Positions 1 to 64,000 of a stretch of DNA of 64,000 nucleotides are shown here, in pieces. Source of the DNA: Candidatus Bathyarchaeota archaeon. Lineage in GTDB: Archaea; Thermoproteota; Bathyarchaeia; 40CM-2-53-6. The DNA lies in the NCBI GenBank assembly GCA_005888745.1, contig VBBS01000027.1, forward strand, positions 55,045-119,044, in the 5' to 3' direction. Made by a program: the position numbers and the translations under genes. How positions within the stretch are numbered: position 1 is the stretch's first letter; every line of letters starts with the position of its first letter. The notes under the pieces were generated by a model. The model saw nothing but the letters and a program-made list of their open reading frames with translations. It had not been told where the DNA came from and did not search any database.

Positions 1-147
1 ATCGTCCAAGATAATGCACGGATACGGTATCTCCCTTCTGTGCTTTCAGATCCGTCGAGTTCAACTCGAATCTTGAGCCTGAACCGTTAGGCCTCGTAAA
101 TAGCTAACGGTGGTGCCGTAGTCAAGAAGGGCGCATCTTAATACGCG

Positions 148-453
148 ATGGGCATGTCTAGTTACCTCATGATGGCTGAGAGACAGAAGTACAAAGCAAG
201 GTTCACGAGCAAACTTCCCAACGGAGACTTTCTCGGCCTGACGGTATGGCCGGGAAAGAGCGACCCTAACGCTGAGGTGTTGACCATCCAGATTCGACGT
301 CAAGGAAGTGCCGGCTGGGAAACTGTTCATCGAATAGCAATCTATCGGACCTCCGATGGCAGATACTCTCTCCTGCCGGAGCGGACTCCAGCTTCGCAAC
401 CTGCGAAGGCCGAGCCGGTCGGCGCCGACGAATCGAGCGAGTCGTTCGAATAA
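148..453 (+). CDS. hypothetical small protein
   Basis: 101-aa ATG ORF with a beta-strand-like core (EVLTIQIRRQGSAGWETVHRIAIYRTSDGRYSLL) and an acidic/Pro-rich tail. No family recognised. The antisense ORF 61..399 is judged a shadow. Confidence 0.35.
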   Translation: MGMSSYLMMAERQKYKARFTSKLPNGDFLGLTVWPGKSDPNAEVLTIQIRRQGSAGWETVHRIAIYRTSDGRYSLLPERTPASQPAKAEPVGADESSESFE

Positions 454-520
454 AAGGTCCCGAGAACCCTTCAGGGTTATAACGCAGGGTCAGATAACCG
501 TTGGCACGTCGGGAAGCACA

Positions 521-922
521 TTGGCTACAAGCGAGGTTATTCTAGAGGAAACGCCTTACCTCAACCTAACTACTAAGGGTCGACGGACCAGCTTGTCTCG
601 CACCGTCGAACTCTGGTTCGCTTTCGAAGATGGAAAGCTGTACTTCTTAGCTCATGAAAATTCTGATTGGTGGAAAAACGTGAAGAAGACCCCCAGGGTG
701 GAGATTGAAGTTGGGGAGATACTTTTCGAGGGAAGCGGAAGTCTTGCTCAGGAGAAGCTCGACTATGTATTCGACCTCTTTCGACGGAAATATGGTGACG
801 ATCAAGTAAACAGATGGTATGGCGGCCAACGGTCCAACCGTAGAGTTGTCTCAGTGGACCTTGGAAGAGTCCTGGGCAAACGACCATCTGAGAAGATGCG
901 GCCTATTGAACTGGCAGCGTGA
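521..922 (+). CDS. split-barrel PNPOx-like protein of the DUF385 / deazaflavin-dependent nitroreductase type
   Basis: The C-terminal ~130 aa of ORF 356..922 show the family pattern LNLTTKGRRTS..R.V.LWF..EDGKLYFLAH..SDWWKNV...PRVEIEVG. The 5' part of the long ORF overlaps 148..453, so in-frame TTG 521 is the more plausible start. ACG 482 and ACG 506 are also in frame. Confidence 0.55.
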   Translation: MATSEVILEETPYLNLTTKGRRTSLSRTVELWFAFEDGKLYFLAHENSDWWKNVKKTPRVEIEVGEILFEGSGSLAQEKLDYVFDLFRRKYGDDQVNRWYGGQRSNRRVVSVDLGRVLGKRPSEKMRPIELAA

Positions 923-1001
923 AAATCCTAGAGAACGAAGCCTCAACAGCTGACCCGATAGTCATATAGCAGGTTCACTCTAGAGAGCTGCTGGATTTAC
1001 G

Positions 1002-1265
1002 ATGGCTTACGGTTTAGCCGAAGGTTTCAGAAAGACCGCAATAAGGCTCGGTGGCAAAAAGAAGAACCGCGCGGTTATTGTTGCGACTTTTGGAAACCAT
1101 TTCACCTTGAACGATGCCCTAGAAAAGTTTCGCGCGGAAGGTTTGCGCTTCGAGACGGAGAAGGGCCATATTGTCAAGATTTTCCTGGACAAGAACACAG
1201 AAGAGAGAGCTGAGAAAGTGCGCAAGATCATACGCGAAGGTTTCGGCTACGTAGAACCTCTTTAG
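1002..1265 (+). CDS. hypothetical small basic protein
   Basis: 87-aa ATG ORF. No motif recognised. The antisense ORF 1007..1231 looks like a shadow. Confidence 0.4.
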   Translation: MAYGLAEGFRKTAIRLGGKKKNRAVIVATFGNHFTLNDALEKFRAEGLRFETEKGHIVKIFLDKNTEERAEKVRKIIREGFGYVEPL

Positions 1266-1398
1266 CCCACCGCAATCTTCCACATCGTCACATCCATATT
1301 TTTGTTGAAGAAAGGAACCGGCAACAACGTGCTTAGACGTGACCGTCTACAAAACTTCAGCCTGAATATGTCTGGCTTGCCCAAGTTAGGGTTTTATC

Positions 1399-1614
1399 AT
1401 GGCCCGACCAGATGCGTTTCGCACCTCCATGTCTCTTCCCAAGCCCGGTGACAACGTCAAGGTGACATTGATGAGCGGCGAAACAATCGAGGGTATTGTA
1501 GAATGGATCGATGGAGCGGGCGCATGGGTCAAAGGTACCCAGAAGAGCCGATGGGTGCCCCTAGAAGCATTCCAACCGCAAACGCAGCAAGCAGATCCAA
1601 AAGACGATGAGTAA
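1399..1614 (+). CDS. hypothetical small protein (possible SH3/Sm-like beta fold)
   Basis: 71-aa ATG ORF with KPGDNVKVTLMSGETIEGIVEWIDGAGAWVKG, typical of small beta-barrel proteins. This is inference only. Confidence 0.4.
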   Translation: MARPDAFRTSMSLPKPGDNVKVTLMSGETIEGIVEWIDGAGAWVKGTQKSRWVPLEAFQPQTQQADPKDDE

Positions 1615-1650
1615 CTAGTCCTGTGAAACTGTGTCCATGTGAGGACGAGG

Positions 1651-2997
1651 CTATTTTACGAAAACGAGCCCTTTCCCGGAGTCTATCTCGAAAGTCTCCG
1701 TGTCAAGCTTTGACGCGGACCCGTTCAGCTTCCGGACCTTCAATTCTCGCCCGTTCGGATCAGAATCGTCCTTGTCCAGATCGATAACGCACGAAGCCGT
1801 ATCCTCCAACCACTTCAACACATCCTTAGGAGCTTTCGAGAGATCCACCGTCAGGACCAGTGTCACACTCGAATCTCGCAGCTTGTCCAGCATCTCGCTC
1901 AATCGCTTGACAAGATCCTTGGGCGCAACCTTCGCAACAACCGGATCGATGGAGTCGAACAGAATCTTGGTCTTCTCGCCGATAAACATGGAACTATTCT
2001 TGACGAGGGCGTCCTGTATCGAATCGAAGTCAAACGCCTTCTCAACATAGTAAGGCTCAAAACTGAACGAGTCGGACTGCGACGAGAACCCGTCCACCAG
2101 TAAGAACCTGTATTGAGACTCGGCCTCCGAAGGATCCGCGCCCATCTTCTTCATCTGCTCCCTGAGCGCCGCCGGCGCCTTATCGTAAGTAACGAACATG
2201 CAAGGGTTTCCATGCTTCAGAAAACTGCTCGCGAGTCCGGAGCACAAAGTCGTTTTCCCAGAGCCTGGACTGCCATTCACAACCACGAGACCGGAAGATT
2301 CGAGGTTTCCTTGGGTAAGCTCGAAGATGTGGTCGAAACTCTGAGAGACCCTTGGAGCGCTGGGACGTTTCTGAGCCTCTTCTCGAGTCGGTTTCTCCGG
2401 CTTGTCGGCAGAGGGTGGGTAGAATTTCGGTTGGACAGTTTCCTTTGTAGGTTGCTCCACAGATTCGGGAGTTTTCATGGAGCGGACTGGAGTCGCTGGC
2501 TGTGGAGGTGCAACACTTGGCTTGTCTGGCTCAGGACCTTTCTTTCCGCCTGGAATGATCGTCATCGGCCTGCTTGTGGGGGTTGCTCTGGGTGGCACCC
2601 ATTCTGGACTGCTCTGCAGCGCGAACCCTCTCGGCTGCTCCCCGCCAAACGAGTTCGCATCGGGTGGCAAATCTTTGAGCAGAGATTGAAGCAGTCTACT
2701 GAGAGAACTATCCTCGTCTGCCTGGGTAGGAGCGGGGGAGCTTCTCGGAGGCTGATAGAAACTGGTGCTCATGGGTTGAGGGCTGGGAGGAGTAGGTGAG
2801 CTTGATGAAATAGGAGGAGCTTGGACCGGAGTCGACGTGACAGGAGGGGTAGGTGCCGACGTTGATACTGATGTGGACGCATCTTCCGTTCCCTGGCCTT
2901 CTTTCTCGTCTTTCTTCTTGCGTCCGAACATGGTGAGTATTCCTATAACAGTGAAAAGGGTCCAGATGGGATCCAGACTTGCAAGTTGGACTAGCAT
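1651..2997 (-). CDS. membrane-anchored KaiC/RecA-superfamily ATPase with a long Pro/Ser/Thr-rich linker
   Basis: N-terminal hydrophobic helix (DPIWTLFTVIGILTMFG), then about 180 aa of P/S/T/Q low complexity. The C-terminal domain has Walker A VVNGSPGSGKTT and a Walker-B-like FLLVDGFSS, resembling single-domain KaiC/FlaH-like ATPases. Confidence 0.6.
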   Translation of the reverse strand: MLVQLASLDPIWTLFTVIGILTMFGRKKKDEKEGQGTEDASTSVSTSAPTPPVTSTPVQAPPISSSSPTPPSPQPMSTSFYQPPRSSPAPTQADEDSSLSRLLQSLLKDLPPDANSFGGEQPRGFALQSSPEWVPPRATPTSRPMTIIPGGKKGPEPDKPSVAPPQPATPVRSMKTPESVEQPTKETVQPKFYPPSADKPEKPTREEAQKRPSAPRVSQSFDHIFELTQGNLESSGLVVVNGSPGSGKTTLCSGLASSFLKHGNPCMFVTYDKAPAALREQMKKMGADPSEAESQYRFLLVDGFSSQSDSFSFEPYYVEKAFDFDSIQDALVKNSSMFIGEKTKILFDSIDPVVAKVAPKDLVKRLSEMLDKLRDSSVTLVLTVDLSKAPKDVLKWLEDTASCVIDLDKDDSDPNGRELKVRKLNGSASKLDTETFEIDSGKGLVFVK

Positions 2998-3178
2998 TCG
3001 TTCAACCCATACCTAGTGATCATTCACTCTCATCCAAGGATTCTTGTCTCTCAGGAAGTATCTCGAACAGGAGAACACAGCATGAGTTGTTCTTGGATAG
3101 GAGTGATGTTACCTTAGTGAATGGTCATCGGAAACAGCCTAGATACCACACGCACTCCAATATTATTCATCACTAGAA

Positions 3179-3751
3179 CTATCTCTTTGTCTTCAGAATA
3201 TCCGACTTTGTCAGAATGCCGACAAGGTTCTCACCCTTCGAAACGAGGACGCCGTAGTTGCTCTGCAAAAGTCCTAGAACCAGATCGAGTGGAGTATCGC
3301 TGTTGACCACTGGTAATGGCGAATCCATGATCTCGCGAACCTTGAGGCCCAGGACAGATTCTAAGGACTCACCCCGAGCAGCCCGATCAAGAATCGTTTT
3401 CTCCGAAATGCTTCCGACACATCTTCCGCTTTCGAAAACAGGAAGCTGCGAATAGCCCCTACGTCGCATCAAGTCAACAGCATCCCGTACAAGCTGTGTT
3501 CTGGCCACGGAAACGACGGGACGACTAATGAGCTCATCCACCCGACGCGCGGGGCTCTCGACCCCCGCCCTTTCCAAGGCGCCGAACAGTCTCTGAACGA
3601 TAGAATAAGATGGGTCCACGGAACCGGCTTCTATCTTTGCTATAATCGACTGACTTACTCCAGCGGATACAGCGAGTCTCGACTGTGTTAGTCCCAGCTC
3701 TTTCCTCTTCTTCGGAATCTCCCCCAACGACGGTAGCATGCCCCCGAACAT
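3179..3751 (-). CDS. transcriptional regulator, XRE-type HTH fused to a CBS-domain pair
   Basis: N-terminal RKELGLTQSRLAVSAGVSQSIIAKIE (HTH_3-like), followed by two CBS-like repeats (VVSVARTQLVRDAVDLMRRRGYSQLPV.. and VVNSDTPLDLVLGLL..YGVLV..LVGILTKSDIL). Confidence 0.75.
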   Translation of the reverse strand: MFGGMLPSLGEIPKKRKELGLTQSRLAVSAGVSQSIIAKIEAGSVDPSYSIVQRLFGALERAGVESPARRVDELISRPVVSVARTQLVRDAVDLMRRRGYSQLPVFESGRCVGSISEKTILDRAARGESLESVLGLKVREIMDSPLPVVNSDTPLDLVLGLLQSNYGVLVSKGENLVGILTKSDILKTKR

Positions 3752-3766
3752 GTTGGACCGTGCTCT

Positions 3767-3782
3767 TATTCCTATCGGAATA
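3767..3782. promoter_or_regulatory. operator-like perfect palindrome TATTCC-N4-GGAATA (site 1)
   Basis: TATTCCTATCGGAATA, 16 nt upstream of the regulator ATG (3751, minus strand), in the divergent intergenic region. Confidence 0.5.
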
Positions 3783-3791
3783 CATTAGGGC

Positions 3792-3807
3792 TATTCCTAA
3801 CGGAATA
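3792..3807. promoter_or_regulatory. operator-like perfect palindrome TATTCC-N4-GGAATA (site 2)
   Basis: TATTCCTAACGGAATA, 25 bp from site 1 and just upstream of the TATA-like element of the metE-like operon. Confidence 0.5.
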
Positions 3808-3822
3808 TGAGTACGATAGAAC

Positions 3823-3830
3823 TTATATAA
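3823..3830 (+). promoter_or_regulatory. TATA-box-like element for the metE-like operon
   Basis: TTATATAA ends 28 nt upstream of ATG 3858. This spacing fits an archaeal promoter with a very short or absent leader. Confidence 0.4.
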
Positions 3831-3857
3831 TTAGAATAACGAAACGGCAACGAAAAC

Positions 3858-4841
3858 ATGTCTCCGGAAATCCAGCTTGCGGGAATTCACCCGCGGTCAG
3901 AGAGGCTAATTGAACTCACCCGGTCGTATGAGCGGGCAAAAGCTAGCTGGAGCCAAGTAGAAGTCCAACTTGGGCAGGAGACAAGGGAAGTCATCAAGCT
4001 TCAGGAGAGCCTCGGCTTCAAGCACTTTTCCGACGGTTCCTTAGACTGGCAGGACCAACTTAGACCTGTCACGCGATCTCTGAAAGGAGTGGAGTCTGGA
4101 ACCCGATACTCAAGATGGTTTGACACTAATACATTCTACCAAAAACCCATCATCGTAGGCAAGATTTCCGCCGGCGACATCGACCCCAAGAACTTTCTTC
4201 GAGCCGAACTCTTGACAGAGAAAAGGGGTCGAAAAGTCACTCTCCCCGGACCGTACACATTCTCTCAACTGTCAGAAAACAAGCACTACAAGAATTATGC
4301 TGATTTGCTCTTCGACATTGCAATTGCCGAGCTCGAGATTATTCGGAGGCTCAAGAACGAGGGCGTTACCCTCTTCCAACTATCGGAGCCCTGTTTAGTC
4401 TATCAACCCTACAGGGAGAGCTTCAGGGACCATTCAGAAGTTGAGCAAGCCCTTGGAGCAATCCGTTCCCTAGTAAGAGAGAAGCCAGGAGACTTTCTGG
4501 TCCAGACCTATTTCGGCGACGCTGCCCCCTTACTCCCTGACCTTTTAGATCTGCCGGTCTTCGGTGTTGGAATTGACCTGTTCGAAACTGACGTTTCGTC
4601 GCTCAGCGAACAGGAAAAGACTTCGAAGGCACTCGTGTTGGGAGTTGTCGACTCACGTGAATCCTTCGTTGAAAATCCGAATTGGATCGCTGCCACGGCG
4701 AGGAAATTCTCCGAGAAAGTAGATGCCCGCGACCTGGTTTTTGCTTCCAATTCAGACCTGAAATTTGTGCCTCAAGGGATCGCGAACCAAAAGTTGGAGG
4801 CGCTGTCTAAGGCATCGGAACTGTTCGAGGAGAGCCGATAG
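3858..4841 (+). CDS. cobalamin-independent methionine synthase (MetE) N-terminal-barrel-like protein
   Basis: 327 aa with MetE/UROD-type barrel similarity and no obvious Zn ligands. It lies directly upstream of, and abuts (TAG then ATG), the catalytic MetE-like gene. Confidence 0.6.
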   Translation: MSPEIQLAGIHPRSERLIELTRSYERAKASWSQVEVQLGQETREVIKLQESLGFKHFSDGSLDWQDQLRPVTRSLKGVESGTRYSRWFDTNTFYQKPIIVGKISAGDIDPKNFLRAELLTEKRGRKVTLPGPYTFSQLSENKHYKNYADLLFDIAIAELEIIRRLKNEGVTLFQLSEPCLVYQPYRESFRDHSEVEQALGAIRSLVREKPGDFLVQTYFGDAAPLLPDLLDLPVFGVGIDLFETDVSSLSEQEKTSKALVLGVVDSRESFVENPNWIAATARKFSEKVDARDLVFASNSDLKFVPQGIANQKLEALSKASELFEESR

Positions 4842-6047
4842 ATGCCGAAGCTCTTCCCCGTTCAAGAGATAGGGAGTCTCGCAAAGCCCAAGTGGAGAAC
4901 GAAGGGGTTGCGACAACAACTCTCTTCGCAGGACCTCTCCGAGGCTGAAGAATGGGCTACGAAGCTGGGAATTCAGGACTTCCATGACCGAGCAAAGAGC
5001 ATTTTCAAGACCGGTGACGACAAGATGCGGGTCAAAGCGATTCTTGAACTCTCCACCTTGTATGGGCTGCGCCTCTTCGAAATCGCGGGTGTAGACAACG
5101 AAGGTGTCGGGGGAGAACAGCAACGAGTCGAAATGTACGAGCACGTAATCAAGGCCGTACAGGGAATGAACCTCCTCGGCCACGTCCACTCCTTTGACAA
5201 CAAGTACTTCAACAAGGGAGTTGCAGAGTCGAAGATCTCTAGAAAACATCCTATCTACGTGCCTGAATTTCTTGATGTCAAGAAATACGCCCACCGGGAC
5301 GTGAAGGTGCCGATTACCGGACCGTACACACTAGTAGACTGGTCCTTTAGCGGGTACTACATCCAGAAGCAACACGCCTCCTCTCCCAAGACACGGAGGA
5401 TCGAGGCAAAGCGCGAATTCCTCCTCGATATCGTAGAGCAAGTCATACGACCCGAGATCCGAGACCTAGTTGATGCGGGAGCCTCTTGGATACAGATAGA
5501 TGAGCCGGCGGTGACTACTCATCCAGAACCTCAGGAAATGGAGCTTTTCGTTGAGGCGTGGAATGAAACGGTCAAAGGGTTCAACTGCAAATTCAGTGAC
5601 CACACGTGCTACCCATCCGAGATAGGATACAAAGTGCTCTCGGAATACGCGCCGAAGCTAGACAAGTGCGACCAGCTCGCGTTGGAGTTCGCCAACCGAG
5701 ACACTTCGCGTCTTGGAGTCGACAAGGACTCGCGGGAAGGCTACGGCGACCTCAAACATTTCGTCGATGCTGGTTTCAGCGGAGAATTCGGGCTCGGTGT
5801 CGCCCACGTACACGATTTCACAGGAAACGTGTCCTCCGGTGCAGGAAAATCCGTGGGACGAGACTTTATCGAGTCTCCGGAGCTAGTGCGGGACCGTCTT
5901 CTGTTCGCTACCAGGATTGTAGGGGATCCGGCGAAAATCTGGGCGAACCCAGACTGTGGACTTCGGACCAGAACTTGGGATGTGGCCTTCGCGAAGCTCG
6001 CAAACGTCACGCATGGAGCCGAACTGGCAAGGGAGACATACCAGTGA
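4842..6047 (+). CDS. metE: cobalamin-independent methionine synthase catalytic-domain protein (MetE C-terminal type)
   Basis: Zn-ligand pattern of MetE: DHTCY (H-x-C), LALEFAN (Glu) and NPDCGLRTR (Cys). The N-terminus EIGSLAKPKW is typical of short archaeal MetE homologues. Confidence 0.75.
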   Translation: MPKLFPVQEIGSLAKPKWRTKGLRQQLSSQDLSEAEEWATKLGIQDFHDRAKSIFKTGDDKMRVKAILELSTLYGLRLFEIAGVDNEGVGGEQQRVEMYEHVIKAVQGMNLLGHVHSFDNKYFNKGVAESKISRKHPIYVPEFLDVKKYAHRDVKVPITGPYTLVDWSFSGYYIQKQHASSPKTRRIEAKREFLLDIVEQVIRPEIRDLVDAGASWIQIDEPAVTTHPEPQEMELFVEAWNETVKGFNCKFSDHTCYPSEIGYKVLSEYAPKLDKCDQLALEFANRDTSRLGVDKDSREGYGDLKHFVDAGFSGEFGLGVAHVHDFTGNVSSGAGKSVGRDFIESPELVRDRLLFATRIVGDPAKIWANPDCGLRTRTWDVAFAKLANVTHGAELARETYQ

Positions 6048-6949
6048 GACTAGGTGATCGGGCGAGGCGTCATAACCTCGTTACGGTTGAACTTATTCCG
6101 GACAGAGTGGTTACTAGCGATTTGGCTCTCCTTAGGGGAAGAGTTGACGCTATCACCGTTCCGGCCTTGCGGAATGGCCATAATGACCCAAGTTATCCAA
6201 AGTCTTTCGCGATAACGCCCCAACGCCGAAGTCTTGCTTCCGCATCTATCATCAATAAGGCTGGGATAACCGCTGTTCCCTCGCTAACATGTCGTGATTG
6301 CAGCAGGCTGGACTTGTCAACTGTCTCGAACCAAGTGGAACAAGGGCTTGAGAACGTACTGATAGTCTACGGGGACCCTTATCCAGAGCCTCGTCCCGGG
6401 ACCTATGAGTTCACCAAAACGAACGAGCTAATTCGGGAGGTCTCCTCCCTAAACGACGGAAACGACCCATGCATTGGGGCAGTGACAAACCAACACGCTG
6501 ACAACAGGGAAGGCGAAATCTCCCGAACGATATCACGAGTAGACGCGGGCGCGGACTTTATTGTCACAAACGTCGCCTTCGACTCGGAGAGTGTACTTGA
6601 CCACAGGGATTCCCTACTGGAAGCAGGGTTAGACGTGCCACTCTTCATTCAAGTCTCTATTCCGCTCAACCTAGACAATGTGTTGTTTGTGAGCCAGAAA
6701 TTCGACATACCCGTCCCGGCTCAGGTCAGGAGAAAACTTCTGGAGGATCCGACTGGAGGAAGTCTCGCTGTTGCCGCTGATGCCTACGAGGCCCTACGTG
6801 GAGAAGCGAATGGTATTCACTTCTCATACCTGTTCCGACAACGAAATCCGATTCCCACTTATCGCCATCTGCTGGAGATAATTGGGATAGCAGGCCCGAC
6901 ACTGGCTCCGCTAGCCACGTCTCCTGTGAAAACATATCCCGTTGTCTAG
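6044..6949 (+). CDS. methylenetetrahydrofolate reductase (MetF)-like protein
   Basis: VELIP...LTCRDCSRLDL..ENVLIVYGDPY..GAVTNQH..GADFIVTNVAFDSE follows the MTHFR TIM-barrel pattern. In-frame GTG 6044 overlaps the upstream TGA (GTGA). The long track ORF from 5606 is an overprinted extension. Confidence 0.65.
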   Translation: MRLGDRARRHNLVTVELIPDRVVTSDLALLRGRVDAITVPALRNGHNDPSYPKSFAITPQRRSLASASIINKAGITAVPSLTCRDCSRLDLSTVSNQVEQGLENVLIVYGDPYPEPRPGTYEFTKTNELIREVSSLNDGNDPCIGAVTNQHADNREGEISRTISRVDAGADFIVTNVAFDSESVLDHRDSLLEAGLDVPLFIQVSIPLNLDNVLFVSQKFDIPVPAQVRRKLLEDPTGGSLAVAADAYEALRGEANGIHFSYLFRQRNPIPTYRHLLEIIGIAGPTLAPLATSPVKTYPVV

Positions 6950-6983
6950 AGTTCTTCGAACGATCAGTGCAAGAATCAGAGTG

Positions 6984-7580
6984 TTAACTGTCTTGCTTGG
7001 CTGTCTCGACCGGTAGTGGAGCGTCTTCCCCAAGCTGGAGTACTTTCTTCAGTTCTTTTTTCATGAGTGATGGGTCATGGTTGAGATTGAAGTAGTCTGC
7101 GAACGTTGTAGTCGTCCTTAGCATTCTGGTTCTTCCGATCCTCTCGTCATTAATCAGGTCCATGTCCTTCAGCTGTTTCACATGGCCGTAGGCCAGTTTA
7201 CCGCGAACCCGTACCACGTAGGACTGGGTGACAGGCTGCTTCAGAGCTATGAATGATAACGTCCGAAGGGGTCCTGGTGTTAGAAGCGGTCTGTTCGCCA
7301 GTTTTCGAACGTGCTTAGCGAATTCTGCCTTTAGCTGCATGACAAAGCGTCCGTCGGGAAGTTCCACGACTTGAATCGGACTACTGGCGGTTTTGTAACG
7401 TTCAGAAACCGCCGTTGCGATTCCGCGTATCTTGTCCTCTGATCTAGCGCCTACGACAGACCCGATCATCTTCAGGTCTAGTGGTCTTCCGGATACGTAC
7501 AGTGCAGCCTCGCAGAGCTGCTGCTGTAGGTCAGCAGTTTTCTGCTGAGCTGTGTTAGTCGAAACTTGTGTTTCCGTCGT
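6984..7580 (-). CDS. scpB: segregation and condensation protein B (ScpB)
   Basis: Winged-helix ScpB pattern. The family N-terminal motif (EAALYVSGRPLDL) is encoded upstream of the first ATG (7469). The only start-like codons in the open 38-codon extension are ACG 7580 and ACG 7577. The start is uncertain. Confidence 0.75.
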   Translation of the reverse strand, partial: TTETQVSTNTAQQKTADLQQQLCEAALYVSGRPLDLKMIGSVVGARSEDKIRGIATAVSERYKTASSPIQVVELPDGRFVMQLKAEFAKHVRKLANRPLLTPGPLRTLSFIALKQPVTQSYVVRVRGKLAYGHVKQLKDMDLINDERIGRTRMLRTTTTFADYFNLNHDPSLMKKELKKVLQLGEDAPLPVETAKQDS

Positions 7581-8232
7581 CTCTCAGCTCGATTTCGATA
7601 TCACCGAACTCTAAAGGCTGGGCGAGGCCCACTCTTCCTTCTACTGCCAAGAATAGCAGCATGATGAACATTCTGACCGCTTCGAGAGGGTCTCCCTTTC
7701 CAAGGAGGGTTAGGAAGGACAATTTTGTTCGCGCGGATCCAGCTTTTGCTACTAGTCTCTGGAGAAACGCTTTGATATTCTCTTCAATCTTGACGAGGAA
7801 ATCGTCGACTTGTTCAAACACCTCGGGCGTCCTGAGAACCATCTGTGCGTTTGCCGGGAGCATTCTCTCCGCCGTCAACACCTCCAGTAATCCTTTGATG
7901 ACTTCCTCAACAGATGTGGTTGTCGACTCGTAGCGTAAGGGAAAGGATAGGGGAGGGGGAACGAAGTCTGTCGGCCTCTCGAGGGGGGGCTTCGGCGGTT
8001 CCTCCATCTTGAGGATTAGTTCTGATTTCATGCGCAGAAGGATTGCTGAAGAGAGAAGGGCTGTCCCAGAAACGGAGAAGTCGATGAACCCTCGACCCCT
8101 CATCTCATGAAGAAGCTCCTCCAGTATGTTTGCGAGGTTTACGTCCCACGGTTTGACGCGGTGAAGATGGATGAGGTCGAAGAGAACGGCATATGGTGCC
8201 TTCAGCCAGTACGCCTCTTCGTGAAGCGTCAA
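7555..8232 (-). CDS. scpA: segregation and condensation protein A (ScpA, kleisin)
   Basis: LFDLIHLHRVKPWDVNLANILEELL and the C-terminal winged helix are typical of ScpA. The start overlaps the smc stop by 4 nt. Confidence 0.8.
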   Translation of the reverse strand: MTLHEEAYWLKAPYAVLFDLIHLHRVKPWDVNLANILEELLHEMRGRGFIDFSVSGTALLSSAILLRMKSELILKMEEPPKPPLERPTDFVPPPLSFPLRYESTTTSVEEVIKGLLEVLTAERMLPANAQMVLRTPEVFEQVDDFLVKIEENIKAFLQRLVAKAGSARTKLSFLTLLGKGDPLEAVRMFIMLLFLAVEGRVGLAQPLEFGDIEIELRDDGNTSFD

Positions 8233-11200
8233 TTGTTCTCCTCCCTCGAGGGCAGGGACACGATCTGACTGCTGCCCTTGTCGATGAAGACTCCGAACAC
8301 CCTCTCCGCCCTCGATATTGTCGTATCCTTGAGCGAGATTACTATGAACTGGGACATGATACTCCTCGTCCGAAGGAGGGTCGCTAGGCGTTTTGCGTTT
8401 AACACATCCAAGTGTGCGTCAATCTCGTCCATTACGTAGAATGGCATGGGATGGATTTGTTGGAGTGCTAGAAGGTAGCAGACCGTTGAGACAGACTTCT
8501 CTCCTCCACTCGCGCTCCCAATCGTAAGCTCTGTTTTTCCGGGGAACTGAAGCAGGACGTCGAGTCCGCCTTCAAACGGGTTTTCAGGATTGTCCAGGAC
8601 CATTCTTCCGTTTCCCTCACCAGTCATCTCGCGAAAAATGCTCTGGAATGTCTCGTTGACCTTGTGGTATGCGCTCATGAACGTGTCAAGCTTCTTCCTC
8701 TCGAGCTCGTTCATGAAGTCGAGGATAGCCAGCTTCTCTCTTTCGAGTTCTCCGATCCTAACTGAGAGATGTTTGTATCCTTCTTTCTGTGATTCGTATT
8801 GTTGGGCAGCGAGCTGGTTGATAGCACCTATCTCGTCCCGTTCCTGTTCGAGGACGCGTTTCATATCTTCAGCCTCCTTGATGAGATCCGGGTGAGTCTC
8901 GAGCGGCGTCTCGAATCCAAGGCCTCTAAGTTGTCCTTTGAAGATTGTTAGTTGAGCGTCGACTTCCCTTAGGCCCGCCTTTAGATCGGTCACGCTTGCA
9001 TTGAGTGGATCCATCATTTGCAGAAGTTTCCGAGTTGCTTTTTCGACTTCCACAAACTGTTCTTCGTACTTCTTCCTCTCATCCCCAACGCTGTCCAAAT
9101 TTCGGACCAGCCGCTGCTTTTCCTCGTTGAACTTTTTCATCTCTTTCTCCAATGTTTCGAGTCGTTCGTGCGCTTCTTTGGCTCGGGCCTCTTCGCGATG
9201 AATCTCAGAGTCAAGCGAGCGCAGTTGTATTCGGATCTGGTCGATTCCCGGCCTCAGGGTCTCGAGAGTAGACTGTTGGGAGGAGAGACGTGTTTCTAGC
9301 TCGAGCTTCTCTCGGAGAATGAGTTGGTTCTCGGTGGTGGCTTGGTCTCGCTCCGTTTCGAGTTGAGAGAGCGCTGACCTTCTGGAATCAATCCTCAGCC
9401 TCGTTCTTTCCTCTTCTATGACCGCGAGCCGCCTCTTCATCTCCGCTTGTTTCTCCGCGGTCTCCTTCAACAAGACTTGTTCTTTCGCCATGGAGTTCTG
9501 GAGGCTGTCAATTCGCCGGGTCGTCTGTTGCAAGAATGTTCTTGTTCTCTCGAAACTCTTCTTGGCAAGTTCTACGTCCCTTGCCAAGGCCTCTCGGGTC
9601 TTGCTCGCGGATACTCGGTCTTCCAACAGCTCGTTTAGCTCAATCTCGATACGGTCAACGTCGGACCGTGAGCGTTGCACAACGGTCTCCAGCGATTTCA
9701 CTGTTTTCTCGAGGCTTTCAAGTGCAGTGGATCGGGGAACTAGGTTTGAGATCTCGAGCGGGGCTCTATAGTAGCCGCTCTCGAGGCCTCCTCCTGGCTC
9801 GTAAAGGTCTCCGCTGGTTACGACGCATCTTTGTCCCTTGGATGCTGTCAGGAACGCTGCTCTTTGCGTCGTGGCGAGTACAGTATCGCCGAAGACGAAT
9901 TTGACAGCGGGGGCAACTGACTTGTCGGACCGTATTACCTTCGAAAGCGGACCAATTATTCCGGAGACGTTGCCAGCGTCGGGCTCCAGATCCGAGAGTT
10001 CAAGATCTTCTATCGGAACGATCTTGACGCGTCCAAGCTTAGTACGTTTCAGGCTTTCGACGCACCGGATTGCTACCTCGAGGTTTTTCACAACTAGGGC
10101 TTTCATCCAGCCGGCGCTGGCTGCCTGTATTGCCTTACGGTATTCTTCGGGAAACTTGACGAGATCTTCTAGACGGCCGTAGACGCCTTTCAGAGCGCCT
10201 TCATCAGCCATCTCTTCGATCTTCTCGATAGCTTTGTCTTCTGCTCCCATGCTGTCCGCTAGGATCATTTGTGTGTTGAATTCCACCACGGTGACTCTTG
10301 CCTTCTTTGCGACGTCGAGGGCTTCGTCGATCTCTTTTCTGCGCTGGTCCTTGAGTTCACTGTATTCTTTTGTTTTCTGCTCGATTGATTCGAGCCGTTT
10401 TTCCTCTTCCTTCTGAAGTTTCTCCATTTCGCGGATTCTATTCTTCAGCTCTTCTGAGAGCTGGGCGAACTCTTTCTGGCGGGCTTCGAGGGTTTGCAGA
10501 TGGCTGGCGGTTAGGTCGAGTTTTGTCGAACTGCCCTTGCTTTGAGCGGTTAGGTTTGAAAGTTCCTTTCCCAGGCCGTCGATCTCGTCCTGGACTTCAC
10601 GCAGTTTCTTGGCGTCGAGGTTGAGAGACGATCGGGTGTCGGTAAGCTTTTGGCCGATTTTTTCGACCTTGAATGTGGAATCCTCTAGCTTGTCCTCTAG
10701 GATTTTCTTGTGTGAATGGAGACTTTTGATCGAGCTGGCAAGTGGTTTGACTGAGGTTTCCATCTCTTCCGCCTGTTTTGTGAAGGCTTCGCGCTGTCTT
10801 GCGCGGGTTGTGACCAGGTTCTTCGTTGTTTCCGCGGCGGATTTTGCTTCGACGATGCCCTTGCTGGCTTCTGCGATAAGTCTTTCGAGATCGAAGAGTT
10901 CTTGGTTTCCCTGGGTGACTATTTTCTCTTCGAAGCTTCGTCGGTCTTGTTCGATCTTTGCTCGCTGTTGAGTTAGGTCTTCTCTTTCGTGTCTCACCTG
11001 AGAGAGCTTGACCTGTTCCTGCTCGAGGGTCTGTGACATTTCCTGATGCCGGTTTTCGAGTGCAAGGATCTGGGCGGAGAGGATGCGCGCTTGCTGGCTG
11101 TTTATCTCGGTCTTGAGAAGATTGAACCTGAGAAGGTCGTTTCTTTCTCGTTCCAGCTGTTCTATTCTCTGTCTCACCTCATCAACTCTCGCAGCGGCGA

Positions 11201-11765
11201 CTTTGAGGTTCAGATCGGCCTCTTGTAATTGCACTCTTGCCTCGGCCTTCTTTGTCTCGAAGGTTCCGATTCCGATTAGGCTTTCAAGAATCCTTCTTCG
11301 TTCTTCTGTACTGATCTCCGCGAGGCGAGTGATGGCGTGTTGTGAAATAAGGTTGAAGCCGGTGACTTGGATGTCGGCTGAGCTCATTATGTCCTGGACT
11401 TGTTTTCTGGAGAGGCGTCGTCCGTTAAGGCGGTAGATTCCTTCTCCGCCTTTCGAGAACTCTCTGGATATAGTTACGAGGTCAGAATCTACGGGCAGCT
11501 TTCGGTCACTGTTGTCGAACTGCACTGCCACGTAAGCGGATCGTGCTCCTTCGCCCTGTGACTTGTGGACTAGGTCGGATAGGCTTCTGCCTCGGAGTTC
11601 TCTGGGGCTTAGCTCACCGAGCGCGAACTTGAGACTGTCCAGGATATTGGACTTGCCCGATCCGTTGGGTCCGGTTATGACTGTGAATCCTGTTCCGAGG
11701 TTGATGGAGACCTTCTTGTTGAAGGTCTTGAATCCTCGGATGTCGATTCTCTTGATGAACACCAA
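8229..11765 (-). CDS. smc: chromosome segregation ATPase SMC
   Basis: Walker A GPNGSGKSN, two long heptad coiled-coil arms, a hinge, signature SGGEKS and Walker B FYVMDEIDAHLD. TTG 11765 or GTG 11762 could be the start. Confidence 0.95.
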   Translation of the reverse strand: MVFIKRIDIRGFKTFNKKVSINLGTGFTVITGPNGSGKSNILDSLKFALGELSPRELRGRSLSDLVHKSQGEGARSAYVAVQFDNSDRKLPVDSDLVTISREFSKGGEGIYRLNGRRLSRKQVQDIMSSADIQVTGFNLISQHAITRLAEISTEERRRILESLIGIGTFETKKAEARVQLQEADLNLKVAAARVDEVRQRIEQLERERNDLLRFNLLKTEINSQQARILSAQILALENRHQEMSQTLEQEQVKLSQVRHEREDLTQQRAKIEQDRRSFEEKIVTQGNQELFDLERLIAEASKGIVEAKSAAETTKNLVTTRARQREAFTKQAEEMETSVKPLASSIKSLHSHKKILEDKLEDSTFKVEKIGQKLTDTRSSLNLDAKKLREVQDEIDGLGKELSNLTAQSKGSSTKLDLTASHLQTLEARQKEFAQLSEELKNRIREMEKLQKEEEKRLESIEQKTKEYSELKDQRRKEIDEALDVAKKARVTVVEFNTQMILADSMGAEDKAIEKIEEMADEGALKGVYGRLEDLVKFPEEYRKAIQAASAGWMKALVVKNLEVAIRCVESLKRTKLGRVKIVPIEDLELSDLEPDAGNVSGIIGPLSKVIRSDKSVAPAVKFVFGDTVLATTQRAAFLTASKGQRCVVTSGDLYEPGGGLESGYYRAPLEISNLVPRSTALESLEKTVKSLETVVQRSRSDVDRIEIELNELLEDRVSASKTREALARDVELAKKSFERTRTFLQQTTRRIDSLQNSMAKEQVLLKETAEKQAEMKRRLAVIEEERTRLRIDSRRSALSQLETERDQATTENQLILREKLELETRLSSQQSTLETLRPGIDQIRIQLRSLDSEIHREEARAKEAHERLETLEKEMKKFNEEKQRLVRNLDSVGDERKKYEEQFVEVEKATRKLLQMMDPLNASVTDLKAGLREVDAQLTIFKGQLRGLGFETPLETHPDLIKEAEDMKRVLEQERDEIGAINQLAAQQYESQKEGYKHLSVRIGELEREKLAILDFMNELERKKLDTFMSAYHKVNETFQSIFREMTGEGNGRMVLDNPENPFEGGLDVLLQFPGKTELTIGSASGGEKSVSTVCYLLALQQIHPMPFYVMDEIDAHLDVLNAKRLATLLRTRSIMSQFIVISLKDTTISRAERVFGVFIDKGSSQIVSLPSREENN

Positions 11766-11806
11766 GGCTGGGGCCCTGGACTCTCACTCGCAGGTGGGAC
11801 GTGTTC

Positions 11807-12589
11807 TCATCGGCCGTATCTTCTGTAGCGCCTCTGGTAGAGTCTGATGGCCCTTAAGAAATCGATTCTTCGAAACTCGGGCCAATAAACGTCTACGAAG
11901 ACCAGTTCGCTGTATGCGGATTGCCATAGGAGGAAGCCGCTTAGGCGCTCTTCGCCTGACGTCCGTATAACCAGGTCCGGGTTTGGGTTGGGGAGGTGTG
12001 CGGTGTAGAGGTATTTGTGGAATATTCCCTCATCGATGTCTTGGGGTCTCAGGTTTCCTTGGTAGACATCGTCAACGATCTTTTTGGTGGCGTCGACGAT
12101 TTCCGCTCGTCCTGTGTATGCGATTGCGATGTTTAGGAAGTGTCCTGTGTACTCGCTCGTGTCGTCTTCAAGTTTCTTCAGCGCGTCTTGGAGGCTTTCT
12201 GGGAGGAGGTCTGTTCTGCCGAGGGCTTTGACCCTGACCTTTTGTGTGTGGAGACGATTGTCTCTCCCAAGTTTTCGGGCTTCTTCCTCGACGAGTTTGA
12301 GGACGGCGTTTACTTCTTCGGCGGGCCGGTCGAAGTTTTCGGTTGAGAACGTGTAGAGGGTTAGGGTCTTGATTCCGTATTCGAGGCACCAGTCCAGCAC
12401 TTCTTCTCCAACCTTCGCGCCAATAGTGTGTCCGTCGTTGGGCCGGAGAGCTTTTTCCACGGCCCATCTTCTGTTACCGTCTAGTATTATTCCAATATGT
12501 TCAGGTAGCGGTTTTCCCTTGACCTGCTCGGTGAGCCATTTTTCATAGGCGGTGTATACTCCTGCTATTCTGAGTAGGCTGTCTAACAC
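11807..12589 (-). CDS. uppS: cis-prenyltransferase (undecaprenyl-diphosphate synthase family)
   Basis: GIILDGNRRWA, the RTSGEERLSGFLLWQSAYSEL motifs and the C-terminal RRYG. Confidence 0.9.
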   Translation of the reverse strand: MLDSLLRIAGVYTAYEKWLTEQVKGKPLPEHIGIILDGNRRWAVEKALRPNDGHTIGAKVGEEVLDWCLEYGIKTLTLYTFSTENFDRPAEEVNAVLKLVEEEARKLGRDNRLHTQKVRVKALGRTDLLPESLQDALKKLEDDTSEYTGHFLNIAIAYTGRAEIVDATKKIVDDVYQGNLRPQDIDEGIFHKYLYTAHLPNPNPDLVIRTSGEERLSGFLLWQSAYSELVFVDVYWPEFRRIDFLRAIRLYQRRYRRYGR

Positions 12590-13389
12590 GTTTGTTCTTT
12601 GACCTCCGGTTTGTTGAGTTGGGCTTGGGCGAGCGCTCTTGCGCAGGAGCAGCCGTCTCTCGTGTCAGGTATCTTGCCTATAGCTTCTATGAGAATCTTG
12701 TTCAGGATCTGGCTGGTCTCTTTTCCCTTCTCTTCCACCTCTCTTGCTGAGAGTGTTCTCTGGAGGCCGGCTGCCATGTTAGAGACGAAGCTGATTGATG
12801 CATAGCATATCTGGAGCTCTCTGGCGAGGAAGGCTTCTGGGGCGCCTGTCATTCCCACGATCGCGCCGCCGAGTGTCTTGAGCATGCGTATCTCCGCTGG
12901 TGTCTCGTATCTTGGGCCTTCGGTGGCGGCCATTACGATGTCGTTTCGAATGGTTTTCTTGCTGTCAGAGCCGGCGCTGGTTATCGCGTTTCTCAGGGTT
13001 GGGCAGTATGGTTCGGATACGTCGACATGTGTGACCGGGGAGTCGTCGTAGAAGGTTCCTTGTCGAGATTTCGTAAAATCGATCAGGTCTGAGGGTACGA
13101 CTATCTCTCCTGGTGTGAGAGTGGTGTCTATTGCACCGACGGCGTTTGTAGCGATTATTCTTTCAACCCCGAGACTTTTGAGTCCCCATATGTTGGCTCG
13201 ATAATTTACCTTGTGGGGTGGAGCGGTGTGTCCTTCGCCGTGTCGTGGTAGATAGACTGCTTCTCGTCCTTTAACTTGTCCGATGGTCAGGGTTGGGGTT
13301 GGACCGTATGGTGTGCCGAGGATCTTTTCTTCGCCTTTGACGAGGGATTTGACTCCTGAGCCACCGATTATTGCGATGGGCGGTTTCAT
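12583..13389 (-). CDS. mtnP: S-methyl-5'-thioadenosine phosphorylase
   Basis: IAIIGGSG, LPRHGEGH and TNAVGA motifs of the PNP/MTAP family. The Cys-rich C-terminal tail (CSC...C) resembles that of thermostable archaeal MTAPII. Confidence 0.85.
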   Translation of the reverse strand: MKPPIAIIGGSGVKSLVKGEEKILGTPYGPTPTLTIGQVKGREAVYLPRHGEGHTAPPHKVNYRANIWGLKSLGVERIIATNAVGAIDTTLTPGEIVVPSDLIDFTKSRQGTFYDDSPVTHVDVSEPYCPTLRNAITSAGSDSKKTIRNDIVMAATEGPRYETPAEIRMLKTLGGAIVGMTGAPEAFLARELQICYASISFVSNMAAGLQRTLSAREVEEKGKETSQILNKILIEAIGKIPDTRDGCSCARALAQAQLNKPEVKEQTC

Positions 13390-14150
13390 TCCTCTTCCTC
13401 GTAGAGTGCGCTCAGCTCGTGGAGGGAGAGCTTTGCGCCCTGGCTGAGCTTCTTCTTCGCAGCCTCTTTCAAGTTCTGCTTGTGAGTTTCTTCTTTTTGG
13501 CGCTGACTCATTTTCTCAGCTAGATCAATCGATTTTCTGACTACTTGGTATTGCTCGTCTGCGTCCTTGTATTCTCCGCGGAGCTGGTTGAGGGATTTTC
13601 TAACATCTTCCTGTTTTATCTTGAGTGCTTCGAACCGTTCGGATAGTATTACGATCTCCTCGTGATGCTTCTGGCTTTCCTCCGCGAGCTCCTGGACCTT
13701 CGCGTGTAGCTCGTCTGCTTCTTGGTTGGCTTTTGTGACCTCATCTCGTAGTCGGTTGATCTTCTTGGCCGCGTTTACTTGGGTTTCGAGAGCTCGGATC
13801 TTTATCATCAGACGCTTTTCTTCTTCCTTGCCTAGTGGTGCGGTTTGTACTTGCCATTCGAGCTGTTGTAGCTCGTGCTCGGCTGTTACAGACTGGAGGA
13901 GCTTGGGCGCTGTTTTCTGGAGAATCTTCAGTTTTGTGATGTTCTGTTTTGCTTTGTCTCGAAGGTTGTCTCGGGTTTTCTTGAGGGCTCTGACTGTCTC
14001 GTTGAGTTCGTCGCGGGTCTTCCGGCTTGCTTGGAGTTCTGTGCGTGTAGTGTCGAGTTTGCTTCTTACCTCGGATAGTGCTCCTAGGAGTTTGCGTTCG
14101 TCGGTTTTGATCCGCTGCCGCTCGTCGGCGAGCATTTCGAGATTGGTCAT
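13386..14150 (-). CDS. archaeal coiled-coil protein (COG1340-like)
   Basis: 254 aa of almost uninterrupted heptad-like charged sequence. Its stop overlaps the start of mtnP. Confidence 0.55.
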   Translation of the reverse strand: MTNLEMLADERQRIKTDERKLLGALSEVRSKLDTTRTELQASRKTRDELNETVRALKKTRDNLRDKAKQNITKLKILQKTAPKLLQSVTAEHELQQLEWQVQTAPLGKEEEKRLMIKIRALETQVNAAKKINRLRDEVTKANQEADELHAKVQELAEESQKHHEEIVILSERFEALKIKQEDVRKSLNQLRGEYKDADEQYQVVRKSIDLAEKMSQRQKEETHKQNLKEAAKKKLSQGAKLSLHELSALYEEEE

Positions 14151-14248
14151 AGCTGGATCCCCGTTTGTAACTGACGGGTCTGATTGTTGGAATATGGGGA
14201 AGCCGCCTTATAGACGTTCAACTCACTCCCTTCCAGAAGGGAGGTCAG

Positions 14249-14938
14249 TTGGGGCTGGAAAGGGTTGGGAGTCGTCTGTCCCTGATCGGGACGGTGCACG
14301 TGGACCCTGCCAGCGCTACGAACGTTCGAGGCACTATTGTAGCGATGAAACCGGAGGTCGTGGCCTTGGAGCTGGATGAGGCCCGGATGATGGCGCTGGA
14401 GAATCCGAAGGCTCAGAGCGGACGCGGAGCTGGAGTGTCATTTCTGACCTTGGCTTTGTTGGAGAGGTTTGCTGGACAGATGACCGGGTCGCCTCCCGGA
14501 ACAGAGATGTTGGAGGCAGCTAGGACGGCGAAGGCTGTCGGGTCCAGAGTGGAATTCATCGATCTGCCTATCACGAGTACGGGCGCCGCGTTGAGGGGGC
14601 TGCCTCGGAAGGAGAAAGCGAAACTGGTGGTTGACGCGCTCGTCAGCCTTGTCGTCTTGCCGTTCAGCAGGATAAACTGGTCGAAGGTGACGGAGGACTT
14701 GGATTCGCAGATCGGGGCTTTCCGGAAAAGATATCCAGTTTTGAGCAAGATATTGATCGATACGCGCGAGGAGCACATGATCAACCGTTTGAAGATGGTG
14801 ATGGACTCGACGACCGGGCAGGTCTTGGCCGTTGTAGGTTTTGGACACCGGGCTTCGCTGGCGCGGGCGTTGGCTGGGTATATGGAAGGACCGGGGTTCA
14901 GTACTAGTATTTCCTGGAACGTGTCGACCGGCAGCTGA
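14249..14938 (+). CDS. TraB/PrgY/GumN family protein
   Basis: N-terminal LIGTVHVDPAS...PEVVALELDEAR, characteristic of TraB-family proteins. Confidence 0.65.
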   Translation: MGLERVGSRLSLIGTVHVDPASATNVRGTIVAMKPEVVALELDEARMMALENPKAQSGRGAGVSFLTLALLERFAGQMTGSPPGTEMLEAARTAKAVGSRVEFIDLPITSTGAALRGLPRKEKAKLVVDALVSLVVLPFSRINWSKVTEDLDSQIGAFRKRYPVLSKILIDTREEHMINRLKMVMDSTTGQVLAVVGFGHRASLARALAGYMEGPGFSTSISWNVSTGS

Positions 14939-15116
14939 TGGCTGGATTCAGCCATGGAGGAAGGAGGGAGTGGCATGGGTAAGTGAACGTGGGTTCTAAG
15001 CGTTTTCACGAAGAGCGGGGCGCGGGAAAACAGACCACTCCGGGGTCACATAATAGTTAACGGAAAAAATAGTTACAAGAAAAGTTAGGATACTCAGAAC
15101 TCTCGTACCGTGCCCT

Positions 15117-15917
15117 TCACGGATCTTTCTGACGCGAGCGGGCTGACTTCGCGAGTTCGCGTAGGAGGTATGCGATGGCGTTGTCCAGCCTTGCGTGAGA
15201 GTTGGGGTCTACGCTGTAGACATGAAGCTGGATTAGGGTCCGGATTCCACCCTCGCGGCCGCGGGGATGGGACTTGAAGTATAGTCCTGGAAAGGCCTTC
15301 CGCGTGCGGTCTAGGGCCGGCGCGAGTGCTGACTCAATAATTCCAACCAGGCCAATGGACACTTCCTTGGGAGCTTCTGTCTTCGAGGATCTCAGCATCG
15401 GAGTAACGGACCCTTGGAAGATGGCTTTCATCTCTGAGGGAACCCCTGGAAGAGAAACAAGCCTCGTCTTGCCAACTTTGATCGTGACTCCCGGAGCAGT
15501 TCCAACGGGATTGGGAAGAGGCTTAGCGCCCTCAGGCAAGGTGGCCATCTTTCTACGAAATCGGGTTAGACCTGTAGAAGCTTCCAGCATACTGTACCGG
15601 GCCTTGACCATCGCGAAAGCTTCCGAATCCAGCACGAGCCGCTTGTTCAGAGCGAGGGCGACTCCTTTGAGAGTCATGTCATCATGGGTCGGACCAAGAC
15701 CGCCGAGAGTGATCAGAACGTCAGGTCTTCTTCGAAGAGCGCCTCCAACTCCATCCTTTAACGCCGCAAGCGAGTCGCGAAGGACAGTGATCCTCTGAAG
15801 GGTCCAACCGAAACTTGTGAGACGTCTTGCGATCCAGTGAGAATTGGTATCAAGTGTGTGTCCGATCAGTAGTTCATCGCCGACAGAGATTATCTCTGCT
15901 GTCGGAGACTTCCTCAC
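15117..15917 (-). CDS. CinA-like molybdopterin-binding (MoCF_biosynth) domain protein
   Basis: AEIISVGDELLIGHTLDTNSHWIARRL...DVLITLGGLGPTHDDMT. GTG start. Confidence 0.75.
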   Translation of the reverse strand: MRKSPTAEIISVGDELLIGHTLDTNSHWIARRLTSFGWTLQRITVLRDSLAALKDGVGGALRRRPDVLITLGGLGPTHDDMTLKGVALALNKRLVLDSEAFAMVKARYSMLEASTGLTRFRRKMATLPEGAKPLPNPVGTAPGVTIKVGKTRLVSLPGVPSEMKAIFQGSVTPMLRSSKTEAPKEVSIGLVGIIESALAPALDRTRKAFPGLYFKSHPRGREGGIRTLIQLHVYSVDPNSHARLDNAIAYLLRELAKSARSRQKDP

Positions 15918-15943
15918 TCAGCAAGACCCCGAAAAAGCCCTGA

Positions 15944-16570
15944 CTAGTGTCTCTCCAACGAGACGACAGCTGCCAGTGCGCCTGAAAGAGCTCGGTTCGC
16001 GTCTTTCCCAAACCCAATGATCACGAGGTCGTTCTCAGAGGGATGGAAGAGTTCTCGAATCCGAGCATCTTCACGTGGCGACAGTTCGGCAACTTTCTTG
16101 TTATCGGGCGGTATCGAGAGCTTCCCGTTAACGACCGCTATAGTTAGGGTCCCTTCCGCGCCGACCTTGATCGCTTCGTCCCTTTGTAACACCCCTGTGA
16201 TTCCGGGCTTGTACCTCTTGGACAAGTGGACTCCTACCGACACTTTGCCGGGGACCAGTTCCATCTCATCTAGTGTCCTGATCTTGCGCACGGCTATCTG
16301 CTTAAGATACCGTTGCAATGTTTCCCGTCCTTGCCTAGAAAGCTTGGCACCCGTTCCCTCGCCAACTTCAACCAAGCCCTGTTCCGCGAGCCTTTCCAAC
16401 AAGCCCCGGGTAACGCCATCATTGATTTGAAGAGCTTGAGCCAAGGCACGGCGTCCAACCGGGCCCTCAAGGTCAATGAGGACTAGGGCGCTCAGAAGCT
16501 GGACTGGAGTAAGCTGGGGAAGCGGACCCCTGGCTCCGCGACGCCACTTCTCAAGCATTTCCTCAAGCAT
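15944..16570 (-). CDS. winged-helix DNA-binding protein (MarR-like N-terminus, DUF4443-like C-terminus)
   Basis: LIDLEGPVGRRALAQALQINDGVTRGLLERLAEQGLVE is wHTH-like. The C-terminal domain was not identified with confidence. Confidence 0.5.
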   Translation of the reverse strand: MLEEMLEKWRRGARGPLPQLTPVQLLSALVLIDLEGPVGRRALAQALQINDGVTRGLLERLAEQGLVEVGEGTGAKLSRQGRETLQRYLKQIAVRKIRTLDEMELVPGKVSVGVHLSKRYKPGITGVLQRDEAIKVGAEGTLTIAVVNGKLSIPPDNKKVAELSPREDARIRELFHPSENDLVIIGFGKDANRALSGALAAVVSLERH

Positions 16571-16687
16571 CGAATCCGACAGCCAGTGTGATCATGCCAC
16601 TGGAAAGTTAACTCTTCCCAAGAAACGCGCAATTGCTTAGTCCTGCTTTCACCAGACAGAAATTATAGAGGAAGCTGTGAGGAGTCA

Positions 16688-17194
16688 GTGAGGTACAGAC
16701 TTCGTGAACGAGTTTCTAGTCAGGTCAATTCAGGCATCGGATCGCGGTTGGGTGGAGGCTTTCATCAAGTCCCATTGGGTTCAGAGATTGTTGTCGCAAA
16801 GGGCCGGGTCATTCGTCCCGCGGAACTTGGCGGTTTTGCAGCCTTCAGGGGAAAAGACGCCGTCGGTCTGCTGACTTATCAAATAGAGGGACGTGACTGT
16901 GAGATTGTCACACTCGACAGCATCACTGAACGCGAGGGAATTGGGATGTCGCTTGTTGAAGCTGTCAAGGAAAGAGCGAAGGCGAAGGGTTGTAGGAGAA
17001 TTTGGCTCATAACTACCAACGACAACCTGAACGCTTTAGGATTCTATCAAAAGAGATGTTTCCGTCTGATAGCTCTCTACCCTAATGCTTTGGAAGCTTC
17101 TAGGAAGCTGAAGCCTCAGATCTCCATGAAGGCCGCCAATGGCATTCCGATTAGAGATGAACTTGAACTCGAACTTGAGCTGTCAAGCCGGTAG
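16688..17194 (+). CDS. GNAT-family N-acetyltransferase, 5' end apparently frameshifted
   Basis: GNAT core (GIGMSLVEAV...GCRRIWLITTNDNLNALGFYQKRCF). A better N-terminus (MNEFLVRSIQASDRGWVEAFIKSHW) is encoded from GTG 16704 in another frame and joins at the GGG run 16777..16779. Confidence 0.65.
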   Translation: MRYRLRERVSSQVNSGIGSRLGGGFHQVPLGSEIVVAKGRVIRPAELGGFAAFRGKDAVGLLTYQIEGRDCEIVTLDSITEREGIGMSLVEAVKERAKAKGCRRIWLITTNDNLNALGFYQKRCFRLIALYPNALEASRKLKPQISMKAANGIPIRDELELELELSSR

Positions 17195-17246
17195 CCACAC
17201 ATTGTAGGAGAACAACGTCAACGAGATTTTGGGAAAACGTAGCTGA

Positions 17247-17459
17247 CTACTTTTTCTTGTCGCTCAGCCACCATTTCAGATAGTCCTTGTGGCGGCGTTT
17301 CTTCTCTTCGTCTGCCGACTCTTCGGTGCGAAGCATCTTTTCTCGTCCTTCTAGAAGGTTTTGCTGGGTGAAGGTTAGGCCGCAGCTCTTACAGGCATAT
17401 TGCTTGATTGCAGGGTCATAACTTAGGTTTCCACCGCACTCCAAGCAATAATTAGGCAA
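17247..17459 (-). CDS. small zinc-ribbon protein
   Basis: CLECGG...CKSCG four-Cys ribbon followed by a Lys/Glu-rich tail. Confidence 0.55.
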   Translation of the reverse strand: MPNYCLECGGNLSYDPAIKQYACKSCGLTFTQQNLLEGREKMLRTEESADEEKKRRHKDYLKWWLSDKKK

Positions 17460-17576
17460 ACTTCTCCTCGAGAAGAAATTTGGCTCGCGAACCAGATAAA
17501 GATTCGGTTACTCAAAAGGGCCAAAGGATGAAAAATTCGGCCGTAGGCGACGAAATTGGGTGTTGGCGGAGAACGG

Positions 17577-17584
17577 TTAATATG
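17577..17584 (+). promoter_or_regulatory. TATA-box-like element upstream of rps8e
   Basis: TTAATATG ends 30 nt upstream of TTG 17614. Confidence 0.35.
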
Positions 17585-17613
17585 CCGACTCTGTCAGTCG
17601 GAATTCGATTCGA

Positions 17614-18012
17614 TTGCCTCGATATCATGGCAACCAGCACAAGAAGAAACCCACTGGTGGGGTCAAGCGTAACTGGCGGGGAAAACGCGCCTTCGAGGCC
17701 GGCGGAGAACCGGTCGAGACGACCCTTGGCAAGGTTAAGCAGAGAAGAGTTGGAATCCGAGGCGGGGCTACGAAAATAAAACTGGCGTCGGCTGACTGGG
17801 CTGTTGTCACCGACAAGTCGACGGGTAAGTCGTCGAAATCGAAGCTTCTGCGAGTTGTTAAGAATCCGGCGAACGTTGACTATCAGAGGCGGGGAGTAAT
17901 CACGAAGGGTGCGATCGTCGATACGGAACTCGGTCAGGCGCGAGTGACCTCTCGTCCCGGACAAGACGGGGTCATCAACGCAGTCCTCGTATCCCAAGCC
18001 AGCAAGTCCTAA
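17614..18012 (+). CDS. rps8e: 30S ribosomal protein S8e
   Basis: Basic N-terminus with KKKPTGG..R and the C-terminal VTSRPGQDGVINAVL pattern of S8e. TTG start. Confidence 0.9.
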   Translation: MPRYHGNQHKKKPTGGVKRNWRGKRAFEAGGEPVETTLGKVKQRRVGIRGGATKIKLASADWAVVTDKSTGKSSKSKLLRVVKNPANVDYQRRGVITKGAIVDTELGQARVTSRPGQDGVINAVLVSQASKS

Positions 18013-18032
18013 GATAGAACGGTGAAACCAGG

Positions 18033-18356
18033 GTGAAAAACCCGGGTCACGTCATCATCTGGCCATTCCACATAGACAGTACGAAGACCAGGGGCCAGGG
18101 AAGAAAACTTCCGATAGCGCGAGCGATAAAACAGCCAAACCTCAGAGAAATTGTGCAGGCGGCGACAATCCTAGGTTATGTTCCGGAACCGAAGGAAAAA
18201 TCGGCGATGCCCAGCCTTCACTGGGAGAAGGCAGGAAATGTTACGGTGAAGAAGACGGCTCCCAAGGTTACAATGCTGAAATCGATTGCCGGGGAGATCG
18301 TGAAGATACGGCAAAAAGAGGCCCAGGCTGTCGAGCCGAAGAAAGACCGACGATAG
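18033..18356 (+). CDS. srp19: signal recognition particle protein SRP19
   Basis: IIWPFHIDSTKTRGQGRKLP...L...A..LGY pattern of SRP19. GTG start. Confidence 0.85.
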   Translation: MKNPGHVIIWPFHIDSTKTRGQGRKLPIARAIKQPNLREIVQAATILGYVPEPKEKSAMPSLHWEKAGNVTVKKTAPKVTMLKSIAGEIVKIRQKEAQAVEPKKDRR

Positions 18357-18363
18357 ACCCGAC

Positions 18364-19419
18364 CTATCCGTGTTTCTTGTTCGGATACATTATGATCTTT
18401 CCCGAACGTCCAGACTTCATCAATGCAAATGCCTTGGAGAACTCTTCGAGATCGAATCGGTGAGTTATGAGCTTCGACAGGTCGACTTGGCCCGCTTTCA
18501 ATACCTCAGCTGTCTTGTACCATGTTCCGAAGAGCCGACGGCCAAAGACACCTCGAACGTGGGCGTCTTTGAAGACAATCCAGTTGGCTACGTCTAGCTC
18601 GACCTTTTTCGAAGGCAGACCGAAGAGGATGACGGTCCCTCCTGGGCGAAGAGCTTTGAATCCTTCTTCGAAAGAGGGTTGCGCTCCTGACATCTCAAAA
18701 AACACATCAACTCCGCGCCCGTCTGTCAAGCGCATGATCTCCTTCACAGGGTCCTGTTGAGACCCATCGATCAGGACGTCTCCACCCATATCCTTCGCCA
18801 GCTTCAACCGGTAGTCGACAATATCGATGCCGAAAATCTTAGTCGCGCCAAACGACTTGCAGAGCCCGATCAAGCAAGCACCGATTGGACCGCACCCAAA
18901 AACGGCGACACTATTCCCCGAGATCTCTGCAGCGGAGGCTGCATGAACAGCGTTACCCAACGGCTCTTGAGCTGACGCAACCTCTATCGGAATCTTCCGA
19001 TCGTTCAACCATGCATGCTGCTCGTTTAGAACATGATATTCCGCGAAACAACCGTCCGTGTCTACGCCTCTGAGAAGCATTCGCTCGCAGATGTGAGCGT
19101 TACCAGTCCGACACTGGAAGCACTTGCCGCAGAAGATGTGAGTCTCGCCGGAGACAATATCGCCCTCGCGGAGGTCCGAGACCTCCTTGCCAACTTCCAT
19201 GATTTTTCCGGCGAACTCGTGTCCCATGACCATTGGAGGCTTGACTTTGTCTCTGATGGATTCGTGCCAGTCGTAGATGTGCATGTCTGTTCCACAGATC
19301 GAAGTGGCCTCGATCCGGACGAGAATGTCTCGCAGACCGAGTTTGGGTGTCGGCCATGGTTCGAAGACTGCGCCGGGACCCGGCGACGCCTTCACAACAG
19401 CGTGCATCTTTTCTTTCAA
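18364..19419 (-). CDS. tdh: L-threonine 3-dehydrogenase (zinc-dependent medium-chain dehydrogenase/reductase, MDR)
   Basis: CGTDMH, GHEFAG, the structural-Zn cluster CGKCFQCRTGNAHIC and GCGPIG Rossmann motif. It is divergent from kbl. Confidence 0.85.
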   Translation of the reverse strand: MKEKMHAVVKASPGPGAVFEPWPTPKLGLRDILVRIEATSICGTDMHIYDWHESIRDKVKPPMVMGHEFAGKIMEVGKEVSDLREGDIVSGETHIFCGKCFQCRTGNAHICERMLLRGVDTDGCFAEYHVLNEQHAWLNDRKIPIEVASAQEPLGNAVHAASAAEISGNSVAVFGCGPIGACLIGLCKSFGATKIFGIDIVDYRLKLAKDMGGDVLIDGSQQDPVKEIMRLTDGRGVDVFFEMSGAQPSFEEGFKALRPGGTVILFGLPSKKVELDVANWIVFKDAHVRGVFGRRLFGTWYKTAEVLKAGQVDLSKLITHRFDLEEFSKAFALMKSGRSGKIIMYPNKKHG

Positions 19420-19504
19420 CAGATTTCCTCGAAACTGGATGTTAGCCGCACAAAGAGCGCTGTAAAACGTTTTAGATTAGGAACAAATTATCGATCTTGA
19501 GAGT

Positions 19505-20707
19505 ATGAGCCAAGAGTCCGGTTTGCAGAGAGCACCGCTTCTAGATGCATTGAGGGAAGAGCTTAGAGGACTGGATCAGCAGGATTTACTGTGGCGCATC
19601 AAGACCCTTCAAAGTCCATCTGCGCCGCACGCCAAAGTGGATGGCAAGAACGTCATTGTTCTCTGTTCGAACAACTATCTTGGACTGGCAAACCATCCCA
19701 AGCTCAAGAAAGCAGCTATCGCTGCAACTAGAAAGTACGGAGCGGGGAGCGGGTCGGTTCGAGTTATCGCCGGGACTATGGACTTACACGCTAAGCTGGA
19801 AAAGGAACTAGCGGCTTACAGAGGAACCGAGTCCTCGATTACCTTCCAATCTGGTTACGCAACGAATCTTGGGACGATCATGTCCTTGGTCGATGAACGT
19901 GATCTGATCATCAGCGATGAACTGAACCACGGCAGCATTATCGATGGCTGTCGCTTGACGAGAGCGGAGAGACGAGTCTACAAGCACAAAGACATGGGCG
20001 ATCTCGAGAAACAGCTCCAGGGAACAGAACGGTTTCGGAGGATTCTAGTCATAACTGACGGAGTCTTCAGCATGGACGGAGACATAGCACCACTGAAAGA
20101 CATTGTAAAGCTGGCGCAAGAACATAATGCGATGACCTATGTTGATGATGCTCACGGAGACGGTGTTCTCGGTAAGAACGGCCGTGGAATAACGAATCAC
20201 TTCCATCTTGAAGGGAAGGTGGACGTTGACATGGGAACCTTCTCGAAGGCCTTCGGATGCGTCGGAGGATACGTGGTCGGCTCGAAAGACCTCTGCGTAT
20301 ATCTCCAGAACAAGGTCCGAAGCTACCTACTCTCCGGGTCCCATCCACCAGCTGTCGCAGGCGCATGCATTGCAGCGCTTCAGCTCGTCCAGAAACAACC
20401 GTCCTTGGTCAAGAAGCTCTGGGACAACACCCACTACTTCAAGAAAGGCCTGAAAGACATAGGCTTCGATACCGGGAATAGCGAGACCCCTATTACTCCA
20501 GTAATAGTCGGAGAGGCCGGGAAGGCTCGCGAACTAGCAGACAATCTCTTCAAACTAGGAATATTCGTCCTTCCGATCGTCTTTCCGATGGTCGCTCGGG
20601 ACAAAGCTAGGGTCAGGACCATAGTGACAAGTGCTCACACGAGAAAAGATCTCTACACAGCATTGAGAGCCTTTGAGAAGGTTGGCAAACAACTAGCACT
20701 AATCTAA
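19505..20707 (+). CDS. kbl: 2-amino-3-ketobutyrate CoA ligase (glycine C-acetyltransferase)
   Basis: Alpha-oxoamine synthase pattern: NNYLGL, VDDAHG, and TFSKAF with the PLP lysine. It is paired with tdh. Confidence 0.85.
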   Translation: MSQESGLQRAPLLDALREELRGLDQQDLLWRIKTLQSPSAPHAKVDGKNVIVLCSNNYLGLANHPKLKKAAIAATRKYGAGSGSVRVIAGTMDLHAKLEKELAAYRGTESSITFQSGYATNLGTIMSLVDERDLIISDELNHGSIIDGCRLTRAERRVYKHKDMGDLEKQLQGTERFRRILVITDGVFSMDGDIAPLKDIVKLAQEHNAMTYVDDAHGDGVLGKNGRGITNHFHLEGKVDVDMGTFSKAFGCVGGYVVGSKDLCVYLQNKVRSYLLSGSHPPAVAGACIAALQLVQKQPSLVKKLWDNTHYFKKGLKDIGFDTGNSETPITPVIVGEAGKARELADNLFKLGIFVLPIVFPMVARDKARVRTIVTSAHTRKDLYTALRAFEKVGKQLALI

Positions 20708-20735
20708 CTACGACAATCCTTGCTCGGGATCAGAG

Positions 20736-21257
20736 TTGGCAACCCAGAAAAAGAAACGAGCGAAGAAGCCCCGAAGGCCGGCGTTCACTGTCCGTAAGGC
20801 CACCTTGAAGGATCTTCCGATCCTGGTTCACCAGCGCAGGGCGATGTGGCGTGATCTCGGGGCGAGAGAACAGAGAGAGTTGGATAGAGCCGACAAGATC
20901 TACGCGCGATGGGCAAGGTCGAGAATGAAGAGTGGGAGTCTGATGGGCTGGGTGGCGGAGAACGGAGGTAAGGTTCTCGGTGGAGGATGCGTGTGGCTGC
21001 AGCCTGTCCAACCGAGGCCAGGATACAATCTCATGATCCAGCCATACTTGCTGTCAATGTACACGGAGCCTCGCTCCAGAGGACTTGGCGTCGCCTCAGG
21101 TATTGTAGAGAAAGCGTTAGAGTGGTGCAGAAAGAACCAGTTTCTCCAGCTTCGCCTGCATGCTAGCGAGATGGGACGCAAGGTCTACCTCAAACACGGG
21201 TTCGAGCGGACATGGGAAATGAGGCGCAGAATCAAGAAGCTCAGAGAAGACAGCTAA
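20736..21257 (+). CDS. GNAT-family N-acetyltransferase
   Basis: Acetyl-CoA-binding region RSRGLGVASGIVEKALEWCRKN...LHASEMGRKVYLKHGF. Confidence 0.7.
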   Translation: MATQKKKRAKKPRRPAFTVRKATLKDLPILVHQRRAMWRDLGAREQRELDRADKIYARWARSRMKSGSLMGWVAENGGKVLGGGCVWLQPVQPRPGYNLMIQPYLLSMYTEPRSRGLGVASGIVEKALEWCRKNQFLQLRLHASEMGRKVYLKHGFERTWEMRRRIKKLREDS

Positions 21258-21309
21258 CAGGTCAGCTTAGAAAGAAGCTTAGTTATCCAGATTTACCGCG
21301 ATTCGAATC

Positions 21310-21477
21310 TTGTCACGCCTGGTTCCGAGATGCTCCTGCGGTGGAGAGCTAGTAATCATAGGTGAGAATAGGAGTGCGGAAGGCTGGCGGACAGGCTTCA
21401 AGCTTCAATGCAAGAAATGCAACAAGCGATGGATCTACACTGGCGGAACCTACCACGCGGACCCAACCTCGGGCTGA
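21310..21477 (+). CDS. small zinc-ribbon protein (55 aa, below the ORF-track cutoff)
   Basis: Read by hand: TTG 21310 ... CSCGG ... CKKCNKRWIYTGG ... TGA 21475-21477. It ends 9 nt before the SIS-domain gene. Confidence 0.4.
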   Translation: MSRLVPRCSCGGELVIIGENRSAEGWRTGFKLQCKKCNKRWIYTGGTYHADPTSG

Positions 21478-21486
21478 GAACGAAAT

Positions 21487-22425
21487 ATGTCCGTCCTCGC
21501 AATGGCAGAAGAGATCTCGAACCAGACGCAGGACCTTCCAAGGTTCGCTTCTCAACTTCGAAAAAAGCACCTGCCAAAGATCCAACCTTCCAGATTGATC
21601 TTCGCAGGGTCAGGCGATTCATACGCAGCAGCCGTCTTTGCCCAAGAACTCTCCCAGGGAGAGTCTACAGCCTCGGACCCTTACGAGCTGCTGACGAACA
21701 TTAGGCGAATCCGAGGAAAGAATCTCGTAATTATCTCGGTCAGCGGCCGAACGAAAACCAACATCGAGCTAGCCAGAAAGGCAAAAAGAATCTCAACAAA
21801 CACGTTAGCAATCACTGCCAACCTGGAGAGCCCACTAGCTGGAGAATGTGACGAGACCCTTCAACTACAATATCGAACTACCGGAACACCCACCTCTGGG
21901 ACAATCAGTTTTACGACTAGCTTGTTGGCTTGTGCGTTCCTTCTTAGGAATCTGCCAAGGACTGTCCAAGTGAAGACCGCTCCCATCGACACTGCCGGGT
22001 TGGCAACGAAATTGAACCAAGCTGGGAAAGGAGCATTTGTCTTTGCAGGATCGGGAGCAGACTACGCCCTCTCCCTCTACGGCGCAGCAAAAATCAACGA
22101 GGTATTGGGTGCAAAGGCAGAGGTCGTATACCCTGAACAGCTTGGGCACGCGAAACTGTTCACAATAGACAAGAAACGGGACTTTGTTGTGTGCATTTCA
22201 TCAGGACGAGACAAGGCCAGGGAGACGTATCAATTGCTCATCAAGGAAGGCTTCCAGGGCTCAATCATTGCCTTTCCAGATAGTCACGTGGTCAATCGAA
22301 GCTTGAAGATTGCAATCTACCTTCAACGACTCGCACTCTCTCTTGCCCGGATAAGGGGAATCGAAGAGTGCGCGTTCCTCTATGACAAGAGTAGGTTGAG
22401 TCTCAGCAACCGTATGATCTATTGA
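21487..22425 (+). CDS. SIS-domain sugar-phosphate isomerase/aminotransferase-like protein
   Basis: Two SIS-like halves (LIFAGSGDSYAAAVFA...VIISVSGRTKTNIELARKA and FVFAGSGADYALSLYGAAK). Confidence 0.65.
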   Translation: MSVLAMAEEISNQTQDLPRFASQLRKKHLPKIQPSRLIFAGSGDSYAAAVFAQELSQGESTASDPYELLTNIRRIRGKNLVIISVSGRTKTNIELARKAKRISTNTLAITANLESPLAGECDETLQLQYRTTGTPTSGTISFTTSLLACAFLLRNLPRTVQVKTAPIDTAGLATKLNQAGKGAFVFAGSGADYALSLYGAAKINEVLGAKAEVVYPEQLGHAKLFTIDKKRDFVVCISSGRDKARETYQLLIKEGFQGSIIAFPDSHVVNRSLKIAIYLQRLALSLARIRGIEECAFLYDKSRLSLSNRMIY

Positions 22426-22440
22426 ACGACCGGCGACTTC

Positions 22441-23088
22441 CTAGGGAACAGTTTGAAGATACTTGTATACGTCAAGAAGATCATCAGTATCCATGCTGTG
22501 GGACGCAGCGGCTTTCACTTTGGGGACCTTCGCGTTCAAAGCCACAGAATAACGCACAATCCTGAAGACAGGGACATCGTTCACCCAATCTCCCACGTGA
22601 GCACATCTTGATGGGGGTATGCCTGTCCATGCACAATATTTTCGCAAACCAAGTCGCTTGTCCGGCAGAGTTTCTATCTCGTCCGTGACGATTCCATCCT
22701 TGATGCCAACTTTAGATCCAACGTAGCCTTCGAACCCGAACCTTTCAATCAAGTACGCACAGAGAAAATCTGGATTATCAGTCAGGAGAACAACCCGAAT
22801 TCCATGACCTTGCAACTTCTCAACTGTTTCCCGGACATTCCTGATAACCTCGACCTTTGAGACCTCTCGAAGAACGTCTGCCAGCTTCATTCCCTGGAGG
22901 AGCTTGTATTCAGAAGCAAGGCATTCTCTAAGGGTGATTCTCTGATGATGATACCTTTGGTCGAGAGCGTCCCATTTCTCTCCAATTCCTAGAGATCGGG
23001 CCACTTGGGTGAGAGCTGCCTTTCGGAAGATGGTCCCGTCAACATCGAAGGAAACCATCGAGAGGGAAGAGAGCGGCAGGATCTTCAC
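22441..23088 (-). CDS. HAD-superfamily hydrolase, phosphoserine-phosphatase-like (subfamily IB)
   Basis: The FDVDGT nucleophile motif, LLTDNP and the GDWVNDVP (DD) motif. It lies next to glyA. Confidence 0.65.
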   Translation of the reverse strand: MKILPLSSLSMVSFDVDGTIFRKAALTQVARSLGIGEKWDALDQRYHHQRITLRECLASEYKLLQGMKLADVLREVSKVEVIRNVRETVEKLQGHGIRVVLLTDNPDFLCAYLIERFGFEGYVGSKVGIKDGIVTDEIETLPDKRLGLRKYCAWTGIPPSRCAHVGDWVNDVPVFRIVRYSVALNAKVPKVKAAASHSMDTDDLLDVYKYLQTVP

Positions 23089-23100
23089 TCCTCTTTGAAG

Positions 23101-24288
23101 TCAAGTGTATTCGATTGTCTTGAACTCTTTCCGCAGTCTTGTCGCCGATCTGCGTACGCTGCTCGGTTCTTCGCCCTTGTAGATTCTAATGATCAGTTCT
23201 GCAATTCTCTCCATATCTCTCGCTTTCATTCCGCGTCGAGTAGACTCGTTTGTTCCGAGCCGGATTCCATGATCCACTATCATGTTTGCTTCTTCCAGCT
23301 TCTCGGAAAACCGGTTCACATTCTCTTCGCCGTTGATGTCGAGGAAAACCTGGTGCGACTCAGTAAATCCATAGTCTGGGCATCTGACAGGTAGACCTCC
23401 TTCGTGAAGCGCCTCGGCCAAGGCTTTCGCGTTCGCAATTACTTGAGGCGCATATTTCGTTCCTCTTCTCCGAACCTCGTCCAGCGCCCATGTTAGAGCT
23501 GCGATCCTGTTCCAGTGGGCGTTATCGACTAAGCCTGGGAACTGTTGGTCCTTGACCCGCGTTTTCAGTCGGGCCGTTCCGAGGATTATTCCTCCTTGAG
23601 GCCCGAAGAAGCTCTTGTGAGTAGAGCCTAGCATGAGGTCCGCTCCCTCCTTCAGGGGACGCTGGAACTCGCCGCCTCCGATCAGGCCCAAGACATGGGA
23701 AGCGTCGAAGGCAACTTGAGACTCAGCTGCTCGGCAGGTCTCGGACAATTCCTTGACGGGGTGAGGGAAGAGGAAATAGGACTGGCCAAAGACTACGAGA
23801 GATGGTTTTTCGTCCTCAATTAGCGTCTTGGCCTTTTCTACGTCAATATTCATTCGTTCAGAATCGTATGGGAAAAAGAGATTTTTCACATTGACGAACG
23901 GGGGATAGCCACGGTTCCCAAGTCCATCATACCCACCGTTCGAAGGATTGACGGTGAGGATCGAGCCTCCGGGCTTCGTCAGGGTGGATACCATTATCGT
24001 GTCGGCAATGTGCCCGGAGAGTGGTCGGAGGCTTGCCCAGTCAGATCCGAAGACCTCGCACGCTAGCTTCTCTCCCAGGCTCTCAAGCTCGTCGATGAAA
24101 CGTGTCCCCTTGTAGAACCCATCCCAAGCAGTATAACGATGGCCCATATCGCCAGAGAGAAGTTGGCGAACAGTGTGACTGGTTACGTTCTCAGATGGGA
24201 TGAGGTTGAGGCATTCTTCTGCACGCCAGCGTTGATGCTTGTCAACGATCTTTCTGATCTCGGACGCGTAGGACGTTGTGGTCGACAT
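23101..24288 (-). CDS. glyA: serine hydroxymethyltransferase
   Basis: LNLIPSENVTS and GSTHKSFFGPQGG (PLP Lys). ATG 24288 is preferred over the longer ORF to 24342, which would overlap rps11. Confidence 0.9.
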   Translation of the reverse strand: MSTTTSYASEIRKIVDKHQRWRAEECLNLIPSENVTSHTVRQLLSGDMGHRYTAWDGFYKGTRFIDELESLGEKLACEVFGSDWASLRPLSGHIADTIMVSTLTKPGGSILTVNPSNGGYDGLGNRGYPPFVNVKNLFFPYDSERMNIDVEKAKTLIEDEKPSLVVFGQSYFLFPHPVKELSETCRAAESQVAFDASHVLGLIGGGEFQRPLKEGADLMLGSTHKSFFGPQGGIILGTARLKTRVKDQQFPGLVDNAHWNRIAALTWALDEVRRRGTKYAPQVIANAKALAEALHEGGLPVRCPDYGFTESHQVFLDINGEENVNRFSEKLEEANMIVDHGIRLGTNESTRRGMKARDMERIAELIIRIYKGEEPSSVRRSATRLRKEFKTIEYT

Positions 24289-24298
24289 TAGTTGAGAA

Positions 24299-24706
24299 CT
24301 AGACTCTTCGACCGCGTCGACCGCCGGGTCTTCGGGTCCCATCGTGAGGGACTGGTGTCACGTCTTCTATTCGGCCGATTCTGAAACCGTGACGGGCAAG
24401 CATTCTGATGGCTGCTTGCGCCCCCGGACCAGGAGTCCTGGCACCGTGTCCACCCGGAGCTCGTACTCGAATGTGAAGGGAGGTAATTCCCTTGTCCTTT
24501 GCGGTCTTGGCGGCGGCCGCAGCGGCCTGCATCGCGGCGTATGGTGTCCCCTGGAGTCTGTCGGCTTTGACGTGTTGCCCGCCGGCGCTTCGAGATATTG
24601 TCTCGGCGCCTGTGAGGTCTGTTATGTGGACCATGGTGTTGTTGAAGGATGAGTAGATGTGGGCTATTCCCCATCTGTCCGCCGGTGCTTTCGTCTTCTC
24701 CGCCAT
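24299..24706 (-). CDS. rps11: 30S ribosomal protein S11
   Basis: [19 protein letters not shown]...[10 protein letters not shown]...[31 protein letters not shown]. Confidence 0.9.
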
Positions 24707-24746
24707 GCAGAATTACCTGATAGATTGCGGCTTGACCCTCACGCGA

Positions 24747-24754
24747 ATTTAAAC
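24747..24754 (+). promoter_or_regulatory. TATA-box-like element upstream of polB
   Basis: ATTTAAAC ends 26 nt upstream of TTG 24780. Confidence 0.35.
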
Positions 24755-24779
24755 TCTCCTTGGAGGATATCGTCCCAAG

Positions 24780-27119
24780 TTGAAACTAGACTTCTGGCTC
24801 CTAGACCTCAACCACGATGCCCATGAGGGCAAGTCTGCGATCTGGCTGTGGGGAGTCACACGTGACAACAAACGAGTCCTAGTTATCGACGCCAACTTTC
24901 AGACGTCCTTCTATCTCCTGCCTAAGAAAGGGCAGGACATCGACCAATTGAAAGAGAGGATAGAGAGAGAAAAACCACATCCCTCAGTTGAAAGAGCCGA
25001 TATCGAACAGAAGAAACGCCTCGGGGAAGATAGACAAGTTCTCAAGGTGTCTTGCAAAGATCCTGACAATTTGGAGAAGTGTGCGAGAGACTGCGTAAAG
25101 CAGCTCGGTGTGGAGGCGAGCTTTGAGGACAAGCTTCGTTATTCGATAAAATACCAGATCGAGTTCGAGATCAGACCCTGCCAATGGTACAAAGTCGAGG
25201 GAACAGAATCCTCTATTGATCCTCGAAAGTATCATGTTGACAGGGTCTTTGAGACCAGTGGGCATCCAACTTCCATCCCAAGGGAAAATGCTCCCAAACT
25301 TCGACTGCTCTCCTTTTCTATCCTATCTGTCAGTCCCACAGGTTCTCCGAGCCCAATCCGCGACCCCGTATGTCTTGTCGCATGGAAAAAAAAGGATGGC
25401 CAGGCAAATACCATCCAGTCAGAAAAAACCTCTGACAATGAACTAATCGAAGAATTCTCGCAGGCTCACCAGAAATTTGACCCCGATGTTGTCTTCTCGT
25501 TTGGCGGCAACACATTCGACTGGCCCTACCTGATCAAGCGAGCCGATAGGACCAAGGCAAAGCTTTCCGTTGGAAGGGACGATGGTCCAGCCCGCCAGAG
25601 CCTCTATGGCCACTTCTCCCTCACCGGACGAGCAAACGTGGATCTGCAGGACTTCTCAGGAGACCTCTATGATGTAAAGATCAAGACCGTGGAGAATGTC
25701 GCTAGGTTTCTCGGAGTCGAAGCATCTACTCCAACAATCGACGAGACAGAATACTACGATCACTGGATCGGCAAGGATCGCCCGGCATTAGTAGAACAGA
25801 TGAAAGCGCGCGCGATTTCAATATTCAATGTCGGAGACGACGCACTTGATTACACCCTACAACTCTCGAATCTCTCAGCGCTCCCACCCGACCAAGTTCT
25901 TGCAGCTGCGGTCGGGTTCAGGGTCGATAGTTACTTGTTGATGGAGGCGCGCAAGCTCGGCGAGCTGATCCCTGCCAGATCAGAACTGAACATCATCCCC
26001 TACAAGGGTGCAATTGTCCTAGAACCCAGTGTAGGACTTCACGACAATGTTGCAGTGCTCGACTTCTCCGCGATGTATCCTAGTCTCATGGTGAAGTACA
26101 ACATTTCCCCTGACACTCTCGTCGATGAGGGAGGCGATGATGCCCTTGAGGTTCCCGAGGTCGGGCATCATTTCCGGAAGAACCCTCCAGGATTCTACAA
26201 GATCGTTCTAAGTCAGCTCATCGCAAGTCGACAGGCGGCGAAGAAAGAGGCCGCTAAGACACCGCGCGGAACTCCCGAACACAAGATCCTGAAAGCACGT
26301 GAAAAGGCGACCAAGGTCATTACCAATGCCACCTACGGGTATGCGGGTTGGGCCGGGTCCAGATGGTACTCTCGTGAGGTCGCAGAATCAGCCGCCGCAC
26401 TCGGAAGAGACACAATCAACAAATCCATTGATATCGCCAAGAATCTCGGACTCCATGTTCTCTACGGAGACACAGACAGCCTCTTCGTCGAATACGAGGA
26501 AAAACTCGTCAACCAATTCATCAAAGAGATCGACAAGAATCTAGGTCTTGAAATCAACCTGGGACAATTGTACAAGCGAATCCTGTTCACCGAGGCCAAG
26601 AAGAAGTACGCTGGACTACTGGAAGATGGCGAGCTCGATATTGTCGGAATGGAAGCAATCAGAGGAGACTGGTCTAACCTCGCGAGAAGTATCCAGAACG
26701 AAGTTCTCAAACTTGTCCTTCAAGGTGGCAATCCAACTGAAGCAAAGTCATACGTGCAGAGCCTAGTCAAGGACCTGGAATCCTTCAAGGTTCCGAAGTC
26801 TTCGCTGGTGATATGGAAGACCCTTACCAAACGTCCTGATGAGTACGAGGTAAATGCTCCACATGTGGAGGTTGCTCGGAAGATGGCAAAGGAAGGCTGG
26901 CCCGTGACTGTGGGAGACAAGGTTGGTTTCATAGTCACAAAGAAACCCGGCAAGCTCTACCAAAAGGCAGAGCCGCACTTCAAGGTCTCCCTTGGGCAGG
27001 TGGATTACGACTATTATGTTCACAATCAGATTGTCCCGGCTGCGGCTAGAGTTCTAGAGGTCTTTGGGATACATGAGGAAGATCTTCTTGAACCGAGTCG
27101 CGGTCAAGTCAATTTGTAA
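24780..27119 (+). CDS. polB: DNA polymerase, family B
   Basis: Exonuclease motifs (FDWPYL), polymerase motif A LDFSAMYPSLM, motif C YGDTDSLFV and KKKYAG. Confidence 0.9.
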   Translation: MKLDFWLLDLNHDAHEGKSAIWLWGVTRDNKRVLVIDANFQTSFYLLPKKGQDIDQLKERIEREKPHPSVERADIEQKKRLGEDRQVLKVSCKDPDNLEKCARDCVKQLGVEASFEDKLRYSIKYQIEFEIRPCQWYKVEGTESSIDPRKYHVDRVFETSGHPTSIPRENAPKLRLLSFSILSVSPTGSPSPIRDPVCLVAWKKKDGQANTIQSEKTSDNELIEEFSQAHQKFDPDVVFSFGGNTFDWPYLIKRADRTKAKLSVGRDDGPARQSLYGHFSLTGRANVDLQDFSGDLYDVKIKTVENVARFLGVEASTPTIDETEYYDHWIGKDRPALVEQMKARAISIFNVGDDALDYTLQLSNLSALPPDQVLAAAVGFRVDSYLLMEARKLGELIPARSELNIIPYKGAIVLEPSVGLHDNVAVLDFSAMYPSLMVKYNISPDTLVDEGGDDALEVPEVGHHFRKNPPGFYKIVLSQLIASRQAAKKEAAKTPRGTPEHKILKAREKATKVITNATYGYAGWAGSRWYSREVAESAAALGRDTINKSIDIAKNLGLHVLYGDTDSLFVEYEEKLVNQFIKEIDKNLGLEINLGQLYKRILFTEAKKKYAGLLEDGELDIVGMEAIRGDWSNLARSIQNEVLKLVLQGGNPTEAKSYVQSLVKDLESFKVPKSSLVIWKTLTKRPDEYEVNAPHVEVARKMAKEGWPVTVGDKVGFIVTKKPGKLYQKAEPHFKVSLGQVDYDYYVHNQIVPAAARVLEVFGIHEEDLLEPSRGQVNL

Positions 27120-28386
27120 TCGTAGGGCCCGGACTGAACGAAGAGAGATCGCTCAGAGTCATCACGTTCACGTTGGGTGGCTTCTTGGCGCCGTCGGATA
27201 TCCTGTCGCCAATGACGAATCGGATGTTCTTTCCGGCGGCAATGTCCAACAATCTCTGAGTGACAACTCCATCGAAGAGGATCAAATGCGCGTTCTCTAC
27301 GCTTGGAATCTTCTCCGCAAGCTCGCTGACAGGCATTCGGGATAGCTCCTTTCCTGCTTCGTCGAATATCACTGCCTCCAGAGTTCCGCGCAGGTCTTTT
27401 GCTGCGTCGAACACCGTTGGCGAGAGACTGGGTCTTGGGATGGGCGGTGCTTCTACGCGAGGTTCAGATGGGCCGTATCCTCTTTCGTAGGGTCGCTCGT
27501 ATCGTTCCTGTCTCTCAGGTCTTTCCTGGCGGGCGAACTGAACTCTTTCTGGTCTCTCGATAGGTCGAGCTAGATTGATTGGGACCTTTTCTCTGAGGGC
27601 TTTCATTAGCTCCTTAGGAGTGAGCTCCTCTACCTCTTTGCCGAAGGGTGCACGTGCAACGTAGTCTATGTCTGCGACCTGTTGTAGTTCTTTGAGGATC
27701 AGGTCTCCTGCCCTGTCACCGTCCAGGAAGGCTGTGACTTCCTTGTCCTTGGTGAGTTTGATGATGGTATCAGGTACCTTGGTGCCGTTGAGCGCGATGA
27801 CGTTCTTTATCCCCACCTTCATGAGGAGAATGACGTCGGCTCTGCCTTCAACGACAATTAGTGAGCCGCTCTCGACCTCCGGACCCGCAGGGAGCTTCTC
27901 GGGACCGTACTCGATAAGATCGACACCCCTTAGGGAGGAAGCGACTTCTTTGACGACCTCTTCAGTGCTGGGAGATGATTCGACTACCCATTTGCGGAGA
28001 ATGTCCTTCGCCTTGGTTAGGATGGCGTTTCTTTTTTCTTCGCGGACATCCTCTACCTTCTCCAGTGTAATCTTGGCTTCGCAGGGGCCGATTCTGTCGA
28101 CGCTCTCGATCGCGGCGGCAATAATGGCTGTAGAGACCTTGTCTAGGCTTGAGGGTATTACGATTGATCCTGTTGTCTTGTCGCGTTTGGAGTCGAGGTT
28201 GATCTCGATTCGTCCTATTCTTCCTGATTTTTGTAGTTCTCTAAGGTCTAGATCGGGTCCGAAGAGTCCTTCTGTTTGTCCGAAGACCGCACCCACAACA
28301 TCAGGTTTCTCGACGACGCCTTGAACGTCGAAGTGTGCTTTTACTATGTATTTTGTAGTCGTAGCGTACTGAGACTGTTCAACCAT
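27109..28386 (-). CDS. dnaG: archaeal DnaG-type primase (TOPRIM)
   Basis: N-terminal KYIVKAHFDVQGVVEKPDVVGAVFGQTEGL. TOPRIM motifs LIVVEGRADV and FLDGDRAGD. Its 3' end overlaps the polB 3' end convergently by 11 nt. Confidence 0.9.
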   Translation of the reverse strand: MVEQSQYATTTKYIVKAHFDVQGVVEKPDVVGAVFGQTEGLFGPDLDLRELQKSGRIGRIEINLDSKRDKTTGSIVIPSSLDKVSTAIIAAAIESVDRIGPCEAKITLEKVEDVREEKRNAILTKAKDILRKWVVESSPSTEEVVKEVASSLRGVDLIEYGPEKLPAGPEVESGSLIVVEGRADVILLMKVGIKNVIALNGTKVPDTIIKLTKDKEVTAFLDGDRAGDLILKELQQVADIDYVARAPFGKEVEELTPKELMKALREKVPINLARPIERPERVQFARQERPERQERYERPYERGYGPSEPRVEAPPIPRPSLSPTVFDAAKDLRGTLEAVIFDEAGKELSRMPVSELAEKIPSVENAHLILFDGVVTQRLLDIAAGKNIRFVIGDRISDGAKKPPNVNVMTLSDLSSFSPGPTITN

Positions 28387-28553
28387 GAAAGTTTAACCTC
28401 CATAATTCAATACCTTCTTTCTGATACCTTCTCTTTTCGATTTGTAAGCGGTAAAGCTTGAGAGCGTAAAGGGTCCAGCCCTAGTATTAAAGCCCGTCTC
28501 CAATCCTCACGATTATCGGTATTGCTGGCTATTTCGAAAGCAATCATCACAAT

Positions 28554-28931
28554 TTACGCTTTACAATCAGCCTGAGGAACCACGGGAGGGCGTCGATCCA
28601 TCTTACTCGTTTGGGGCGCATGATCCGCAACCGTGTTTGTTTCCATCGCTGGTTCCATGCGTCTGGCAAGGATAATCAATAGGATTCCTAGAACAATGAA
28701 GGTTATGCTCGAGAAGAACGCTGCATTACGGACAACATCGTACCAAAAAAACACTCCTGGAACGCAGCCGGTTGCTGGGCAGGATTCTGGTCCGCCGGTG
28801 AGAAGGCTGATGAAGAACAAGACTAGACCGATCAGTGTAAGGCCGAATCCGAGAGTCTGAATGGCATACTTGTCAAATCGTGGCAAACGAACCCACCCTG
28901 CAAAAGAAACGTAGGCATCTCTAAAAAGCAA
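28554..28931 (-). CDS. hypothetical membrane protein
   Basis: 125 aa with about three hydrophobic helices. No family recognised. Confidence 0.4.
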   Translation of the reverse strand: MLFRDAYVSFAGWVRLPRFDKYAIQTLGFGLTLIGLVLFFISLLTGGPESCPATGCVPGVFFWYDVVRNAAFFSSITFIVLGILLIILARRMEPAMETNTVADHAPQTSKMDRRPPVVPQADCKA

Positions 28932-29110
28932 GATGGTCTTTCCGTAAGCACTTCCTAGTCCATGTCATACCTCTTCCTGTTCTTCTTCCGCGGTCGCTCA
29001 CCAGATCAACGCTCGATGCTCAACATGAAAATCTCTAGCCAAAAAAAGACCCTGACAAGGACGGTTATGTCTATTAGAAACCATCAGGCCCATAACCCTG
29101 ATGTGTTTGT

Positions 29111-30148
29111 ATGCCTAAGCCGGCGGCCAAGGTTGGAGTAAACGGTTTTGGAGTCATCGGCAAGCGTGTTGCCGAGGCTGTGTCGAAGCAGAAGGACATG
29201 AAACTCATCGGCGTCTCCGACGTCGTCGCAGATTATCGCGTGAAGATGGGGCAGAAGAAGAATTTCGCGATATACAGTTCCATTCCCGAGAAACTTCCCG
29301 ATATGAAAAAGGCGGGAATAGAGGTGTCAGGGGTTCTAGAGGACCTAATCAAAAAGGTCGACGTCATGATCGACTGCACTCCAGCAGGCCTCGGCGCAAA
29401 GAACAAGGAACAATACGACAAGCTCGGCATCAAATCCGTCTTTCAGGGCGGCGAGAAACACGATCTCACGGGATCGTCATTCGTTGCCCAGTGCAACTAT
29501 GAAGAGAATCTGAACAAGAACGCCACGCGGGTCGTGAGCTGCAACACAACCGGAATCTGCAGAACCATCGGGGCGCTACAGAGCGGGTTAGGAGTGAGAA
29601 AAGCGAGAGTAGTCGTGTTTCGAAGAGGAACAGATCCGTGGGAGAGTCACAAGAATGGGCTCATCAATACTGTGGTCCCGGAAGCGCATATTCCATCTCA
29701 TCAGGGACCCGACGCACAGACCGTCTTGCCCAAGCTAGACATTACAACAATGGCCGCGAAGGGACCTTTCAACATCGGCCACCTCCACTTCGCCATGGTA
29801 CAATTGAAGAACAAACCGGAGAGAAAGGACGTTCTGAAAGTATTGAAGAACGCGCCCAGGCTGGCCCCTGTCAGGACGACTGATGGAGTTGACAGCATGA
29901 ACGCTGTAGCCGAGATGATGCGAGACATGCACAGAGCCAGGGCCGACATGTGGGAGGTCGCGTACTGGGAAGACATACTCAACGTCACTGACGGCGAGGC
30001 GAACCTCGTCTACCAGGTCCATAACGAGAGCGTAGTGGTTCCAGAGAACGTTGACGCCATAAGGGCACTCACGGGCTTGGAAAGTGAAGGACGGAGGTCT
30101 ATTGCGAAGACTGACGAGGCTCTCGGAATCACAAACAAGTTCCTCTAA
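29111..30148 (+). CDS. gap: glyceraldehyde-3-phosphate dehydrogenase, archaeal type II
   Basis: VNGFGVIGKRV Rossmann motif, catalytic SCNTTG, HQGPD. Confidence 0.9.
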   Translation: MPKPAAKVGVNGFGVIGKRVAEAVSKQKDMKLIGVSDVVADYRVKMGQKKNFAIYSSIPEKLPDMKKAGIEVSGVLEDLIKKVDVMIDCTPAGLGAKNKEQYDKLGIKSVFQGGEKHDLTGSSFVAQCNYEENLNKNATRVVSCNTTGICRTIGALQSGLGVRKARVVVFRRGTDPWESHKNGLINTVVPEAHIPSHQGPDAQTVLPKLDITTMAAKGPFNIGHLHFAMVQLKNKPERKDVLKVLKNAPRLAPVRTTDGVDSMNAVAEMMRDMHRARADMWEVAYWEDILNVTDGEANLVYQVHNESVVVPENVDAIRALTGLESEGRRSIAKTDEALGITNKFL

Positions 30149-30174
30149 GATAGACTGCACGAAAAAACTCTAGG

Positions 30175-30182
30175 TTTTTCTT
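30175..30182 (+). terminator. oligo-T tract downstream of gap
   Basis: TTTTTCTT lies 27 nt after the gap stop. Archaeal terminators are oligo-T tracts, but this call is weak. Confidence 0.3.
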
Positions 30183-31042
30183 CAGGTGACAACAAGGTCG
30201 ATGTTTGCGCTACTGTCAGGGACGCGCCCCCCGTATCCGTAAACAGAGTATCGGATCGTTGCGGGACTAATACTGGGATCGGTCGCGAAAGTAACCACCG
30301 TGTAATTCGATCCACCGGGCTTCAGAAATACGCTCGCGGGACTAATCGTTACTGTCGGAGTGAGTCCGCAGTGATTGCATGAGCTTTGCCATGTGAAATT
30401 GATCATCCCGCCGAATGTTCCAAGACTAGTGACTGTGATCGTTGAGGTGGCTGATTGCCCCTTGGGAATGGAGAGCTGGGTGGGGGAAGCTGAGAGTTTG
30501 AATGCGGGTGGGGTAGGTCGTGGTGGAGCGTACTGCCCATTTCGCCACGACACAGTGAAACCAATAGGACGGGTCGAAGAGTTGAGGACCGCAATGTAAT
30601 CATAACCCCCCCAGGAACTCAAGTAAACTGTATTTCCACTCTTTAGCGGAATGGTTTGACCAGCCAGACAGTTGACCGGACAGGTGAGCGAGAGAGTTAG
30701 GTACCCACGGGGAAGGGTAAAGATGGGAACGAGGGGGAAGTATTGAGGGTCACGACACATGAAACAAGTTAACGTGTCGAGCGGAAAAATCTTCAGAGCA
30801 TAATTTCCGGAGCAGCTGAACTCGACAGTGTGATTGCCTCCTCCCGTTGCGATTGTCGTCACGCTTAGAGTTGGACACTGGGGTTCCGCGTAACGAATTA
30901 TAGAGACCGCAGGGAAATTCTGGTTCCCTAAATAGGACTCAACCAGGATGATGATCAGCAAGGATGACTCCAGGATTAGAGCCAAGATTAGGAGAGCCAG
31001 GAACCACTTCTTCTGAAGAAGACCCTTGATGCCTGCCCGCAT
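30182..31042 (-). CDS. hypothetical exported/membrane-anchored protein
   Basis: N-terminal hydrophobic anchor, then a Thr/Ser/Cys-rich beta-like sequence. No family recognised. Confidence 0.4.
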   Translation of the reverse strand: MRAGIKGLLQKKWFLALLILALILESSLLIIILVESYLGNQNFPAVSIIRYAEPQCPTLSVTTIATGGGNHTVEFSCSGNYALKIFPLDTLTCFMCRDPQYFPLVPIFTLPRGYLTLSLTCPVNCLAGQTIPLKSGNTVYLSSWGGYDYIAVLNSSTRPIGFTVSWRNGQYAPPRPTPPAFKLSASPTQLSIPKGQSATSTITVTSLGTFGGMINFTWQSSCNHCGLTPTVTISPASVFLKPGGSNYTVVTFATDPSISPATIRYSVYGYGGRVPDSSANIDLVVT

Positions 31043-31226
31043 TTAGTACGACAACGACCTGAACCGAGCCAAGTAGAAAGGAATTGTGTCGAGACTATCT
31101 GACCAACTCGACCAACCCCCGCCACCACGAGAGCTGATCGAATATGGCCGAGTGGTTTAGAATCTCCAAACCAAATATAGCGGTTGGAAGGCTGACCTGA
31201 GTTTCTATACTCGGAGAGAATTACAA

Positions 31227-32735
31227 GTGGAGTTGCGTGAGAATGATGTTAAAGTCCTGAGAACTCTCCGGGACGCGGGCGGAATCGCTTCAGCTGAAGA
31301 TATAATCCGGAAAGCCGGCATAGTCGACGCGGCTGTTGCCCGCGCGTCACTCACACTGTCAGAACTAGGCCTAGTCAAGGAACAGACAACAAGGACCACC
31401 GAAATATTTTGTACCGAGGAAGGACATGATTATCTGGCTAATGGACTACCCGAGCGAAGGGTCGCCACGGTAGTTCACGATGCCGGGGGAAAACTCTCGG
31501 TCAGCGAAGCGGTCCAGCAAGCGGGTCTGCCACAAGACTTTGTCTCAATAGTCACAGGCTGGATTGCCCGCAAACGCTGGGGAAAGATCGAGAAAACAAG
31601 TTCAGGCAATATTCTACTGATCTCGAAAAACCCGCCCAAAGACGAAGATGAAGAGGTTCTCGAGAGAATTGGCCATGTCAGCATTCCAATAGAAGAATTG
31701 CCGAGCAACCTGAGACAAGCAGCCGATAGACTCCTCAAGAGAAACATCCTGGCCTCGAAGGAACGAGTACAGCGGAAACTACAGATCACCCCTCAAGGGT
31801 TGGACGCGATTCCGGCCCAAGCATCTGTCGATGAGATTAGCAGTCTAACAAGCGAGATGATTCTCTCTGGAGACTGGAAGAGAGTCCACCTTCGATCGTA
31901 CAATGTTTCTTCACCTGTCCCTTCGCTCAGTCCTGGAAAGTATCATCCTTACTTGCGATTCTTGCGGAGGGTCAAACGGAAGCTTGTTGCGCTCGGGTTC
32001 AGAGAGGCTGTCGGACCCCTGGTCGAAACCGCCTTCATCAACGACGACTGCCTCTACATGCCGCAAGATCATCCAGCGAGAGAAATCCACGATCTCTACT
32101 ACCTGAAACACCCGTCCAAAGCGAGCCTGGAATCATGGAAGGAAATCGTGGAGAAGGTAGCGCAGACCCACGAGAACGGCTGGAAGACAGGGTCCACCGG
32201 ATGGGGCTACAAGTACTCGAGAGAAGAAGCCTCCAAACTAGTCCTTCGGAGCCACGGCACCGCTCTAAGTGTCCGGTCAATGATTTCCAAGGACCTTCAG
32301 ATTCCAGGCAAATACTTTGCTATCGCGAGGTGCTTCCGGCCCGAACTCCTCGACAGAACTCACTTGACAGAATTCAACCAGGCGGAAGGGATCGTTCTCG
32401 ATCCCAGCCTCAACCTACGCAATCTCCTCGGGGTCTTGGAGATGTTCGCTCGCGAGGTCGCGGGGGCCGACAGGGTCCGTTTCAAACCCGACTACTTTCC
32501 ATTTACAGAACCCAGTGTCGAGTTGCAAGCCTACAAGGAAGGATACGGATGGATGGAGTTCGGCGGCAGCGGAATATTTAGACCCGAAGTCACAGAACCC
32601 CTCGGCATCAAAGTACCCGTGATCGCGTGGGGGCTCGGAATAGACAGGCTGTTCATGATGAACCAGCAGATCCAGGATATCAGACAGCTCTTCACAACTG
32701 ACCTCGAATGGATAAGGCAACAGAAGGTCGGCTAG
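31227..32735 (+). CDS. pheS: phenylalanine--tRNA ligase alpha subunit
   Basis: Class II motifs (FRPE..D.THLTEFNQAEG, GSGIFRPEV) and the long N-terminal winged-helix extension typical of archaeal/eukaryal PheRS alpha. Confidence 0.9.
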   Translation: MELRENDVKVLRTLRDAGGIASAEDIIRKAGIVDAAVARASLTLSELGLVKEQTTRTTEIFCTEEGHDYLANGLPERRVATVVHDAGGKLSVSEAVQQAGLPQDFVSIVTGWIARKRWGKIEKTSSGNILLISKNPPKDEDEEVLERIGHVSIPIEELPSNLRQAADRLLKRNILASKERVQRKLQITPQGLDAIPAQASVDEISSLTSEMILSGDWKRVHLRSYNVSSPVPSLSPGKYHPYLRFLRRVKRKLVALGFREAVGPLVETAFINDDCLYMPQDHPAREIHDLYYLKHPSKASLESWKEIVEKVAQTHENGWKTGSTGWGYKYSREEASKLVLRSHGTALSVRSMISKDLQIPGKYFAIARCFRPELLDRTHLTEFNQAEGIVLDPSLNLRNLLGVLEMFAREVAGADRVRFKPDYFPFTEPSVELQAYKEGYGWMEFGGSGIFRPEVTEPLGIKVPVIAWGLGIDRLFMMNQQIQDIRQLFTTDLEWIRQQKVG

Positions 32736-32736
32736 A

Positions 32737-34422
32737 ACGCCCTCAGTCCAATTCTCTCTGGCGGATCTGGAAGATCTCCTTGGACAGAAGGTTCCCCGAG
32801 ACGAAGACGGGCTCAACCAGCTCCTCGCCTACGTCAAGGGCGACGTGGAATCCCTCGACGAACAGAATGACAGCGTCAGCATCGAGGTCAAAGACAGCAA
32901 CCATCCCGACATCTGGTCGGTAGAGGGAATCGCACGCGCTCTCCGCACTCATCTCGGTCTTACCAAGCCCAAGGCTCCAATCCTTACCGGAAAATCCGGT
33001 CTGAGAGTCACAATAGATCGTAGACTAGGTGCAGTCCGGCCTTTCATCGCAACCTCCATCGTGAGAAACGTCAAGCCAAGCGAGGACGCCCTGAAGAGCT
33101 GGATAAGCCTACAAGAAAAAATGGACCTCACGTACGGTAGAAAGAGAAAACGTGCCTCAATCGGGTTCTACCAAGCCGACCTGATCAAGTCACCTCTTCG
33201 CTACACTGTTGGCAATCCTGAAGACACAGGGTTCGTCCCCCTAGGCTCAACAGAGAAGATGTCTCTCCGAGAGATTGTAGAGAAGCATCCTAAGGGAATT
33301 GAGTATGGAGGAACAATCTCATCTTTCAAAGACTGGCCGCTCCTGGAGAACGGCGACGGCAAGATTCTCTCTCTTCCACCAATCATCAACTCCAACGATC
33401 TGGGCAAGATCGCCTCAGATACGAAGAACATCCTGGTAGAGGTCACAGGGACGAATATCGAAACCGTAGGCAATACGCTGAAGATAGTCGTAGCCGCTCT
33501 CGCCGAAAGAGGAGGCAAGATCTACAGCTGTACTCAAACCTACACGGACAAGTACTCCAAGCCGATAACTACGCCAGACCTGAAATCCAGCATCAAGGAA
33601 TTATCAGTCAACTATGCTAACAGACTTCTTGGATCCACGTTCAAACCAGCAGAGATGATACGATCCTTAGTGAGAGCCGGCCATCCTGCTCGACAGGTGA
33701 GTAAGGACATCTTGCGCGTGGAGAGCCTCTGCTACCGTATCGACATCATGCATCAAGTTGACCTCGTCGAGGATCTCGCGATCGCACTTGACATTAACAG
33801 GCTAGATCCTGAATGGCCGAGAATCTGGACTCTCGGGGGACTAGCGCCTGAAACAGATAGACACGAGACTCTTGCCGAAATCATGATCGGGCTAGGATAC
33901 CAGGAGCTTCTGACCTACAGTCTGACATCCCCTGAAGTCTTCGTTGACAAGATGGGCATAAAACGCGAAAAATACGCGGAGCTGATGAATCCTAAGATGT
34001 CAACCCATACCGCATTGAGAACCTGGCTTCTACCCAGCATTCTCAATTTGCTCAAGGACAATACTCATGTCGATTATCCTCAGAGAGTCTTCGAGATCGG
34101 ACCTTGCGTAGTTGTCAAAGAAAATGGCGAAGGTCAGACGGAAACTCGATACAAGATCGCTGCGGCGACAGTTCACACAGCAGCCGGCTTCACTGAGATT
34201 CGATCTTGCCTCGACACACTCCTCGCAAGCATCGGGGTCAAGTTCGAGGTCGTGCCCACGGTTCAACCGAGCTTTCTCGAGGGACGCACTGGGGAGGTGA
34301 TGTCAGGGCAAGAGCGACTAGGAGTAGTTGGAGAGTTGCACCCGAAGATAATCCGTGCTTGGAGTCTCAGCCTCCCCGTCGCAGCTTTCGAACTAGAGAT
34401 TCCACCAATGGAGGCTGGTTAG
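32737..34422 (+). CDS. pheT: phenylalanine--tRNA ligase beta subunit
   Basis: Archaeal PheT architecture. The conserved N-terminus PSVQFSLADLEDLLG is encoded upstream of the first canonical start (GTG 32845). The only start-like codon after the in-frame stop (32713-15) is ACG 32737. Confidence 0.85.
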   Translation, partial: TPSVQFSLADLEDLLGQKVPRDEDGLNQLLAYVKGDVESLDEQNDSVSIEVKDSNHPDIWSVEGIARALRTHLGLTKPKAPILTGKSGLRVTIDRRLGAVRPFIATSIVRNVKPSEDALKSWISLQEKMDLTYGRKRKRASIGFYQADLIKSPLRYTVGNPEDTGFVPLGSTEKMSLREIVEKHPKGIEYGGTISSFKDWPLLENGDGKILSLPPIINSNDLGKIASDTKNILVEVTGTNIETVGNTLKIVVAALAERGGKIYSCTQTYTDKYSKPITTPDLKSSIKELSVNYANRLLGSTFKPAEMIRSLVRAGHPARQVSKDILRVESLCYRIDIMHQVDLVEDLAIALDINRLDPEWPRIWTLGGLAPETDRHETLAEIMIGLGYQELLTYSLTSPEVFVDKMGIKREKYAELMNPKMSTHTALRTWLLPSILNLLKDNTHVDYPQRVFEIGPCVVVKENGEGQTETRYKIAAATVHTAAGFTEIRSCLDTLLASIGVKFEVVPTVQPSFLEGRTGEVMSGQERLGVVGELHPKIIRAWSLSLPVAAFELEIPPMEAG

Positions 34423-34423
34423 G

Positions 34424-35578
34424 ATGGTCGAGGAGAAGTTCGTCGTAACCCCTTGGGAGGTCAAGGGGGCGGTCGATTATGACCGACTGATCCGGGACTT
34501 CGGAACCCAACCGATAGCCGGCCTGCTGACCAAGAGGATGGAGGAGATTATGGGTGATGCTGGCTACCTCATCCGCCGGCACATCTTCTTCTCACACCGA
34601 GACCTCAACCTTGTTCTCGACGACTACTCGAAGGGCAAGGGATTATTCCTGTATACTGGTCGTGGACCTAGCGGTCCGATGCACATTGGCCACATACTCA
34701 GCTTCTACTTCACAAAGTGGCTGCAAGACAAATTTCATTCAAACGTCTACATTCAGATAACGGATGACGAAAAATTCCTTGAGGAGAAGCGGAACCTAAC
34801 CTACGAAGATACTCAACGATGGGCTGTAGATAATATTCGTGAAATTGCCGCGGTTGGCTTCGACCCTGATCGGACTTTCATTCTCCAAGACACGGAGTTC
34901 ATCGGACACGCGTATCCTCTAATTCTGAAAATAGCCCGGCGAGTCAATTTCAGCCTCGCCAAGTCAGTTTTCGGGTTTACTGGCGAGACAAACATCGGTT
35001 TCGCTTTCTACCCATCGATCCAGATTCTTCCAACCCTTCTCGAAAAAAGGCGCTGCCTCATCCCGTCGGCCATAGACCAGGACCCATACTGGAGGATACA
35101 ACGCGACATTGCCGAATCCATGGGATACTACAAGGCTGCTGCCGTTCACAGCAAGTTCCTGCCCCCGCTAACAGGGATGAAAGACAAGATGAGCTCATCA
35201 AAACCCGAGACTGCAATCTACCTCAGCGATGATGACAAGACGGTTCGGAACAAGGTATACCGGTACGCTTTTTCTGGTGGACAAGCGACCAAGGAGGAAC
35301 ATCGGAAGAAGGGTGGAGACCCCGATGTTGATGTTCCCTTCCAGTGGCTCTACATGTTCTTTGAGCCCGATGACAAGAGAATAGAGCAGATACGCGTCGA
35401 GTACAAAAGCGGCCGAATGCTTACAGGGGACCTCAAAGACATACTCATTGAAAAGGTGACAACATTTCTCAACCAGCACCGACAACGTAGAGAGAAAGCT
35501 GGCGACCTCATACATTTCTACAAGAAAGACGGGACGCTTGCACAGGAAATGTGGACTCGTGACTTCAGTAAATCGTAG
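34424..35578 (+). CDS. trpS: tryptophan--tRNA ligase (archaeal/eukaryal type)
   Basis: VTPWEVKG.VDYDRLIRDFG, the HIGH-type PMHIGH and the KMSKS-type KMSSS. Confidence 0.85.
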   Translation: MVEEKFVVTPWEVKGAVDYDRLIRDFGTQPIAGLLTKRMEEIMGDAGYLIRRHIFFSHRDLNLVLDDYSKGKGLFLYTGRGPSGPMHIGHILSFYFTKWLQDKFHSNVYIQITDDEKFLEEKRNLTYEDTQRWAVDNIREIAAVGFDPDRTFILQDTEFIGHAYPLILKIARRVNFSLAKSVFGFTGETNIGFAFYPSIQILPTLLEKRRCLIPSAIDQDPYWRIQRDIAESMGYYKAAAVHSKFLPPLTGMKDKMSSSKPETAIYLSDDDKTVRNKVYRYAFSGGQATKEEHRKKGGDPDVDVPFQWLYMFFEPDDKRIEQIRVEYKSGRMLTGDLKDILIEKVTTFLNQHRQRREKAGDLIHFYKKDGTLAQEMWTRDFSKS

Positions 35579-35583
35579 TTCAT

Positions 35584-36543
35584 ATGTCAGAGGAGTATCC
35601 TTTCAAGCATAGCAAACTTAGGAGTATGGTGGATTCAGTGTACGATTCGGAAGCCCTGAACTCTTTCCGGAAATCAGGCCAGATCATCGCAAAGCTCCGG
35701 AAGGAAATAGCCTCCATCGTCAAGCCGGGAAAACCCGCGCTGAAGATATGCGTGGAAATCGAAAGCCGGATTCGGGAGCTCGGAGGCAAGCCGGCCTTCC
35801 CCGTCAATATCGGGATCAATGAGATTGCCGCACACTACACGTCGCCGCCCGGCGACACTCTAACCATTCCCTCCGGGTCAATGGTGAAAGTTGACTTCGG
35901 GGTCCACGTGAACGGTTACGTGACGGACACGGCTGTGACCGTTTTCTATGATCCGAAATTCGAACCGATGGTGAAGGCTGCTGACGATGCATTGCAGAAC
36001 GCAATCAAAACATTCAGAGGAGGAGTCAAACTATCAGATATCGGACGAGTCATCCAGACAACGATAGGAAAGTATGGGTTCCGACCCATTAGCAATCTCA
36101 CAGGTCACAGCATCGAAAGGTACAGCATTCACGCAGGTAAATCCGTGCCAAACGTTCCAGTGCTTGCCGCAGGGAAGGCAAACGAAGGCGAAGTGTTCGC
36201 CATCGAACCTTTCGTAACCCTGCCCGACGCCGCAGGCTCCGTCACAAACATGCTGCCGGCCCAGATCTACCGCTACATAAAATCCAAAGGCGTTAAAAAC
36301 GACGAGTCCAAGAAAGTCCTCGACGACATATACGCAAGATTCTCAACCCTGCCCTTCGCACCCCGCTGGCTGGAAGACAAGTTCCCTAGAGAGACCGCTA
36401 AGCGCGCGATGCTAGACCTGACACACAACAAGTGTGTAGGCGGATATCCTGTCTTAGTGGAGGAGACTCGGAGACCCGTTGCCCAGTCAGAACATACGGT
36501 TCTGGTCGGACGGGATGACTGTACCGTACTTACAACAGACTGA
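35584..36543 (+). CDS. map: methionine aminopeptidase, type 2
   Basis: Pita-bread metal ligands (VDFGVHVNGYVTDTA, LTGHSIE, FAIEPF, SEHTV). Confidence 0.85.
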   Translation: MSEEYPFKHSKLRSMVDSVYDSEALNSFRKSGQIIAKLRKEIASIVKPGKPALKICVEIESRIRELGGKPAFPVNIGINEIAAHYTSPPGDTLTIPSGSMVKVDFGVHVNGYVTDTAVTVFYDPKFEPMVKAADDALQNAIKTFRGGVKLSDIGRVIQTTIGKYGFRPISNLTGHSIERYSIHAGKSVPNVPVLAAGKANEGEVFAIEPFVTLPDAAGSVTNMLPAQIYRYIKSKGVKNDESKKVLDDIYARFSTLPFAPRWLEDKFPRETAKRAMLDLTHNKCVGGYPVLVEETRRPVAQSEHTVLVGRDDCTVLTTD

Positions 36544-36548
36544 CAGGG

Positions 36549-36935
36549 CTACTTTTTCGGCGACCCTTCGGTGTAGATCCCGTTGATACTGAGGTCTCCA
36601 GTAGTACACTGGGTGCACTTGCCGAGCGTCTTGAAAACAAAATCTCCCAAAGCGAAGTTCTTGATCTGTTTGAAGCTGCACTGGCCGCACTTGACTACGG
36701 AAAGCACTTTTGGCGGTGTGAATGCGCCTATCCGGACTCCTCTCCTCATCCTCGTGAAAGACAGGACAACGAACGTGAAGGCGAGAACCGCGATTGTGAA
36801 ATAGAGAATCTGAATTGTCGGATCCAGATTACCGTTCAGAGCGAGACCGATAGTGTAGAGGCCGACTACCGCCATGACGGCGGCTACTATGGTTATGACT
36901 ATTGATGAGCCGCTACGTGGCTTAGGCTGCGACAC
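36549..36935 (-). CDS. hypothetical membrane protein with C-terminal zinc-ribbon
   Basis: Two hydrophobic helices, then CGQC...CTQC. Confidence 0.4.
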   Translation of the reverse strand: MSQPKPRSGSSIVITIVAAVMAVVGLYTIGLALNGNLDPTIQILYFTIAVLAFTFVVLSFTRMRRGVRIGAFTPPKVLSVVKCGQCSFKQIKNFALGDFVFKTLGKCTQCTTGDLSINGIYTEGSPKK

Positions 36936-36948
36936 CCCCGATATCCTT

Positions 36949-38061
36949 CTATTGACCGATACCGATGGTGTTGCCGATACCGGCGACTATTATAGTATCG
37001 CCCGGCTTGCTCCGTTCCAGAATGAGGCTCTTGATCCTCTCGATAACTTTCTCTCCAGCCTCCATTATCTCCTTCTTCATCGGCGTAATCGCTTCCTGAA
37101 TACTCTCCTTTACGATAACAGCGTAGACCGGAATCTTGTGGACTGTTGCTTCCTGTTCGATCTTGAACCGTTCCGTGCCGACGCCGCCGATAGCCGCCCC
37201 AATTCCTTCGCTGATCTCGCCTGAAGTCTCGCCCTCGAACTTCACCGCCGCATCCACCATGACCACCATCGAAACCTTACCAACATTTTCTTCGATGATC
37301 GTCTTGATGGCGTCCCCCGGTTTCCCAACGTTTCCGCCAGGACCCTCCGCCTTCAAAGCGATCACTCTACGGTCCTCCATCATCGTCTCCGCAACAACAA
37401 CGTCCTTCTCGACCTTCCGCTTCTCCTTGTCCTTCATCAGCCTCGAAGCAACAAGTGGTCCGATTCCATCCCCGATAGGCTGGCCCTCAGCGAACGCCTT
37501 CGCGGCGCCCAAGTAGGCCTCAGCCTCTTGGATAATCAGTGGAAGCAACGCTTGAAGCTGGATAATGATGAAGATACTGTTAGTCTTCTTCCCCATCAAG
37601 TAGAAGTGTCGGATAATCCTGTAGATCGTGTTAAGAGCCCAAGAGGCCTCCACCAAGTTCTCCAGGTTCATAACCTGAGAAGAGTCCGCGCCGGGCGCGA
37701 TCCTTCGAACATCCTCCTTGAACTTCGCATCTCGAACATCCAGCAAATGATCGATCTTGCCGACGATTCCAGCTGGGTCCATATCGACCGGCGAGATTAG
37801 GAATTGCTCCATCAACACATTGATTTGTGGACCGGGATCAGTTGAAGGTTTTCCGATTTCCTTGACGGTCTTGAGCGTTAGATCCTTCGCTGAGTTTCGG
37901 AACATGTCCAGTCTCCGCAATCCCTTGTCGATCTCCCAAAGGAACTGGCGCATCTGCAGCTTCTGACCAAACCCGAAGAACAGTGCGATGAAGAGAACAG
38001 TAAAGAGTAATTGACTGATGGTGCCCAGATTTCCCAGGATCGCATCGAAAGGTGTAGCCAA
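36949..38061 (-). CDS. archaeal membrane-associated protein, DUF1512-like
   Basis: N-terminal TM helix, then a conserved-looking soluble domain. The assignment is from overall resemblance only. Confidence 0.45.
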   Translation of the reverse strand: MATPFDAILGNLGTISQLLFTVLFIALFFGFGQKLQMRQFLWEIDKGLRRLDMFRNSAKDLTLKTVKEIGKPSTDPGPQINVLMEQFLISPVDMDPAGIVGKIDHLLDVRDAKFKEDVRRIAPGADSSQVMNLENLVEASWALNTIYRIIRHFYLMGKKTNSIFIIIQLQALLPLIIQEAEAYLGAAKAFAEGQPIGDGIGPLVASRLMKDKEKRKVEKDVVVAETMMEDRRVIALKAEGPGGNVGKPGDAIKTIIEENVGKVSMVVMVDAAVKFEGETSGEISEGIGAAIGGVGTERFKIEQEATVHKIPVYAVIVKESIQEAITPMKKEIMEAGEKVIERIKSLILERSKPGDTIIVAGIGNTIGIGQ

Positions 38062-38236
38062 TTAGCCAGGGCTCCGAAATCTAACCGATTATTCCCGTCT
38101 GAATGTTATAAACGTTGATCCCTAAGACTAGCCCAAAGTAATCCGAAAGATATCCGACAGGAAAACCGTTACTTCTTGTTGAAACAGAAAATGAGGTTGG
38201 CAGCGGTCTAAGCTTCGCGTGGGCTTTCGCACCACA

Positions 38237-38503
38237 CTACCACATAGATCGCCTGGGAGATTCACTTCCGTGCTTCCGGTACGAGTCAAGCATCGCCCTA
38301 AGTGTTCCTGCCTTGCCAACATCACTGAATCCGATCCTATCACAGAATCGGAGCAAGTTGTCCCTGCCAAGGATGGCTAACTTCCAACTTGTAATCGTGC
38401 TCCTTCGAACGCCAGCCTTGGTGTCCAAGTACAACTTGGAGTCGATGCCCATTTCGGTGAGCATCCCGCCGATGTTTTCTAGGAGCATACTATTTGTGTC
38501 CAT
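38237..38503 (-). CDS. small ORF resembling the C-terminal half of a LAGLIDADG homing endonuclease (possible remnant)
   Basis: L..MGIDSKLY......R.STITSWKLAILGRDNLLRFCDRIGF...K resembles the second-half scaffold of these enzymes. No intact LAGLIDADG motif is present. Confidence 0.25.
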   Translation of the reverse strand: MDTNSMLLENIGGMLTEMGIDSKLYLDTKAGVRRSTITSWKLAILGRDNLLRFCDRIGFSDVGKAGTLRAMLDSYRKHGSESPRRSMW

Positions 38504-38539
38504 GATGCTTTTCTCGTTCTTTCGGAATGGGTACGGGTC

Positions 38540-40552
38540 CTAGCTCCCAGCTATGGCCGCCAACCCCGTGAGCAATGCCCCCCGGAGTCGGCTAGATAAG
38601 CCTTGTCCGAAATCAGGCCTAGAAGCATACGCGGGCGGTGCTTCAACCGGATGGTAATATTGCGACGCTGGCTCGCGCCTTCGCCTTGATACTAGAGCTA
38701 TCAGAACTACGAGGAACAAGAGGGCTAACCCCGCAATGAGGTAGATGAAGGGAATCCCCACGACCTTCAGATTAGTCAGGTTTGGAATCCCATTTATCGT
38801 AACGGTCAAAGTGTTTTGCCCTGAGGCGAACCCGGGCTTCGAGGCCTGAACGGTGACAGTTGGGTTCGAGGCCTGGAGAGGCGTAGTGTAGACGGCCGTG
38901 TAGTTACCGTTACCGCCATCAGTTGGGCTTGAGAAGCTTCCACCAGCCGAGGATGAGAGAAAGATCGTGGCCCCTGTTACGGGGCTGGTTCCGTTTGTGA
39001 CTCGAATCATCAGGACAATCTCACCTCCCGGAGTGATCGAAGCAACGCTAGGAACGGCAGCTACGGTCAAAGGCGGAAACGGATTCAGAGTGATCGTCGT
39101 CAGAGCAGATCCACTTATGAAACCATTTTCACTCGCAATTACCTGAATTATCGAGCTGACAAGAGAGTTCACAAGCGGTGCTGTGAAATTGGACGAATAT
39201 ACACCGATGCTGCCCATGATAGGTTGAGTGAACCCGCCGCCAGCCGATGAGCTAAGAGCAAGAGTCACACCGGCCTGAGGAGTCGACCCATTCGTAACCG
39301 TGATGGTCAGAATCGAAACCTGTCCAGGCTTCAAGCTCGTCACGCTTGGAAATATCGTCGCCTGCAACCTAGGTGCGATTACGCCCAACGCGTAGACCTT
39401 CGTATCCCATGACCCGAAGAAGGCCCTAGAATCCGCGATGGCAGGGGACGAAGATATGCCGGCACCAGTCGTGTACTTCCAGAGCAAAGCCCCCCCAGTC
39501 GCGTTCAGCGCGTAAATGCTGTGGTCACTCGAGCCGAACAGTAGAGTATTCGAGCCGAGCGCCAGGGCTGGAGAAGATGAAATTCCCCCGATCGTACCTG
39601 CTTTGGGATACGTCCAGAGCTGGGCACCGGTCGTGGCGTTGAGCGCGTATAGAATGCCTCTGCCTGTTCCAAAATAAACTGCTCCATTGCTGACCGCTGC
39701 AGAAGTAGCGTTGAATGCTCCGATGTTGAACGTCCAGATAATGGCACCAGAAGTCTGGTTCATCGCGAGAAACCTATTGCTGTCAGCTCCAACGTACACC
39801 CTACCGTAAGCAAGAGCTGGAGCCGTGCTTATCGACGCCGCCACTCCAATAGGAACCTTCCATAGCTGAACACCCGTGGTCTCGTTAACCGCAACAACAT
39901 AGCCATTGTTTTGTCCGAAGACAACTCGACCATTATTGACCGAGGGAGATGACTTGATCGTGTCATCTCCAACATACTGCCAGGCGACCGTGTTGTTTGT
40001 ATAGACTGCCAAGAGAACTGAGTTGAACCTGACAAACCAGGTTCCGTAGAAGATCTTCCCACCAGCATAGACTGGCGAGGATGTGATCGGACTGATGTTC
40101 GCCCTCTGCCAGATCACCGATCCTGTCTGCTCATTGAGAGCATAGACCATCGAGTTTCTTGAGGCGAGATAGACTACGCCGTTCGCGACTGCAGGTGTCG
40201 CGTAGATCGGAGCTGAAGTGCTGAAGACCCACCTCTGAGCCCCGTTGTACTCGTCGAGCGCGTAGAGGTTTCCATCCCAAGATGGGATCAAAACCAGCCC
40301 GTCAACAACGACGGGGGAGGGATACACGTAGGATCCAGTTGTGAAAGTCCACATGAGGTTTGGCCCACTGGGCGAGGATGCTGGAGTAGTTCCGGTTCTC
40401 AGAGCGTCGTGATGGAACATCGTCCAGGGATAATCTGTAGGACCCGGAGAAGCGGCGGGAAAATGTTGCGGAGTCGCTGGTGTTTTGCTAGCGGGTATTC
40501 CTATGCTGAGAAGGAAGAGGGAAAGGATCAGAATAACAACTGCCCATCTCAA
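38540..40552 (-). CDS. exported PQQ-like beta-propeller repeat protein with Ig-like domains and a C-terminal membrane anchor
   Basis: Signal/anchor MRWAVVILILSLFLL, many repeats of the type G.VY.GS.D..VYALNA.TG..LW, two T/S-rich Ig-like modules and a C-terminal TM helix. Confidence 0.7.
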   Translation of the reverse strand: MRWAVVILILSLFLLSIGIPASKTPATPQHFPAASPGPTDYPWTMFHHDALRTGTTPASSPSGPNLMWTFTTGSYVYPSPVVVDGLVLIPSWDGNLYALDEYNGAQRWVFSTSAPIYATPAVANGVVYLASRNSMVYALNEQTGSVIWQRANISPITSSPVYAGGKIFYGTWFVRFNSVLLAVYTNNTVAWQYVGDDTIKSSPSVNNGRVVFGQNNGYVVAVNETTGVQLWKVPIGVAASISTAPALAYGRVYVGADSNRFLAMNQTSGAIIWTFNIGAFNATSAAVSNGAVYFGTGRGILYALNATTGAQLWTYPKAGTIGGISSSPALALGSNTLLFGSSDHSIYALNATGGALLWKYTTGAGISSSPAIADSRAFFGSWDTKVYALGVIAPRLQATIFPSVTSLKPGQVSILTITVTNGSTPQAGVTLALSSSAGGGFTQPIMGSIGVYSSNFTAPLVNSLVSSIIQVIASENGFISGSALTTITLNPFPPLTVAAVPSVASITPGGEIVLMIRVTNGTSPVTGATIFLSSSAGGSFSSPTDGGNGNYTAVYTTPLQASNPTVTVQASKPGFASGQNTLTVTINGIPNLTNLKVVGIPFIYLIAGLALLFLVVLIALVSRRRREPASQYYHPVEAPPAYASRPDFGQGLSSRLRGALLTGLAAIAGS

Positions 40553-40699
40553 TGGAATCCCCTAGCTGAACCCGAACACCTTGCTCCAAGAGAGATTTGG
40601 AGAATCCACAACTAAAGAGACATGTAACTCACGCTTCCACAATCGCGGATGCGACAATCGGAGCAAAGCCGAAAACTAGATTAATCTAGACACGGCACA

Positions 40700-41002
40700 A
40701 CGCCCGAACAAGGTGCAACCTGTCTGATATTCGCCTTCTTAATCTTCTACCGGGTTAGACCGCTGTCTGAGGCAGATAAGAAGAAAGCCACAGCCGACTG
40801 GGCACGGTTCAAGAAAACACTGTCCAAAGAACTCGCGATAGTAGCGGAGTACGCGCACATCTGGGGAACAACCTACAACGGCATGATCCTCGTCGAGTCA
40901 CGTGACCTCTCCACATTCCACGACTTCTGGCACCGTTTCCGCGAAACTACAAGATGGTACGTGCCAGAGACAAGAACATACATCGCCCAGAAAGAAGAAT
41001 AG
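40700..41002 (+). CDS. small ferredoxin-fold (DUF3303/EthD-like) protein; start codon unresolved
   Basis: Found by hand. The frame is open 40685..41002 and reads ..CLIFAFLIFYRVRPLSEADKKKATADWARFKK...ILVESRDLSTFHDFWHRF... There is no ATG/GTG/TTG before codon ~65. ACG 40700, CTG 40724 and ATA 40727 are candidate starts. Confidence 0.4.
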   Translation, partial: TPEQGATCLIFAFLIFYRVRPLSEADKKKATADWARFKKTLSKELAIVAEYAHIWGTTYNGMILVESRDLSTFHDFWHRFRETTRWYVPETRTYIAQKEE

Positions 41003-41263
41003 GCCAGAACTATCCCGAGTATTTCGACTAGGCTCTATACCAAGAATTTCCGACACCCGCATCTCAGTGGGGCACTCAACTCTCCGTCGGATTAGGAGAG
41101 ATTGTGCCACTGTTCCGGAAGGATTCTTAGCTTCGGCACCTTTCTCTCTGTCTTTTGACTGGAAACGCGCTCACTTGCCAGGGGTCTGGCCAGTGAAAAC
41201 GGTCAATAGGAAAATTCGCCCCCTAAGCGACCTTCTAAGCCCGTAGCCCTAGGATGTTACGAA

Positions 41264-41956
41264 TTGCTCACCGAGTCGCAGTCAGAGATGCTTGGGATAC
41301 TGTTCGGAGATGGGTCGATGTCTGAGAATCACAACTCCGTTCAGATCGTCATAACCGGTCACAAATTCGATGACGTAGAGTACCTAATTGGCCGCGTAGG
41401 TCCGATGTTCGCGGAACTCTTTGAAATGCCCCTCAAGGTACATCTAGTGAAAGATGAAAATACGATGATCCTCTACGCTTACTCCAAACGAATTGCCCTG
41501 ACCCTTCACGAATGGGGAATGCCTTTTGGCCGAAAAAAACTGGCCTGGCTCACACCGCACGTCGCATTGGATGAAGTATCTTTCGTCAGAGGCTTATTCG
41601 ACACAGATGGCTGTGTCTATCGCAAGTATGGCCCTTATTTGCAAATCCAGTTTAAGTTCGCTTCCCTTTCGCTCCTTGAGTACGCGAGGGAGTGTCTGGT
41701 AAGACTCGGCCTGAATCCCACATCGATCAGGTGCGACGATACGAAGTTCAGGTTCTATCTCAGCAGACAAGCCGAGGTAGACCATTTCTTTAGGGTCGTA
41801 GAACCCAAGAACCCAAAGCATCTTAATCGTTTCCAAAATGCTTCTCGGAATCGGTCCTACCGCCCATACACACATCGTCCTGAAGCACTCAGAAGAATTG
41901 GAAACCAACCAAGCCTTATAGGACCAATTCTGTGGAAAACACACTCGGTGGGGTAA
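41264..41956 (+). CDS. free-standing LAGLIDADG homing endonuclease (double-motif)
   Basis: Two motifs: MLGILFGDGS and VRGLFDTDGC. It ends 27 nt upstream of the tRNA-Trp gene. Confidence 0.8.
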   Translation: MLTESQSEMLGILFGDGSMSENHNSVQIVITGHKFDDVEYLIGRVGPMFAELFEMPLKVHLVKDENTMILYAYSKRIALTLHEWGMPFGRKKLAWLTPHVALDEVSFVRGLFDTDGCVYRKYGPYLQIQFKFASLSLLEYARECLVRLGLNPTSIRCDDTKFRFYLSRQAEVDHFFRVVEPKNPKHLNRFQNASRNRSYRPYTHRPEALRRIGNQPSLIGPILWKTHSVG

Positions 41957-41983
41957 CTAAGGAAACCTTTCGACATAGGGCTT

Positions 41984-42164
41984 GGGGCCGTAGTCTAGCC
42001 AGACCCACTCCGGGTCCTAGTAAGGGACGACGACGGGCTCCAGAATCTATGAAACATGCACACCGACCAATATCGAGGGATGAGGAAATTCGGGAGCGCG
42101 TGAAGATACCCGTAGACGAGGGACTCGGCGGATGTCGTGGGTTCAAATCCCACCGGCCCCACCA
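41984..42164 (+). tRNA. tRNA-Trp (anticodon CCA) interrupted by three putative introns; CCA end encoded
   Basis: Acceptor GGGGCCG (41984-90) pairs with CGGCCCC (42154-60). The T arm is GTGGG-TTCAAAT-CCCAC. The anticodon arm is ACGGG (42033-37), loop CTCCAGA, and CCCGT (42109-13). A cloverleaf results only if about 22 nt (D-loop, ~42001-42022), 64 nt (37/38, 42044-42107) and 18 nt (45/46, 42116-42133) are removed. Confidence 0.75.
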
Positions 42165-42619
42165 GTGTAGGGCAAATCGTCAGGGACTGGAAAGATCAGG
42201 ATCTCCTCAGCACAGACTTTGGGTCTAACCATGGCTCTTCAATCCGCCTTCGAGTCTGTTGAGGAATGAATCAATGTACTGCCGTGCGATCCCCCAATCA
42301 AAACGGCTGAGAGAGTCCGATCCGGCCCCGTGAGGACGCGTGTCGCATTGTCATCGATTCTAAGCTAGGTTCACGTAGAATGTCTCGGTCCACGTAAGCG
42401 AGTCCATGATGATTTTCAACTCAATACTGCCCGTTGTCTTGTCTGCTTTTGTGGCGTTCCATCTAGCATTCTGAACCACGAGCAGGAGTGCGTCCCAAAC
42501 CTTCTCAAAGGCGTGGGCAAATCTACCTTCTTTTCTAAAGGCAACTTCTCACATTGGGCCTGCAACCTGGCAATAAACTCACACCCCATCGTCTCCTCAA
42601 TGCTCGGGGCAAATTGAAC

Positions 42620-43081
42620 CTACTTCTCTGTTCGATGGAGATGTTTCGCGTCTAACGCCTTGGCGCGCTGTATTAGTTTGGCGTCAATTCCAGTAGTTAC
42701 TGCACTGCTCGAAAACCAGGAGTCGAGTATCTCTTTTGCGATGGCGGTCGAGGTGCTTCTGAGGCTCATAGCCAATACGTTGGCGTCGTCCCACATTCGA
42801 GCACCTTTCGCGGTTTCCGCGTCCCAGCACAAGGCGGCTCGGACCTCTCGGACCTTGTTGGCGGCAATCGTAACCCCGGTTCCAGTCCAACAGAACAGAA
42901 CACCCTGGTCCGCTCTCCCGCTGCTCACGTCTAGTCCTACTTTCTCTCCAACATCAGGCCAGCCCATCGCCTCTCCTTTCAAGGGACCAAAGAGGGTGAC
43001 AGTGTGACCCCTCTTCTTCAACTCCTCGACGACATAGTCTGTCAGAACAGTTTTCTCGTCGCTTCCAACAGCGATCTTCAA
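42620..43081 (-). CDS. rpiB: ribose-5-phosphate isomerase B (RpiB/LacAB family)
   Basis: MKIAVGSDEKT..., GVLFCWTGTGVTIAANK with the catalytic Cys region. Confidence 0.8.
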   Translation of the reverse strand: MKIAVGSDEKTVLTDYVVEELKKRGHTVTLFGPLKGEAMGWPDVGEKVGLDVSSGRADQGVLFCWTGTGVTIAANKVREVRAALCWDAETAKGARMWDDANVLAMSLRSTSTAIAKEILDSWFSSSAVTTGIDAKLIQRAKALDAKHLHRTEK

Positions 43082-43170
43082 GTCTCGATCGAGAACCCCG
43101 TATACCTCAACATAGGTTTTGTGCCGGGAAAGCTAAAGTCTCTCTAGATCACGCTGTGAACTGACACATC

Positions 43171-43665
43171 TTGAGTAGGCCTTCAAAGCAGGTAAGCACT
43201 TCCAAGACCACTCTCTCCAGTCAGATGATGCCTGTGGACGCCAATCCGATGGGAAACGTGCACGGGGGCACAATTCTCAAACTTGTCGATGTCGCCGCCG
43301 GAGTCACGGCCCTGCGACATGCGAGAACTATTGTGGTCACCGCAAGCATCGACCGTATGGACTTTTACCATCCAGTCTATGTCGGCAACCTTCTCAACTT
43401 CAAGGCCTCAGTCAACTACGCTGGAACAACCTCGATGGAAGTCGGAGTAAGGATAGAAGCTGAGGACCTGAAGACTGGTAGAATAACACACACCGGCTCA
43501 TCCTACCTCACCTATGTTGCTATAGATGAGAACGGACAACCAGTCGAGATTCCCGACGTCATCCCGGAGACACTTGACGAAAAACGACGCTGGAGAGAAG
43601 GAAAAAAGCGAAGGGCCGAACGCCTCAAGATCCTACAAGATCGAAGGAGCAAGGGCAAGGCCTAG
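43171..43665 (+). CDS. acyl-CoA thioesterase (hotdog fold, YciA/ACOT-like)
   Basis: ANPMGNVHGGTILKLVD...TASIDRMDF..PV.VG....A.V.Y.G.TSMEVGV. Confidence 0.8.
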   Translation: MSRPSKQVSTSKTTLSSQMMPVDANPMGNVHGGTILKLVDVAAGVTALRHARTIVVTASIDRMDFYHPVYVGNLLNFKASVNYAGTTSMEVGVRIEAEDLKTGRITHTGSSYLTYVAIDENGQPVEIPDVIPETLDEKRRWREGKKRRAERLKILQDRRSKGKA

Positions 43666-43677
43666 GGTCGACAAAGA

Positions 43678-44562
43678 ACGAAAGTCGCAATTGTAGGGTT
43701 CGGCATGATGGGCCGGCAGATAGCCCAAGTATTCGCCCAAAATGGCCACGAGGTCGAGGCCACGGATGAGGATCAGCAAGCACTGAAGGCGGGGCTCAAC
43801 GAAATAGCAGACGGGCCCTACGGATTGCACGCGGCTGTTTCAAAAGGAAAACTGGCTGCAGAGCAAGCTCACAGGACTCTAGCAGCCATCAAGACAAGAC
43901 CCGAGCTAGCGGATGTTTGCAAGAACTCGACTCTTGTGATCGAGGCAGCCTTCGAGGAGCTGCAACTCAAACAGAATCTGTTTCACAGAATTGAATCTGC
44001 TGCGCCACCAACTGCGATCATAGCATCAAACACTTCAACCTTGAGCCTGGACAAGATCACCCAAAGAATCTCAAGGAAGGACAGAACGATTGGAATGCAC
44101 TTCTTTAATCCAGCCCAGCTCACAAAACTCGTCGAGATCGTCCGAGGAACGTCGACATCACCTGAAACACTAGAGAAAGCGTCCCAAATCGTCCGGGAGA
44201 TCGGTAAGACCCCTATCCTCGCCCAAGATGAGCCTGGTTTCATCGCCAACCGTCTCGGACTCACCCTCTACATGGAGGCTTCAAGACTGCTAGAGGATCG
44301 TGTCGCAAGTCTCTCTGACATCGACACGTGCATGAGACTCGGATACAACCATCCAATGGGACCCTTCGAACTAGCCGACTTCGTCGGACTTGACACCAGA
44401 CTTCGGAATCTAGAATCACTCTACAAGTCAACGAATGAAAGTAAATGGATACCACCTCAGATTCTAAGAGAGATGGTCCAACAAGGATACCTCGGCGACC
44501 CTGCTAGAAAGAAGACGAGCAAGGGCGGATACTACGAGTATCTCCGGATAAAGCGAGGATAA
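43678..44562 (+). CDS. 3-hydroxyacyl-CoA (3-hydroxybutyryl-CoA) dehydrogenase
   Basis: The HADH family core is present (NTSTLSL, HFFNPA). The Rossmann beta1-GxGxxG element KVAIVGFGMMG starts upstream of the first ATG (43705). ACG 43678 directly precedes KVAIVG. Confidence 0.85.
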   Translation, partial: TKVAIVGFGMMGRQIAQVFAQNGHEVEATDEDQQALKAGLNEIADGPYGLHAAVSKGKLAAEQAHRTLAAIKTRPELADVCKNSTLVIEAAFEELQLKQNLFHRIESAAPPTAIIASNTSTLSLDKITQRISRKDRTIGMHFFNPAQLTKLVEIVRGTSTSPETLEKASQIVREIGKTPILAQDEPGFIANRLGLTLYMEASRLLEDRVASLSDIDTCMRLGYNHPMGPFELADFVGLDTRLRNLESLYKSTNESKWIPPQILREMVQQGYLGDPARKKTSKGGYYEYLRIKRG

Positions 44563-44611
44563 GAAAATCCCAACCCTTTATACAGAACATAAGCCGTGTC
44601 AACTCCACTGG

Positions 44612-45016
44612 TTGTTATTTGGTGTGTTAACTTCGTTCGTCTCCAGCCGTTACCTTCGAAGTATGACTCTTCACATGTTAGGCGGTCGTCGCATGAACCT
44701 GTCACGTTGGGATGAGGGGGATGACTCCGATCAGGTGACGGGTCAGAAATGGGATAGCCGGTTGGCTGGCCACCGTAAAATCCTTGCTTGGCAATCGGCC
44801 AAGTTACCACGCTATGGGCGTGAGGGGGCGGTTGAGGTTCGACCGTTCCCTGCCAAAAAGAGACTACATGTCTCTGAGGCGCAAGGGCTCGCAGGTGAAG
44901 CAGTGAAGAGGAACCCGCCGACGACGGTAATCCTCCGAGCAGATGAGAGCAAGTCTAGTCCCCCAGCAACGGAAGACTCGACAGAACCCAGAACACAACC
45001 CACAAACCATCGATGA
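44612..45016 (+). other. unassigned segment: either a 134-codon ORF of no recognisable family or a structured RNA
   Basis: The ORF is open across the whole HADH-ECH gap and stops 3 nt before the ECH start. The same segment has complementary GT-rich 5' (44610-28) and AC-rich 3' (44992-45008) ends plus several local hairpins. Confidence 0.25.
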
Positions 45017-45019
45017 TGA

Positions 45020-45793
45020 TTGCTGTACACACACATTCTAGTTGAGACTGAGCCGCCTATCGGAATCATCCGACTGAACCGTCCGAAAGCTCTCAACGCC
45101 CTCAACTTCGAACTTATCCAAGAAACAGTGGAGGCACTCGAAGGCTTCGACAAAGACGACAGGATCAAAGCGACGATCTTGACAGGGGGAGACGACGCCT
45201 TCTCTGCTGGAGCAGACATCAAGGAACTAGCGGAAGCGACTCCTGTCACCTTGATCGAGGAGAACAAGTTCGCCCTCTGGGATCGCTTGAAGAAGATCGC
45301 AAAGCCGATCATAGGAGCGGTCAGCGGCTACATCTACGGAGGAGGATGCGAACTGGCAATGAATTGCGATATCATCATTGCATCCGAGACCGCACGATTC
45401 GCACAGCCTGAAATCAACATCGGAATAATGCCCGGAGCTGGCGGGACACAGCGTCTCACAAGAACCATCGGAAAGTATAGGACAATGGAGATGGTTCTAA
45501 CCGGACAACCCATGACCGCGCGAGAGATGGAGAAACACGGTCTCGTCAACAGAATCGTCCCCGTCGAGGCCTACTTCGATGAGGCACGCAAACTCGCCAT
45601 GCAAATCGCCCAGAAAGCCCCCATAGCCACACGGCTAGCGAAAGAGGCGGTGCTGAAAGCTCTCGACACACCGCTCGAGGAAGGGCTACAATTCGAGAGG
45701 AAGAATTTCTACCTCCTCTTCTCAACAGAGGACATGAAAGAGGGAATGAAAGCCTTCACGGAAAAACGGCCCCCCAGATTCAAAGGACGATAG
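45020..45793 (+). CDS. enoyl-CoA hydratase (crotonase family)
   Basis: ITLNRP-type start (IIRLNRPKALNAL), FSAGADI, GGGCELAM and the active-site Glu regions. Confidence 0.85.
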   Translation: MLYTHILVETEPPIGIIRLNRPKALNALNFELIQETVEALEGFDKDDRIKATILTGGDDAFSAGADIKELAEATPVTLIEENKFALWDRLKKIAKPIIGAVSGYIYGGGCELAMNCDIIIASETARFAQPEINIGIMPGAGGTQRLTRTIGKYRTMEMVLTGQPMTAREMEKHGLVNRIVPVEAYFDEARKLAMQIAQKAPIATRLAKEAVLKALDTPLEEGLQFERKNFYLLFSTEDMKEGMKAFTEKRPPRFKGR

Positions 45794-45796
45794 TTC

Positions 45797-46591
45797 TTGG
45801 CACCTGAAACACTCATCGTCGAAGAACACGACCACATCACAAAGATCACACTGAACAGGCCGAGCGCCCTAAATGCGATAAACGACAAGATGGGCGAAGA
45901 ACTACTCGCGACTCTCAAAGAGACAGAGAAGAGCGACACTACCAGATGTCTTGTCATAACAGGGGCAGGAAGAGCTTTCTCAGCAGGAGAAGACATATCA
46001 GCTCTGAAAGACCGCTCTGGGACAGGAGACCATCCCTCACTCGGGGATCATCTCCGGAAGAAGTATCATCCAATCATAACCCGGATCCGAAACATCGAGA
46101 AACCAGTAATCGCCCGTCTGAACGGCATAGCAGCCGGAAGCGGGGCAAGCTTGGCCCTCGCCTGCGACATCCGAGTAGCCTCAGAGGAGGCGGGCCTCAA
46201 ACAGGCCTTCATCGGGGTAGGCTTGATACCGGATTCTGGAAGCAGCTACTTCCTAACACGAATGATCGGTCCCGGAAGGGCCCTCGAACTCATCATGACA
46301 GGAAAAACAATACCAGCGAAAGAAGCTGAACAACTTGGCCTCATCAACAAAGTCGTCCCCGCCGCCGAGCTTGACAAGCATACAGACGAGCTTGCCCATC
46401 AGCTCGCAACCGGCCCGACCAAAGCACTAGGACTCTCCAAGCGAATCGTGAACAAAGTCATAAGCCTCGAACTTCCAGAAGCCCTGGAGTATGAAGCCTA
46501 CAACCAGGACATCGCTGGACGAACCAGCGACCATCTAGAAGCCGTCAAAGCCTTTCTAGAAAAACGACAGCCGAAGTTCTTAGGGAAATGA
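45797..46591 (+). CDS. enoyl-CoA hydratase/isomerase family protein (second paralogue)
   Basis: ITLNRPSALNA, FSAGEDI, AAGSGASLALACD. Confidence 0.8.
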   Translation: MAPETLIVEEHDHITKITLNRPSALNAINDKMGEELLATLKETEKSDTTRCLVITGAGRAFSAGEDISALKDRSGTGDHPSLGDHLRKKYHPIITRIRNIEKPVIARLNGIAAGSGASLALACDIRVASEEAGLKQAFIGVGLIPDSGSSYFLTRMIGPGRALELIMTGKTIPAKEAEQLGLINKVVPAAELDKHTDELAHQLATGPTKALGLSKRIVNKVISLELPEALEYEAYNQDIAGRTSDHLEAVKAFLEKRQPKFLGK

Positions 46592-46658
46592 GACACGGTG
46601 TGTTTTCCAGGTTTCACGTTTAAGTAACAAGCTCCTCAATCGCGAGAGTTGAATAACC

Positions 46659-47660
46659 GTGCCGGGAAGGAACAAGAAACGGCCGAAATTGGACCTCAAC
46701 ATCTTCCCCGGAAACTGGACTGTCACGAATGACCGGATGTTCAAGGCCTTCGACCTGTCCTTCGCCCAGAACTGGAACCCTGCTACTTTTCCTTGGGATG
46801 AACTTGACCAGAAGAATTTCGACTCGAAGGAGAGAATAGCGCAAGCCTACTGGATGTCCAAACTGGCTCTCTTCGAGAAATCTGGAATTGGAGCCTTCGG
46901 CTTTGGGGCCGTAAGAGCCGCAGAACTGAACATGGAAGACCCCACGAAGAAGATGCTTGCCTCCATCACATACGATGAATGCCGGCATGACGAAGTCTGC
47001 CGAAGAGCCTGCGACAAGCTCTGTCCCAACTGGCCATACGGATACAAGCCACAATCAGATTTCGAATCAAGGGCCCTCCGAAACATCAAGGCACTCTACG
47101 ATGACGGCAGACGCTACTGGGAAGGATTCCTAAAGGCGTGGGAATATTTGCCGCCTGAGATTCTGTTCGCTGGCTTCTTTTTTGCGGAAATAGGCGCAGA
47201 AACGATCTTCAACGCGATGCGCCAGACCAGCAAACTCGGAATCTACCAACAAACCTTCCGAAATATTACACGAGACGAGACTCGCCATCTCGTTGCGACA
47301 ATGGCCCTGCTCCGGGCCATGGCCGAGAAGTTCTCGGAGGAACAGAAGATGACTATTACCCGGCAGATGAAGCAGGGCTTCATCTTTCTCTCACCCCTCC
47401 TCTACCAGCACAAGCCCGAGTTCTGGCATCTCCCCGCAGACTTTGACAAGGTCGACCAGGAGATGGAGGAAGCGGCCAGGGACGCGGGACTGGGAGTGCT
47501 CACCCTTGAAGAGAAGGTGAAGTTCTGGAAGGAAGCGATTGAGAAGAAACGGTCCGAGATAGAAGAGATGGGAATCAAGGTACCCGCCATCCCAGAGCTG
47601 GGAGTTGAGGGCGAAGAGGTTCAGGTTAAGAAGAACGAGACTATAGCCACGAGCTTCTAG
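46659..47660 (+). CDS. ferritin-like diiron-carboxylate protein (R2/PaaA-like oxygenase scaffold)
   Basis: Two E...ExxH pairs: LFEKSG ... YDECRHD and FAEIGAE ... RDETRHL. Confidence 0.55.
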   Translation: MPGRNKKRPKLDLNIFPGNWTVTNDRMFKAFDLSFAQNWNPATFPWDELDQKNFDSKERIAQAYWMSKLALFEKSGIGAFGFGAVRAAELNMEDPTKKMLASITYDECRHDEVCRRACDKLCPNWPYGYKPQSDFESRALRNIKALYDDGRRYWEGFLKAWEYLPPEILFAGFFFAEIGAETIFNAMRQTSKLGIYQQTFRNITRDETRHLVATMALLRAMAEKFSEEQKMTITRQMKQGFIFLSPLLYQHKPEFWHLPADFDKVDQEMEEAARDAGLGVLTLEEKVKFWKEAIEKKRSEIEEMGIKVPAIPELGVEGEEVQVKKNETIATSF

Positions 47661-47667
47661 GAAGTGG

Positions 47668-47985
47668 TTGAAGATCACGAAGATCATAGTCCTGTTCGGA
47701 CAACCGAAAGACCCCGAACTATTCGATGAGCAATACTGGAAAGACCATGTTCCAATAGCGAAGGCGATGCCAGGTTTGAAGAAATACACAGTTCACAAGA
47801 TCGTTGGGGCACCACGAGGAGAACCGGCATACTACCAGGTTGTCGAACTGGAATTCGAGAATATGGACAGCCTGAAGAAAGCATTGGAAAGCCCGGCCGG
47901 ACGCGAATCAGGCCGGCACGGCGTAAAGATTGCTACTGGTGGCATAACTTTCCTTTACGCGGAATCAAGAGAAGCGATGCCGTAG
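47668..47985 (+). CDS. EthD-domain protein (TIGR02118-like)
   Basis: 105 aa: KIIVLFGQPKDPELFDEQYW..HVPIAKAMPGLKKYTV. Confidence 0.6.
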   Translation: MKITKIIVLFGQPKDPELFDEQYWKDHVPIAKAMPGLKKYTVHKIVGAPRGEPAYYQVVELEFENMDSLKKALESPAGRESGRHGVKIATGGITFLYAESREAMP

Positions 47986-48077
47986 AACAACAACAGTCTA
48001 GCCCGGTTCCATCTGACATATTCCTCGGAAAACGTTCTTCTAATCAGACCCGTCAGTTCTAGGACAGGAGCGGGGAA

Positions 48078-49235
48078 GTCTTAGGCCGCATCGGAATCGT
48101 TGGAGTTGGACATTCAAAGTTCGGAAAAAGGAGCGACGCCTCCCTCCGAGAGCTAGCATTCGAAGCGTACAGTTCCGCCCTAGATGACGCCGACATCGAC
48201 TCTTCAAAAATAGACGGTTCAATAGTTTGCTCCGCCACTCACTACGACAAGCAACGATCGCCTGCAGGTGTTGTTGCGGAATATCTCGGACTCAATCCCC
48301 AACCAACATTCAACGTTGAGGCAGCCTGCGCCTCCAGCGCTGTTGGCCTTCGGACCGCGTGGGCGCTTGTCTCATCAAAACTTCATGATGTGGTGGCCGT
48401 TGTGGGGGTGCAGAAGATGACCGAACTCTCCTCGGAGGAGATCCAGGAGCTCATGGGCAGAGCAGGGGACGTCATGTGGGAGTCTCCCTTCGGAACAACA
48501 ATGCCCGCATACTACGCCTCCTATGCTAACGCCCACATGGCCAAGTACGGAACTACAGAGGAACAAATGGCGCTCGTGTCGGTGAAGAACCGAAAATACG
48601 GATCCAAGAATCCTAACGCCATGTTTCAAAAACCCATCCAATTGGAAGAGGTCCTAAAATCGCGAATGGTATCTTATCCTCTAAAACTATACGATTGCTG
48701 CGCCAATGCTGACGGGGCGGCATGTCTGCTCATTACTAGTGCCGAAAAAGCAAAGAAAATTTCTGATAGACCCGTATGGATCTCCGGGCTTGGCCTGGCT
48801 TCGAGTCCCATGTCGCTTGCTGGAAGAAAAGGTCCATTGACGAGTTTCGATGCCACAAGAAATGCGGCGAGAACGGCATACGAAATGGCCAATATCAAAC
48901 CACACGACGTACATGTGGCGGAGGTTCATGACTCTTTCTCGGTAACAGAAATCATCAATTATGAAGACCTCGGATTCGCACGACCTGGAAGGGGTGCTAA
49001 GCTTCTGGAAAACCAAGGCACGGAGCTCGGCGGGAGAATCCCCGTCAACATCGACGGAGGCTTGATTTCCAAAGGCCATCCAGTCGGAGCCACAGGCGCG
49101 TCCCAGATCTTCGCATTGGTCAAACAACTACGGGGGGAAGCGGGTAGCGTTCAGGTCGACGGCGCTAAGATTGGTCTCGCACAGAACATAGGGGGAATAG
49201 GAATGTACTGCTCCGTTACGATCTTGCGCTCATGA
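48078..49235 (+). CDS. thiolase (SCP-x / archaeal acetyl-CoA C-acetyltransferase type); start codon unresolved
   Basis: The frame is open from 48063. The N-terminus RIGIVGVGHSKFGKR and the catalytic-Cys region NVEAACASS lie upstream of the first canonical start (GTG 48390). The C-terminal GHPVGATGA is also present. The start given is approximate (GTC 48078, TTA 48081 or ATC 48090). Confidence 0.85.
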   Translation, partial: VLGRIGIVGVGHSKFGKRSDASLRELAFEAYSSALDDADIDSSKIDGSIVCSATHYDKQRSPAGVVAEYLGLNPQPTFNVEAACASSAVGLRTAWALVSSKLHDVVAVVGVQKMTELSSEEIQELMGRAGDVMWESPFGTTMPAYYASYANAHMAKYGTTEEQMALVSVKNRKYGSKNPNAMFQKPIQLEEVLKSRMVSYPLKLYDCCANADGAACLLITSAEKAKKISDRPVWISGLGLASSPMSLAGRKGPLTSFDATRNAARTAYEMANIKPHDVHVAEVHDSFSVTEIINYEDLGFARPGRGAKLLENQGTELGGRIPVNIDGGLISKGHPVGATGASQIFALVKQLRGEAGSVQVDGAKIGLAQNIGGIGMYCSVTILRS

Positions 49236-49281
49236 GTACATTCTCCAAGCTCTATGACGAAAAGCGAGGGCGAATCTAGGA

Positions 49282-50208
49282 TTGCAGGTGGACATTCAAG
49301 AGTTGACCCCCATTCAAAGCTTCGGCAGAAGAATTCGAGCCTATGATAAAGCCACACGCCTCGCAAAGGAAGGTCGCCCTGTCACTGAAATCTCGAAAGA
49401 GACGGGAACGCCTGACGCTACCATCAGGGGATGGCTCGTAAACGGTCGAAAACCTTGGACCCGCTGCGAACTCTTCAAACCAACGTACTCTGATCAATTA
49501 ACATATGTTATCGGTGTTTACATGGGAGACGGCTCGATTTCCCGATGGAGAAATCGTTTTTTACTGCGATTAGATGTCAAAGACAAAGAATTCGCCGATA
49601 AGTTTTCTTCAACATGCGCACATGTTCTGGGTAGGAAACCATATTCTGTGAGGCATGTCAGGGATAGGGACACATACGAGACTATCATTTCAAACGCGTC
49701 TTTCTGCAAGTTCCTCAACCGAGGCCTCACCCACCTGGATCGGTATGTACGGGAGCATCCCTCTGGCTTTGTTAGAGGTTTAGCTGATAGCGATGAGTGC
49801 CCCACTGTGACAACAACAAAAAAGCGGGGCAAACCCTGGTTCTTCGTCCAAGTTGTAGTAGCAACATCCAAGAGCATACGCTTACTGAGCTATACTCGGA
49901 CGATCCTGAGGGAATGCCTCGGACTCAAAGCGACGCTAGTGTACAAAGGCAAGCCAAGACCCAGTGTGTTCAAGAACAAGTTGCTCCGTTCAAGAAAGAG
50001 GGTCTTTGACCTTAGGATATCGCGCTTTGGTGACGTGAAACGATTCTCCCGGGTTGTTGGTTTCGAATTGGCTCGGAAACAAGAGAAGCTTGCCGCTGCT
50101 ATCTTCGTCCGTGAAGGATTTGGTTCTGGTCAGGATGCGGTGAAAGAGTGGACCCGTCGCTGGGAGCATGGCACCACTGAGTGGATTCTCAAGAAAGGAG
50201 TGGACTAG
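49282..50208 (+). CDS. LAGLIDADG homing-endonuclease-like protein with N-terminal HTH
   Basis: Motifs YVIGVYMGDGS and FVRGLADSDEC. The N-terminal EGRPVTEISKETGTPDATIRGWL is HTH-like. It sits between the thiolase and DUF35 genes. Confidence 0.7.
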   Translation: MQVDIQELTPIQSFGRRIRAYDKATRLAKEGRPVTEISKETGTPDATIRGWLVNGRKPWTRCELFKPTYSDQLTYVIGVYMGDGSISRWRNRFLLRLDVKDKEFADKFSSTCAHVLGRKPYSVRHVRDRDTYETIISNASFCKFLNRGLTHLDRYVREHPSGFVRGLADSDECPTVTTTKKRGKPWFFVQVVVATSKSIRLLSYTRTILRECLGLKATLVYKGKPRPSVFKNKLLRSRKRVFDLRISRFGDVKRFSRVVGFELARKQEKLAAAIFVREGFGSGQDAVKEWTRRWEHGTTEWILKKGVD

Positions 50209-50212
50209 GCAA

Positions 50213-50620
50213 TTGGGTTTTGAAAAGTTCGGGAGATTTGGTTATGTCTCCCAGACCAAGATCAACCCCTTGTTATCCTATCTGGAAAAGGGGCAGATTG
50301 CCGCGACCAAGTGCAAGAAGTGCGGGAGAACGTACTTTCCACCAAGAGCCGAGTGCCTGGACTGCCGCCACAGTACGATAGAATGGGTTGTAGTGGACGG
50401 GAGGAGCAAACTGATCACATTCACCCAGGTTTTCTTCGCACCACCCGCCTTTCAGCACGAAACCCCGTACATGCTAGGACTTGCGGAACTCACGAATGGG
50501 CTTCGCGTATTCGCGCCTGTCAGTCCTGCAGTGGAAAAGGAGCAACTCAAACCGGGCGTCGAGCTGACCTTGAAGGTTGCAAAAGGCTCACGTGACAACT
50601 TGTACTACTGGCTCGAATGA
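50213..50620 (+). CDS. DUF35 OB-fold/zinc-ribbon protein (thiolase partner)
   Basis: CKKCGRTYFPPRAECLDC zinc ribbon followed by an OB fold. TTG 50213 lies 5 nt after the endonuclease stop. The track ATG 50168 would overlap that gene. Confidence 0.8.
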   Translation: MGFEKFGRFGYVSQTKINPLLSYLEKGQIAATKCKKCGRTYFPPRAECLDCRHSTIEWVVVDGRSKLITFTQVFFAPPAFQHETPYMLGLAELTNGLRVFAPVSPAVEKEQLKPGVELTLKVAKGSRDNLYYWLE

Positions 50621-50645
50621 AGAACATGTGAATCGTCTTTCGGAG

Positions 50646-51509
50646 CTATTCGAGCCGCGGTAATCGGAGATCATCGCCCGCTGTTCGATAGCCGAGCTTG
50701 AGGGCCAATGGTGGGCGTCTCTTGTGCTCTGACTTCAACCAGCGTTCTCGAACTCTCCTGACTAGTGCCAGCTTCAAGCTCGTTTCATCCACTATCTCTT
50801 CTGGTGTCATCCATCTTTCAAGGCCCCAAAGAATCCTGTCCAGCTTCTCATAGCTGAGGCCTAATTCTTTCTCCGCTGTCTGACCTGGCCATAGCTCAGG
50901 GCTAGAAGCTTTCACGCGAATCCTCTCCGGTATGTTCAAGTGTCTGGCCAGGTTCCGGACTGATGTCTTGTAGAGATCTGCGAGGGGGAGTATGTCGCAG
51001 GCTCCATCGCCAAACTTTGTGAAGTAGCCTAGCATAATCTCACTCTTATCGCCAGTTCCCACGACGAGACCGTGCTCCGTGTTAGCATAATAGTAGAGGA
51101 CTATTGCGCGAAGCCGCGCCTTGACGTTTCCCCAAGGAATTCCCTTCGCGCTCTTTGCGTCTAGAGCGTTTCGAGAGGTTTTGACAATGGGCGTAATGTC
51201 AATTAGCTTGAAGCCTATTCTATGCTTCAACGCCACAAGTCTCGCATCTTCCACGGCCTGATCATTCCTCGTCTCATTCTCCGGCAGAGTTATCCCAAGA
51301 ACCCGCCTGCCCCCGACCGCGCGGGCGCATAGCGCCGCGGCAACACTAGAATCTAGACCACCAGACATGCCAAGGACGAGGCAGCGTGCACCGGCTTCTT
51401 CCAGGTGAGTCGTAAGAAATCGTTCAAGCCGACTTACTGTTTCCTCTGGGTCCCGAATGGCGAAAGGATCCTCGCCGTATCTAGAGGACATGGTGTCCTC
51501 GACTTTCAA
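50646..51509 (-). CDS. nadE: NAD+ synthetase (ammonia-dependent type)
   Basis: PP-loop SGGLDSS, and the GTGDKSE and Y.TKFGDG motifs. Confidence 0.85.
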   Translation of the reverse strand: MKVEDTMSSRYGEDPFAIRDPEETVSRLERFLTTHLEEAGARCLVLGMSGGLDSSVAAALCARAVGGRRVLGITLPENETRNDQAVEDARLVALKHRIGFKLIDITPIVKTSRNALDAKSAKGIPWGNVKARLRAIVLYYYANTEHGLVVGTGDKSEIMLGYFTKFGDGACDILPLADLYKTSVRNLARHLNIPERIRVKASSPELWPGQTAEKELGLSYEKLDRILWGLERWMTPEEIVDETSLKLALVRRVRERWLKSEHKRRPPLALKLGYRTAGDDLRLPRLE

Positions 51510-51537
51510 GCCAGTGTAATAAGCCGAGAGTCCTTGT

Positions 51538-52797
51538 CTAGCTGATGATGCGTGAGCCGCGATCTTCTGAGGCGAGGTTCTTGAACAATGGCAGCATCCT
51601 GTCCATCGTCACCCAGCGCTCACTCGCGAACGAAGCCTCGCTCGCCGCTTCCTGAACAATATTCTTCAAGTCCCGAGGCGTCACAACGTACTGCTCGCGA
51701 ACTGTAACCCCTCGTTCAGGGATCGATGCTTCGTACAATTGTTTCCTAGACCTAATCGTCCTCCAGATATCCGCGAAGGCCTCGTCAGTCAATCCTCCAC
51801 GATAGTTCGAGACTGACGGATCCAGCTCTACCTTGGAGCAGTAAAAGTCCAATAATCTCTTGACTTCATCCATCGACCTTGGAGGCGGAACATAGATGAT
51901 CCGCTTGATCCGATCCAGAAGCGCTTGATCTATGACACTGGGATAGTTGGTGGCGAATATCACGGACACGTTTCTGTTAACGTGGAAGCCTTCTCCGAGC
52001 TCTGTAAGAATCTGGTTAAGCATTCCCTGAACATCCCTTCCCGCGTCAGTCGTCGCTTCCATCCTCGCGCGTCCAATAGCATCAGCCTCATCTATGAAGA
52101 GAACTGTAGGAGCAGATTCTCGCGCGAGCTTGAAGACCTCCTTGACGTTCTTCGCAGACTCGCCCAGCCATTTTGACACTATCTCGTAGCTCTCTATTTT
52201 GAGGAAGCTTGTCTCCTGACCCCTCTGCCCGATCGTCCCCGCAACAGCCTTCGCCATGTACGTCTTCCCAGTCCCGGGTGGACCGAAGAGAAGTATCGAC
52301 CCGGCTTCTTCAAGCATCCGTGGGTCTCGGATGATCTGCTCGCGTCGAGCTCGGACCTGAGGATCAAGTATCCACTCGACCGCCTGCCGCAGGCTGTGCA
52401 GCTCTTTTTCGAGGCCAACGACGTCTTCATAGAAGACCTTGGGCGACTTTTCCACCTGATATTCTAAGAGTGAACGCTCGCGTAAACGGTCAATCACGTC
52501 GACAATGACTCCCTTCGTCGGAGAGAGAACCGCGTCCACGTCGGTGGACACTTTTTCCCTTATCTCGGGAGGGATGCTAACCTGAAACGCTTGGCCGCCT
52601 GATAGCCGAACCAGCGCCATATCCCCCTTGACATCTTCTATGGTCCCGATGGGACGCATACCTTGCTTGAGCTCTTCCATCAGGTTGTGGTATCTGCGGA
52701 GCTCGGTCTGGAGATACTCTATCTGTCTCTCCTTTCTTGTCAGTTCTCTTTCGAGGTCAAGTGCAGGAGGATATTCTGGCGAGTTCTGCTCGGCCAT
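51538..52797 (-). CDS. PAN-like AAA+ ATPase (coiled coil + OB + AAA), divergent
   Basis: N-terminal coiled coil, OB-like IGTIEDVKGDMALVRLSGGQAFQV, Walker A GPPGTGKT, Walker B LFIDEADA and pore loop KWLG. It lacks a C-terminal HbYX (ends RIIS) and has an atypical second region of homology (ALLDRIKRI). Confidence 0.75.
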   Translation of the reverse strand: MAEQNSPEYPPALDLERELTRKERQIEYLQTELRRYHNLMEELKQGMRPIGTIEDVKGDMALVRLSGGQAFQVSIPPEIREKVSTDVDAVLSPTKGVIVDVIDRLRERSLLEYQVEKSPKVFYEDVVGLEKELHSLRQAVEWILDPQVRARREQIIRDPRMLEEAGSILLFGPPGTGKTYMAKAVAGTIGQRGQETSFLKIESYEIVSKWLGESAKNVKEVFKLARESAPTVLFIDEADAIGRARMEATTDAGRDVQGMLNQILTELGEGFHVNRNVSVIFATNYPSVIDQALLDRIKRIIYVPPPRSMDEVKRLLDFYCSKVELDPSVSNYRGGLTDEAFADIWRTIRSRKQLYEASIPERGVTVREQYVVTPRDLKNIVQEAASEASFASERWVTMDRMLPLFKNLASEDRGSRIIS

Positions 52798-52990
52798 GCA
52801 GCTTCTGAACTATGATACCCGTTCGGGGAATAAATAGATATGGGCTTGCCCGAGCTGCCAACTTTGTGGTCTTTCACGTAGAGACCGAGTTCGAGACTCA
52901 ACAAAGTCCCGTTTTCAAGAACTCGAGAATGGCGAACAGTTCGAGAAAAAAGTGATTGATCTATTGCAATGAATCGAGAACGCGGTCCGG

Positions 52991-53758
52991 CTAGGTGCCA
53001 ACCATCGTGCCCATGCTCGGTCTCTTTCGCAAGAACCCGAACCGCGGAAGCTGAAGCTGAATCCCTATCCCGTTTATGATATCGAACCGTACGAGCCGCG
53101 GTATAATCTGGCGACGATCCATTTTCCTGACGAGCAAGTATCGACGTAGCACCTGGTGCTCTTCTACCATTCGCAGTTCTACCACGCCGTCCACGAGACT
53201 CTCGACCTTGTGAAACAGTTCCGGCTGGACACTGCCCGTTGAGAGGGTGGCTATCATTTTTCCTCCCACCTTCTTGACTTTCGCGGCAATACTCTGGATG
53301 AAACTGACGGCATGTTTCGGCTCAGCTTCGCTAAAGATCGGCATCAACGAGTCAAGTATGATGGTCACCTGGTGATTGCCCATCTTTTCCATTACGGAGG
53401 TCAAATGAATGCTGACATTGGTCAGGTCGAATGGTTGAGGAACCACTCCCTCGGTAACTCCAGCGGTTGCAGAGTAACAATCAATGATGCCAAGTTTGTT
53501 GAGCAACTGGTACTTCCTCGGGTCCCAGCCAAACTGGCTCATTCTCTCGAGAATGTTCGAAGGAAACGTGTCGTATGTGACTATGATACAGGGTCTCGAT
53601 CTCTGAAGCTCCTCGTAGAGGATCTGTTGTGCAAGAGTCGTCTTTCCACTACCTGGGTCGCCTGTGATCAGCACAGACGAGGAATCGGGCAGACTGCCCC
53701 CTATGAGCGCGTAAAATCCCTTGAAGGGCGCGGACCTAGTCTCCAGTTGTGAGTTCAC
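52991..53758 (-). CDS. single-domain KaiC/RecA-superfamily ATPase
   Basis: LITGDPGSGKTTLAQQ Walker A, and Walker B IILDS. Confidence 0.7.
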   Translation of the reverse strand: MNSQLETRSAPFKGFYALIGGSLPDSSSVLITGDPGSGKTTLAQQILYEELQRSRPCIIVTYDTFPSNILERMSQFGWDPRKYQLLNKLGIIDCYSATAGVTEGVVPQPFDLTNVSIHLTSVMEKMGNHQVTIILDSLMPIFSEAEPKHAVSFIQSIAAKVKKVGGKMIATLSTGSVQPELFHKVESLVDGVVELRMVEEHQVLRRYLLVRKMDRRQIIPRLVRFDIINGIGIQLQLPRFGFLRKRPSMGTMVGT

Positions 53759-54336
53759 CTAAGGCAAGCTAAACGTCGAAAGCTACTATTTTCCAACAGG
53801 ACCGTTCAGGCGTATGAATGGGAATTGTAACCTATCCATCCATCAAGGAGTGACCGAGCTCGTGAGGCAGCGAGAAAGCGCCCCCGCAGAACGTCGAATA
53901 AGTCAATAATGCTGAAGTGTGTCGCAAGAGGGCACTGCGAAAGGCTCGGACTGGGAACTTCGACTAGTCTAGCTGGCCTTCAAAATGGCTCGTTTCGACC
54001 CTTAGACGGAAATGAAGCTCCAGCAGATTCATCAACGTCGCAATCTCGTCGAGGTCTTCGGCATTGTCCATCCGCCTGAGGGGTTTCCCCTTTCAAGCCA
54101 CCGACGCATACGATTTCCAATCAGCTGCCGCTAGCACAGGGATTATGGTTCTGCTTAGTTTTGGTTGGATAGTTGTTGTTGGCTTGTTGACTTAGCTTGC
54201 CTCCATCGTCATCAGGGAGAGTGACCTAACCCCTCTCAATCCGACGAAGAGTTAACAGTGCCTCATTTTCTCATGCATTGTTCTCTACCAACACGAAATT
54301 ACGTGAACGGAAGACAGAAAAAAGGAGATGATCGAA

Positions 54337-55353
54337 CTAAATCTTTGGAGGCGGTAGCGGCCTTCGCACCTTGATCGCCAAAAGAATTAGGAAAAGCGCC
54401 ACACCGAAGATCGTCAATAATACGATTGCTGAGACGACAGGAGCAGAAGAAGTACCACCCGCATTCAGTGTTACGGTGCTGACCGGAGCGACTGAAGCAT
54501 CTTCCGACCATGTTCCCTGGTCTTGACCCTGGTAGAGAACGTGCGCTGAATAGGGTCCGATTGGAATATCGCCGAGTTGAACTGTTCCCTGACTGTCGGT
54601 CGTGAAAGTTCTGCTTGTTGCGTTGGCGAAGGTGATTGTTACCGATGCGCCCTGAATCGGACTGTTCAGCTTGTCGACAACTTTGACGGACGCCGGGTAC
54701 GCGCTCACCCCGACAATGGCAGAGGCTGAACCCAAGGCGAGGTCAAGGGGTACTGGGGCAGGCAGAGCTCCTTGGTAGCCTTCCCAGGTCGCCGAAGTAA
54801 CCGTCCAAGAAGTCGCGGCCAGCCACTGGCCAGAATAGGACGAGGTTGTAACACTCGAACCTGCACTCGACAATACGACAGACGTTGGACTCGGAACGAG
54901 TGATTGCCCTGCAGCATCTTTGAAGGTCAACGTATACTGGAACTGCTTATCGAACTTGGCGGTGAAGGGTCCTCCATCCAATGATCCTGTGTAATTGTAG
55001 AGCATGATCGGAGTCTGCATCATCAGAGTGGGGGTCCACTGCAAACTGGAACGGACCCATTCGTTCCATACATAACGTGCTCCTGAGGACGCTGACAAGG
55101 TTGTGTTCAGAACGGTAAGAGTATGTCGACTATTGTTTGCGAATGAGAACGTGTGTGGTAGAGGATAAACTAAGCCAGTATTGTTGTCGAGCTCAACGTA
55201 CACTGTTCCATCCGCACCAGGCACGGTTGTGTCTGCTTTGAGAAGACAGCTTGTGATGCACCCGCTGGTCGCATGAACATCTGCCAGGAAGAGCGGGACA
55301 ACCATGATTGAAAGTGCCAGAATCAGCAATGAGGCACGAGCCGTCTTCCTCAA
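54337..55353 (-). CDS. exported protein with an Ig/CarboxypepD_reg-like module and C-terminal membrane anchor
   Basis: Signal-like N-terminus, VKVVDKLNSPIQGASVTITF....TFTTDSQGTVQLGDIPIGPY, and a C-terminal TM helix followed by a basic tail. Confidence 0.45.
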   Translation of the reverse strand: MRKTARASLLILALSIMVVPLFLADVHATSGCITSCLLKADTTVPGADGTVYVELDNNTGLVYPLPHTFSFANNSRHTLTVLNTTLSASSGARYVWNEWVRSSLQWTPTLMMQTPIMLYNYTGSLDGGPFTAKFDKQFQYTLTFKDAAGQSLVPSPTSVVLSSAGSSVTTSSYSGQWLAATSWTVTSATWEGYQGALPAPVPLDLALGSASAIVGVSAYPASVKVVDKLNSPIQGASVTITFANATSRTFTTDSQGTVQLGDIPIGPYSAHVLYQGQDQGTWSEDASVAPVSTVTLNAGGTSSAPVVSAIVLLTIFGVALFLILLAIKVRRPLPPPKI

Positions 55354-55643
55354 CAGAGATGCTCACTAACGGTTGAGGAAATTGGAACTCTATGCCTTAG
55401 GACATCTTTAACCACAGTCAATCGGTGTAGGGAACAACCAGGCTTTTGAATTGAACTCATTGGGAAGCCGGTCTAAACGGTGCTCGCACGAGAAATGCAT
55501 AGTGCAATCCACATAGTGGAGCCGTTCTTGAGCCTCAACTCTTACATTGAGCATCCTTCTCCCGGATTCCCGGTCCTACGGATAGTGATGTTTCTCCGGA
55601 CATTCGAAGACTTCTAGCTCCGACCGGAATAGAAAGTTACATA

Positions 55644-56051
55644 TTGTGGCAGGCGTATGACAAGTCAGCTTTGGAACTTGGAGATCTCGAGGCAGCTGTC
55701 CTCGGGACAGTTGTTCGGCTTGGCAACGCTTCTGCCCGCCAAGTCGCTCAGGACCTGCATGCTACCCGTGGACTCGCATACACTACAATCAGTACAACGC
55801 TGGATCGTCTTTACAGGAAGGGGATCTTGGCCCGTGATGAGGCTGTTGGCAGAGGAGGGTCCAGATACGTGTATCGCCTTCACTCCGAGGACAAGGTCAA
55901 GGGTCGAGTCGTGAAAGGATTCGTTGACAGGTTGCTCACAGCCTTTGGACCCAGCATTATCTCGACGTTGCATGACTACATGGATGAGATTCCAAAGGAG
56001 GACCTGAAGAAGCTGGAAGAAAGAGTTCGTAGGGAGTCCGGGCAACGATAA
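55644..56051 (+). CDS. BlaI/MecI/CopY-family transcriptional repressor
   Basis: LEAAVLGTVVRLGNASARQVAQDL......YTTISTTLDRLYRKGIL.R winged-helix pattern. Confidence 0.75.
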   Translation: MWQAYDKSALELGDLEAAVLGTVVRLGNASARQVAQDLHATRGLAYTTISTTLDRLYRKGILARDEAVGRGGSRYVYRLHSEDKVKGRVVKGFVDRLLTAFGPSIISTLHDYMDEIPKEDLKKLEERVRRESGQR

Positions 56052-56956
56052 GCCTGGAACTGTACTCGCTCTACTTCCTTTCGACAGCTACCCTGGGAAT
56101 TGTAGCAACAGTTCTGATAGTCCAAATTGCTTCCTATATCGCCTACCGATCAAGTGTGGGAAATCCCTCTCGCAGATCCAGCCTCCTATATCCGATACTA
56201 TCCTCTTCTGTTTTCTTCTGGTCGTTTCTTGGAACTAGCCTTGTAGTGTGCACGCTCTTCCTCAATATGTACGAGTGGCAATCACAACGAGTGATAAGAC
56301 TCGTGTTTGGAAGTTCGCTGGTAGCATCTATCGGAATCTCCTCTCTCATGTCCCTTATTGCTCGAAGATACGCGTTCCCTAGAATGCTTGGGGGAATGAT
56401 CGCAGGAACATTCTCGAGCTCTAGACTGAGCGAAACATGTGCGGAGCTATGCAACAAGATGGGTATCAAAGGAGTCGACCTTAGAGAAGCTAGGGTGGGA
56501 AACGCGTTTTCTTTGGACAATGGGAGTTGGAAGGTCGTTGCCGTATCTCCCGAGCTGGTGAGTTCCATGTCACCGGCGGAAGTCGAGGCGGTCATTGCTC
56601 ACGAGATCTCTCACTTGAAGAACAAGGATTCTCGAGAGAAGGGACTTGCAAGGCTGGCTAAACTGGCCTTCGTTTTTGACCCCGTGCTGCATCTTGTTGA
56701 GGCTGCGGTCCACAGAGAACGTGAACTCCTCGCCGACCAGTTGTCAGTGGAATACACTCAGAAGCCGTTGGCACTCGCATCAGCTTTGCTGAAGGTTCAT
56801 TCAGCCTTCCACGCCCCATTGCCTGGGCCTGGAGCCGGATTGTTTGTAGGTCGAAAGACAAGAGGTCTCTTGAGCAGGTATCCCGACCTTGATCGAAGAG
56901 TCCAGCTGCTAATTGACATGGACCGAGAGATGAAGACTCAGACGATCCCCGCCTGA
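56045..56956 (+). CDS. BlaR1-type (M56/M48) membrane zinc metalloprotease, no sensor domain
   Basis: HEISHL (HExxH) plus downstream E(RE)LLAD, and several TM helices. The first canonical start is GTG 56156, but a further hydrophobic helix is encoded in frame upstream. ACG 56045 overlaps the BlaI stop. Confidence 0.6.
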   Translation, partial: TISLELYSLYFLSTATLGIVATVLIVQIASYIAYRSSVGNPSRRSSLLYPILSSSVFFWSFLGTSLVVCTLFLNMYEWQSQRVIRLVFGSSLVASIGISSLMSLIARRYAFPRMLGGMIAGTFSSSRLSETCAELCNKMGIKGVDLREARVGNAFSLDNGSWKVVAVSPELVSSMSPAEVEAVIAHEISHLKNKDSREKGLARLAKLAFVFDPVLHLVEAAVHRERELLADQLSVEYTQKPLALASALLKVHSAFHAPLPGPGAGLFVGRKTRGLLSRYPDLDRRVQLLIDMDREMKTQTIPA

Positions 56957-57025
56957 AGGAACGCTCTTTTATAGCCTCACCAGGTTTGGATTGCGGACTT
57001 GACAGTTCAAATTCAGAAATACAAA

Positions 57026-58431
57026 ATGCTGATCGGGGGAGAGTGGAAGGACAGCGCAAATGGCGCTGTTTCATCAGTTCTTGATCCTTCAAACAACGTA
57101 CAAGACAGGACGCGAAAGCTGCAGTCGTGAGTGCGAAGATCGCGCTGGAGTCGGCCGGCTGGGTCGACATTGATCCCAGCAAGAGAGGGCGTCTCCTAAC
57201 TAAGCTCACAACTCTGGTCAGGGAGAATTCAGAGCAGCTGGCAAAGCTTGAAACCATGAGTGAGGGGAAGACTCTCCGAGAGTCTAAGGGTGATGTTGCC
57301 TGGGCGGCCAGGGCGTTCGAGTACTGGGCAGGACTGGCGGACAAGGTTGAAGGAGAAACCATACCTGTTCCGCCGAGACGTCTGAACTACACTCTTCGTG
57401 AGCCGCTAGGCGTAACGGTCCATATTGTTCCTTGGAATTATCCGATCGCGCTTGCTGCTAGAAGTTTGGCACCGGCAATTGCAGCAGGGAATACTGTTGT
57501 CGTGAAACCGTCTGAGATTACTCCTCTTACAGCGATTATGCTGGGAGATCTAGCGCTTAAGGCCGGCATCCCCAAAGGTGTTATCAACGTTGTAACTGGA
57601 TCAGGTGCTGAAGTAGGCGAAGCACTTGTGTCGGACCCGCGAGTGGACGGGATAGTTTTCACAGGGTCCGCTGAGACAGGAACGCAGGTGATGGAGTCAG
57701 CCGCGAAAAATGTTACAAGGGTACTTCTGGAGTTAGGCGGTAAGAACCCGCATATTGTCTTCCCTGACGCCGACTTGGCGAAGGCCGCTAAGAGCGTGAA
57801 GGAAGGCATTTTCACCAATGCTGGACAAATGTGCTGGGCCGGATCTAGGGCATTCATTCACGAGAGCATATACGATGATTTCGTAAAGGACCTCGTCGCC
57901 AAGACCCGAGCGATAAAGGTCGGGCCTGGAAGAGATGATACCAGCGAGATGGGACCCTTAGCCTCAAAGGCTCGGCAAGACGTGGTTCTCGGGTTTGTCA
58001 AGGACGGCCTCGAAGAAGGGGCAAGTCTTCTCTGCGGGGGGAAGAAACCATCTGACCCAGGACTGCAGAAGGGAAATTTCGTCGAGCCCACCATTTTCGA
58101 GAACGTCAACGGGAAGATGAAAATCGGGTGCGACGAGATTTTCGGACCTGTTCTGGGCCTTACCCAGTTCAAGACTCTCGACGAGGTTGTTGCTATGGCC
58201 AATGAGACAGATTATGGACTATACGGGGGAGTCTGGACGAGCAATTTGAAAGTCGCTCATGAACTCGCTGTTCGTCTCCAGGTCGGTGGACTAGCCGTGA
58301 ACGAGTATTTGGTGACCTTTCCGCAGACCCCGTTCGGCGGCTACAAGGACAGCGGAATAGGACATGAAAACGGCATACGCTCGTTAGAATTCTACACACG
58401 AACCAAGAATGTCTCGATAAACCTTTCCTAG
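57026..58431 (+). CDS. NAD(P)-dependent aldehyde dehydrogenase, N-terminus frameshifted
   Basis: The ELGGKNP and GQMCWAGSR catalytic motifs lie in the main ORF (57127..58431). The family N-terminus MLIGGEWKDS...LDPS is in another frame starting at ATG 57026. Confidence 0.8.
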
Positions 58432-58767
58432 ACACTATCGCCAGCTCCCTACAATTATCCTCTGAAGAGGCATGCGGAGAGCATTGCCACGAAAAATAGC
58501 CCATTTTCAGACCCCTGATATCGAGTCTGGGGCCCTTCTCTACACTGACTAGGAAAATCGTTCTTGACACCGCATTTAGAACCGCAGGAACCATCATGTC
58601 GTTTAGGCCAAATGCCAAGCTCTGAATCGCGAGACTCGCCCGGAATCAGTGCCAGACACGGAGCGACCTCTCAGGAGCGTGTCTTACACAGAGCATCTCG
58701 TGACGCCAGAGTGTTTGAGAGCGCGAAATCCACTGCCGAGCTTGGGAACAGTGGAGGTTCTTTCGAA

Positions 58768-59694
58768 CTAGGTAAGCTCGTCCAGCAACGGCGTAATATC
58801 ACGGTTGTAAATATCCTGCTCGACAAAGGGCTTTTCTTTCAGGGCGGGCATTCGAAGAGCCAGCTGGTCCTCGAAGGTAGGAACCTCCATCTTGAAGAAA
58901 ACCCCGATCGGTATCTTGTCGCCCCACTCGAAAGACTTCACCAGGGCATTTCCCTTCTTTGTGTTAACCTCGTCCGTCGTGGGATCGGCAACCGTACCAT
59001 TGTACCCTGAATCCTCCAGCTTGTAGAGCCTCGGTGCCTTGACCGGAAGATCTTCGCCACCATACCATTCTTTCGTGTTGATGTCGTTATAGGTCGGGCA
59101 TGTTTGCAGAACATCTACGAACGCGCTTCCCCGATGTTCTATTGCCGCTCGAAGGGTTTGCTTCAAGTGGCGAACGTCAAGAGCATAACTCCGCGCAACG
59201 AACGTATAGCCCGAAGCGACTGCCATAGCGATCGGATTCACACGCTCAATGATCGCGGGGGCAGGCATCGATTTCGTTTTCACACCCTTCGGCAGGGTCG
59301 GAGATGCCTGACCTTTTGTCAAGCCGTAGACTCCATTATCGTAGAGCACGTATGTGAAATCCAGGTTCCTTCGACCAGTATTGACGAAGTGGCCTGCTCC
59401 TATTCCCAGTCCGTCTCCGTCGCCACCAACAGCGACAACGGTCAGTCCTGGGTTAGAAAGACGGGCACCAGTAGCGATTGGAAGGACACGGCCATGGAGA
59501 GTATGGAACCCGTACGCGTTAACAAAATGAGGTGTCTTGCCTGAGCATCCGATTCCCGAGAAGATCGCGACCCTGTGGGGTTCAAGCTGCATTTCTAGAA
59601 GGGTCATCTGAATCGCGTTGACGATTCCGAAGTCTCCGCAACCAGGGCACCAGTCGTTGTGAACCTGTGTCCGGTAGGTCTTTAGCTCAAGCAT
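58768..59694 (-). CDS. 2-oxoacid:ferredoxin oxidoreductase beta subunit (TPP-binding)
   Basis: WCPGCGDFG and GGDGDGLGIG motifs. Confidence 0.9.
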   Translation of the reverse strand: MLELKTYRTQVHNDWCPGCGDFGIVNAIQMTLLEMQLEPHRVAIFSGIGCSGKTPHFVNAYGFHTLHGRVLPIATGARLSNPGLTVVAVGGDGDGLGIGAGHFVNTGRRNLDFTYVLYDNGVYGLTKGQASPTLPKGVKTKSMPAPAIIERVNPIAMAVASGYTFVARSYALDVRHLKQTLRAAIEHRGSAFVDVLQTCPTYNDINTKEWYGGEDLPVKAPRLYKLEDSGYNGTVADPTTDEVNTKKGNALVKSFEWGDKIPIGVFFKMEVPTFEDQLALRMPALKEKPFVEQDIYNRDITPLLDELT

Positions 59695-60121
59695 GAGATA
59701 CGGTTACCTCTTTGATTCCGTTCTTTATTATGTCTTTGACACCCTCGTAGATTTCGTTCTGGGAAAACGGTCTTCCGTCGAACTTTACAATAGTATTGTC
59801 CATTGCAATACCGGTTTTCTCACGGATCAACCCTGCCATCTGTGCGGAGTAATTGTTTTCGATCGCGATCTTCCGCCGGGCCGAACCAAGTGCCTGCTGA
59901 ACGAAGCTTGTTGGGAACGGGCTAACGTATCGCACCTGTAGAAAGTTTGTTTCTATCCCGTCGCTCTTGAGGTCTTCCATGCCGTCGAGTATCGCTCCCT
60001 TCGATGACCCCCAGCCAACGAGTGTAATCAGAGCCGATGTTGGTCCGTGCAAGGTTGCCTTCTTTGAGTCCGGTATTACTTGTCCAGCAAGCTCGATCTT
60101 TCTCATTCTCTTCCTCATCAT
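59687..60121 (-). CDS. 2-oxoacid:ferredoxin oxidoreductase alpha subunit, C-terminal part (separated by a frame break)
   Basis: In its frame this ORF continues upstream as ...GGIFWTTGDEHDEYGHITEAPDIRIKMMRKRM, the conserved alpha-subunit segment. Confidence 0.8.
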   Translation of the reverse strand: MMRKRMRKIELAGQVIPDSKKATLHGPTSALITLVGWGSSKGAILDGMEDLKSDGIETNFLQVRYVSPFPTSFVQQALGSARRKIAIENNYSAQMAGLIREKTGIAMDNTIVKFDGRPFSQNEIYEGVKDIIKNGIKEVTVSHA

Positions 60122-61536
60122 CTTGATCCGGATATCCGGCGCCTCCGTGATATGACCATACTCGTCATGCTCATCTCCAGTTGTCCAGAAGATCCCCCCT
60201 TTCTGACCAGGAATTGCTCGGGGGGAAATTCCCAGTTCTGTCCAACGGTAGCGTCGATGCTTATGGCGAGATCTGATTCTCGAACCAAGTCTCCCCGATC
60301 GACCTTCAGGTTGTCGCCGTTGAAAGGAGGAATATCTTGGTAGGTGCTCGCCAGGAACTTGTCGGTCAGAAGTATGACGGGCACTTGGTAGCGTTCCGCG
60401 TAGTTGAACGCGTCGAACGTGTCGTAGTAAGTTTCGACCACATCTCCGGGTGCAATAATTATCCGAGGAAATTCTCCATGGGCAGCGTGAAGAGCAAATC
60501 TTAGGTCTGCTTGCTCCGTCCGAGTCGGCAGCCCAGTTGCAGGACCTGCCCGCTGATATAGCACGACAACTGGTCCAGGGGCTTCAGTTATCCCGGCCCA
60601 CCCCAAGCCTTCGGCCATAAGAGAAAAGCCCGGTCCAGATGTAGAGGTAGAAGATCTGAGACCAGCGTGAGCCGCACCGGTGGCCATGTTGATCGCGGAA
60701 ATCTCGTCCTCTGCTTGTACGACTATCATATTGTAGTCCTTCTGGTGGGACTCCAAGTACTCGCTCTCGTCCGTTGCTGGTGTAATGGGATAGTAGGTTT
60801 GGAATCCACATCCGGCCTTGAGTTTCGCGATAGCCACGGCTTGTACACCTCTGATCATCATTCGCTTTCCAGACAGCGGTTGCTTTCGCAGCTTTATCGG
60901 AAACGCATCTTCGCCGAAACCCGCCTTTGCATAATCGTATCCGCGTTTCGCGGCGCTGACGTTTAGGTCGCCGAGAGCTGCCTTGCGTCCGGTGAACCCT
61001 TCTCTAATGGCCTCGGTTGCGAGGTCAAAGTCGTAATCGGCGAGGCCAAGGGAAGCCCCTAGAGCAATCGTGTTGACCATAACCTGGTACTTGCTCAGTT
61101 CCTTGTCCTTTCCAAACTCCTTCAGCGCCTCGACAAGGAGATCCATGTAGGGGATCGGAAAGAGTTTGATATCATCACGCCCGAAAGAGTCAGGTGACAG
61201 GTTCAAGCTGCGATCGTAGATTATTCCACCTCCAGGGCTGACCTCGTGTCTATGCCCTCGATGGGTAGGACGAAGCTTGTTCATGTCGCCGAAGATTGTT
61301 TCCCGGTCGAGGGCTACGAGTAAGTCTACCCAGTCCACGTGGGATCTGGGCGCCTTTGACTCTACTCTGAGCCTGTAGTAGCTATGTTCGCCCTTGATGT
61401 TGGAGTGATACTCGATGTTGGCAAATATGTGAAGTCCTCCACGAATGCATGCTTTTGCAAAGTTCTCTGCAACCGAGTTGATCCCGCTGCCTTGAGGACC
61501 GCCTATCATCCAGGTGAAACTGTTGGTTACTGTCAA
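60118..61536 (-). CDS. 2-oxoacid:ferredoxin oxidoreductase alpha subunit (gamma-alpha fusion type), N-terminal part
   Basis: N-terminal IGGPQGSGINS (gamma-like domain) followed by YPITPATDE (alpha). The last ~20 codons look out of frame. Confidence 0.85.
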   Translation of the reverse strand: MTVTNSFTWMIGGPQGSGINSVAENFAKACIRGGLHIFANIEYHSNIKGEHSYYRLRVESKAPRSHVDWVDLLVALDRETIFGDMNKLRPTHRGHRHEVSPGGGIIYDRSLNLSPDSFGRDDIKLFPIPYMDLLVEALKEFGKDKELSKYQVMVNTIALGASLGLADYDFDLATEAIREGFTGRKAALGDLNVSAAKRGYDYAKAGFGEDAFPIKLRKQPLSGKRMMIRGVQAVAIAKLKAGCGFQTYYPITPATDESEYLESHQKDYNMIVVQAEDEISAINMATGAAHAGLRSSTSTSGPGFSLMAEGLGWAGITEAPGPVVVLYQRAGPATGLPTRTEQADLRFALHAAHGEFPRIIIAPGDVVETYYDTFDAFNYAERYQVPVILLTDKFLASTYQDIPPFNGDNLKVDRGDLVRESDLAISIDATVGQNWEFPPEQFLVRKGGSSGQLEMSMTSMVISRRRRISGSR

Positions 61537-61699
61537 ATTCCCGCACCATTAGGGGATCTGCTAGCATAGAAAATTCTTTGCCCCGTCGAGGTCTTGGGTC
61601 CTAAGGCGGGGAACTTGCCTTGGTCTGAAGTTGGGTGTCAAGCAGGGCGCCTCAAAACAAGCGCTATATACGTATAGTCCAGCGAGAATTCGTTTCGCC

Positions 61700-62407
61700 A
61701 TGAATCAGATGGGACGAGTGGCACTGGCTGAGGCTTATGGGACCTTTCTTCTCACTATGATCGGCCCGGGGACAATCATGGCGGTCACGTTGCTCGATTT
61801 CGGGGGTACGGGTGCCGGACTCGGCTTTATCGGTCTCGCCCATGGGGTAGCCCTCCTGTTGGCGGTGTACACCATAGGCCGCGTGACGGGCGCCCACATC
61901 AATCCCGCGGTCACAATTGCTCATTGGGCTACGCGGAGGGTAGAGACAAAAAAAGTAGCACCGTACATTCTTGGACAGCTTGCAGGCGCATCCGTCGCGG
62001 GCTTCATCCAGCTCGCATTGTGGACGTCAAGCAACAGCCCAATACTTGTGCAGGCCGCTCGCTCGACCTTCTTTGGAGATACCATTCCAAACCTTGAATT
62101 CGGCATCGGTGCCGTACTTCTAGCTGAGGTGACTGGTACTGCCATCCTCGTCTTCACCGTGTTCGGGGCTACGGACAAGGCTGCTGACCCAAGCCGGGCA
62201 GGAGTCACGATAGGATTCGCTCTGGCAGCCATGGTCTGGATGTTCGGCCCGATTTCTGGGGCATCTCTTAACCCAGCTAGAACATGGGGGCCGACACTGG
62301 CTTCATCAATTTTCAGCCTGACCCCTCTGGGAAACTTATGGATCTATGTCGTTGGACCGGTCTTAGGAGGTTTGCTTGGAGCTTTCCTGTACGACGCGTT
62401 TAGGTAG
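61700..62407 (+). CDS. aquaporin / MIP-family channel
   Basis: Two NPA boxes (HINPAVT, SLNPART) and six hydrophobic helices. ATG 61700 is preferred over TTG 61631. Confidence 0.85.
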   Translation: MNQMGRVALAEAYGTFLLTMIGPGTIMAVTLLDFGGTGAGLGFIGLAHGVALLLAVYTIGRVTGAHINPAVTIAHWATRRVETKKVAPYILGQLAGASVAGFIQLALWTSSNSPILVQAARSTFFGDTIPNLEFGIGAVLLAEVTGTAILVFTVFGATDKAADPSRAGVTIGFALAAMVWMFGPISGASLNPARTWGPTLASSIFSLTPLGNLWIYVVGPVLGGLLGAFLYDAFR

Positions 62408-62488
62408 GGCCTAGACGAGGAAATGAGTCAAAGATTCTTCAGGAATATTTCTGATTGAACACAGTCTGATGTTGAGGCGGTGGGTGGC

Positions 62489-62827
62489 TCAAGCCTTCGT
62501 CTGAGCTGGCGTCGCCGGCTGGACCGCCGGAGGAGTGTAGCCGGGGTTGACTCTCTGGTTGATCTCGTTGGCGAGAGCATGTCCGTGGAGAATAACCGTG
62601 ACCTTCTTTACACCTTCGAGCTTGGACGTAAGTGTCTTTATGCTCATTCCAATGTCTTCCGCGAAGATCGGGGGACAGAACGGTGCAGTAAGATGATATT
62701 TGATGAAAATCTCTCCATTCTCTTGGATGTTTATCTCGTCAACTAGGTGCATCTCTGTGATCGGAAGTCCGATCTCAGGATCCACAACCTTCTCAAGCTC
62801 CTTTTCGACTAGGTCTACGGTGATCAT
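62489..62827 (-). CDS. DUF59 / MIP18-family Fe-S assembly protein
   Basis: VVDPEIGLPITEMHLV...LTAPFCPP pattern. Confidence 0.7.
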   Translation of the reverse strand: MITVDLVEKELEKVVDPEIGLPITEMHLVDEINIQENGEIFIKYHLTAPFCPPIFAEDIGMSIKTLTSKLEGVKKVTVILHGHALANEINQRVNPGYTPPAVQPATPAQTKA

Positions 62828-62966
62828 GCTCTTCGAGTAGATGAGTGTGACCGTTTTGATTTATAGGTTCCTTGGAGGTGTAAAAACGGATGTTCGTGTG
62901 GGGTAAGCTGATAATGGGCGACTTCGCATCGAAGCGAAGACTCTTCGGATTATGACATAAGTTATG

Positions 62967-62974
62967 TTTAAATA
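62967..62974 (+). promoter_or_regulatory. TATA-box-like element
   Basis: TTTAAATA ends 33 nt upstream of TTG 63007. Confidence 0.35.
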
Positions 62975-63006
62975 GATTTTGCGAACTATTAGTCAACGTC
63001 GTCTTA

Positions 63007-63456
63007 TTGATCATTCCTTGTGAAGTTGCAGCGAAATCCGTCATCCCCGCACTACGGGCAATGATAGCTCGAGAGCTGATAGAAGACTATGGAATGAAAC
63101 AGGAGCTCGTCGCAGAACGACTGGGAATTACACAAGCAGCAGTGAGCAAATACAGACACCAGGTTCGCGGAGAAGCAATAGATTTGGGAGCATCATCAGA
63201 GGTCCGTCAGATGAGTAGAGATATAGCCTCCACTCTTGCAAGCAACCCGAGCCCGCTGGAAGTGTCAAGAAAGCTGTGTCAAGCCTGCACAGATATCCGG
63301 GCTTTAGGCCTCATGTGCGAGACCTGCAGGAAGGTCGACCCTGGGTGGGATGTCGAGCATTGCACGATTTGCTTTGGACATCACAGCTGCGCAGAGATTG
63401 TGAGTATCGAAACCAGCAGCATTGCAAAGTACAGAAAGATACCGATTCGACAATAA
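63007..63456 (+). CDS. archaeal HTH transcriptional regulator (COG2522-like) with C-terminal Cys cluster
   Basis: IPCEVAAKSVIPALRAMIAREL..YG..Q..VAERLGITQAAVSKY, then CQAC..C..C..C..C. Confidence 0.6.
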   Translation: MIIPCEVAAKSVIPALRAMIARELIEDYGMKQELVAERLGITQAAVSKYRHQVRGEAIDLGASSEVRQMSRDIASTLASNPSPLEVSRKLCQACTDIRALGLMCETCRKVDPGWDVEHCTICFGHHSCAEIVSIETSSIAKYRKIPIRQ

Positions 63457-63811
63457 CTCAGTTCCTACAAGTTTGACCCTAAGTCGCGGCCTAGTAATTC
63501 TCCTGGTTTTTCCAACCGAGTCGACGCATTACCGACCTGAGTTATGACTAGAGCTCTTGAATTCTCAACGATCGGTTCCAAGTTCTAGTACTTGATGATT
63601 CTTCCACTGGAGGACTTCCGATAAGGACCTCTCTTTCGACGCCGAGCCTTATCCTTGGACTCTCTTCTTCGAATTATCTTGTCTTCAACATTCAGAGACG
63701 TTTCCCTCCTACAGTCCTATCCTCGCAGGCTGCGCAAGTCAATTCTTAAATGCCTAATAAGAAAAGCTTACGTGCATCCCAGGGGACACGCGCAACACTT
63801 TGAGACTAGGC

Positions 63812-64000
63812 GTGGGCAAGTCAAAGCAAAAGGATCCGCCTCCGGGAGCAAACGTTCAGCCTTCAGCAACCAGCCGGCTGAGAGAGCTGTGCGGTGGGGA
63901 CGAGGAACTCTACATCGCCATGTCGCACCTGATGTTCCTGGATCCGAAGAAAATCACAATGCCTTTCGAAGGGGTGCTTAAAGAGGCTCAAGACTACGAG
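63812..64000 (+). CDS. hypothetical protein, 3'-truncated by the window end
   Basis: Hand-read frame gives ...LRELCGGDEELYIAMSHLMFLDPKKITMPFEGVLKEAQDYE and runs off the window. Candidate starts are GTG 63812, TTG 63800, and ACG 63770 or 63788. The track ORF 63655..63981 in another frame looks non-coding. Confidence 0.3.
   Translation, partial: MGKSKQKDPPPGANVQPSATSRLRELCGGDEELYIAMSHLMFLDPKKITMPFEGVLKEAQDYE

Follow-up and report, generated by a model that had tools for sequence, protein, structure and literature searches.

Conserved twin palindromes as probable operators of an archaeal HTH-CBS protein family linked to methionine and SAM-cycle genes

Does an archaeal transcription factor with a CBS pair as its sensor control both methionine synthesis and its own gene? 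The question is raised by a 64-kb stretch of a soil Bathyarchaeia genome (hereafter the window), in which a regulator gene on the minus strand is divergent from MetE-N-like, MetE-C-like and MTHFR-like genes on the plus strand, with two palindromes lying between them. The original prediction for this locus was of a simple circuit, in which a SAM- or adenosyl-sensing repressor binds the palindromes and thereby controls the methionine synthase operon and itself. To our knowledge, the regulation of methionine and SAM metabolism in archaea is essentially uncharted; archaea are without MetJ and MetR and, as far as is known, without SAM riboswitches. The proteins and contigs nearest to the regulator of the window are likewise from soil Bathyarchaeia, and the genes at its divergent promoters are as follows.

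3179..3739, minus strand: HTH_3 and CBS-pair regulator, 186 aa (ATG at 3739; open reading frame extendable to 3751)
3858..4841, plus strand: MetE N-terminal-domain-like protein of 327 aa, encoded at the head of the target operon (Pfam Meth_synt_1, E=6e-22)
4842..6047, plus strand: MetE catalytic-domain-like protein, 401 aa (Pfam Meth_synt_2, E=9e-21)
6044..6949, plus strand: MTHFR-like protein (Pfam MTHFR, E=1e-16), with synteny retained in Bathyarchaeia relatives

That a methionine synthase operon stands beside the HTH-CBS gene was confirmed by Pfam and NCBIfam, which give MetE-N-like, MetE-C-like and MTHFR-like products. The catalytic-domain-like protein matches the NCBIfam methionine synthase model PRK01207 at E=8e-69 with a score under the cut-off of the model, and the NCBIfam methionine synthase models that match the N-domain-like protein all do so below their cut-offs. 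Methionine synthase is split over two adjacent genes at 3858-6047, with the MTHFR-like gene next to them; as these matches all score under the cut-offs, its substrate may be either methyl-folate or a methyl-corrinoid. The three plus-strand genes are tightly packed, the GTG start of the MTHFR-like gene (6044) overlapping the stop codon of the MetE-C-like gene. Two other features adjoin this cluster. Directly downstream of the regulator and on the same strand is a KaiC/RecA-like ATPase gene (1651-2997, minus strand), whose product has a Pfam KaiC match at residues 221-446 and an N-terminal region of ~200 residues that is Pro/Ser/Thr-rich and of low complexity; the pairing of regulator and KaiC-like gene is retained in nearly all Bathyarchaeia loci. 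On the other side, a complete chromosome-condensation set of ScpB, ScpA and a 1178-aa SMC (6984-11765, minus strand) adjoins the methionine operon on the opposite strand.

The regulator itself was revised slightly. Its start was taken as the ATG at 3739 because most homologues begin at MLPSL, which corresponds to residue 5 of the open reading frame in the window, and on this sequence comparison 3739 is the most likely start. Consequently, the divergent region of 106 bp described originally holds when measured from the end of the open reading frame at 3751, and measures 118 bp from the likelier ATG; similarly, the protein has the HTH-CBS architecture that had been proposed for it, at a length of 186 rather than 190 aa. 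Pfam places HTH_3 (PF01381) at residues 14-59 (E=3e-10, 40.4 bits versus a cut-off of 23) and CBS (PF00571) in two stretches (E=8e-23, 81 bits versus a cut-off of 24), which together form a CBS pair. An AF2 model of the protein (mean pLDDT 88) has an N-terminal domain of four to five short helices (residues 7-60) and a CBS pair. Foldseek comparison of this model with the PDB returned CBS pairs only, many of them at probability 1.0, with an rmsd of 2-3 A over about 124 residues, the nearest structural matches of the CBS pair being AMP/ADP-binding AcuB and uncharacterised CBS proteins. The structural neighbours include modules that bind AMP/ADP, Ap4A and SAM alike, and fold matches do not discriminate among these ligands. 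The solved structures found by sequence search and Foldseek were isolated CBS pairs or HTH domains, none of which spans both domains. An NCBIfam scan of the regulator gave no family name, every match being far under its cut-off, and no CcpN-named model was among the matches.

The elements that were recognized between the two divergent genes are listed below in order along the plus strand.

3763..3770, minus strand: probable TATA-like element of the regulator gene, AATAAGAG, judged from sequence and overlapping the regulator-proximal arm of O1
3767..3782, unstranded: putative operator O1 (site 1), TATTCCTATCGGAATA, with perfect 6+4+6 symmetry
3792..3807, unstranded: putative operator O2 (site 2), TATTCCTAACGGAATA, read directly from the window
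3811..3814, plus strand: GTAC (GTAY) between O2 and the TATA box, invariant or nearly so in a 22-sequence alignment
3823..3830, plus strand: TATA box of the metE-like operon, TTATATAA, with CTTATATAA invariant in 22 sequences
3833..3838, plus strand: third element O3, half-site AGAATA (consensus RGAATW), 2 nt past the TATA box

Direct reading of the window verified the twin perfect palindromes at 3767-3782 and 3792-3807, whose starts are 25 bp apart. Allowing one mismatch, TATTCC-N4-GGAATA occurs in the 64 kb at O1 and O2 only, against a chance expectation of 0.06 matches derived from 100 dinucleotide-preserving shuffles of the window, none of which (0/100) reached two or more matches. Weaker copies of the motif in the window are not in excess of chance, with 22 observed at three mismatches versus a background of 19.

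Conservation of the sites was assessed in relatives obtained by a scan of one genome per species, which yielded 32 loci, 23 of them from Bathyarchaeia. The region upstream of the regulator is retained in 21 of these 23, the other two being cut there by a contig end, and all 21 have both the divergent arrangement of regulator, MetE-N, MetE-C and MTHFR genes and the two palindromes. At the 12 specified motif positions, O1 has no mismatch in any of the 21 relatives, and O2 has 0-2 mismatches. An alignment of 22 Bathyarchaeia intergenic regions, whose regulators are 62-97% identical, delimited the conserved blocks as O1 (ATTCC..GGAATA), the metE-proximal arm of O2, GTAC, CTTATATAA and a GAATA 3 bp past the TATA box; between these blocks and toward both start codons the sequence varies. 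In the proximal arm of O2, GGAATA, the last five bases (GAATA) are invariant and the first G is present in at least 90% of the 22 sequences. The entire stretch from O2 to the downstream GAATA, TATA box included, is without indels in the 22 sequences. The O1-O2 distance is either 25-28 bp or 34-36 bp, two classes that differ by about one helical turn.

A further palindrome, CATTCCCTTCGGAAGA, was noted in one subclade of Bathyarchaeia, where it lies ~1 kb downstream of the regulator start and just upstream of the KaiC-like gene (L012 5020, L013 4373, L014 5025, L015 5042, L021 1013). It is weak, with two mismatches, and absent from the window, and was judged to be unrelated rather than an additional operator.

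On the regulator side, the claim that site 1 sits over the upstream region of the regulator gene is borne out, O1 overlapping the TATA-like element of that gene. The centre of this element is ~27 nt upstream of the ATG at 3739, a position that fits a leaderless transcript. Read toward the regulator, O1 merges into an A/T-rich element in all lineages (GGAATAAGAG in the window), and clearer TATA boxes are found at the same arm elsewhere, such as GGAATTAATAC in Thermoplasmata and AGAATTTAAAG in other Bathyarchaeia/Nitrososphaerota in which the regulator is linked to L-ASST. The gap from the end of O1 to the regulator ATG is 26-34 nt in the 21 relatives. These positions fit the A/T-rich element being the TATA box of a leaderless or near-leaderless regulator mRNA. 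As O1 overlaps this element, a protein bound there would be expected to exclude TBP, which suggests autorepression.

The metE side of the region is arranged differently from what had been described. Site 2 does not abut the TATA box; rather, 15 bp (3808-3822) lie between them. Any repression would act more plausibly via the half-site that flanks the TATA box downstream. From the centre of the TATA box to the ATG at 3858 is 31 nt, a distance that by archaeal promoter geometry fits a near-leaderless mRNA for the metE-like operon. The GAATA core of O3 is invariant across the 22 aligned sequences. Together, the TATA box and AGAATA span 16 bp (3823-3838), the centre of which is 31 bp, or about three helical turns, from that of O2, and the TATA half reads TATTAA in some lineages as compared with TATTCC in the consensus arm. 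Hence 3823-3838 looks like a degenerate, cryptic third operator in which the TATA box would form the distal half. The window contains five TATA-like 8-mers under a strict pattern, and RGAATW, whose frequency per position in the window is 0.002, follows only that of the metE operon. GTAC sits 3 bp past O2, outside both the palindrome and the TATA box, and may prolong O2, belong to a BRE-distal element or be recognized by another factor.

This layout extends beyond the metE promoter. The order of palindrome, 14-16 bp, TATA box, 2-4 bp and RGAATW was found in 11 of 14 representative promoters, the half-site being missing in the other three (L028, L030 and L043), and the tripartite layout precedes four classes of target, namely metE, L-ASST, a pair of genes for a 95-aa protein and a PALP enzyme, and a ThrC-like gene. 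Where a lineage has a single palindrome, that one site overlaps the regulator TATA box and also stands 14-15 bp from the TATA box of the target. In Thermoplasmata, O1 and O2 are 121-129 bp apart, yet the distance from O2 to the target TATA box is unchanged. The Asgard loci have a single palindrome 13-24 bp upstream of the TATA box of the SAM synthetase gene and are without the downstream half-site.

The breadth of the regulator family was determined by sequence searches. A word-indexed search with the regulator returned 1288 matches, and a profile search of 1.84 billion representatives returned 635 clusters (50% identity) at E<=1e-30; among the 150 clusters listed, nearly all are 170-200 aa and align end to end. 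By its collinear full-length likeness and identical domain order, the protein in the window is a member of an archaeal HTH_3-CBS family of about 175-195 aa, which we take to have the architecture of the COG3620-type 'predicted transcriptional regulator'. Altiarchaeales and Woesearchaeota are among the sources of named members, and every member found comes from an uncultivated archaeon; among the 20 clusters whose hosts were examined there were only metagenome-assembled genomes and no cultured host.

Distant homologues, with 30-50% identity, have this palindrome or a related one across their own promoter. Those of Thermoplasmata (Sysuiplasma-like) and Aenigmarchaeota, which are 39-44% identical, have palindromes resembling TATTCC-N4-GGAAT(A/T) immediately before the regulator gene, and those of Thorarchaeota, Lokiarchaeota, Hodarchaeota and other Asgard-type lineages have ATTAC-N5-GTAAT instead. 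The difference is matched in the protein, the recognition helix GVSQS[ILFT]IAK pairing with TATTCC-N4-GGAATA and GVSQ[SA][YF]IAR with ATTAC-N5-GTAAT. In 35 non-Asgard loci, sites with at most one mismatch number 50 in the 6.9 kb upstream of regulators versus one in the other 265 kb. The motif is enriched ~1300-fold upstream of the regulator gene in these loci, and 30 of the 35 have such a site within 200 bp upstream of it. The sequence thus behaves as expected of the site of an autoregulated factor, being an inverted repeat at the promoter of the regulator that tracks its gene across lineages. The lone outside match is at position 6436 of L006 and has no counterpart in the window.

The genes divergent from the regulator differ among lineages as follows.

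Bathyarchaeia of the clade of the window: MetE-N-like, MetE-C-like and MTHFR-like genes
Asgard-type archaea (seven loci; 6/6 lineages examined): archaeal SAM synthetase gene
Aenigmarchaeota: MTHFR-like gene
Thermoplasmata: ThrC-family gene, then ThiS-family gene
Four other Bathyarchaeia/Nitrososphaerota lineages: HcyBio(COG1900)+CBS gene with NIL-ferredoxin gene
One further Bathyarchaeia-like lineage (L044): genes for a 95-aa protein and a PALP enzyme

HcyBio(COG1900)+CBS with NIL-ferredoxin is L-ASST, the archaeal homocysteine synthase (PMC12068725). MetM is reported to be often misannotated as threonine synthase (bioRxiv 10.1101/2024.10.14.618325), and the ThrC-family and ThiS-family pair of Thermoplasmata fits the MetM/MetO thiocarboxylate route to homocysteine. 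Several other features of these neighborhoods were recorded. One homologue, in L045, has no divergent methionine gene or partner; its region at 3904-4000 keeps the palindrome TATTCCAAAAAGAATA, with an AGAATC that begins 33 bp from GGAATA on the other side, and the arrangement resembles the remnant of a divergent promoter since lost. The same-strand genes upstream of that homologue are for aspartate kinase and enzymes of the DAP pathway, and aspartate kinase genes are found near the L-ASST/regulator cluster in three loci (L041 1-1237, L046 30-1256, L045 1-590), which suggests a wider aspartate-family neighborhood around the regulator in Bathyarchaeia/Nitrososphaerota. In the Asgard loci (L031, L033, L034, L036, L038, L039 and L040) a protein of ~218 aa with a weak CA109-like Pfam match is encoded downstream of the regulator, in four of the seven loci (L031, L033, L034 and L036) the SAM synthetase gene adjoins that of a 186-aa protein without a Pfam match, and a Na+/H+ exchanger gene is often nearby.

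The palindromes are very probably DNA-binding sites of the neighboring HTH-CBS protein, as judged from sequence and its conservation. We further consider it likely that they are operators of a widespread, uncharacterised family of archaeal HTH_3-CBS proteins dedicated to genes of methionine synthesis and the SAM cycle, since the sites are conserved, are essentially confined to the region upstream of the regulator and co-vary with its recognition helix, and the regulator is repeatedly paired with methionine/SAM genes that are not homologous to each other. By the same evidence the originally proposed circuit of self-control and control of the methionine operon gains support for its link between regulator, operator and methionine genes; its sign and its signal are graded separately below. 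Linked to such genes in at least five archaeal lineages, the family is a strong candidate for the missing archaeal regulator of methionine and SAM metabolism.

In the mechanism we propose, a dimer would bind each 16-bp palindrome via its two XRE-type HTH domains. Occupancy of O1 would exclude TBP from the regulator promoter, giving negative autoregulation, while O2, at a fixed distance of 15 bp upstream of the metE-MTHFR TATA box, would serve as an anchor of high affinity. The weak third site, composed of the TATA box and AGAATA, would be filled cooperatively from O2, such that TBP, TFB and RNA polymerase are blocked and the operon is repressed. Repression of metE via a TATA-overlapping third site anchored by O2 is the mode of control that we favor. 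The signal read by the CBS pair would be an adenosyl metabolite from the methyl cycle.

CBS pairs bind adenosyl ligands. Potentially, SAM would be the most economical signal, as it is the common downstream product of all target modules, the direct product of SAM synthetase, the target in Asgard archaea, and the known ligand of the CBS pair of L-ASST/MJ0100. The CBS pair of that archaeal homocysteine enzyme (L-ASST, MJ0100) has SAM and MTA as ligands (Lucas et al. 2010, cited in PMC12068725). Comparison of the CBS pair of the regulator with that of L-ASST gave no significant or specific sequence similarity; as this likeness is absent and the nearest structures are AcuB and uncharacterised CBS proteins, homology gives no pointer to SAM. 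We consider SAM acting as co-repressor, with MetJ-like logic, the most likely signal, with SAH acting as inducer, as in SahR, as the main alternative.

The same protein and sites could also work with the opposite sign and signal, the regulator occupying O2 (around -52 relative to the predicted start) and activating the metE operon via recruitment of TBP/TFB and repressing its own gene at O1. The signal would then be demand for methyl-cycle flux, such as build-up of SAH or MTA, or loss of SAM, and in a dual variant activation at low occupancy may give way to repression once O3 fills. Several observations speak for such activation: in 13 of the 14 representative promoters O2 stands at a constant 14-16 bp upstream of the TATA box, the sole palindrome of the Asgard loci is upstream of the BRE/TATA of the SAM synthetase gene, and archaeal regulators positioned upstream of BRE/TATA usually activate, as do Ptr2, TFB-RF1 and TrmBL1/Tgr (PMC4158304). 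The target set of metE, MTHFR and SAM synthetase is also that of the SAH-induced SAM-cycle regulon of bacterial SahR (PMC4239095). However, a pure activator hardly explains the conserved RGAATW between the TATA box and the start site. In addition, biosynthetic operons are usually under end-product repression, and XRE-type HTH proteins are mostly repressors. We regard activation as unlikely, although a serious competitor to the repression that we favor.

It is far less probable that a different transcription factor binds the palindromes, or that they serve only to autoregulate the HTH-CBS gene with the methionine genes being controlled independently. Autoregulation would need O1 alone, and a conserved neighborhood is no proof of co-regulation; however, the motif accompanies the regulator gene from phylum to phylum while the targets differ, and shifts with the recognition helix, and the fixed spacing from O2 to the target TATA box, maintained even with O1 and O2 121-129 bp apart in Thermoplasmata, would be unexpected if only the regulator were controlled. 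Least credible of all is that the palindromes are RNA hairpins (a leader, a riboswitch-like element or a terminator) or derive from chance or repeats. The 106-nt region does fold better than its shuffles (z = -3.7), owing to two hairpins, but O1 and O2 are outside both predicted transcripts, being upstream of the metE TATA box and over that of the regulator, and the fold score merely reflects these palindromes. Moreover, their arms are invariant, with no compensatory change, while the 4-nt spacers vary; no Rfam family, SAM and SAH riboswitches included, matched 3500-4100 on either strand at E<=1; and the chance expectation of the palindromes is just 0.06. The reading as an RNA element was accordingly rejected.

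How far the operator interpretation can be generalized is evenly balanced in our estimation. HTH_3-CBS proteins may be general sensor-regulators of the archaeal methyl cycle and thereby the functional equivalent of MetJ, SahR and SAM riboswitches. Across Bathyarchaeia, Nitrososphaerota, Thermoplasmata, Aenigmarchaeota and Asgard archaea, they would detect SAM or SAH via the CBS pair and act through an unusual, TATA-containing tripartite operator on at least five non-homologous modules (SAM synthetase, split MetE with MTHFR, L-ASST, MetM/MetO-like and the MTHFR-like gene). The predicted circuit is of an ordinary type, a ligand-sensing, autoregulated, operator-binding protein; what is new is the uncharacterised family, a pathway unaddressed in archaea and the distinctive operator layout. 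The supposition that such a circuit is uncharacterised appears correct: a full-text literature search, which covered few subscription journals, found no description of it and no paper on an archaeal HTH-CBS regulator or methionine/SAM regulon. The family offers a concrete candidate for study, with a small protein of 186 aa, defined 16-bp operators, a short list of ligands and conserved promoter geometry, and it reaches the Asgard archaea, where the partner gene is that of SAM synthetase itself. If the proposal is true, this would be the first characterised archaeal transcription factor with a CBS pair as sensor, and the regulator could provide a simple SAM- or SAH-responsive switch for archaeal genetics. 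The third site, if real, would represent a compact means of building the TATA box into an operator.

Among known systems, the proposed logic most resembles that of MetJ with SAM or of SahR with SAH. For MetJ of Escherichia coli and other gammaproteobacteria, SAM is co-repressor in the control of methionine synthesis, MTHFR, SAM synthetase and its own gene, and several neighboring operator repeats are occupied cooperatively. Targets in the methionine pathway, control of the regulator gene and cooperative use of adjacent operators would be shared features. However, MetJ is a ribbon-helix-helix protein that binds 8-bp met-boxes, whereas the archaeal protein has an XRE-type HTH and a CBS pair, its sites are 16-bp palindromes and its promoters are of the archaeal TATA/BRE type; Pfam matches it to HTH_3-type and CBS domains only and it has no homology to MetJ. 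In architecture it is like CcpN of Bacillus subtilis, the best-known HTH-plus-CBS transcription factor, in which a DNA-binding domain is joined to two CBS domains; CcpN is a bacterial repressor of gluconeogenic genes modulated by adenine nucleotides. SahR is a member of the ArsR family with a methyltransferase-like effector domain, and its repression is relieved by SAH, whereas the sensor of the archaeal protein is a CBS pair. PMC4239095 names SahR among the three transcription factors known for methionine metabolism in Proteobacteria, with a regulon centred on metE/metH, metF, metK and ahcY. That regulon closely matches the genes adjoining the HTH_3-CBS family. The HTH_3-CBS regulator belongs to neither the MetJ, the SahR nor the RbkR family, and its likeness to CcpN is one of architecture.

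With regard to archaeal regulators, we know of no operator of TrmB, TrmBL1 or Tgr with the TATA box as its second half. These autoregulatory proteins belong to other families and respond to sugars, and for them the position of the site relative to BRE/TATA decides between activation and repression (PMC4158304). RbkR, an archaeal regulator of riboflavin genes in the role of bacterial riboswitches, was predicted from gene neighborhood and conserved palindromes (PMC5397151). The route of discovery was therefore alike, although RbkR has another fold (a riboflavin kinase fusion), pathway and ligand. Lastly, by analogy, the CBS pair would resemble those of L-ASST (MJ0100/MA1821) and human cystathionine beta-synthase, which sense SAM (and MTA) in sulfur amino-acid metabolism (PMC12068725). 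The CBS pairs of those two control an enzyme allosterically rather than transcription, and in some lineages L-ASST genes are themselves the divergent neighbors of the regulator family.

Follow-up and report, generated by a model that had tools for sequence, protein, structure and literature searches.

The smc-scpA-scpB operon and the reading frame of scpB

The window analysed here is a 64,000-nucleotide stretch of contig VBBS01000027.1 from a Candidatus Bathyarchaeota archaeon, which belongs to the soil Bathyarchaeia and has its nearest genomes among grassland-soil MAGs. Three consecutive, overlapping genes lie on its minus strand. The first gene of the operon, smc (8229..11765), encodes 1178 aa with the Pfam domains SMC_N and SMC_hinge and begins with TTG, the smc start codon in 19 of 19 distinct relatives. 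The TTG start of scpA (8232-8230) overlaps the smc stop codon as TTGA and has a GGAGGAG Shine-Dalgarno (SD) motif upstream; scpA itself (7555..8232, 225 aa, Pfam SMC_ScpA) ends in a TAA at 7557-7555. Next to it, and in the same run as smc, comes scpB, whose reading frame is +1 relative to that of scpA.

The scpB frame is closed upstream by an in-frame TGA (7584..7586, minus strand) and is open from 7583, reading GAG ACG ACG GAA ACA CAA and continuing to CTG AAG ATG(7469), with the translation ETTETQVSTNTAQQKTADLQQQLCEAALYVSGRPLDLKM. The first canonical start in this frame, the ATG at 7467..7469, encodes an internal methionine (Met37), and gene callers begin there, giving a 161-aa product. An earlier note on this DNA had described the open frame, the two ACG codons at 7580-7578 and 7577-7575 and the first ATG at 7469, and had found no ATG, GTG or TTG in the scpB frame upstream of that ATG. 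All of these coordinates proved right, and the absence of ATG, GTG and TTG between 7583 and 7470 extends to all three minus-strand frames. A 38-codon stretch without NTG is not improbable by chance (very roughly 10-15%). The significance of the missing NTG instead comes from homology, since the ATG of the orthologues sits exactly at 7577-7575.

We therefore take the ACG at 7575..7577, aligned with the ATG of the relatives, as the most likely initiation codon. The putative full-length scpB (6984..7577) has 197 codons from this ACG to a TAA at 6986-6984, and its 5' end overlaps the 3' end of scpA by 23 nt (7555..7577). Counted from the first ACG the overlap would be 26 nt, and both values are in keeping with the overlap of about 25 nt that was originally described. 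The difference from the relatives is a T>C at 7576, which changes the start codon from ATG to ACG and is silent in the scpA frame (GAT>GAC). The ACG at 7578..7580 has a different history: it precedes the ATG in most relatives and is an ancestral codon rather than a mutated start. The proposal that the tandem ACG ACG supplies the start-like codons consequently stands for the second codon, which is the orthologous start position, and falls for the first.

Between this position and the first ATG lies an N-terminal extension of 35 codons (7470..7574) that includes EAALYVSGRPL and corresponds to helix 1 of the N-terminal winged-helix domain. Tryptic peptides predicted from it include (M/T)ETQVSTNTAQQK and TADLQQQLCEAALYVSGR. 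The Pfam family SMC_ScpB (PF04079) matched residues 23-172 of the 199-codon open frame (E 5e-31; 107.8 bits against a cut-off of 27.4), and the match begins at profile position 2, 16 residues ahead of Met 7469. The solved structure of the Pyrococcus yayanosii ScpB homologue (PDB 6JUV) aligned with residues 19-181 (E 6.5e-33) across both domains; its N-terminal domain forms a dimer (PMC7055376). ScpB proteins typically have two winged-helix domains in tandem and an EALLF/EAALY motif in the N-terminal helix. In the AlphaFold (AF2) model, residues 10-29, including EAALYVSG, form a helix with block-mean pLDDT of 71-76, within an N-terminal domain of the order helix-helix-helix-strand-strand (block-mean pLDDT 71-92); the C-terminal half scored below 65, too low for the model to confirm the second winged-helix domain. 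Met37 stands at the start of the second helix in this model, and a product starting at Met 7469 would be predicted to lack helix 1 of the N-terminal (dimerising) domain. The gene is an ordinary scpB, and what is unusual about it is its start.

Two ways of supplying a canonical start were considered and rejected. A GTG at 7604 followed by read-through of the TGA at 7586 does not account for the locus, as the same GTG and stop occur in ATG-bearing relatives, some of which have TAA or TAG instead. Nor can an indel have brought in a start from another frame, since none of the frames contains an NTG between 7583 and 7470 and other assemblies have exactly this sequence. An Rfam search of the junction returned only a sub-threshold snoRNA match (E 0.76), which was taken as chance.

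Conservation of the scpA-scpB junction

A protein search retrieved hundreds of close homologues, most of them 197-198 aa long and covering 98% of the open frame; aligned over 98% of its length, ScpB shares 94-85% identity with the 197-aa proteins of relatives, and their N-termini read MEAQVST, METQVS or MMEAQ. In approximately 50 close relatives, all soil Bathyarchaeia, the ScpB ATG aligns exactly with the second ACG. Across the collected junctions, an ATG stands opposite the window's ACG 7577-7575 in 52 of 66 sequences, or 33 of 37 distinct ones, and the 23-nt scpA-scpB overlap is identical in all 66. A typical relative reads TGA AAA ACG ATG GAA GCN CAA GTT TCG ACT. The codon before the ATG is ACG in most ATG-bearing relatives, with a few having ATG ATG, ACC ATG or ACA ATG, and genomes found without use of a DNA pattern have a stop (TGA, TAA or TAG) one to two codons ahead of the scpB ATG. 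A metagenome pattern scan that left the start codon free yielded 48 true junctions, 44 with ATG and four with ACG; because the pattern needed the TGA and CAAGTTTCGACTA, these counts cover close relatives only. Met 7469 is not conserved as a start: L088 has Ile at this position, and relatives further removed have Thr. The junction comparison recommended in the earlier note thus uncovered no orthologue that starts at the equivalent of Met 7469, and its contention that translation must begin upstream of this codon is supported by the alignment of the relatives' ATG with ACG 7577-7575.

The arrangement of the two frames also invites the suggestion that ScpA and ScpB are made as a fusion, by a +1 frameshift within the 27 nt between TGA 7586 and the scpA stop at 7557, which would remove the need for a start codon. 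Since scpB does lie in the +1 frame of scpA, the overlap ACA AGT TTC GAC TAA is strongly conserved and the junction RNA is predicted to fold more stably than shuffled sequences (z = -2.7), the idea deserves consideration. However, conservation of the overlap is expected in any case because it is coding in two frames, no slippery site was apparent by inspection, and no P-site codon in AGA GAC GAC GGA AAC ACA AGT TTC GAC re-pairs in the +1 frame. The ATG that relatives carry two codons after the scpB-frame stop is the signature of a separate start, and the small number of frameshifts known from archaea do not resemble this locus (PMC8211752). We consider such a fusion improbable.

Given the metagenomic source, an error of sequencing or assembly was another obvious concern, and the earlier note had allowed that a read-level correction might create a canonical start. 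This does not survive comparison with other data. Ten contigs in ENA, JGI and Logan assemblies encode precisely the 161-aa product that begins at ATG 7469, and the eight of them that were fetched all match the window base for base at the junction. The soil datasets behind these contigs include JGI 3300026325, 3300006794 and 3300005167 and ENA ERZ28573795. The window junction is shared by L001-L008 and L089, which derive from different samples in ENA, JGI and Logan assemblies, so that at least nine other contigs, from three archives and different pipelines, have the same ACG ACG. A diverged sister lineage (L060, L073 and L098; approximately 92% DNA identity to the window over 3.2 kb) also has ACG, in the form AAG ACG ACG GAA GCA. 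An error may be regarded as refuted.

The start position of scpB has changed in other relatives as well. It is AGG in L009, a single contig in one assembly, where the 98%-identical sister L088 has ATG. Among more distant Bathyarchaeia, L025 has TTA where its sister genome L026 has TTG, and L046 and L047 have only CTG. On the scpB tree the three positions of the start codon underwent 0, 3 and 0 parsimony changes, compared with averages of 4.4 at four-fold sites and 0.48 at first and second codon positions, so that conservation of the scpB start codon does not exceed that of a typical position that determines an amino acid. A 41-member cluster of 161-aa ScpB calls (P0085) was rejected as a sign of many start losses, since L125-L127 are incomplete at the ends of their contigs and the start in L128 and L129 is ATG ATG; from this cluster only the single contig L009, with AGG, remains as a start loss.

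Whether the ACG arose once or twice was addressed with two trees. A 1.3-kb tree separates the two ACG lineages, corresponding to two origins, and a 3.2-kb tree joins them, corresponding to one, with bootstrap values of 52% against 44% and informative sites divided 24 to 24. The window lineage itself has no internal variation at the junction, and the age of its ACG therefore cannot be dated.

The extension has nonetheless diverged in a manner typical of protein-coding sequence. Over the 28 codons from the scpA stop to ATG 7469, the part of the extension that is free of dual-coding constraint with scpA, the window and L098 differ by seven synonymous and no non-synonymous changes (dS 0.44), and L098 and L060, both with ACG, by four synonymous and no non-synonymous changes (dS 0.22). 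Part of this synonymous-only divergence could predate the ACG mutation, because the trees leave a single origin undecided. Over the whole of scpB, L098 and L060/L073 differ by 14 synonymous and four non-synonymous changes, and the dN/dS of approximately 0.1 is like that of ATG-bearing pairs. All ACG copies retain the intact 199-codon open frame, with no stop and no frameshift. These comparisons suggest that the scpB extension is probably still translated. Because the product from 7469 would lack a core helix, and because the upstream codons have been kept by selection, translation would start at or near the ACG.

The main alternative is that scpB has recently lost its function, producing the truncated 161-aa protein from ATG 7469 or nothing at all, with an extension that has not yet decayed. 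The uniform junction of the window lineage and the undecided choice between a single and a double ACG origin both leave room for this reading. Studies of Thermococcales proteins have led to the suggestion that ScpB is absent from many functioning Smc complexes of archaea (PMC7055376), so that a loss might be tolerated, and another gene of the window, encoding an aldehyde dehydrogenase, has a frameshifting deletion. The substitutions tell against a recent loss, both in the purely synonymous differences of the extension between window and L098 and in those between the ACG lineages L098 and L060/L073, as does the absence of a stop or frameshift from every ACG-bearing copy. So too do the missing first helix of the dimerising domain in the product from Met 7469 and the wide and stable occurrence of non-NTG codons at other starts, CTG in uppS being one example. 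On balance we judge a recent loss unlikely, though it may apply to the window lineage taken by itself and is the most credible of the rival explanations.

Non-NTG codons at other start positions

Start positions were tabulated for about 26 gene families in a few dozen genomes. At least five of these families have a non-NTG codon at the start position in at least one lineage, and about twenty others have only NTG start codons. At the scpA start position, TTG was found in 25 of 37 cases and CTG in the other 12, which requires at least three changes on the tree; neither the open frame nor the 30 codons that follow contain another NTG. For uppS the majority codon is CTG (12 of 17 distinct sequences), followed by ATG (four) and GTG (one), with no alternative start before the conserved HIGIILDGNR motif. 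A KaiC-like ATPase, located at 1651-2997 of the window, has ATA at its start position in L060 and L073.

The window itself was screened for long ORFs whose conserved domain precedes the first NTG codon. A thiolase gene without a canonical start lies on the plus strand at 48081..49235, and the codon that aligns with the start of its orthologues (48081-48083) is TTA. Its frame is open from 48063, the Thiolase_N domain spans residues 12-227, and the first NTG is codon 109. The thiolases of relatives are 384 aa long with the N-terminus MSRIGIVG or MGRIGIVG, and their start position holds ATG in L108, CTG in five contigs (L109-L113) and ACG in L114, an NCBI MAG represented by one assembly. Each of these codons, and the TTA of the window as well, follows a GGAGC motif at a distance of approximately 9-10 nt, and no neighbouring gene overlaps the thiolase gene. 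TTA differs from AUG at two bases and is therefore outside the near-cognate set, which means that the thiolase of the window must start at some other codon; the NCBI annotation starts the window-identical protein (P0121) at ATC 48090.

Two further candidates were discarded. An MTHFR gene appeared to be a third start-less gene of the window, but this impression came from a JGI call of 211 aa that is too short; the gene in fact begins at GTG 6044, which forms a GTGA overlap with the upstream stop. A CTG at the start of NAD synthase in L123 is uninformative, as a conserved ATG follows six codons downstream. Not every gene of the window is intact: relative to L117, the deletion that shifts the frame of its aldehyde dehydrogenase gene is 25 nt long.

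The variety of codons at these positions bears on the possibility that C-to-U editing of the mRNA at 7576 restores an AUG. Editing of ACG to AUG is the classic rescue of a genomic ACG start, known from plant organelles, and the recurrence of ACG at the thiolase start in L114 would be in keeping with it. However, the CTG, AGG, ATA and TTA codons at start positions cannot be turned into AUG by C-to-U changes. We know of no mRNA editing in archaea, and a literature search for it found none. Editing appears very improbable, even more so than a frameshifted fusion.

Taken across gene families, the sequences point to a probable tolerance of non-NTG start codons throughout this lineage of soil Bathyarchaeia. 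A broader and tentative reading, which we raise without favouring it, is that these organisms, and perhaps the whole class, have a relaxed start selection, in which CUG, ACG and AUA would work in a sizeable fraction of genes, either coupled to an upstream gene or with an SD of their own.

Proposed initiation at ACG and its significance

Our preferred interpretation, to which we assign a probability of roughly 0.6, is that the ancestral ATG of scpB became ACG and that cells probably continue to produce full-length ScpB (197 aa) through near-cognate initiation at this ACG, likely coupled to scpA. The T>C change at 7576, being silent in scpA, would have converted the start codon in the ancestor of the lineage. 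The normal initiator tRNA would then decode the near-cognate ACG, most likely with reduced efficiency, and ribosomes finishing scpA would be the likely source of initiating subunits (translational coupling). A tRNA search of the window for an initiator tRNA found none.

Coupling to scpA appears likely because the scpB site has no good SD and lies 20 nt upstream of the scpA stop. No GGAGG-like motif is present in the upstream sequence GAGCTGA(A/G)AGACG, whereas scpA, uppS and the thiolase gene each have one. Compensating SD-like changes upstream of the ACG were considered and discarded, since the upstream sequence of L098, L060 and L073 is that of the ATG-bearing relative L012. The position of the scpB start differs from the -4/-1 spacing of the coupling cases that have been tested. 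In Haloferax, coupling drops steeply with the length of the intergenic spacer, and long overlaps lie outside those tests; for the gene pairs assayed in Haloferax and E. coli, coupling requires that the two genes lie very close together, and it is lost within a spacer of about 20-40 nt (PMC10666635). The share of coupling at a 23-nt overlap is uncertain for this reason. Nor can coupling be the sole factor in the clade, because the thiolase and KaiC-like genes are not overlapped.

Reviews of archaeal translation give only AUG, GUG and UUG as start codons, and attribute start selection to aIF1, aIF1A and aIF2, whose eukaryotic homologues allow near-cognate initiation at a low level (PMC7531240; PMC4705826). 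Ribosome profiling of Haloferax placed approximately 30% of putative new initiation sites at near-cognate codons, which the authors set aside (PMC7261190). A literature search for non-canonical starts in Bathyarchaeia found nothing. From the evolutionary evidence we infer that scpB has an archaeal ACG start, in a clade with recurrent non-NTG codons at its start positions.

In eukaryotes and their viruses, near-cognate ACG or CUG starts are decoded by Met-tRNAi under the control of eIF1 and eIF2. The scpB codon resembles these in being one base off AUG and in preceding an extension conserved as protein, and the CTG, ACG and ATA found in the clade are among the codons that work in eukaryotes. 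It differs from them in lacking scanning and a Kozak context, in lying within an operon and overlapping the upstream gene, and in that the use of ACG is deduced from its evolution. Bacteria have rare non-NTG starts, such as the AUU of infC and pcnB, and translation table 11 allows CUG, AUC and AUA. These likewise concern one essential-type gene whose weak start codon escapes standard gene callers. However, ACG is outside translation table 11, and the bacterial cases are isolated, in contrast to the at least five of about 26 families with a non-NTG start position here. According to the Hecht 2017 figure, as quoted in PMC10666635, such non-NTG codons work in E. coli at well under 1% of AUG.

The locus also shares several features with termination-reinitiation coupling (Huber et al., 2019; 2023). 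The scpA and scpB genes are co-directional and overlapping, their products are part of the same complex, no SD belongs to the scpB start itself, and the -23 nt overlap falls into the over-represented 'phase 1' class of long overlaps (PMC10666635). The cases studied so far, in contrast, have overlaps of 4 nt or 1 nt and canonical start codons. In termination-reinitiation of the calicivirus type, the restart codon near the stop need not be AUG. The proposed scpB start is similar in its closeness to a stop codon and its tolerance of a non-AUG codon, but the calicivirus mechanism depends on base-pairing between 18S rRNA and an element in the viral RNA (PMC10666635 mentions TURBS).

If true, a natural ACG start and a majority CTG start, both under purifying selection, would extend the archaeal set of AUG, GUG and UUG. 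This would bear on the evolution of initiation stringency, as the archaeal start factors are homologues of eIF1 and eIF2. Should start selection be relaxed as broadly as tentatively considered above, an archaeon would have a eukaryote-like near-cognate repertoire, and standard callers would mis-annotate many N-termini in MAGs. Gene callers already truncate the proteins discussed here, reducing ScpB to 161 aa without its first helix, and the thiolase to 281 aa in the window and 360 aa in relatives. As a result, MAG annotations of Bathyarchaeia, and protein families derived from them, would carry systematic N-terminal errors. The scpA-scpB junction may also serve as a compact test case for whether coupled reinitiation relaxes the choice of start codon.

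The scpA-scpB junction

The RNA of the scpA-scpB junction (7500-7630, minus strand), a region that is coding in two frames, is predicted to fold with an energy of -46.4 kcal/mol and to be more stable than its shuffled counterparts (z = -2.7). Within the predicted fold, a 5-bp hairpin (GAAAC/GUUUC) starts immediately 3' of the ACG that occupies the orthologous ATG start position of scpB, and the Ala-to-Thr change found in the window (GCA>ACA) would convert a G-U pair of this hairpin to an A-U pair.

The scpB genes of more distant Bathyarchaeia likewise have no canonical start (ATG, GTG or TTG) upstream of the conserved N-terminal EAALYV motif. Among four loci of these archaea (L025, L026, L046 and L047, from genome_contigs), the start position is TTA in L025 as against TTG in L026, while the only start candidates in L046 and L047 are CTG or ACG; scpA and scpB overlap by 35-40 nt in these loci.

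Start codons of other genes

The scpA gene starts in the window with a TTG (8230-8232, minus strand) that overlaps the smc stop as TTGA. This start is CTG, as CTGA, in 12 of 37 relatives (including L011, L013, L015, L024, L065, L066, L082, L085, L099 and L106), and no other NTG codon was found near the start in the CTG-bearing relatives. The uppS gene (11807-12589, minus strand) shares 7 nt at its start with the 3' end of the phosphorylase gene that precedes it. Its start codon is GTG in the window, while 17 distinct relatives include 12 with CTG and four with ATG; in this clade of soil Bathyarchaeia, CTG seems to be the usual state. The KaiC-like ATPase gene (1651-2997, minus strand) starts with ATG in the window, whereas the L060/L073 lineage, which also carries ACG in scpB, has ATA at this position.

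The thiolase (48063-49235, plus strand) has no canonical start in its open frame, in which Thiolase_N begins at residue 12 whereas the earliest NTG is codon 109. At the start position the window carries TTA (48081), preceded by a GGAGC motif, where relatives carry ATG, CTG or ACG; the NCBI annotation of an identical protein instead starts at ATC 48090.

A LAGLIDADG-like ORF and a split aldehyde dehydrogenase

Directly downstream of the thiolase lies a free-standing LAGLIDADG-like ORF of 308 aa (49282-50208, plus strand). An ORF of this kind separates the thiolase from its partner gene (zf-ChsH2/OB fold) in the related loci L115 and L116, whereas none is present at this position in L119-L123. 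Since similar ORFs are present at other places in relatives, the ORF looks mobile.

The aldehyde dehydrogenase (about 57026-58431, plus strand) is divided over two frames, with its initial 24 codons (from ATG 57026) in one and the remainder in another. The change of frame results from a deletion of 25 nt, as compared with the related locus L117, after ...CCTTCAAACAAC. It is either a pseudogene or an assembly error.

Artefacts of gene calling

The MTHFR gene (6044-6949, plus strand) is called in JGI assemblies as a 211-aa product from TTG 6314, while the conserved protein reaches back as far as GTG 6044. This codon forms a GTGA overlap with the stop of the methionine-synthase-like gene before it. 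Short ScpB calls of 161 or 186 aa are also present in the protein collection (L125-L129). They were rejected as start losses: three are cut by contig ends, and in two the caller took an internal TTG despite an upstream ATG ATG. Such short calls can therefore be artefacts, and the sizes of truncated-protein clusters should not be taken as counts of start-codon loss.

Follow-up and report, generated by a model that had tools for sequence, protein, structure and literature searches.

ACG codons at the start position of pheT and other operon-internal genes in soil Bathyarchaeia

How is pheT, which encodes the PheRS beta subunit, translated when the codon at its expected initiator position is ACG? 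The question arises in a window of 64,000 nt from a Candidatus Bathyarchaeota archaeon (GCA_005888745.1, contig VBBS01000027.1, positions 55,045-119,044 of the forward strand), which is the whole stretch of DNA analyzed, and all of the results reported here come from DNA and protein comparison across this window, related loci and metagenome contigs.

The pheS-pheT junction

On the forward strand, the pheT reading frame is closed upstream by an in-frame TAA (32713-15), and ACG (32737..32739) follows the pheS stop codon TAG (32733..32735) after a single nucleotide (A 32736), with the GTG at 32845..32847 as the first ATG, GTG or TTG in the frame; these positions agree with those of an earlier note on this DNA. 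The 36 codons from ACG to this GTG translate as TPSVQFSLADLEDLLGQKVPRDEDGLNQLLAYVKGD, and the 35 codons that precede the first canonical start (32740..32844) correspond to the N-terminal domain of PheT, based on substitution patterns and a structural alignment. Public gene callers select the GTG and annotate a truncated PheT of 525 aa, instead of the 561 aa predicted for the full gene (32737..34422) from homologue and structure alignment. A Shine-Dalgarno-like GAAGGT (32723..32728) lies within the 3' end of pheS, 8 nt upstream of the ACG. The earlier note had described the ACG as the only near-cognate codon in the eight codons before PSVQF, which was incorrect, as AGG (32725-27) is also one base from ATG; this AGG is part of the pheS sequence and is out of register with the pheT starts of relatives.

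Alignment of pheS-pheT junctions from related genomes, a check that had been suggested, revealed ACG at the pheT start column of eight species-level soil Bathyarchaeia genomes (L007-L014) with identity down to 59%, ATG in the sister genome L025 and either ATG or GTG in ten remote Bathyarchaeia. The MAGs MNGN01, VBBP01, VBBQ01, VBBR01, VBBT01 and VBBN01 carry ACG at pheT, and VBBA01/BA_6 has ATG. Synonymous variation surrounds the ACG among the genomes that carry it, the layout of stop codon, one nucleotide and ACG is kept in all eight of the ACG-bearing relatives, and an (A/G)GGT motif precedes the start column by 6-10 nt at 19 of 19 Bathyarchaeia pheS-pheT junctions, whether the column holds ACG, ATG or GTG. 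Codons 2-36 of pheT have a pooled pS of 0.54 and pN of 0.059 among the ACG-bearing genomes, a pN/pS of 0.11 that is indicative of purifying selection, and pS in this extension reaches 0.98 among the same genomes, which indicates that the ACG state is old. When PheT is aligned with the solved PheRS beta of P. horikoshii (2CXI), residue 2 falls on residue 2, the ACG falls on Met1 and the extension accounts for residues 2-36. Together with the ATG or GTG of relatives in the same column, this alignment bears out the proposal that the ACG occupies the expected position of the initiator Met, at the start of the conserved PheRS beta N-terminus. The GTG at 32845 does not keep its role as first canonical codon in the other ACG genomes, where that codon falls at columns 36, 43 and 53.

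ACG at the start columns of other genes

Three further loci in the window had been listed as repeating the pattern. At the first, on the forward strand, ACG (43678..43680) occupies the initiator position of a 3-hydroxyacyl-CoA dehydrogenase gene (3HCDH; predicted at 43678..44562 from Pfam and the start column of relatives), 12 nt after the TAG of 4HBT (43663-65). Position 1 of Pfam 3HCDH_N is the residue directly after the ACG, and the first canonical ATG (43705), nine codons past the ACG, lies inside the GxGxxG motif. The start column holds ACG at 31 independent metagenome contig loci and ATG at 41; phylogenetically, the 29 unique ACG haplotypes represent one clade with a nested 12-haplotype reversion to ATG, and 23 ATG haplotypes are outgroups, a history of one ACG gain and one nested reversion. 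The Pfam boundary, the 31 ACG loci and the tree all confirm that 3HCDH repeats the pattern of pheT.

The second locus is on the reverse strand, where two consecutive ACG codons (7575..7580) are located at the N-terminus of ScpB (predicted at 6984..7577 from Pfam and relatives). Dozens of ScpB relatives begin with METQVS, MEAQVS or MMEAQVS, with M exactly at the ACG, and it is the second of the two codons (7577-7575) that aligns with Met1, so that the claimed repetition holds at this locus as well. The corresponding DNA reads ATG GAA in L111 and L112 and ACG AGG GAA in L110. The first canonical start (ATG 7469) comes 36 codons after the ACG, and its Met is 16 residues downstream of the residue that matches Pfam ScpB position 2.

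At the third locus, an M48/BlaR1-like peptidase gene on the forward strand probably starts at ACG 56045..56047, based on the retention of this in-frame codon in the window, five close relatives, L114, L115 and L109; the first canonical codon, GTG 56156, is 37 codons further on. Conservation of the ACG makes the third repetition probable, but the same ACG overlaps the end of the BlaI-like gene (ACGATAA), spanning the last two codons of that upstream gene, and to this extent the case is less clear than the other two. A CTG at 56054, in the column where one distant relative (P0225/L109) has its TTG start, was considered as the M48 start and is the less favored reading, as the column is variable (CTG/CTC/TTA/TTG), with CTC and TTA in L114 and L115, while ACG 56045 is kept throughout.

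Two additional genes have non-canonical codons at their start columns. The MoCF gene of the relative L113 has ACG where the window has GTG; this ACG is the only near-cognate available and the first canonical codon is 68 codons later. As a related phenomenon, TTA (48081..48083, forward strand) is found at the start column of a thiolase-like gene, for which relatives have ATG (29), TTG (7) or CTG (6); from the TTA, it is five residues to position 3 of Thiolase_N and 103 codons to the first canonical codon. The TTA is present in a single haplotype and is possibly the result of sequencing or assembly error, or of decay. Two genes in the window, ALDH and porGA, are broken by indels, and the ALDH ORF, tried as another gene lacking a start, in fact has a 25-nt deletion and frameshift behind a normal TTG start.

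In pheT, 3HCDH, ScpB and the L113 MoCF, a near-cognate codon stands at the canonical start of the orthologues and the first ATG, GTG or TTG lies inside a conserved domain, with in-frame stops 1-8 codons upstream of the ACGs. Extended N-terminal peptides predicted from the ACG starts include (M/T)PSVQFSLADLEDLLGQK, (M/T)KVAIVGFGMMGR and (M/T)ETQVSTNTAQQK. ACG has a frequency of 13.6 per 1000 sense codons, yet it is present at the ortholog-defined start column of at least three unrelated genes in the 64-kb window, an occurrence that, with its phylogenetic conservation, is beyond chance. Reassignment of ACG to Met was rejected, as internal ACG aligns with Thr in 763 codon pairs (the largest class, followed by Ala with 85) and is swapped with ACA, ACC and ACT, indicating that it encodes Thr, and the codon is not avoided. 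Comparison among orthologues demonstrates that ACG, located at the start column, has been conserved while also interconverting with ATG, that the codons downstream of it are translated and that the genes have no canonical alternative.

Public gene callers place the starts of these genes at downstream canonical codons (GTG 32845 in pheT, ATG 43705 in 3HCDH and ATG 7469 in ScpB), which would leave the upstream codons untranslated and the truncated proteins functional. Such truncation would cost 3HCDH its Rossmann strand beta-1 and half of the GxGxxG motif, ScpB its first helix and PheT 36 structured residues, and neither the unconserved positions of the internal canonical codons among ACG genomes nor the low pN/pS of the pheT extension within them fits this reading, which is highly unlikely. 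The functional truncated PheT that the earlier note had allowed for is contradicted by that ratio, by the alignment to 2CXI and by the lack of a conserved internal canonical start. Sequencing or assembly error, or the decay of pseudogenes, has parallels in the window in the indel-broken ALDH and porGA and the single-haplotype TTA of the thiolase-like gene. The ACG, however, is distributed in line with the phylogeny and is found repeatedly, in eight MAGs and 31 metagenome contigs that derive from different samples and assemblers, and pheT is essential and under purifying selection, leaving this explanation with almost no probability. Because the ACG sites are reproduced across these MAGs and contigs with phylogenetic structure, a base-call error, one of the options originally raised for pheT, is refuted; at that site the eight MAGs are independent, species-level genomes with synonymous variation around the ACG.

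Gene coupling and the route to initiation

Start-codon choice in the soil Bathyarchaeia lineage appears to be generally relaxed, with TTG starts (about 23) exceeding ATG (about 19) and GTG (about 10) in the window, and CTG and TTA likewise occurring at start columns. The genes with ACG share a particular setting. Fifteen of 56 window genes start between -40 and +15 nt from the stop of an upstream gene on the same strand, and all four of the ACG genes are among the 15 (hypergeometric p = 0.0037 for the four genes; 0.016 for the three solid ones). The spacing is +1 nt for pheS-pheT, -7 nt for BlaI-M48, +11/12 nt for 4HBT-3HCDH, -23 nt for ScpB, where the ACG is upstream of the ScpA stop in an overlap of different frames, and +24 nt from the upstream stop for the L113 MoCF. 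If ACG is a real start codon, this link between ACG and tightly coupled, operon-internal genes would suggest that termination-reinitiation loosens the need for a cognate start codon, and the idea of termination-reinitiation, put forward earlier for pheT, gains support from the fact that all of the ACG genes are downstream members within operons. ScpB and MoCF have weak Shine-Dalgarno motifs or none, and a test of Shine-Dalgarno register has low power because many genes in the genome are without the motif.

An arrangement of this kind might also allow the downstream protein to be fused to the upstream protein through stop-codon readthrough or programmed frameshifting, in which case a start codon would not be needed. 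Such a fusion would fit with two observations, namely that the 3HCDH ACG of the window shares its frame with the TAG of 4HBT and that pheT is in every case offset by +1 from pheS. Nevertheless, the distance from TAG to ACG is 11 or 12 nt among the 3HCDH ACG haplotypes, so the frame relation is not fixed, the ScpB ACG precedes the ScpA stop in another frame, and relatives with ATG or GTG at the start columns plainly initiate there, such that fusion is barely conceivable.

It is probable, based on these comparisons, that ACG acts as a translation start codon in soil Bathyarchaeia, recognized as a near-cognate by Met-tRNAi with the help of termination-reinitiation and/or a Shine-Dalgarno motif. 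The persistence of the ACG pattern over many independent genomes makes function as a start codon most likely, and for pheT, initiation at ACG is the best-supported of the readings first proposed, given its conservation, the pN/pS of 0.11 and the match to 2CXI. We infer the following as to which tRNA and amino acid initiate translation, what coupling contributes and how efficient the process is. An ancestral ATG would have changed to ACG (T-to-C at codon position 2) in pheT, 3HCDH, ScpB and probably M48, with the genes remaining functional. The ordinary initiator Met-tRNA (anticodon CAU) would pair with ACG despite one central mismatch, and this mispairing would be tolerated because the ribosome is brought to the site or kept there, either through termination-reinitiation from the closely preceding gene, the stop of which is 1 to 12 nt upstream or overlapping, or by a Shine-Dalgarno-like AGGT/GGAG motif 8-10 nt upstream of the ACG.

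At pheT, the spacing of the Shine-Dalgarno-like motif to the ACG is the same as to the ATG or GTG of relatives. PheS/PheT and ScpA/ScpB are heteromeric pairs, and gene pairs for heteromeric complexes are enriched for termination-reinitiation in archaea (PMC10666635). In H. volcanii, reinitiation worked at -8 to +10 nt (PMC10666635), a range that includes pheT and M48, with 3HCDH borderline and ScpB and the L113 MoCF outside of it. The central C-A mismatch is a poor pair, a point against ACG initiation, and the 1:1 stoichiometry of PheT and PheS implies that initiation at ACG would need to be reasonably efficient. Archaeal aIF1, aIF1A and aIF2 are initiation factors of the eukaryote type, and the non-canonical set of ACG and CUG comprises the best near-cognates of eukaryote-type initiation; in E. 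coli, ACG is a very weak initiator. Archaeal aIF1 discriminates against AUU at least (PMC4705826).

Two other routes would alter the decoding of ACG itself. Through C-to-U editing of mRNA, in the style of plant organelles, ACG would become AUG (and CUG would become UUG) before translation, such that a single change would convert both of the recurrent non-canonical codons to canonical starts, and the interconversion of ATG and ACG, with reversion, is similar to the way in which organellar editing sites are gained and lost. The sequences flanking the five ACGs (GGCTAGA-ACG-CCC, CAAAGA-ACG-AAA, GAGACG-ACG-GAA, GGGCA-ACG-ATA and CTTCAC-ACG-CGC) have no shared motif, however, and vary among haplotypes, TTA at start columns would not be rescued by C-to-U changes and mRNA C-to-U editing is not known to occur in archaea; editing is therefore considered improbable. 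A lineage-specific initiator-type tRNA with anticodon CGU, giving proteins that may begin with Thr or Met, would account for efficient and long-stable use of ACG in an essential gene, but it leaves CTG and TTA at start columns unexplained and would need altered charging or aIF2-binding rules, making it very improbable. ARAGORN, with and without introns, identified no initiator tRNA of any kind, either in the window or in the roughly 1 Mb of related loci, and Rfam had no matches in the window at the gathering threshold. Approximate tblastn probes for cytidine deaminase, aIF1 and aIF1A had no matches in the window and related loci, a tiny fraction of the genome.

A heritable change in the start rule of soil Bathyarchaeia, beyond leaky reinitiation, is a tentative and somewhat doubtful extension of near-cognate initiation. 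In that case, roughly 5-10% of genes would begin regularly and efficiently at ACG (and CUG), owing to a change in the initiation apparatus that is specific to the lineage: its initiator tRNA or aIF1 may be altered, an initiator tRNA may be dedicated to reading ACG, or start codons may undergo C-to-U editing.

Implications and comparison with known systems

If ACG (and CUG) do initiate translation in this lineage, the accepted archaeal start set of AUG, GUG and UUG is incomplete, and start-codon stringency in archaea, with their eukaryote-like factors, would be more plastic, providing a natural system for exploring what sets stringency. Further, standard gene callers would systematically shorten, or assign a wrong start to, several percent of the genes in an abundant lineage of soil archaea, and the errors would spread into protein databases and metabolic reconstructions. 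In addition to the shortened PheT, public annotations have a ScpB of 161 instead of 197 aa and a 3HCDH without Rossmann strand beta-1.

In agreement with the earlier view that an ACG start is undescribed for archaea, literature searches brought up no archaeal or bacterial precedent for starts at ACG or near-cognate codons, with ribosome profiling of H. volcanii as the only hint. About 30% of the putative alternative sites in that dataset were near-cognate (Gelsinger et al. 2020, PMC7261190), which hints that archaeal ribosomes can initiate at such codons. Those sites, which were discarded as possibly being false positives, are alternative or internal, whereas the Bathyarchaeia codons are conserved and would be the sole starts of core genes. 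Archaeal termination-reinitiation, as described for H. volcanii (Huber et al. 2019, 2023), shares with the present case co-directional pairs, overlaps or very short spacers and heteromeric subunits, and pheS-pheT, BlaI-M48 and 4HBT-3HCDH fit or nearly fit its coupling geometry. The published cases have canonical restart codons, whereas restart at ACG is unreported.

In plant organelles, as in Bathyarchaeia, conserved initiator positions are occupied in the genome by ACG, which interconverts with ATG over evolution, though editing in organelles relies on PPR-type site-recognition factors, whereas the Bathyarchaeia sites are without a common cis motif. The rare bacterial starts (AUU of infC; CUG, AUA and AUC of translation table 11) are similar in being prokaryotic initiators other than AUG, GUG and UUG, and are often auto-regulated or weakly expressed. 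The efficiency of an ATT start is about 0.3% (PMC10666635). ACG is not an initiator in table 11, and the 3-4 of 57 genes in the Bathyarchaeia window, in addition to the CTG and TTA cases, are far above the isolated cases of bacteria.

The nearest likeness in codon use is to the near-cognate initiation of eukaryotes and viruses, in which an in-frame ACG is a functional start, presumably read by the usual initiator Met-tRNA despite a single mismatch. ACG starts are established there (e.g., AAV VP2 and plant uORFs), and all of the literature found on ACG starts was eukaryotic or viral. In contrast, the Bathyarchaeia case involves an archaeon with Shine-Dalgarno-bearing, polycistronic mRNAs and no scanning, in which ACG would serve, throughout the lineage, as the only start of housekeeping genes, one of them encoding an essential aminoacyl-tRNA synthetase subunit.

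The pheT start codon

The pheS-pheT junction on the forward strand agrees with the coordinates of the earlier note: the pheT frame carries a TAA stop at 32713-15, ACG stands at the initiator position (32737-39) a single base after the pheS stop TAG (32733-35), and the first ATG, GTG or TTG in frame is GTG 32845, from which the public gene call begins (525 aa). The 36 codons preceding this GTG translate as TPSVQFSLADLEDLLGQKVPRDEDGLNQLLAYVKGD. That ACG is the sole near-cognate codon (one base from ATG) in the open stretch did not hold in full, as AGG 32725 is also one base from ATG; this AGG matches no relative's start in the alignment.

By exact-protein matches and its relatives, the window falls in a soil Bathyarchaeia lineage of CRIT/Angelo-type grassland soil MAGs (e.g., 'Crenarchaeota archaeon 13_1_40CM_3_52_17' and 'Bathyarchaeota BA_19...BA_25'). 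The junction was compared across 19 Bathyarchaeia genomes, one per species. ACG occupies exactly this pheT codon in eight of these, to 59% protein identity, and all eight keep the layout of stop, one nucleotide and ACG amid many synonymous changes in the neighbouring codons. The start column (the alignment position of the orthologues' start codon) holds ATG in the sister genome BA_6 and ATG or GTG in the 10 remote Bathyarchaeia. All compared genomes share an (A/G)GGT Shine-Dalgarno (SD)-like motif within the pheS 3' end, 6-10 nt before the start column (8 nt before ACG in the window).

Over the 35 codons from ACG to the annotated GTG, the ACG-bearing genomes alone gave a pooled pS of 0.54 and pN of 0.059 (ratio, 0.11), with pS as high as 0.98 against BA_19; the codons upstream of GTG 32845 are therefore translated, and ACG has long been in place. 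In an alignment of the window PheT with 2CXI, a solved N-terminal fragment of PheRS beta from P. horikoshii, residue 2 of one falls on residue 2 of the other (PKFDVSKSDLERLIG against PSVQFSLADLEDLLG), which puts ACG at the Met1 position of a folded domain. No conserved internal canonical start was found in pheT among the ACG genomes. Directly 3' of pheS-pheT-trpS, in the same cluster, is a methionine aminopeptidase gene (Peptidase_M24; 35638-36543, +), probably a coincidence, yet one that bears on the N-terminal processing of ACG-initiated proteins.

Other window genes with ACG at a confirmed or probable start column

The earlier note had also proposed the pattern at three further loci, and it was borne out at two. 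The 3-hydroxyacyl-CoA dehydrogenase gene (3HCDH) has ACG at 43678 (+; ACG-AAA-GTC-GCA-ATT-GTA-GGG-TTC-GGC-ATG-ATG-GGC, (T)KVAIVGFGMMG), position 1 of Pfam 3HCDH_N is the residue right after it, and the first canonical ATG falls within GxGxxG; the public call starts at an internal ATG (285 aa). Of 73 related metagenome loci, 31 carry ACG at the start column and 41 carry ATG. In a neighbour-joining tree of 64 unique genes with 23 ATG outgroups, the 29 ACG haplotypes form one clade within which a 12-haplotype subclade carries ATG, a topology with one gain of ACG and one reversion to ATG at the same codon. For ScpB (7575-7580, -), ACG-ACG-GAA reads TTETQVS where dozens of relatives (72-94% identity) start METQVS or MEAQVS, and one MMEAQVS. 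The DNA is ATG GAA in two related loci (L111 and L112) and ACG AGG GAA in a third (L110), the origin of the shortened public call (161 aa, from an internal Met), and the Pfam ScpB match begins 16 residues ahead of the first canonical Met.

At the third locus, an M48/BlaR1-like peptidase gene, ACG 56045 (+) is followed by 37 codons without a canonical start. The in-frame ACG is kept in the window, five close relatives, L114, L115 (58% identity) and L109 (48%), while column 56054 varies (CTG, CTC, TTA, TTG) and called lengths of homologues scatter from 186 to 302 aa. Because this ACG doubles as part of the preceding gene's final two codons, it is graded a probable start, not a proven one. Separately, two nearby genes are broken relative to intact copies in L114/L115: the ALDH gene (56992-58431, +; 476 aa when intact) has lost ~25 nt at about 57097, shifting the frame, either as a pseudogene or an assembly defect, and a net loss of 7 nt at about 60255-60270 divides porGA (pyruvate:ferredoxin oxidoreductase gamma-alpha; 59687-61536, -; 609 aa when intact) into two ORFs that overlap.

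The base-call error raised in the earlier note is refuted, as ACG recurs in independent assemblies and tracks phylogeny. Reassignment of ACG is excluded, with internal ACG aligned with Thr in 763 codon pairs (next, Ala, 85), exchanging with ACA/ACC/ACT and frequent (13.6 per 1000 codons). Readthrough or frameshift fusion is likewise rejected, given stop-to-ACG distances of 11 or 12 nt among 3HCDH ACG haplotypes and a ScpB ACG upstream of the ScpA stop. Domain boundaries, together with the selection seen in the extension, contradict truncated proteins from downstream canonical starts.

Non-canonical codons beyond ACG

A thiolase-like gene has TTA at its start column (48081-48083, +), where relatives have ATG (29), TTG (7) or CTG (6); its first canonical codon lies 103 codons on, an AGGAG motif precedes the TTA by ~10 nt, and TTA was seen only in this haplotype, which the independent contig L029 also carries. 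Between the thiolase and ChsH2-OB genes is a free-standing LAGLIDADG-domain ORF (49282-50208, +), which looks like an insertion because the flanking genes stand only 5 nt apart in L114. Other such ORFs occur at 41264-41956 (+) and about 38237-38503 (-). An odd intron-containing tRNA-Trp(CCA) was called at 42011-42164 (+) by ARAGORN with introns allowed, with nothing there by default ARAGORN or Rfam at gathering threshold; relatives show strong conservation of this region, and a spurious-looking ORF (41884-42228) overlaps it.

In L113 (MAG GCA_040961345.1), the MoCF gene (L113:1824) has ACG where the window has GTG, as the sole near-cognate available and 68 codons ahead of the first canonical codon, and the DUF7121 gene (L113:3408) has CTG where the window has ATG; public calls shorten both (178 vs 266 aa and 166 vs 254 aa). 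Orthologues of the KaiC-like window gene 52991-53758 (L080, L082, L090, L089), EthD (L101, L106; CTG) and DUF1512 (L080; TTA or CTG) also lack a canonical start near the conserved N-terminus; those of the KaiC-like gene show CTG aligned with the TTG of L106 and ACG two codons before the window's GTG column. AGG adjoining ACG in L110 ScpB is the only further near-cognate at a start column, with no ATA, ATC, ATT or AAG seen among the window genes and the relatives' orthologues compared. The 57 curated window genes start with TTG (~23), ATG (~19), GTG (~10) or non-canonical codons, and many TTG starts are fixed in all relatives (e.g., 40552, 45020); that ATG is a minority start, less common than TTG, suggests generally relaxed start-codon discrimination in the lineage.

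Proposed mechanism of initiation and precedents

Start-column conservation, selection on the extension and the tight spacing of the ACG genes to upstream stops support the earlier note's favoured reading, initiation at ACG (possibly by reinitiation), and we consider it likely that the standard initiator is responsible. Met-tRNAi would start at ACG with one mismatch, aided by an SD motif, by ribosomes arriving from the preceding cistron, or by both. C-to-U mRNA editing, with which DNA alone is compatible, would make both ACG and CUG canonical, but the five ACG sites have no common flanking motif and the TTA start columns would not be rescued. A dedicated initiator tRNA might instead read ACG; no initiator tRNA of any kind was found in the window and ~1 Mb of related loci, and no initiation-factor or deaminase gene in the window and related loci.

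For initiation by the standard initiator, all four window ACG genes are among the 15 of 56 curated genes that start -40 to +15 nt from a same-strand upstream stop (p = 0.0037, or 0.016 with the probable M48 case left out), and PheS/PheT and ScpA/ScpB are heteromeric pairs. Termination-reinitiation in H. volcanii operates at ~-8 to +10 nt, falls by ~60% at 13 nt and has disappeared at 22 nt; gene pairs for heteromeric complexes are enriched for it (PMC10666635). The ACG of ScpB lies at -23 and that of L113 MoCF at +24, both with weak SDs, and strict coupling of the published type therefore cannot account for all ACG starts.

The initiation factors of archaea are eukaryote-like, and in eukaryotes both CUG and ACG belong to the best near-cognate starts. 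No account of ACG starts, archaeal or bacterial, turned up in full-text literature searches, as the earlier note had supposed for archaea. Archaeal starts have been reviewed as AUG, GUG and UUG, with aIF1 rejecting AUU (PMC4705826), and ribosome profiling of H. volcanii placed ~30% of putative alternative initiation sites at near-cognates, which were set aside (PMC7261190). Near-cognate initiation is itself known; here it would be lineage-wide, conserved and used by core genes of an archaeon.
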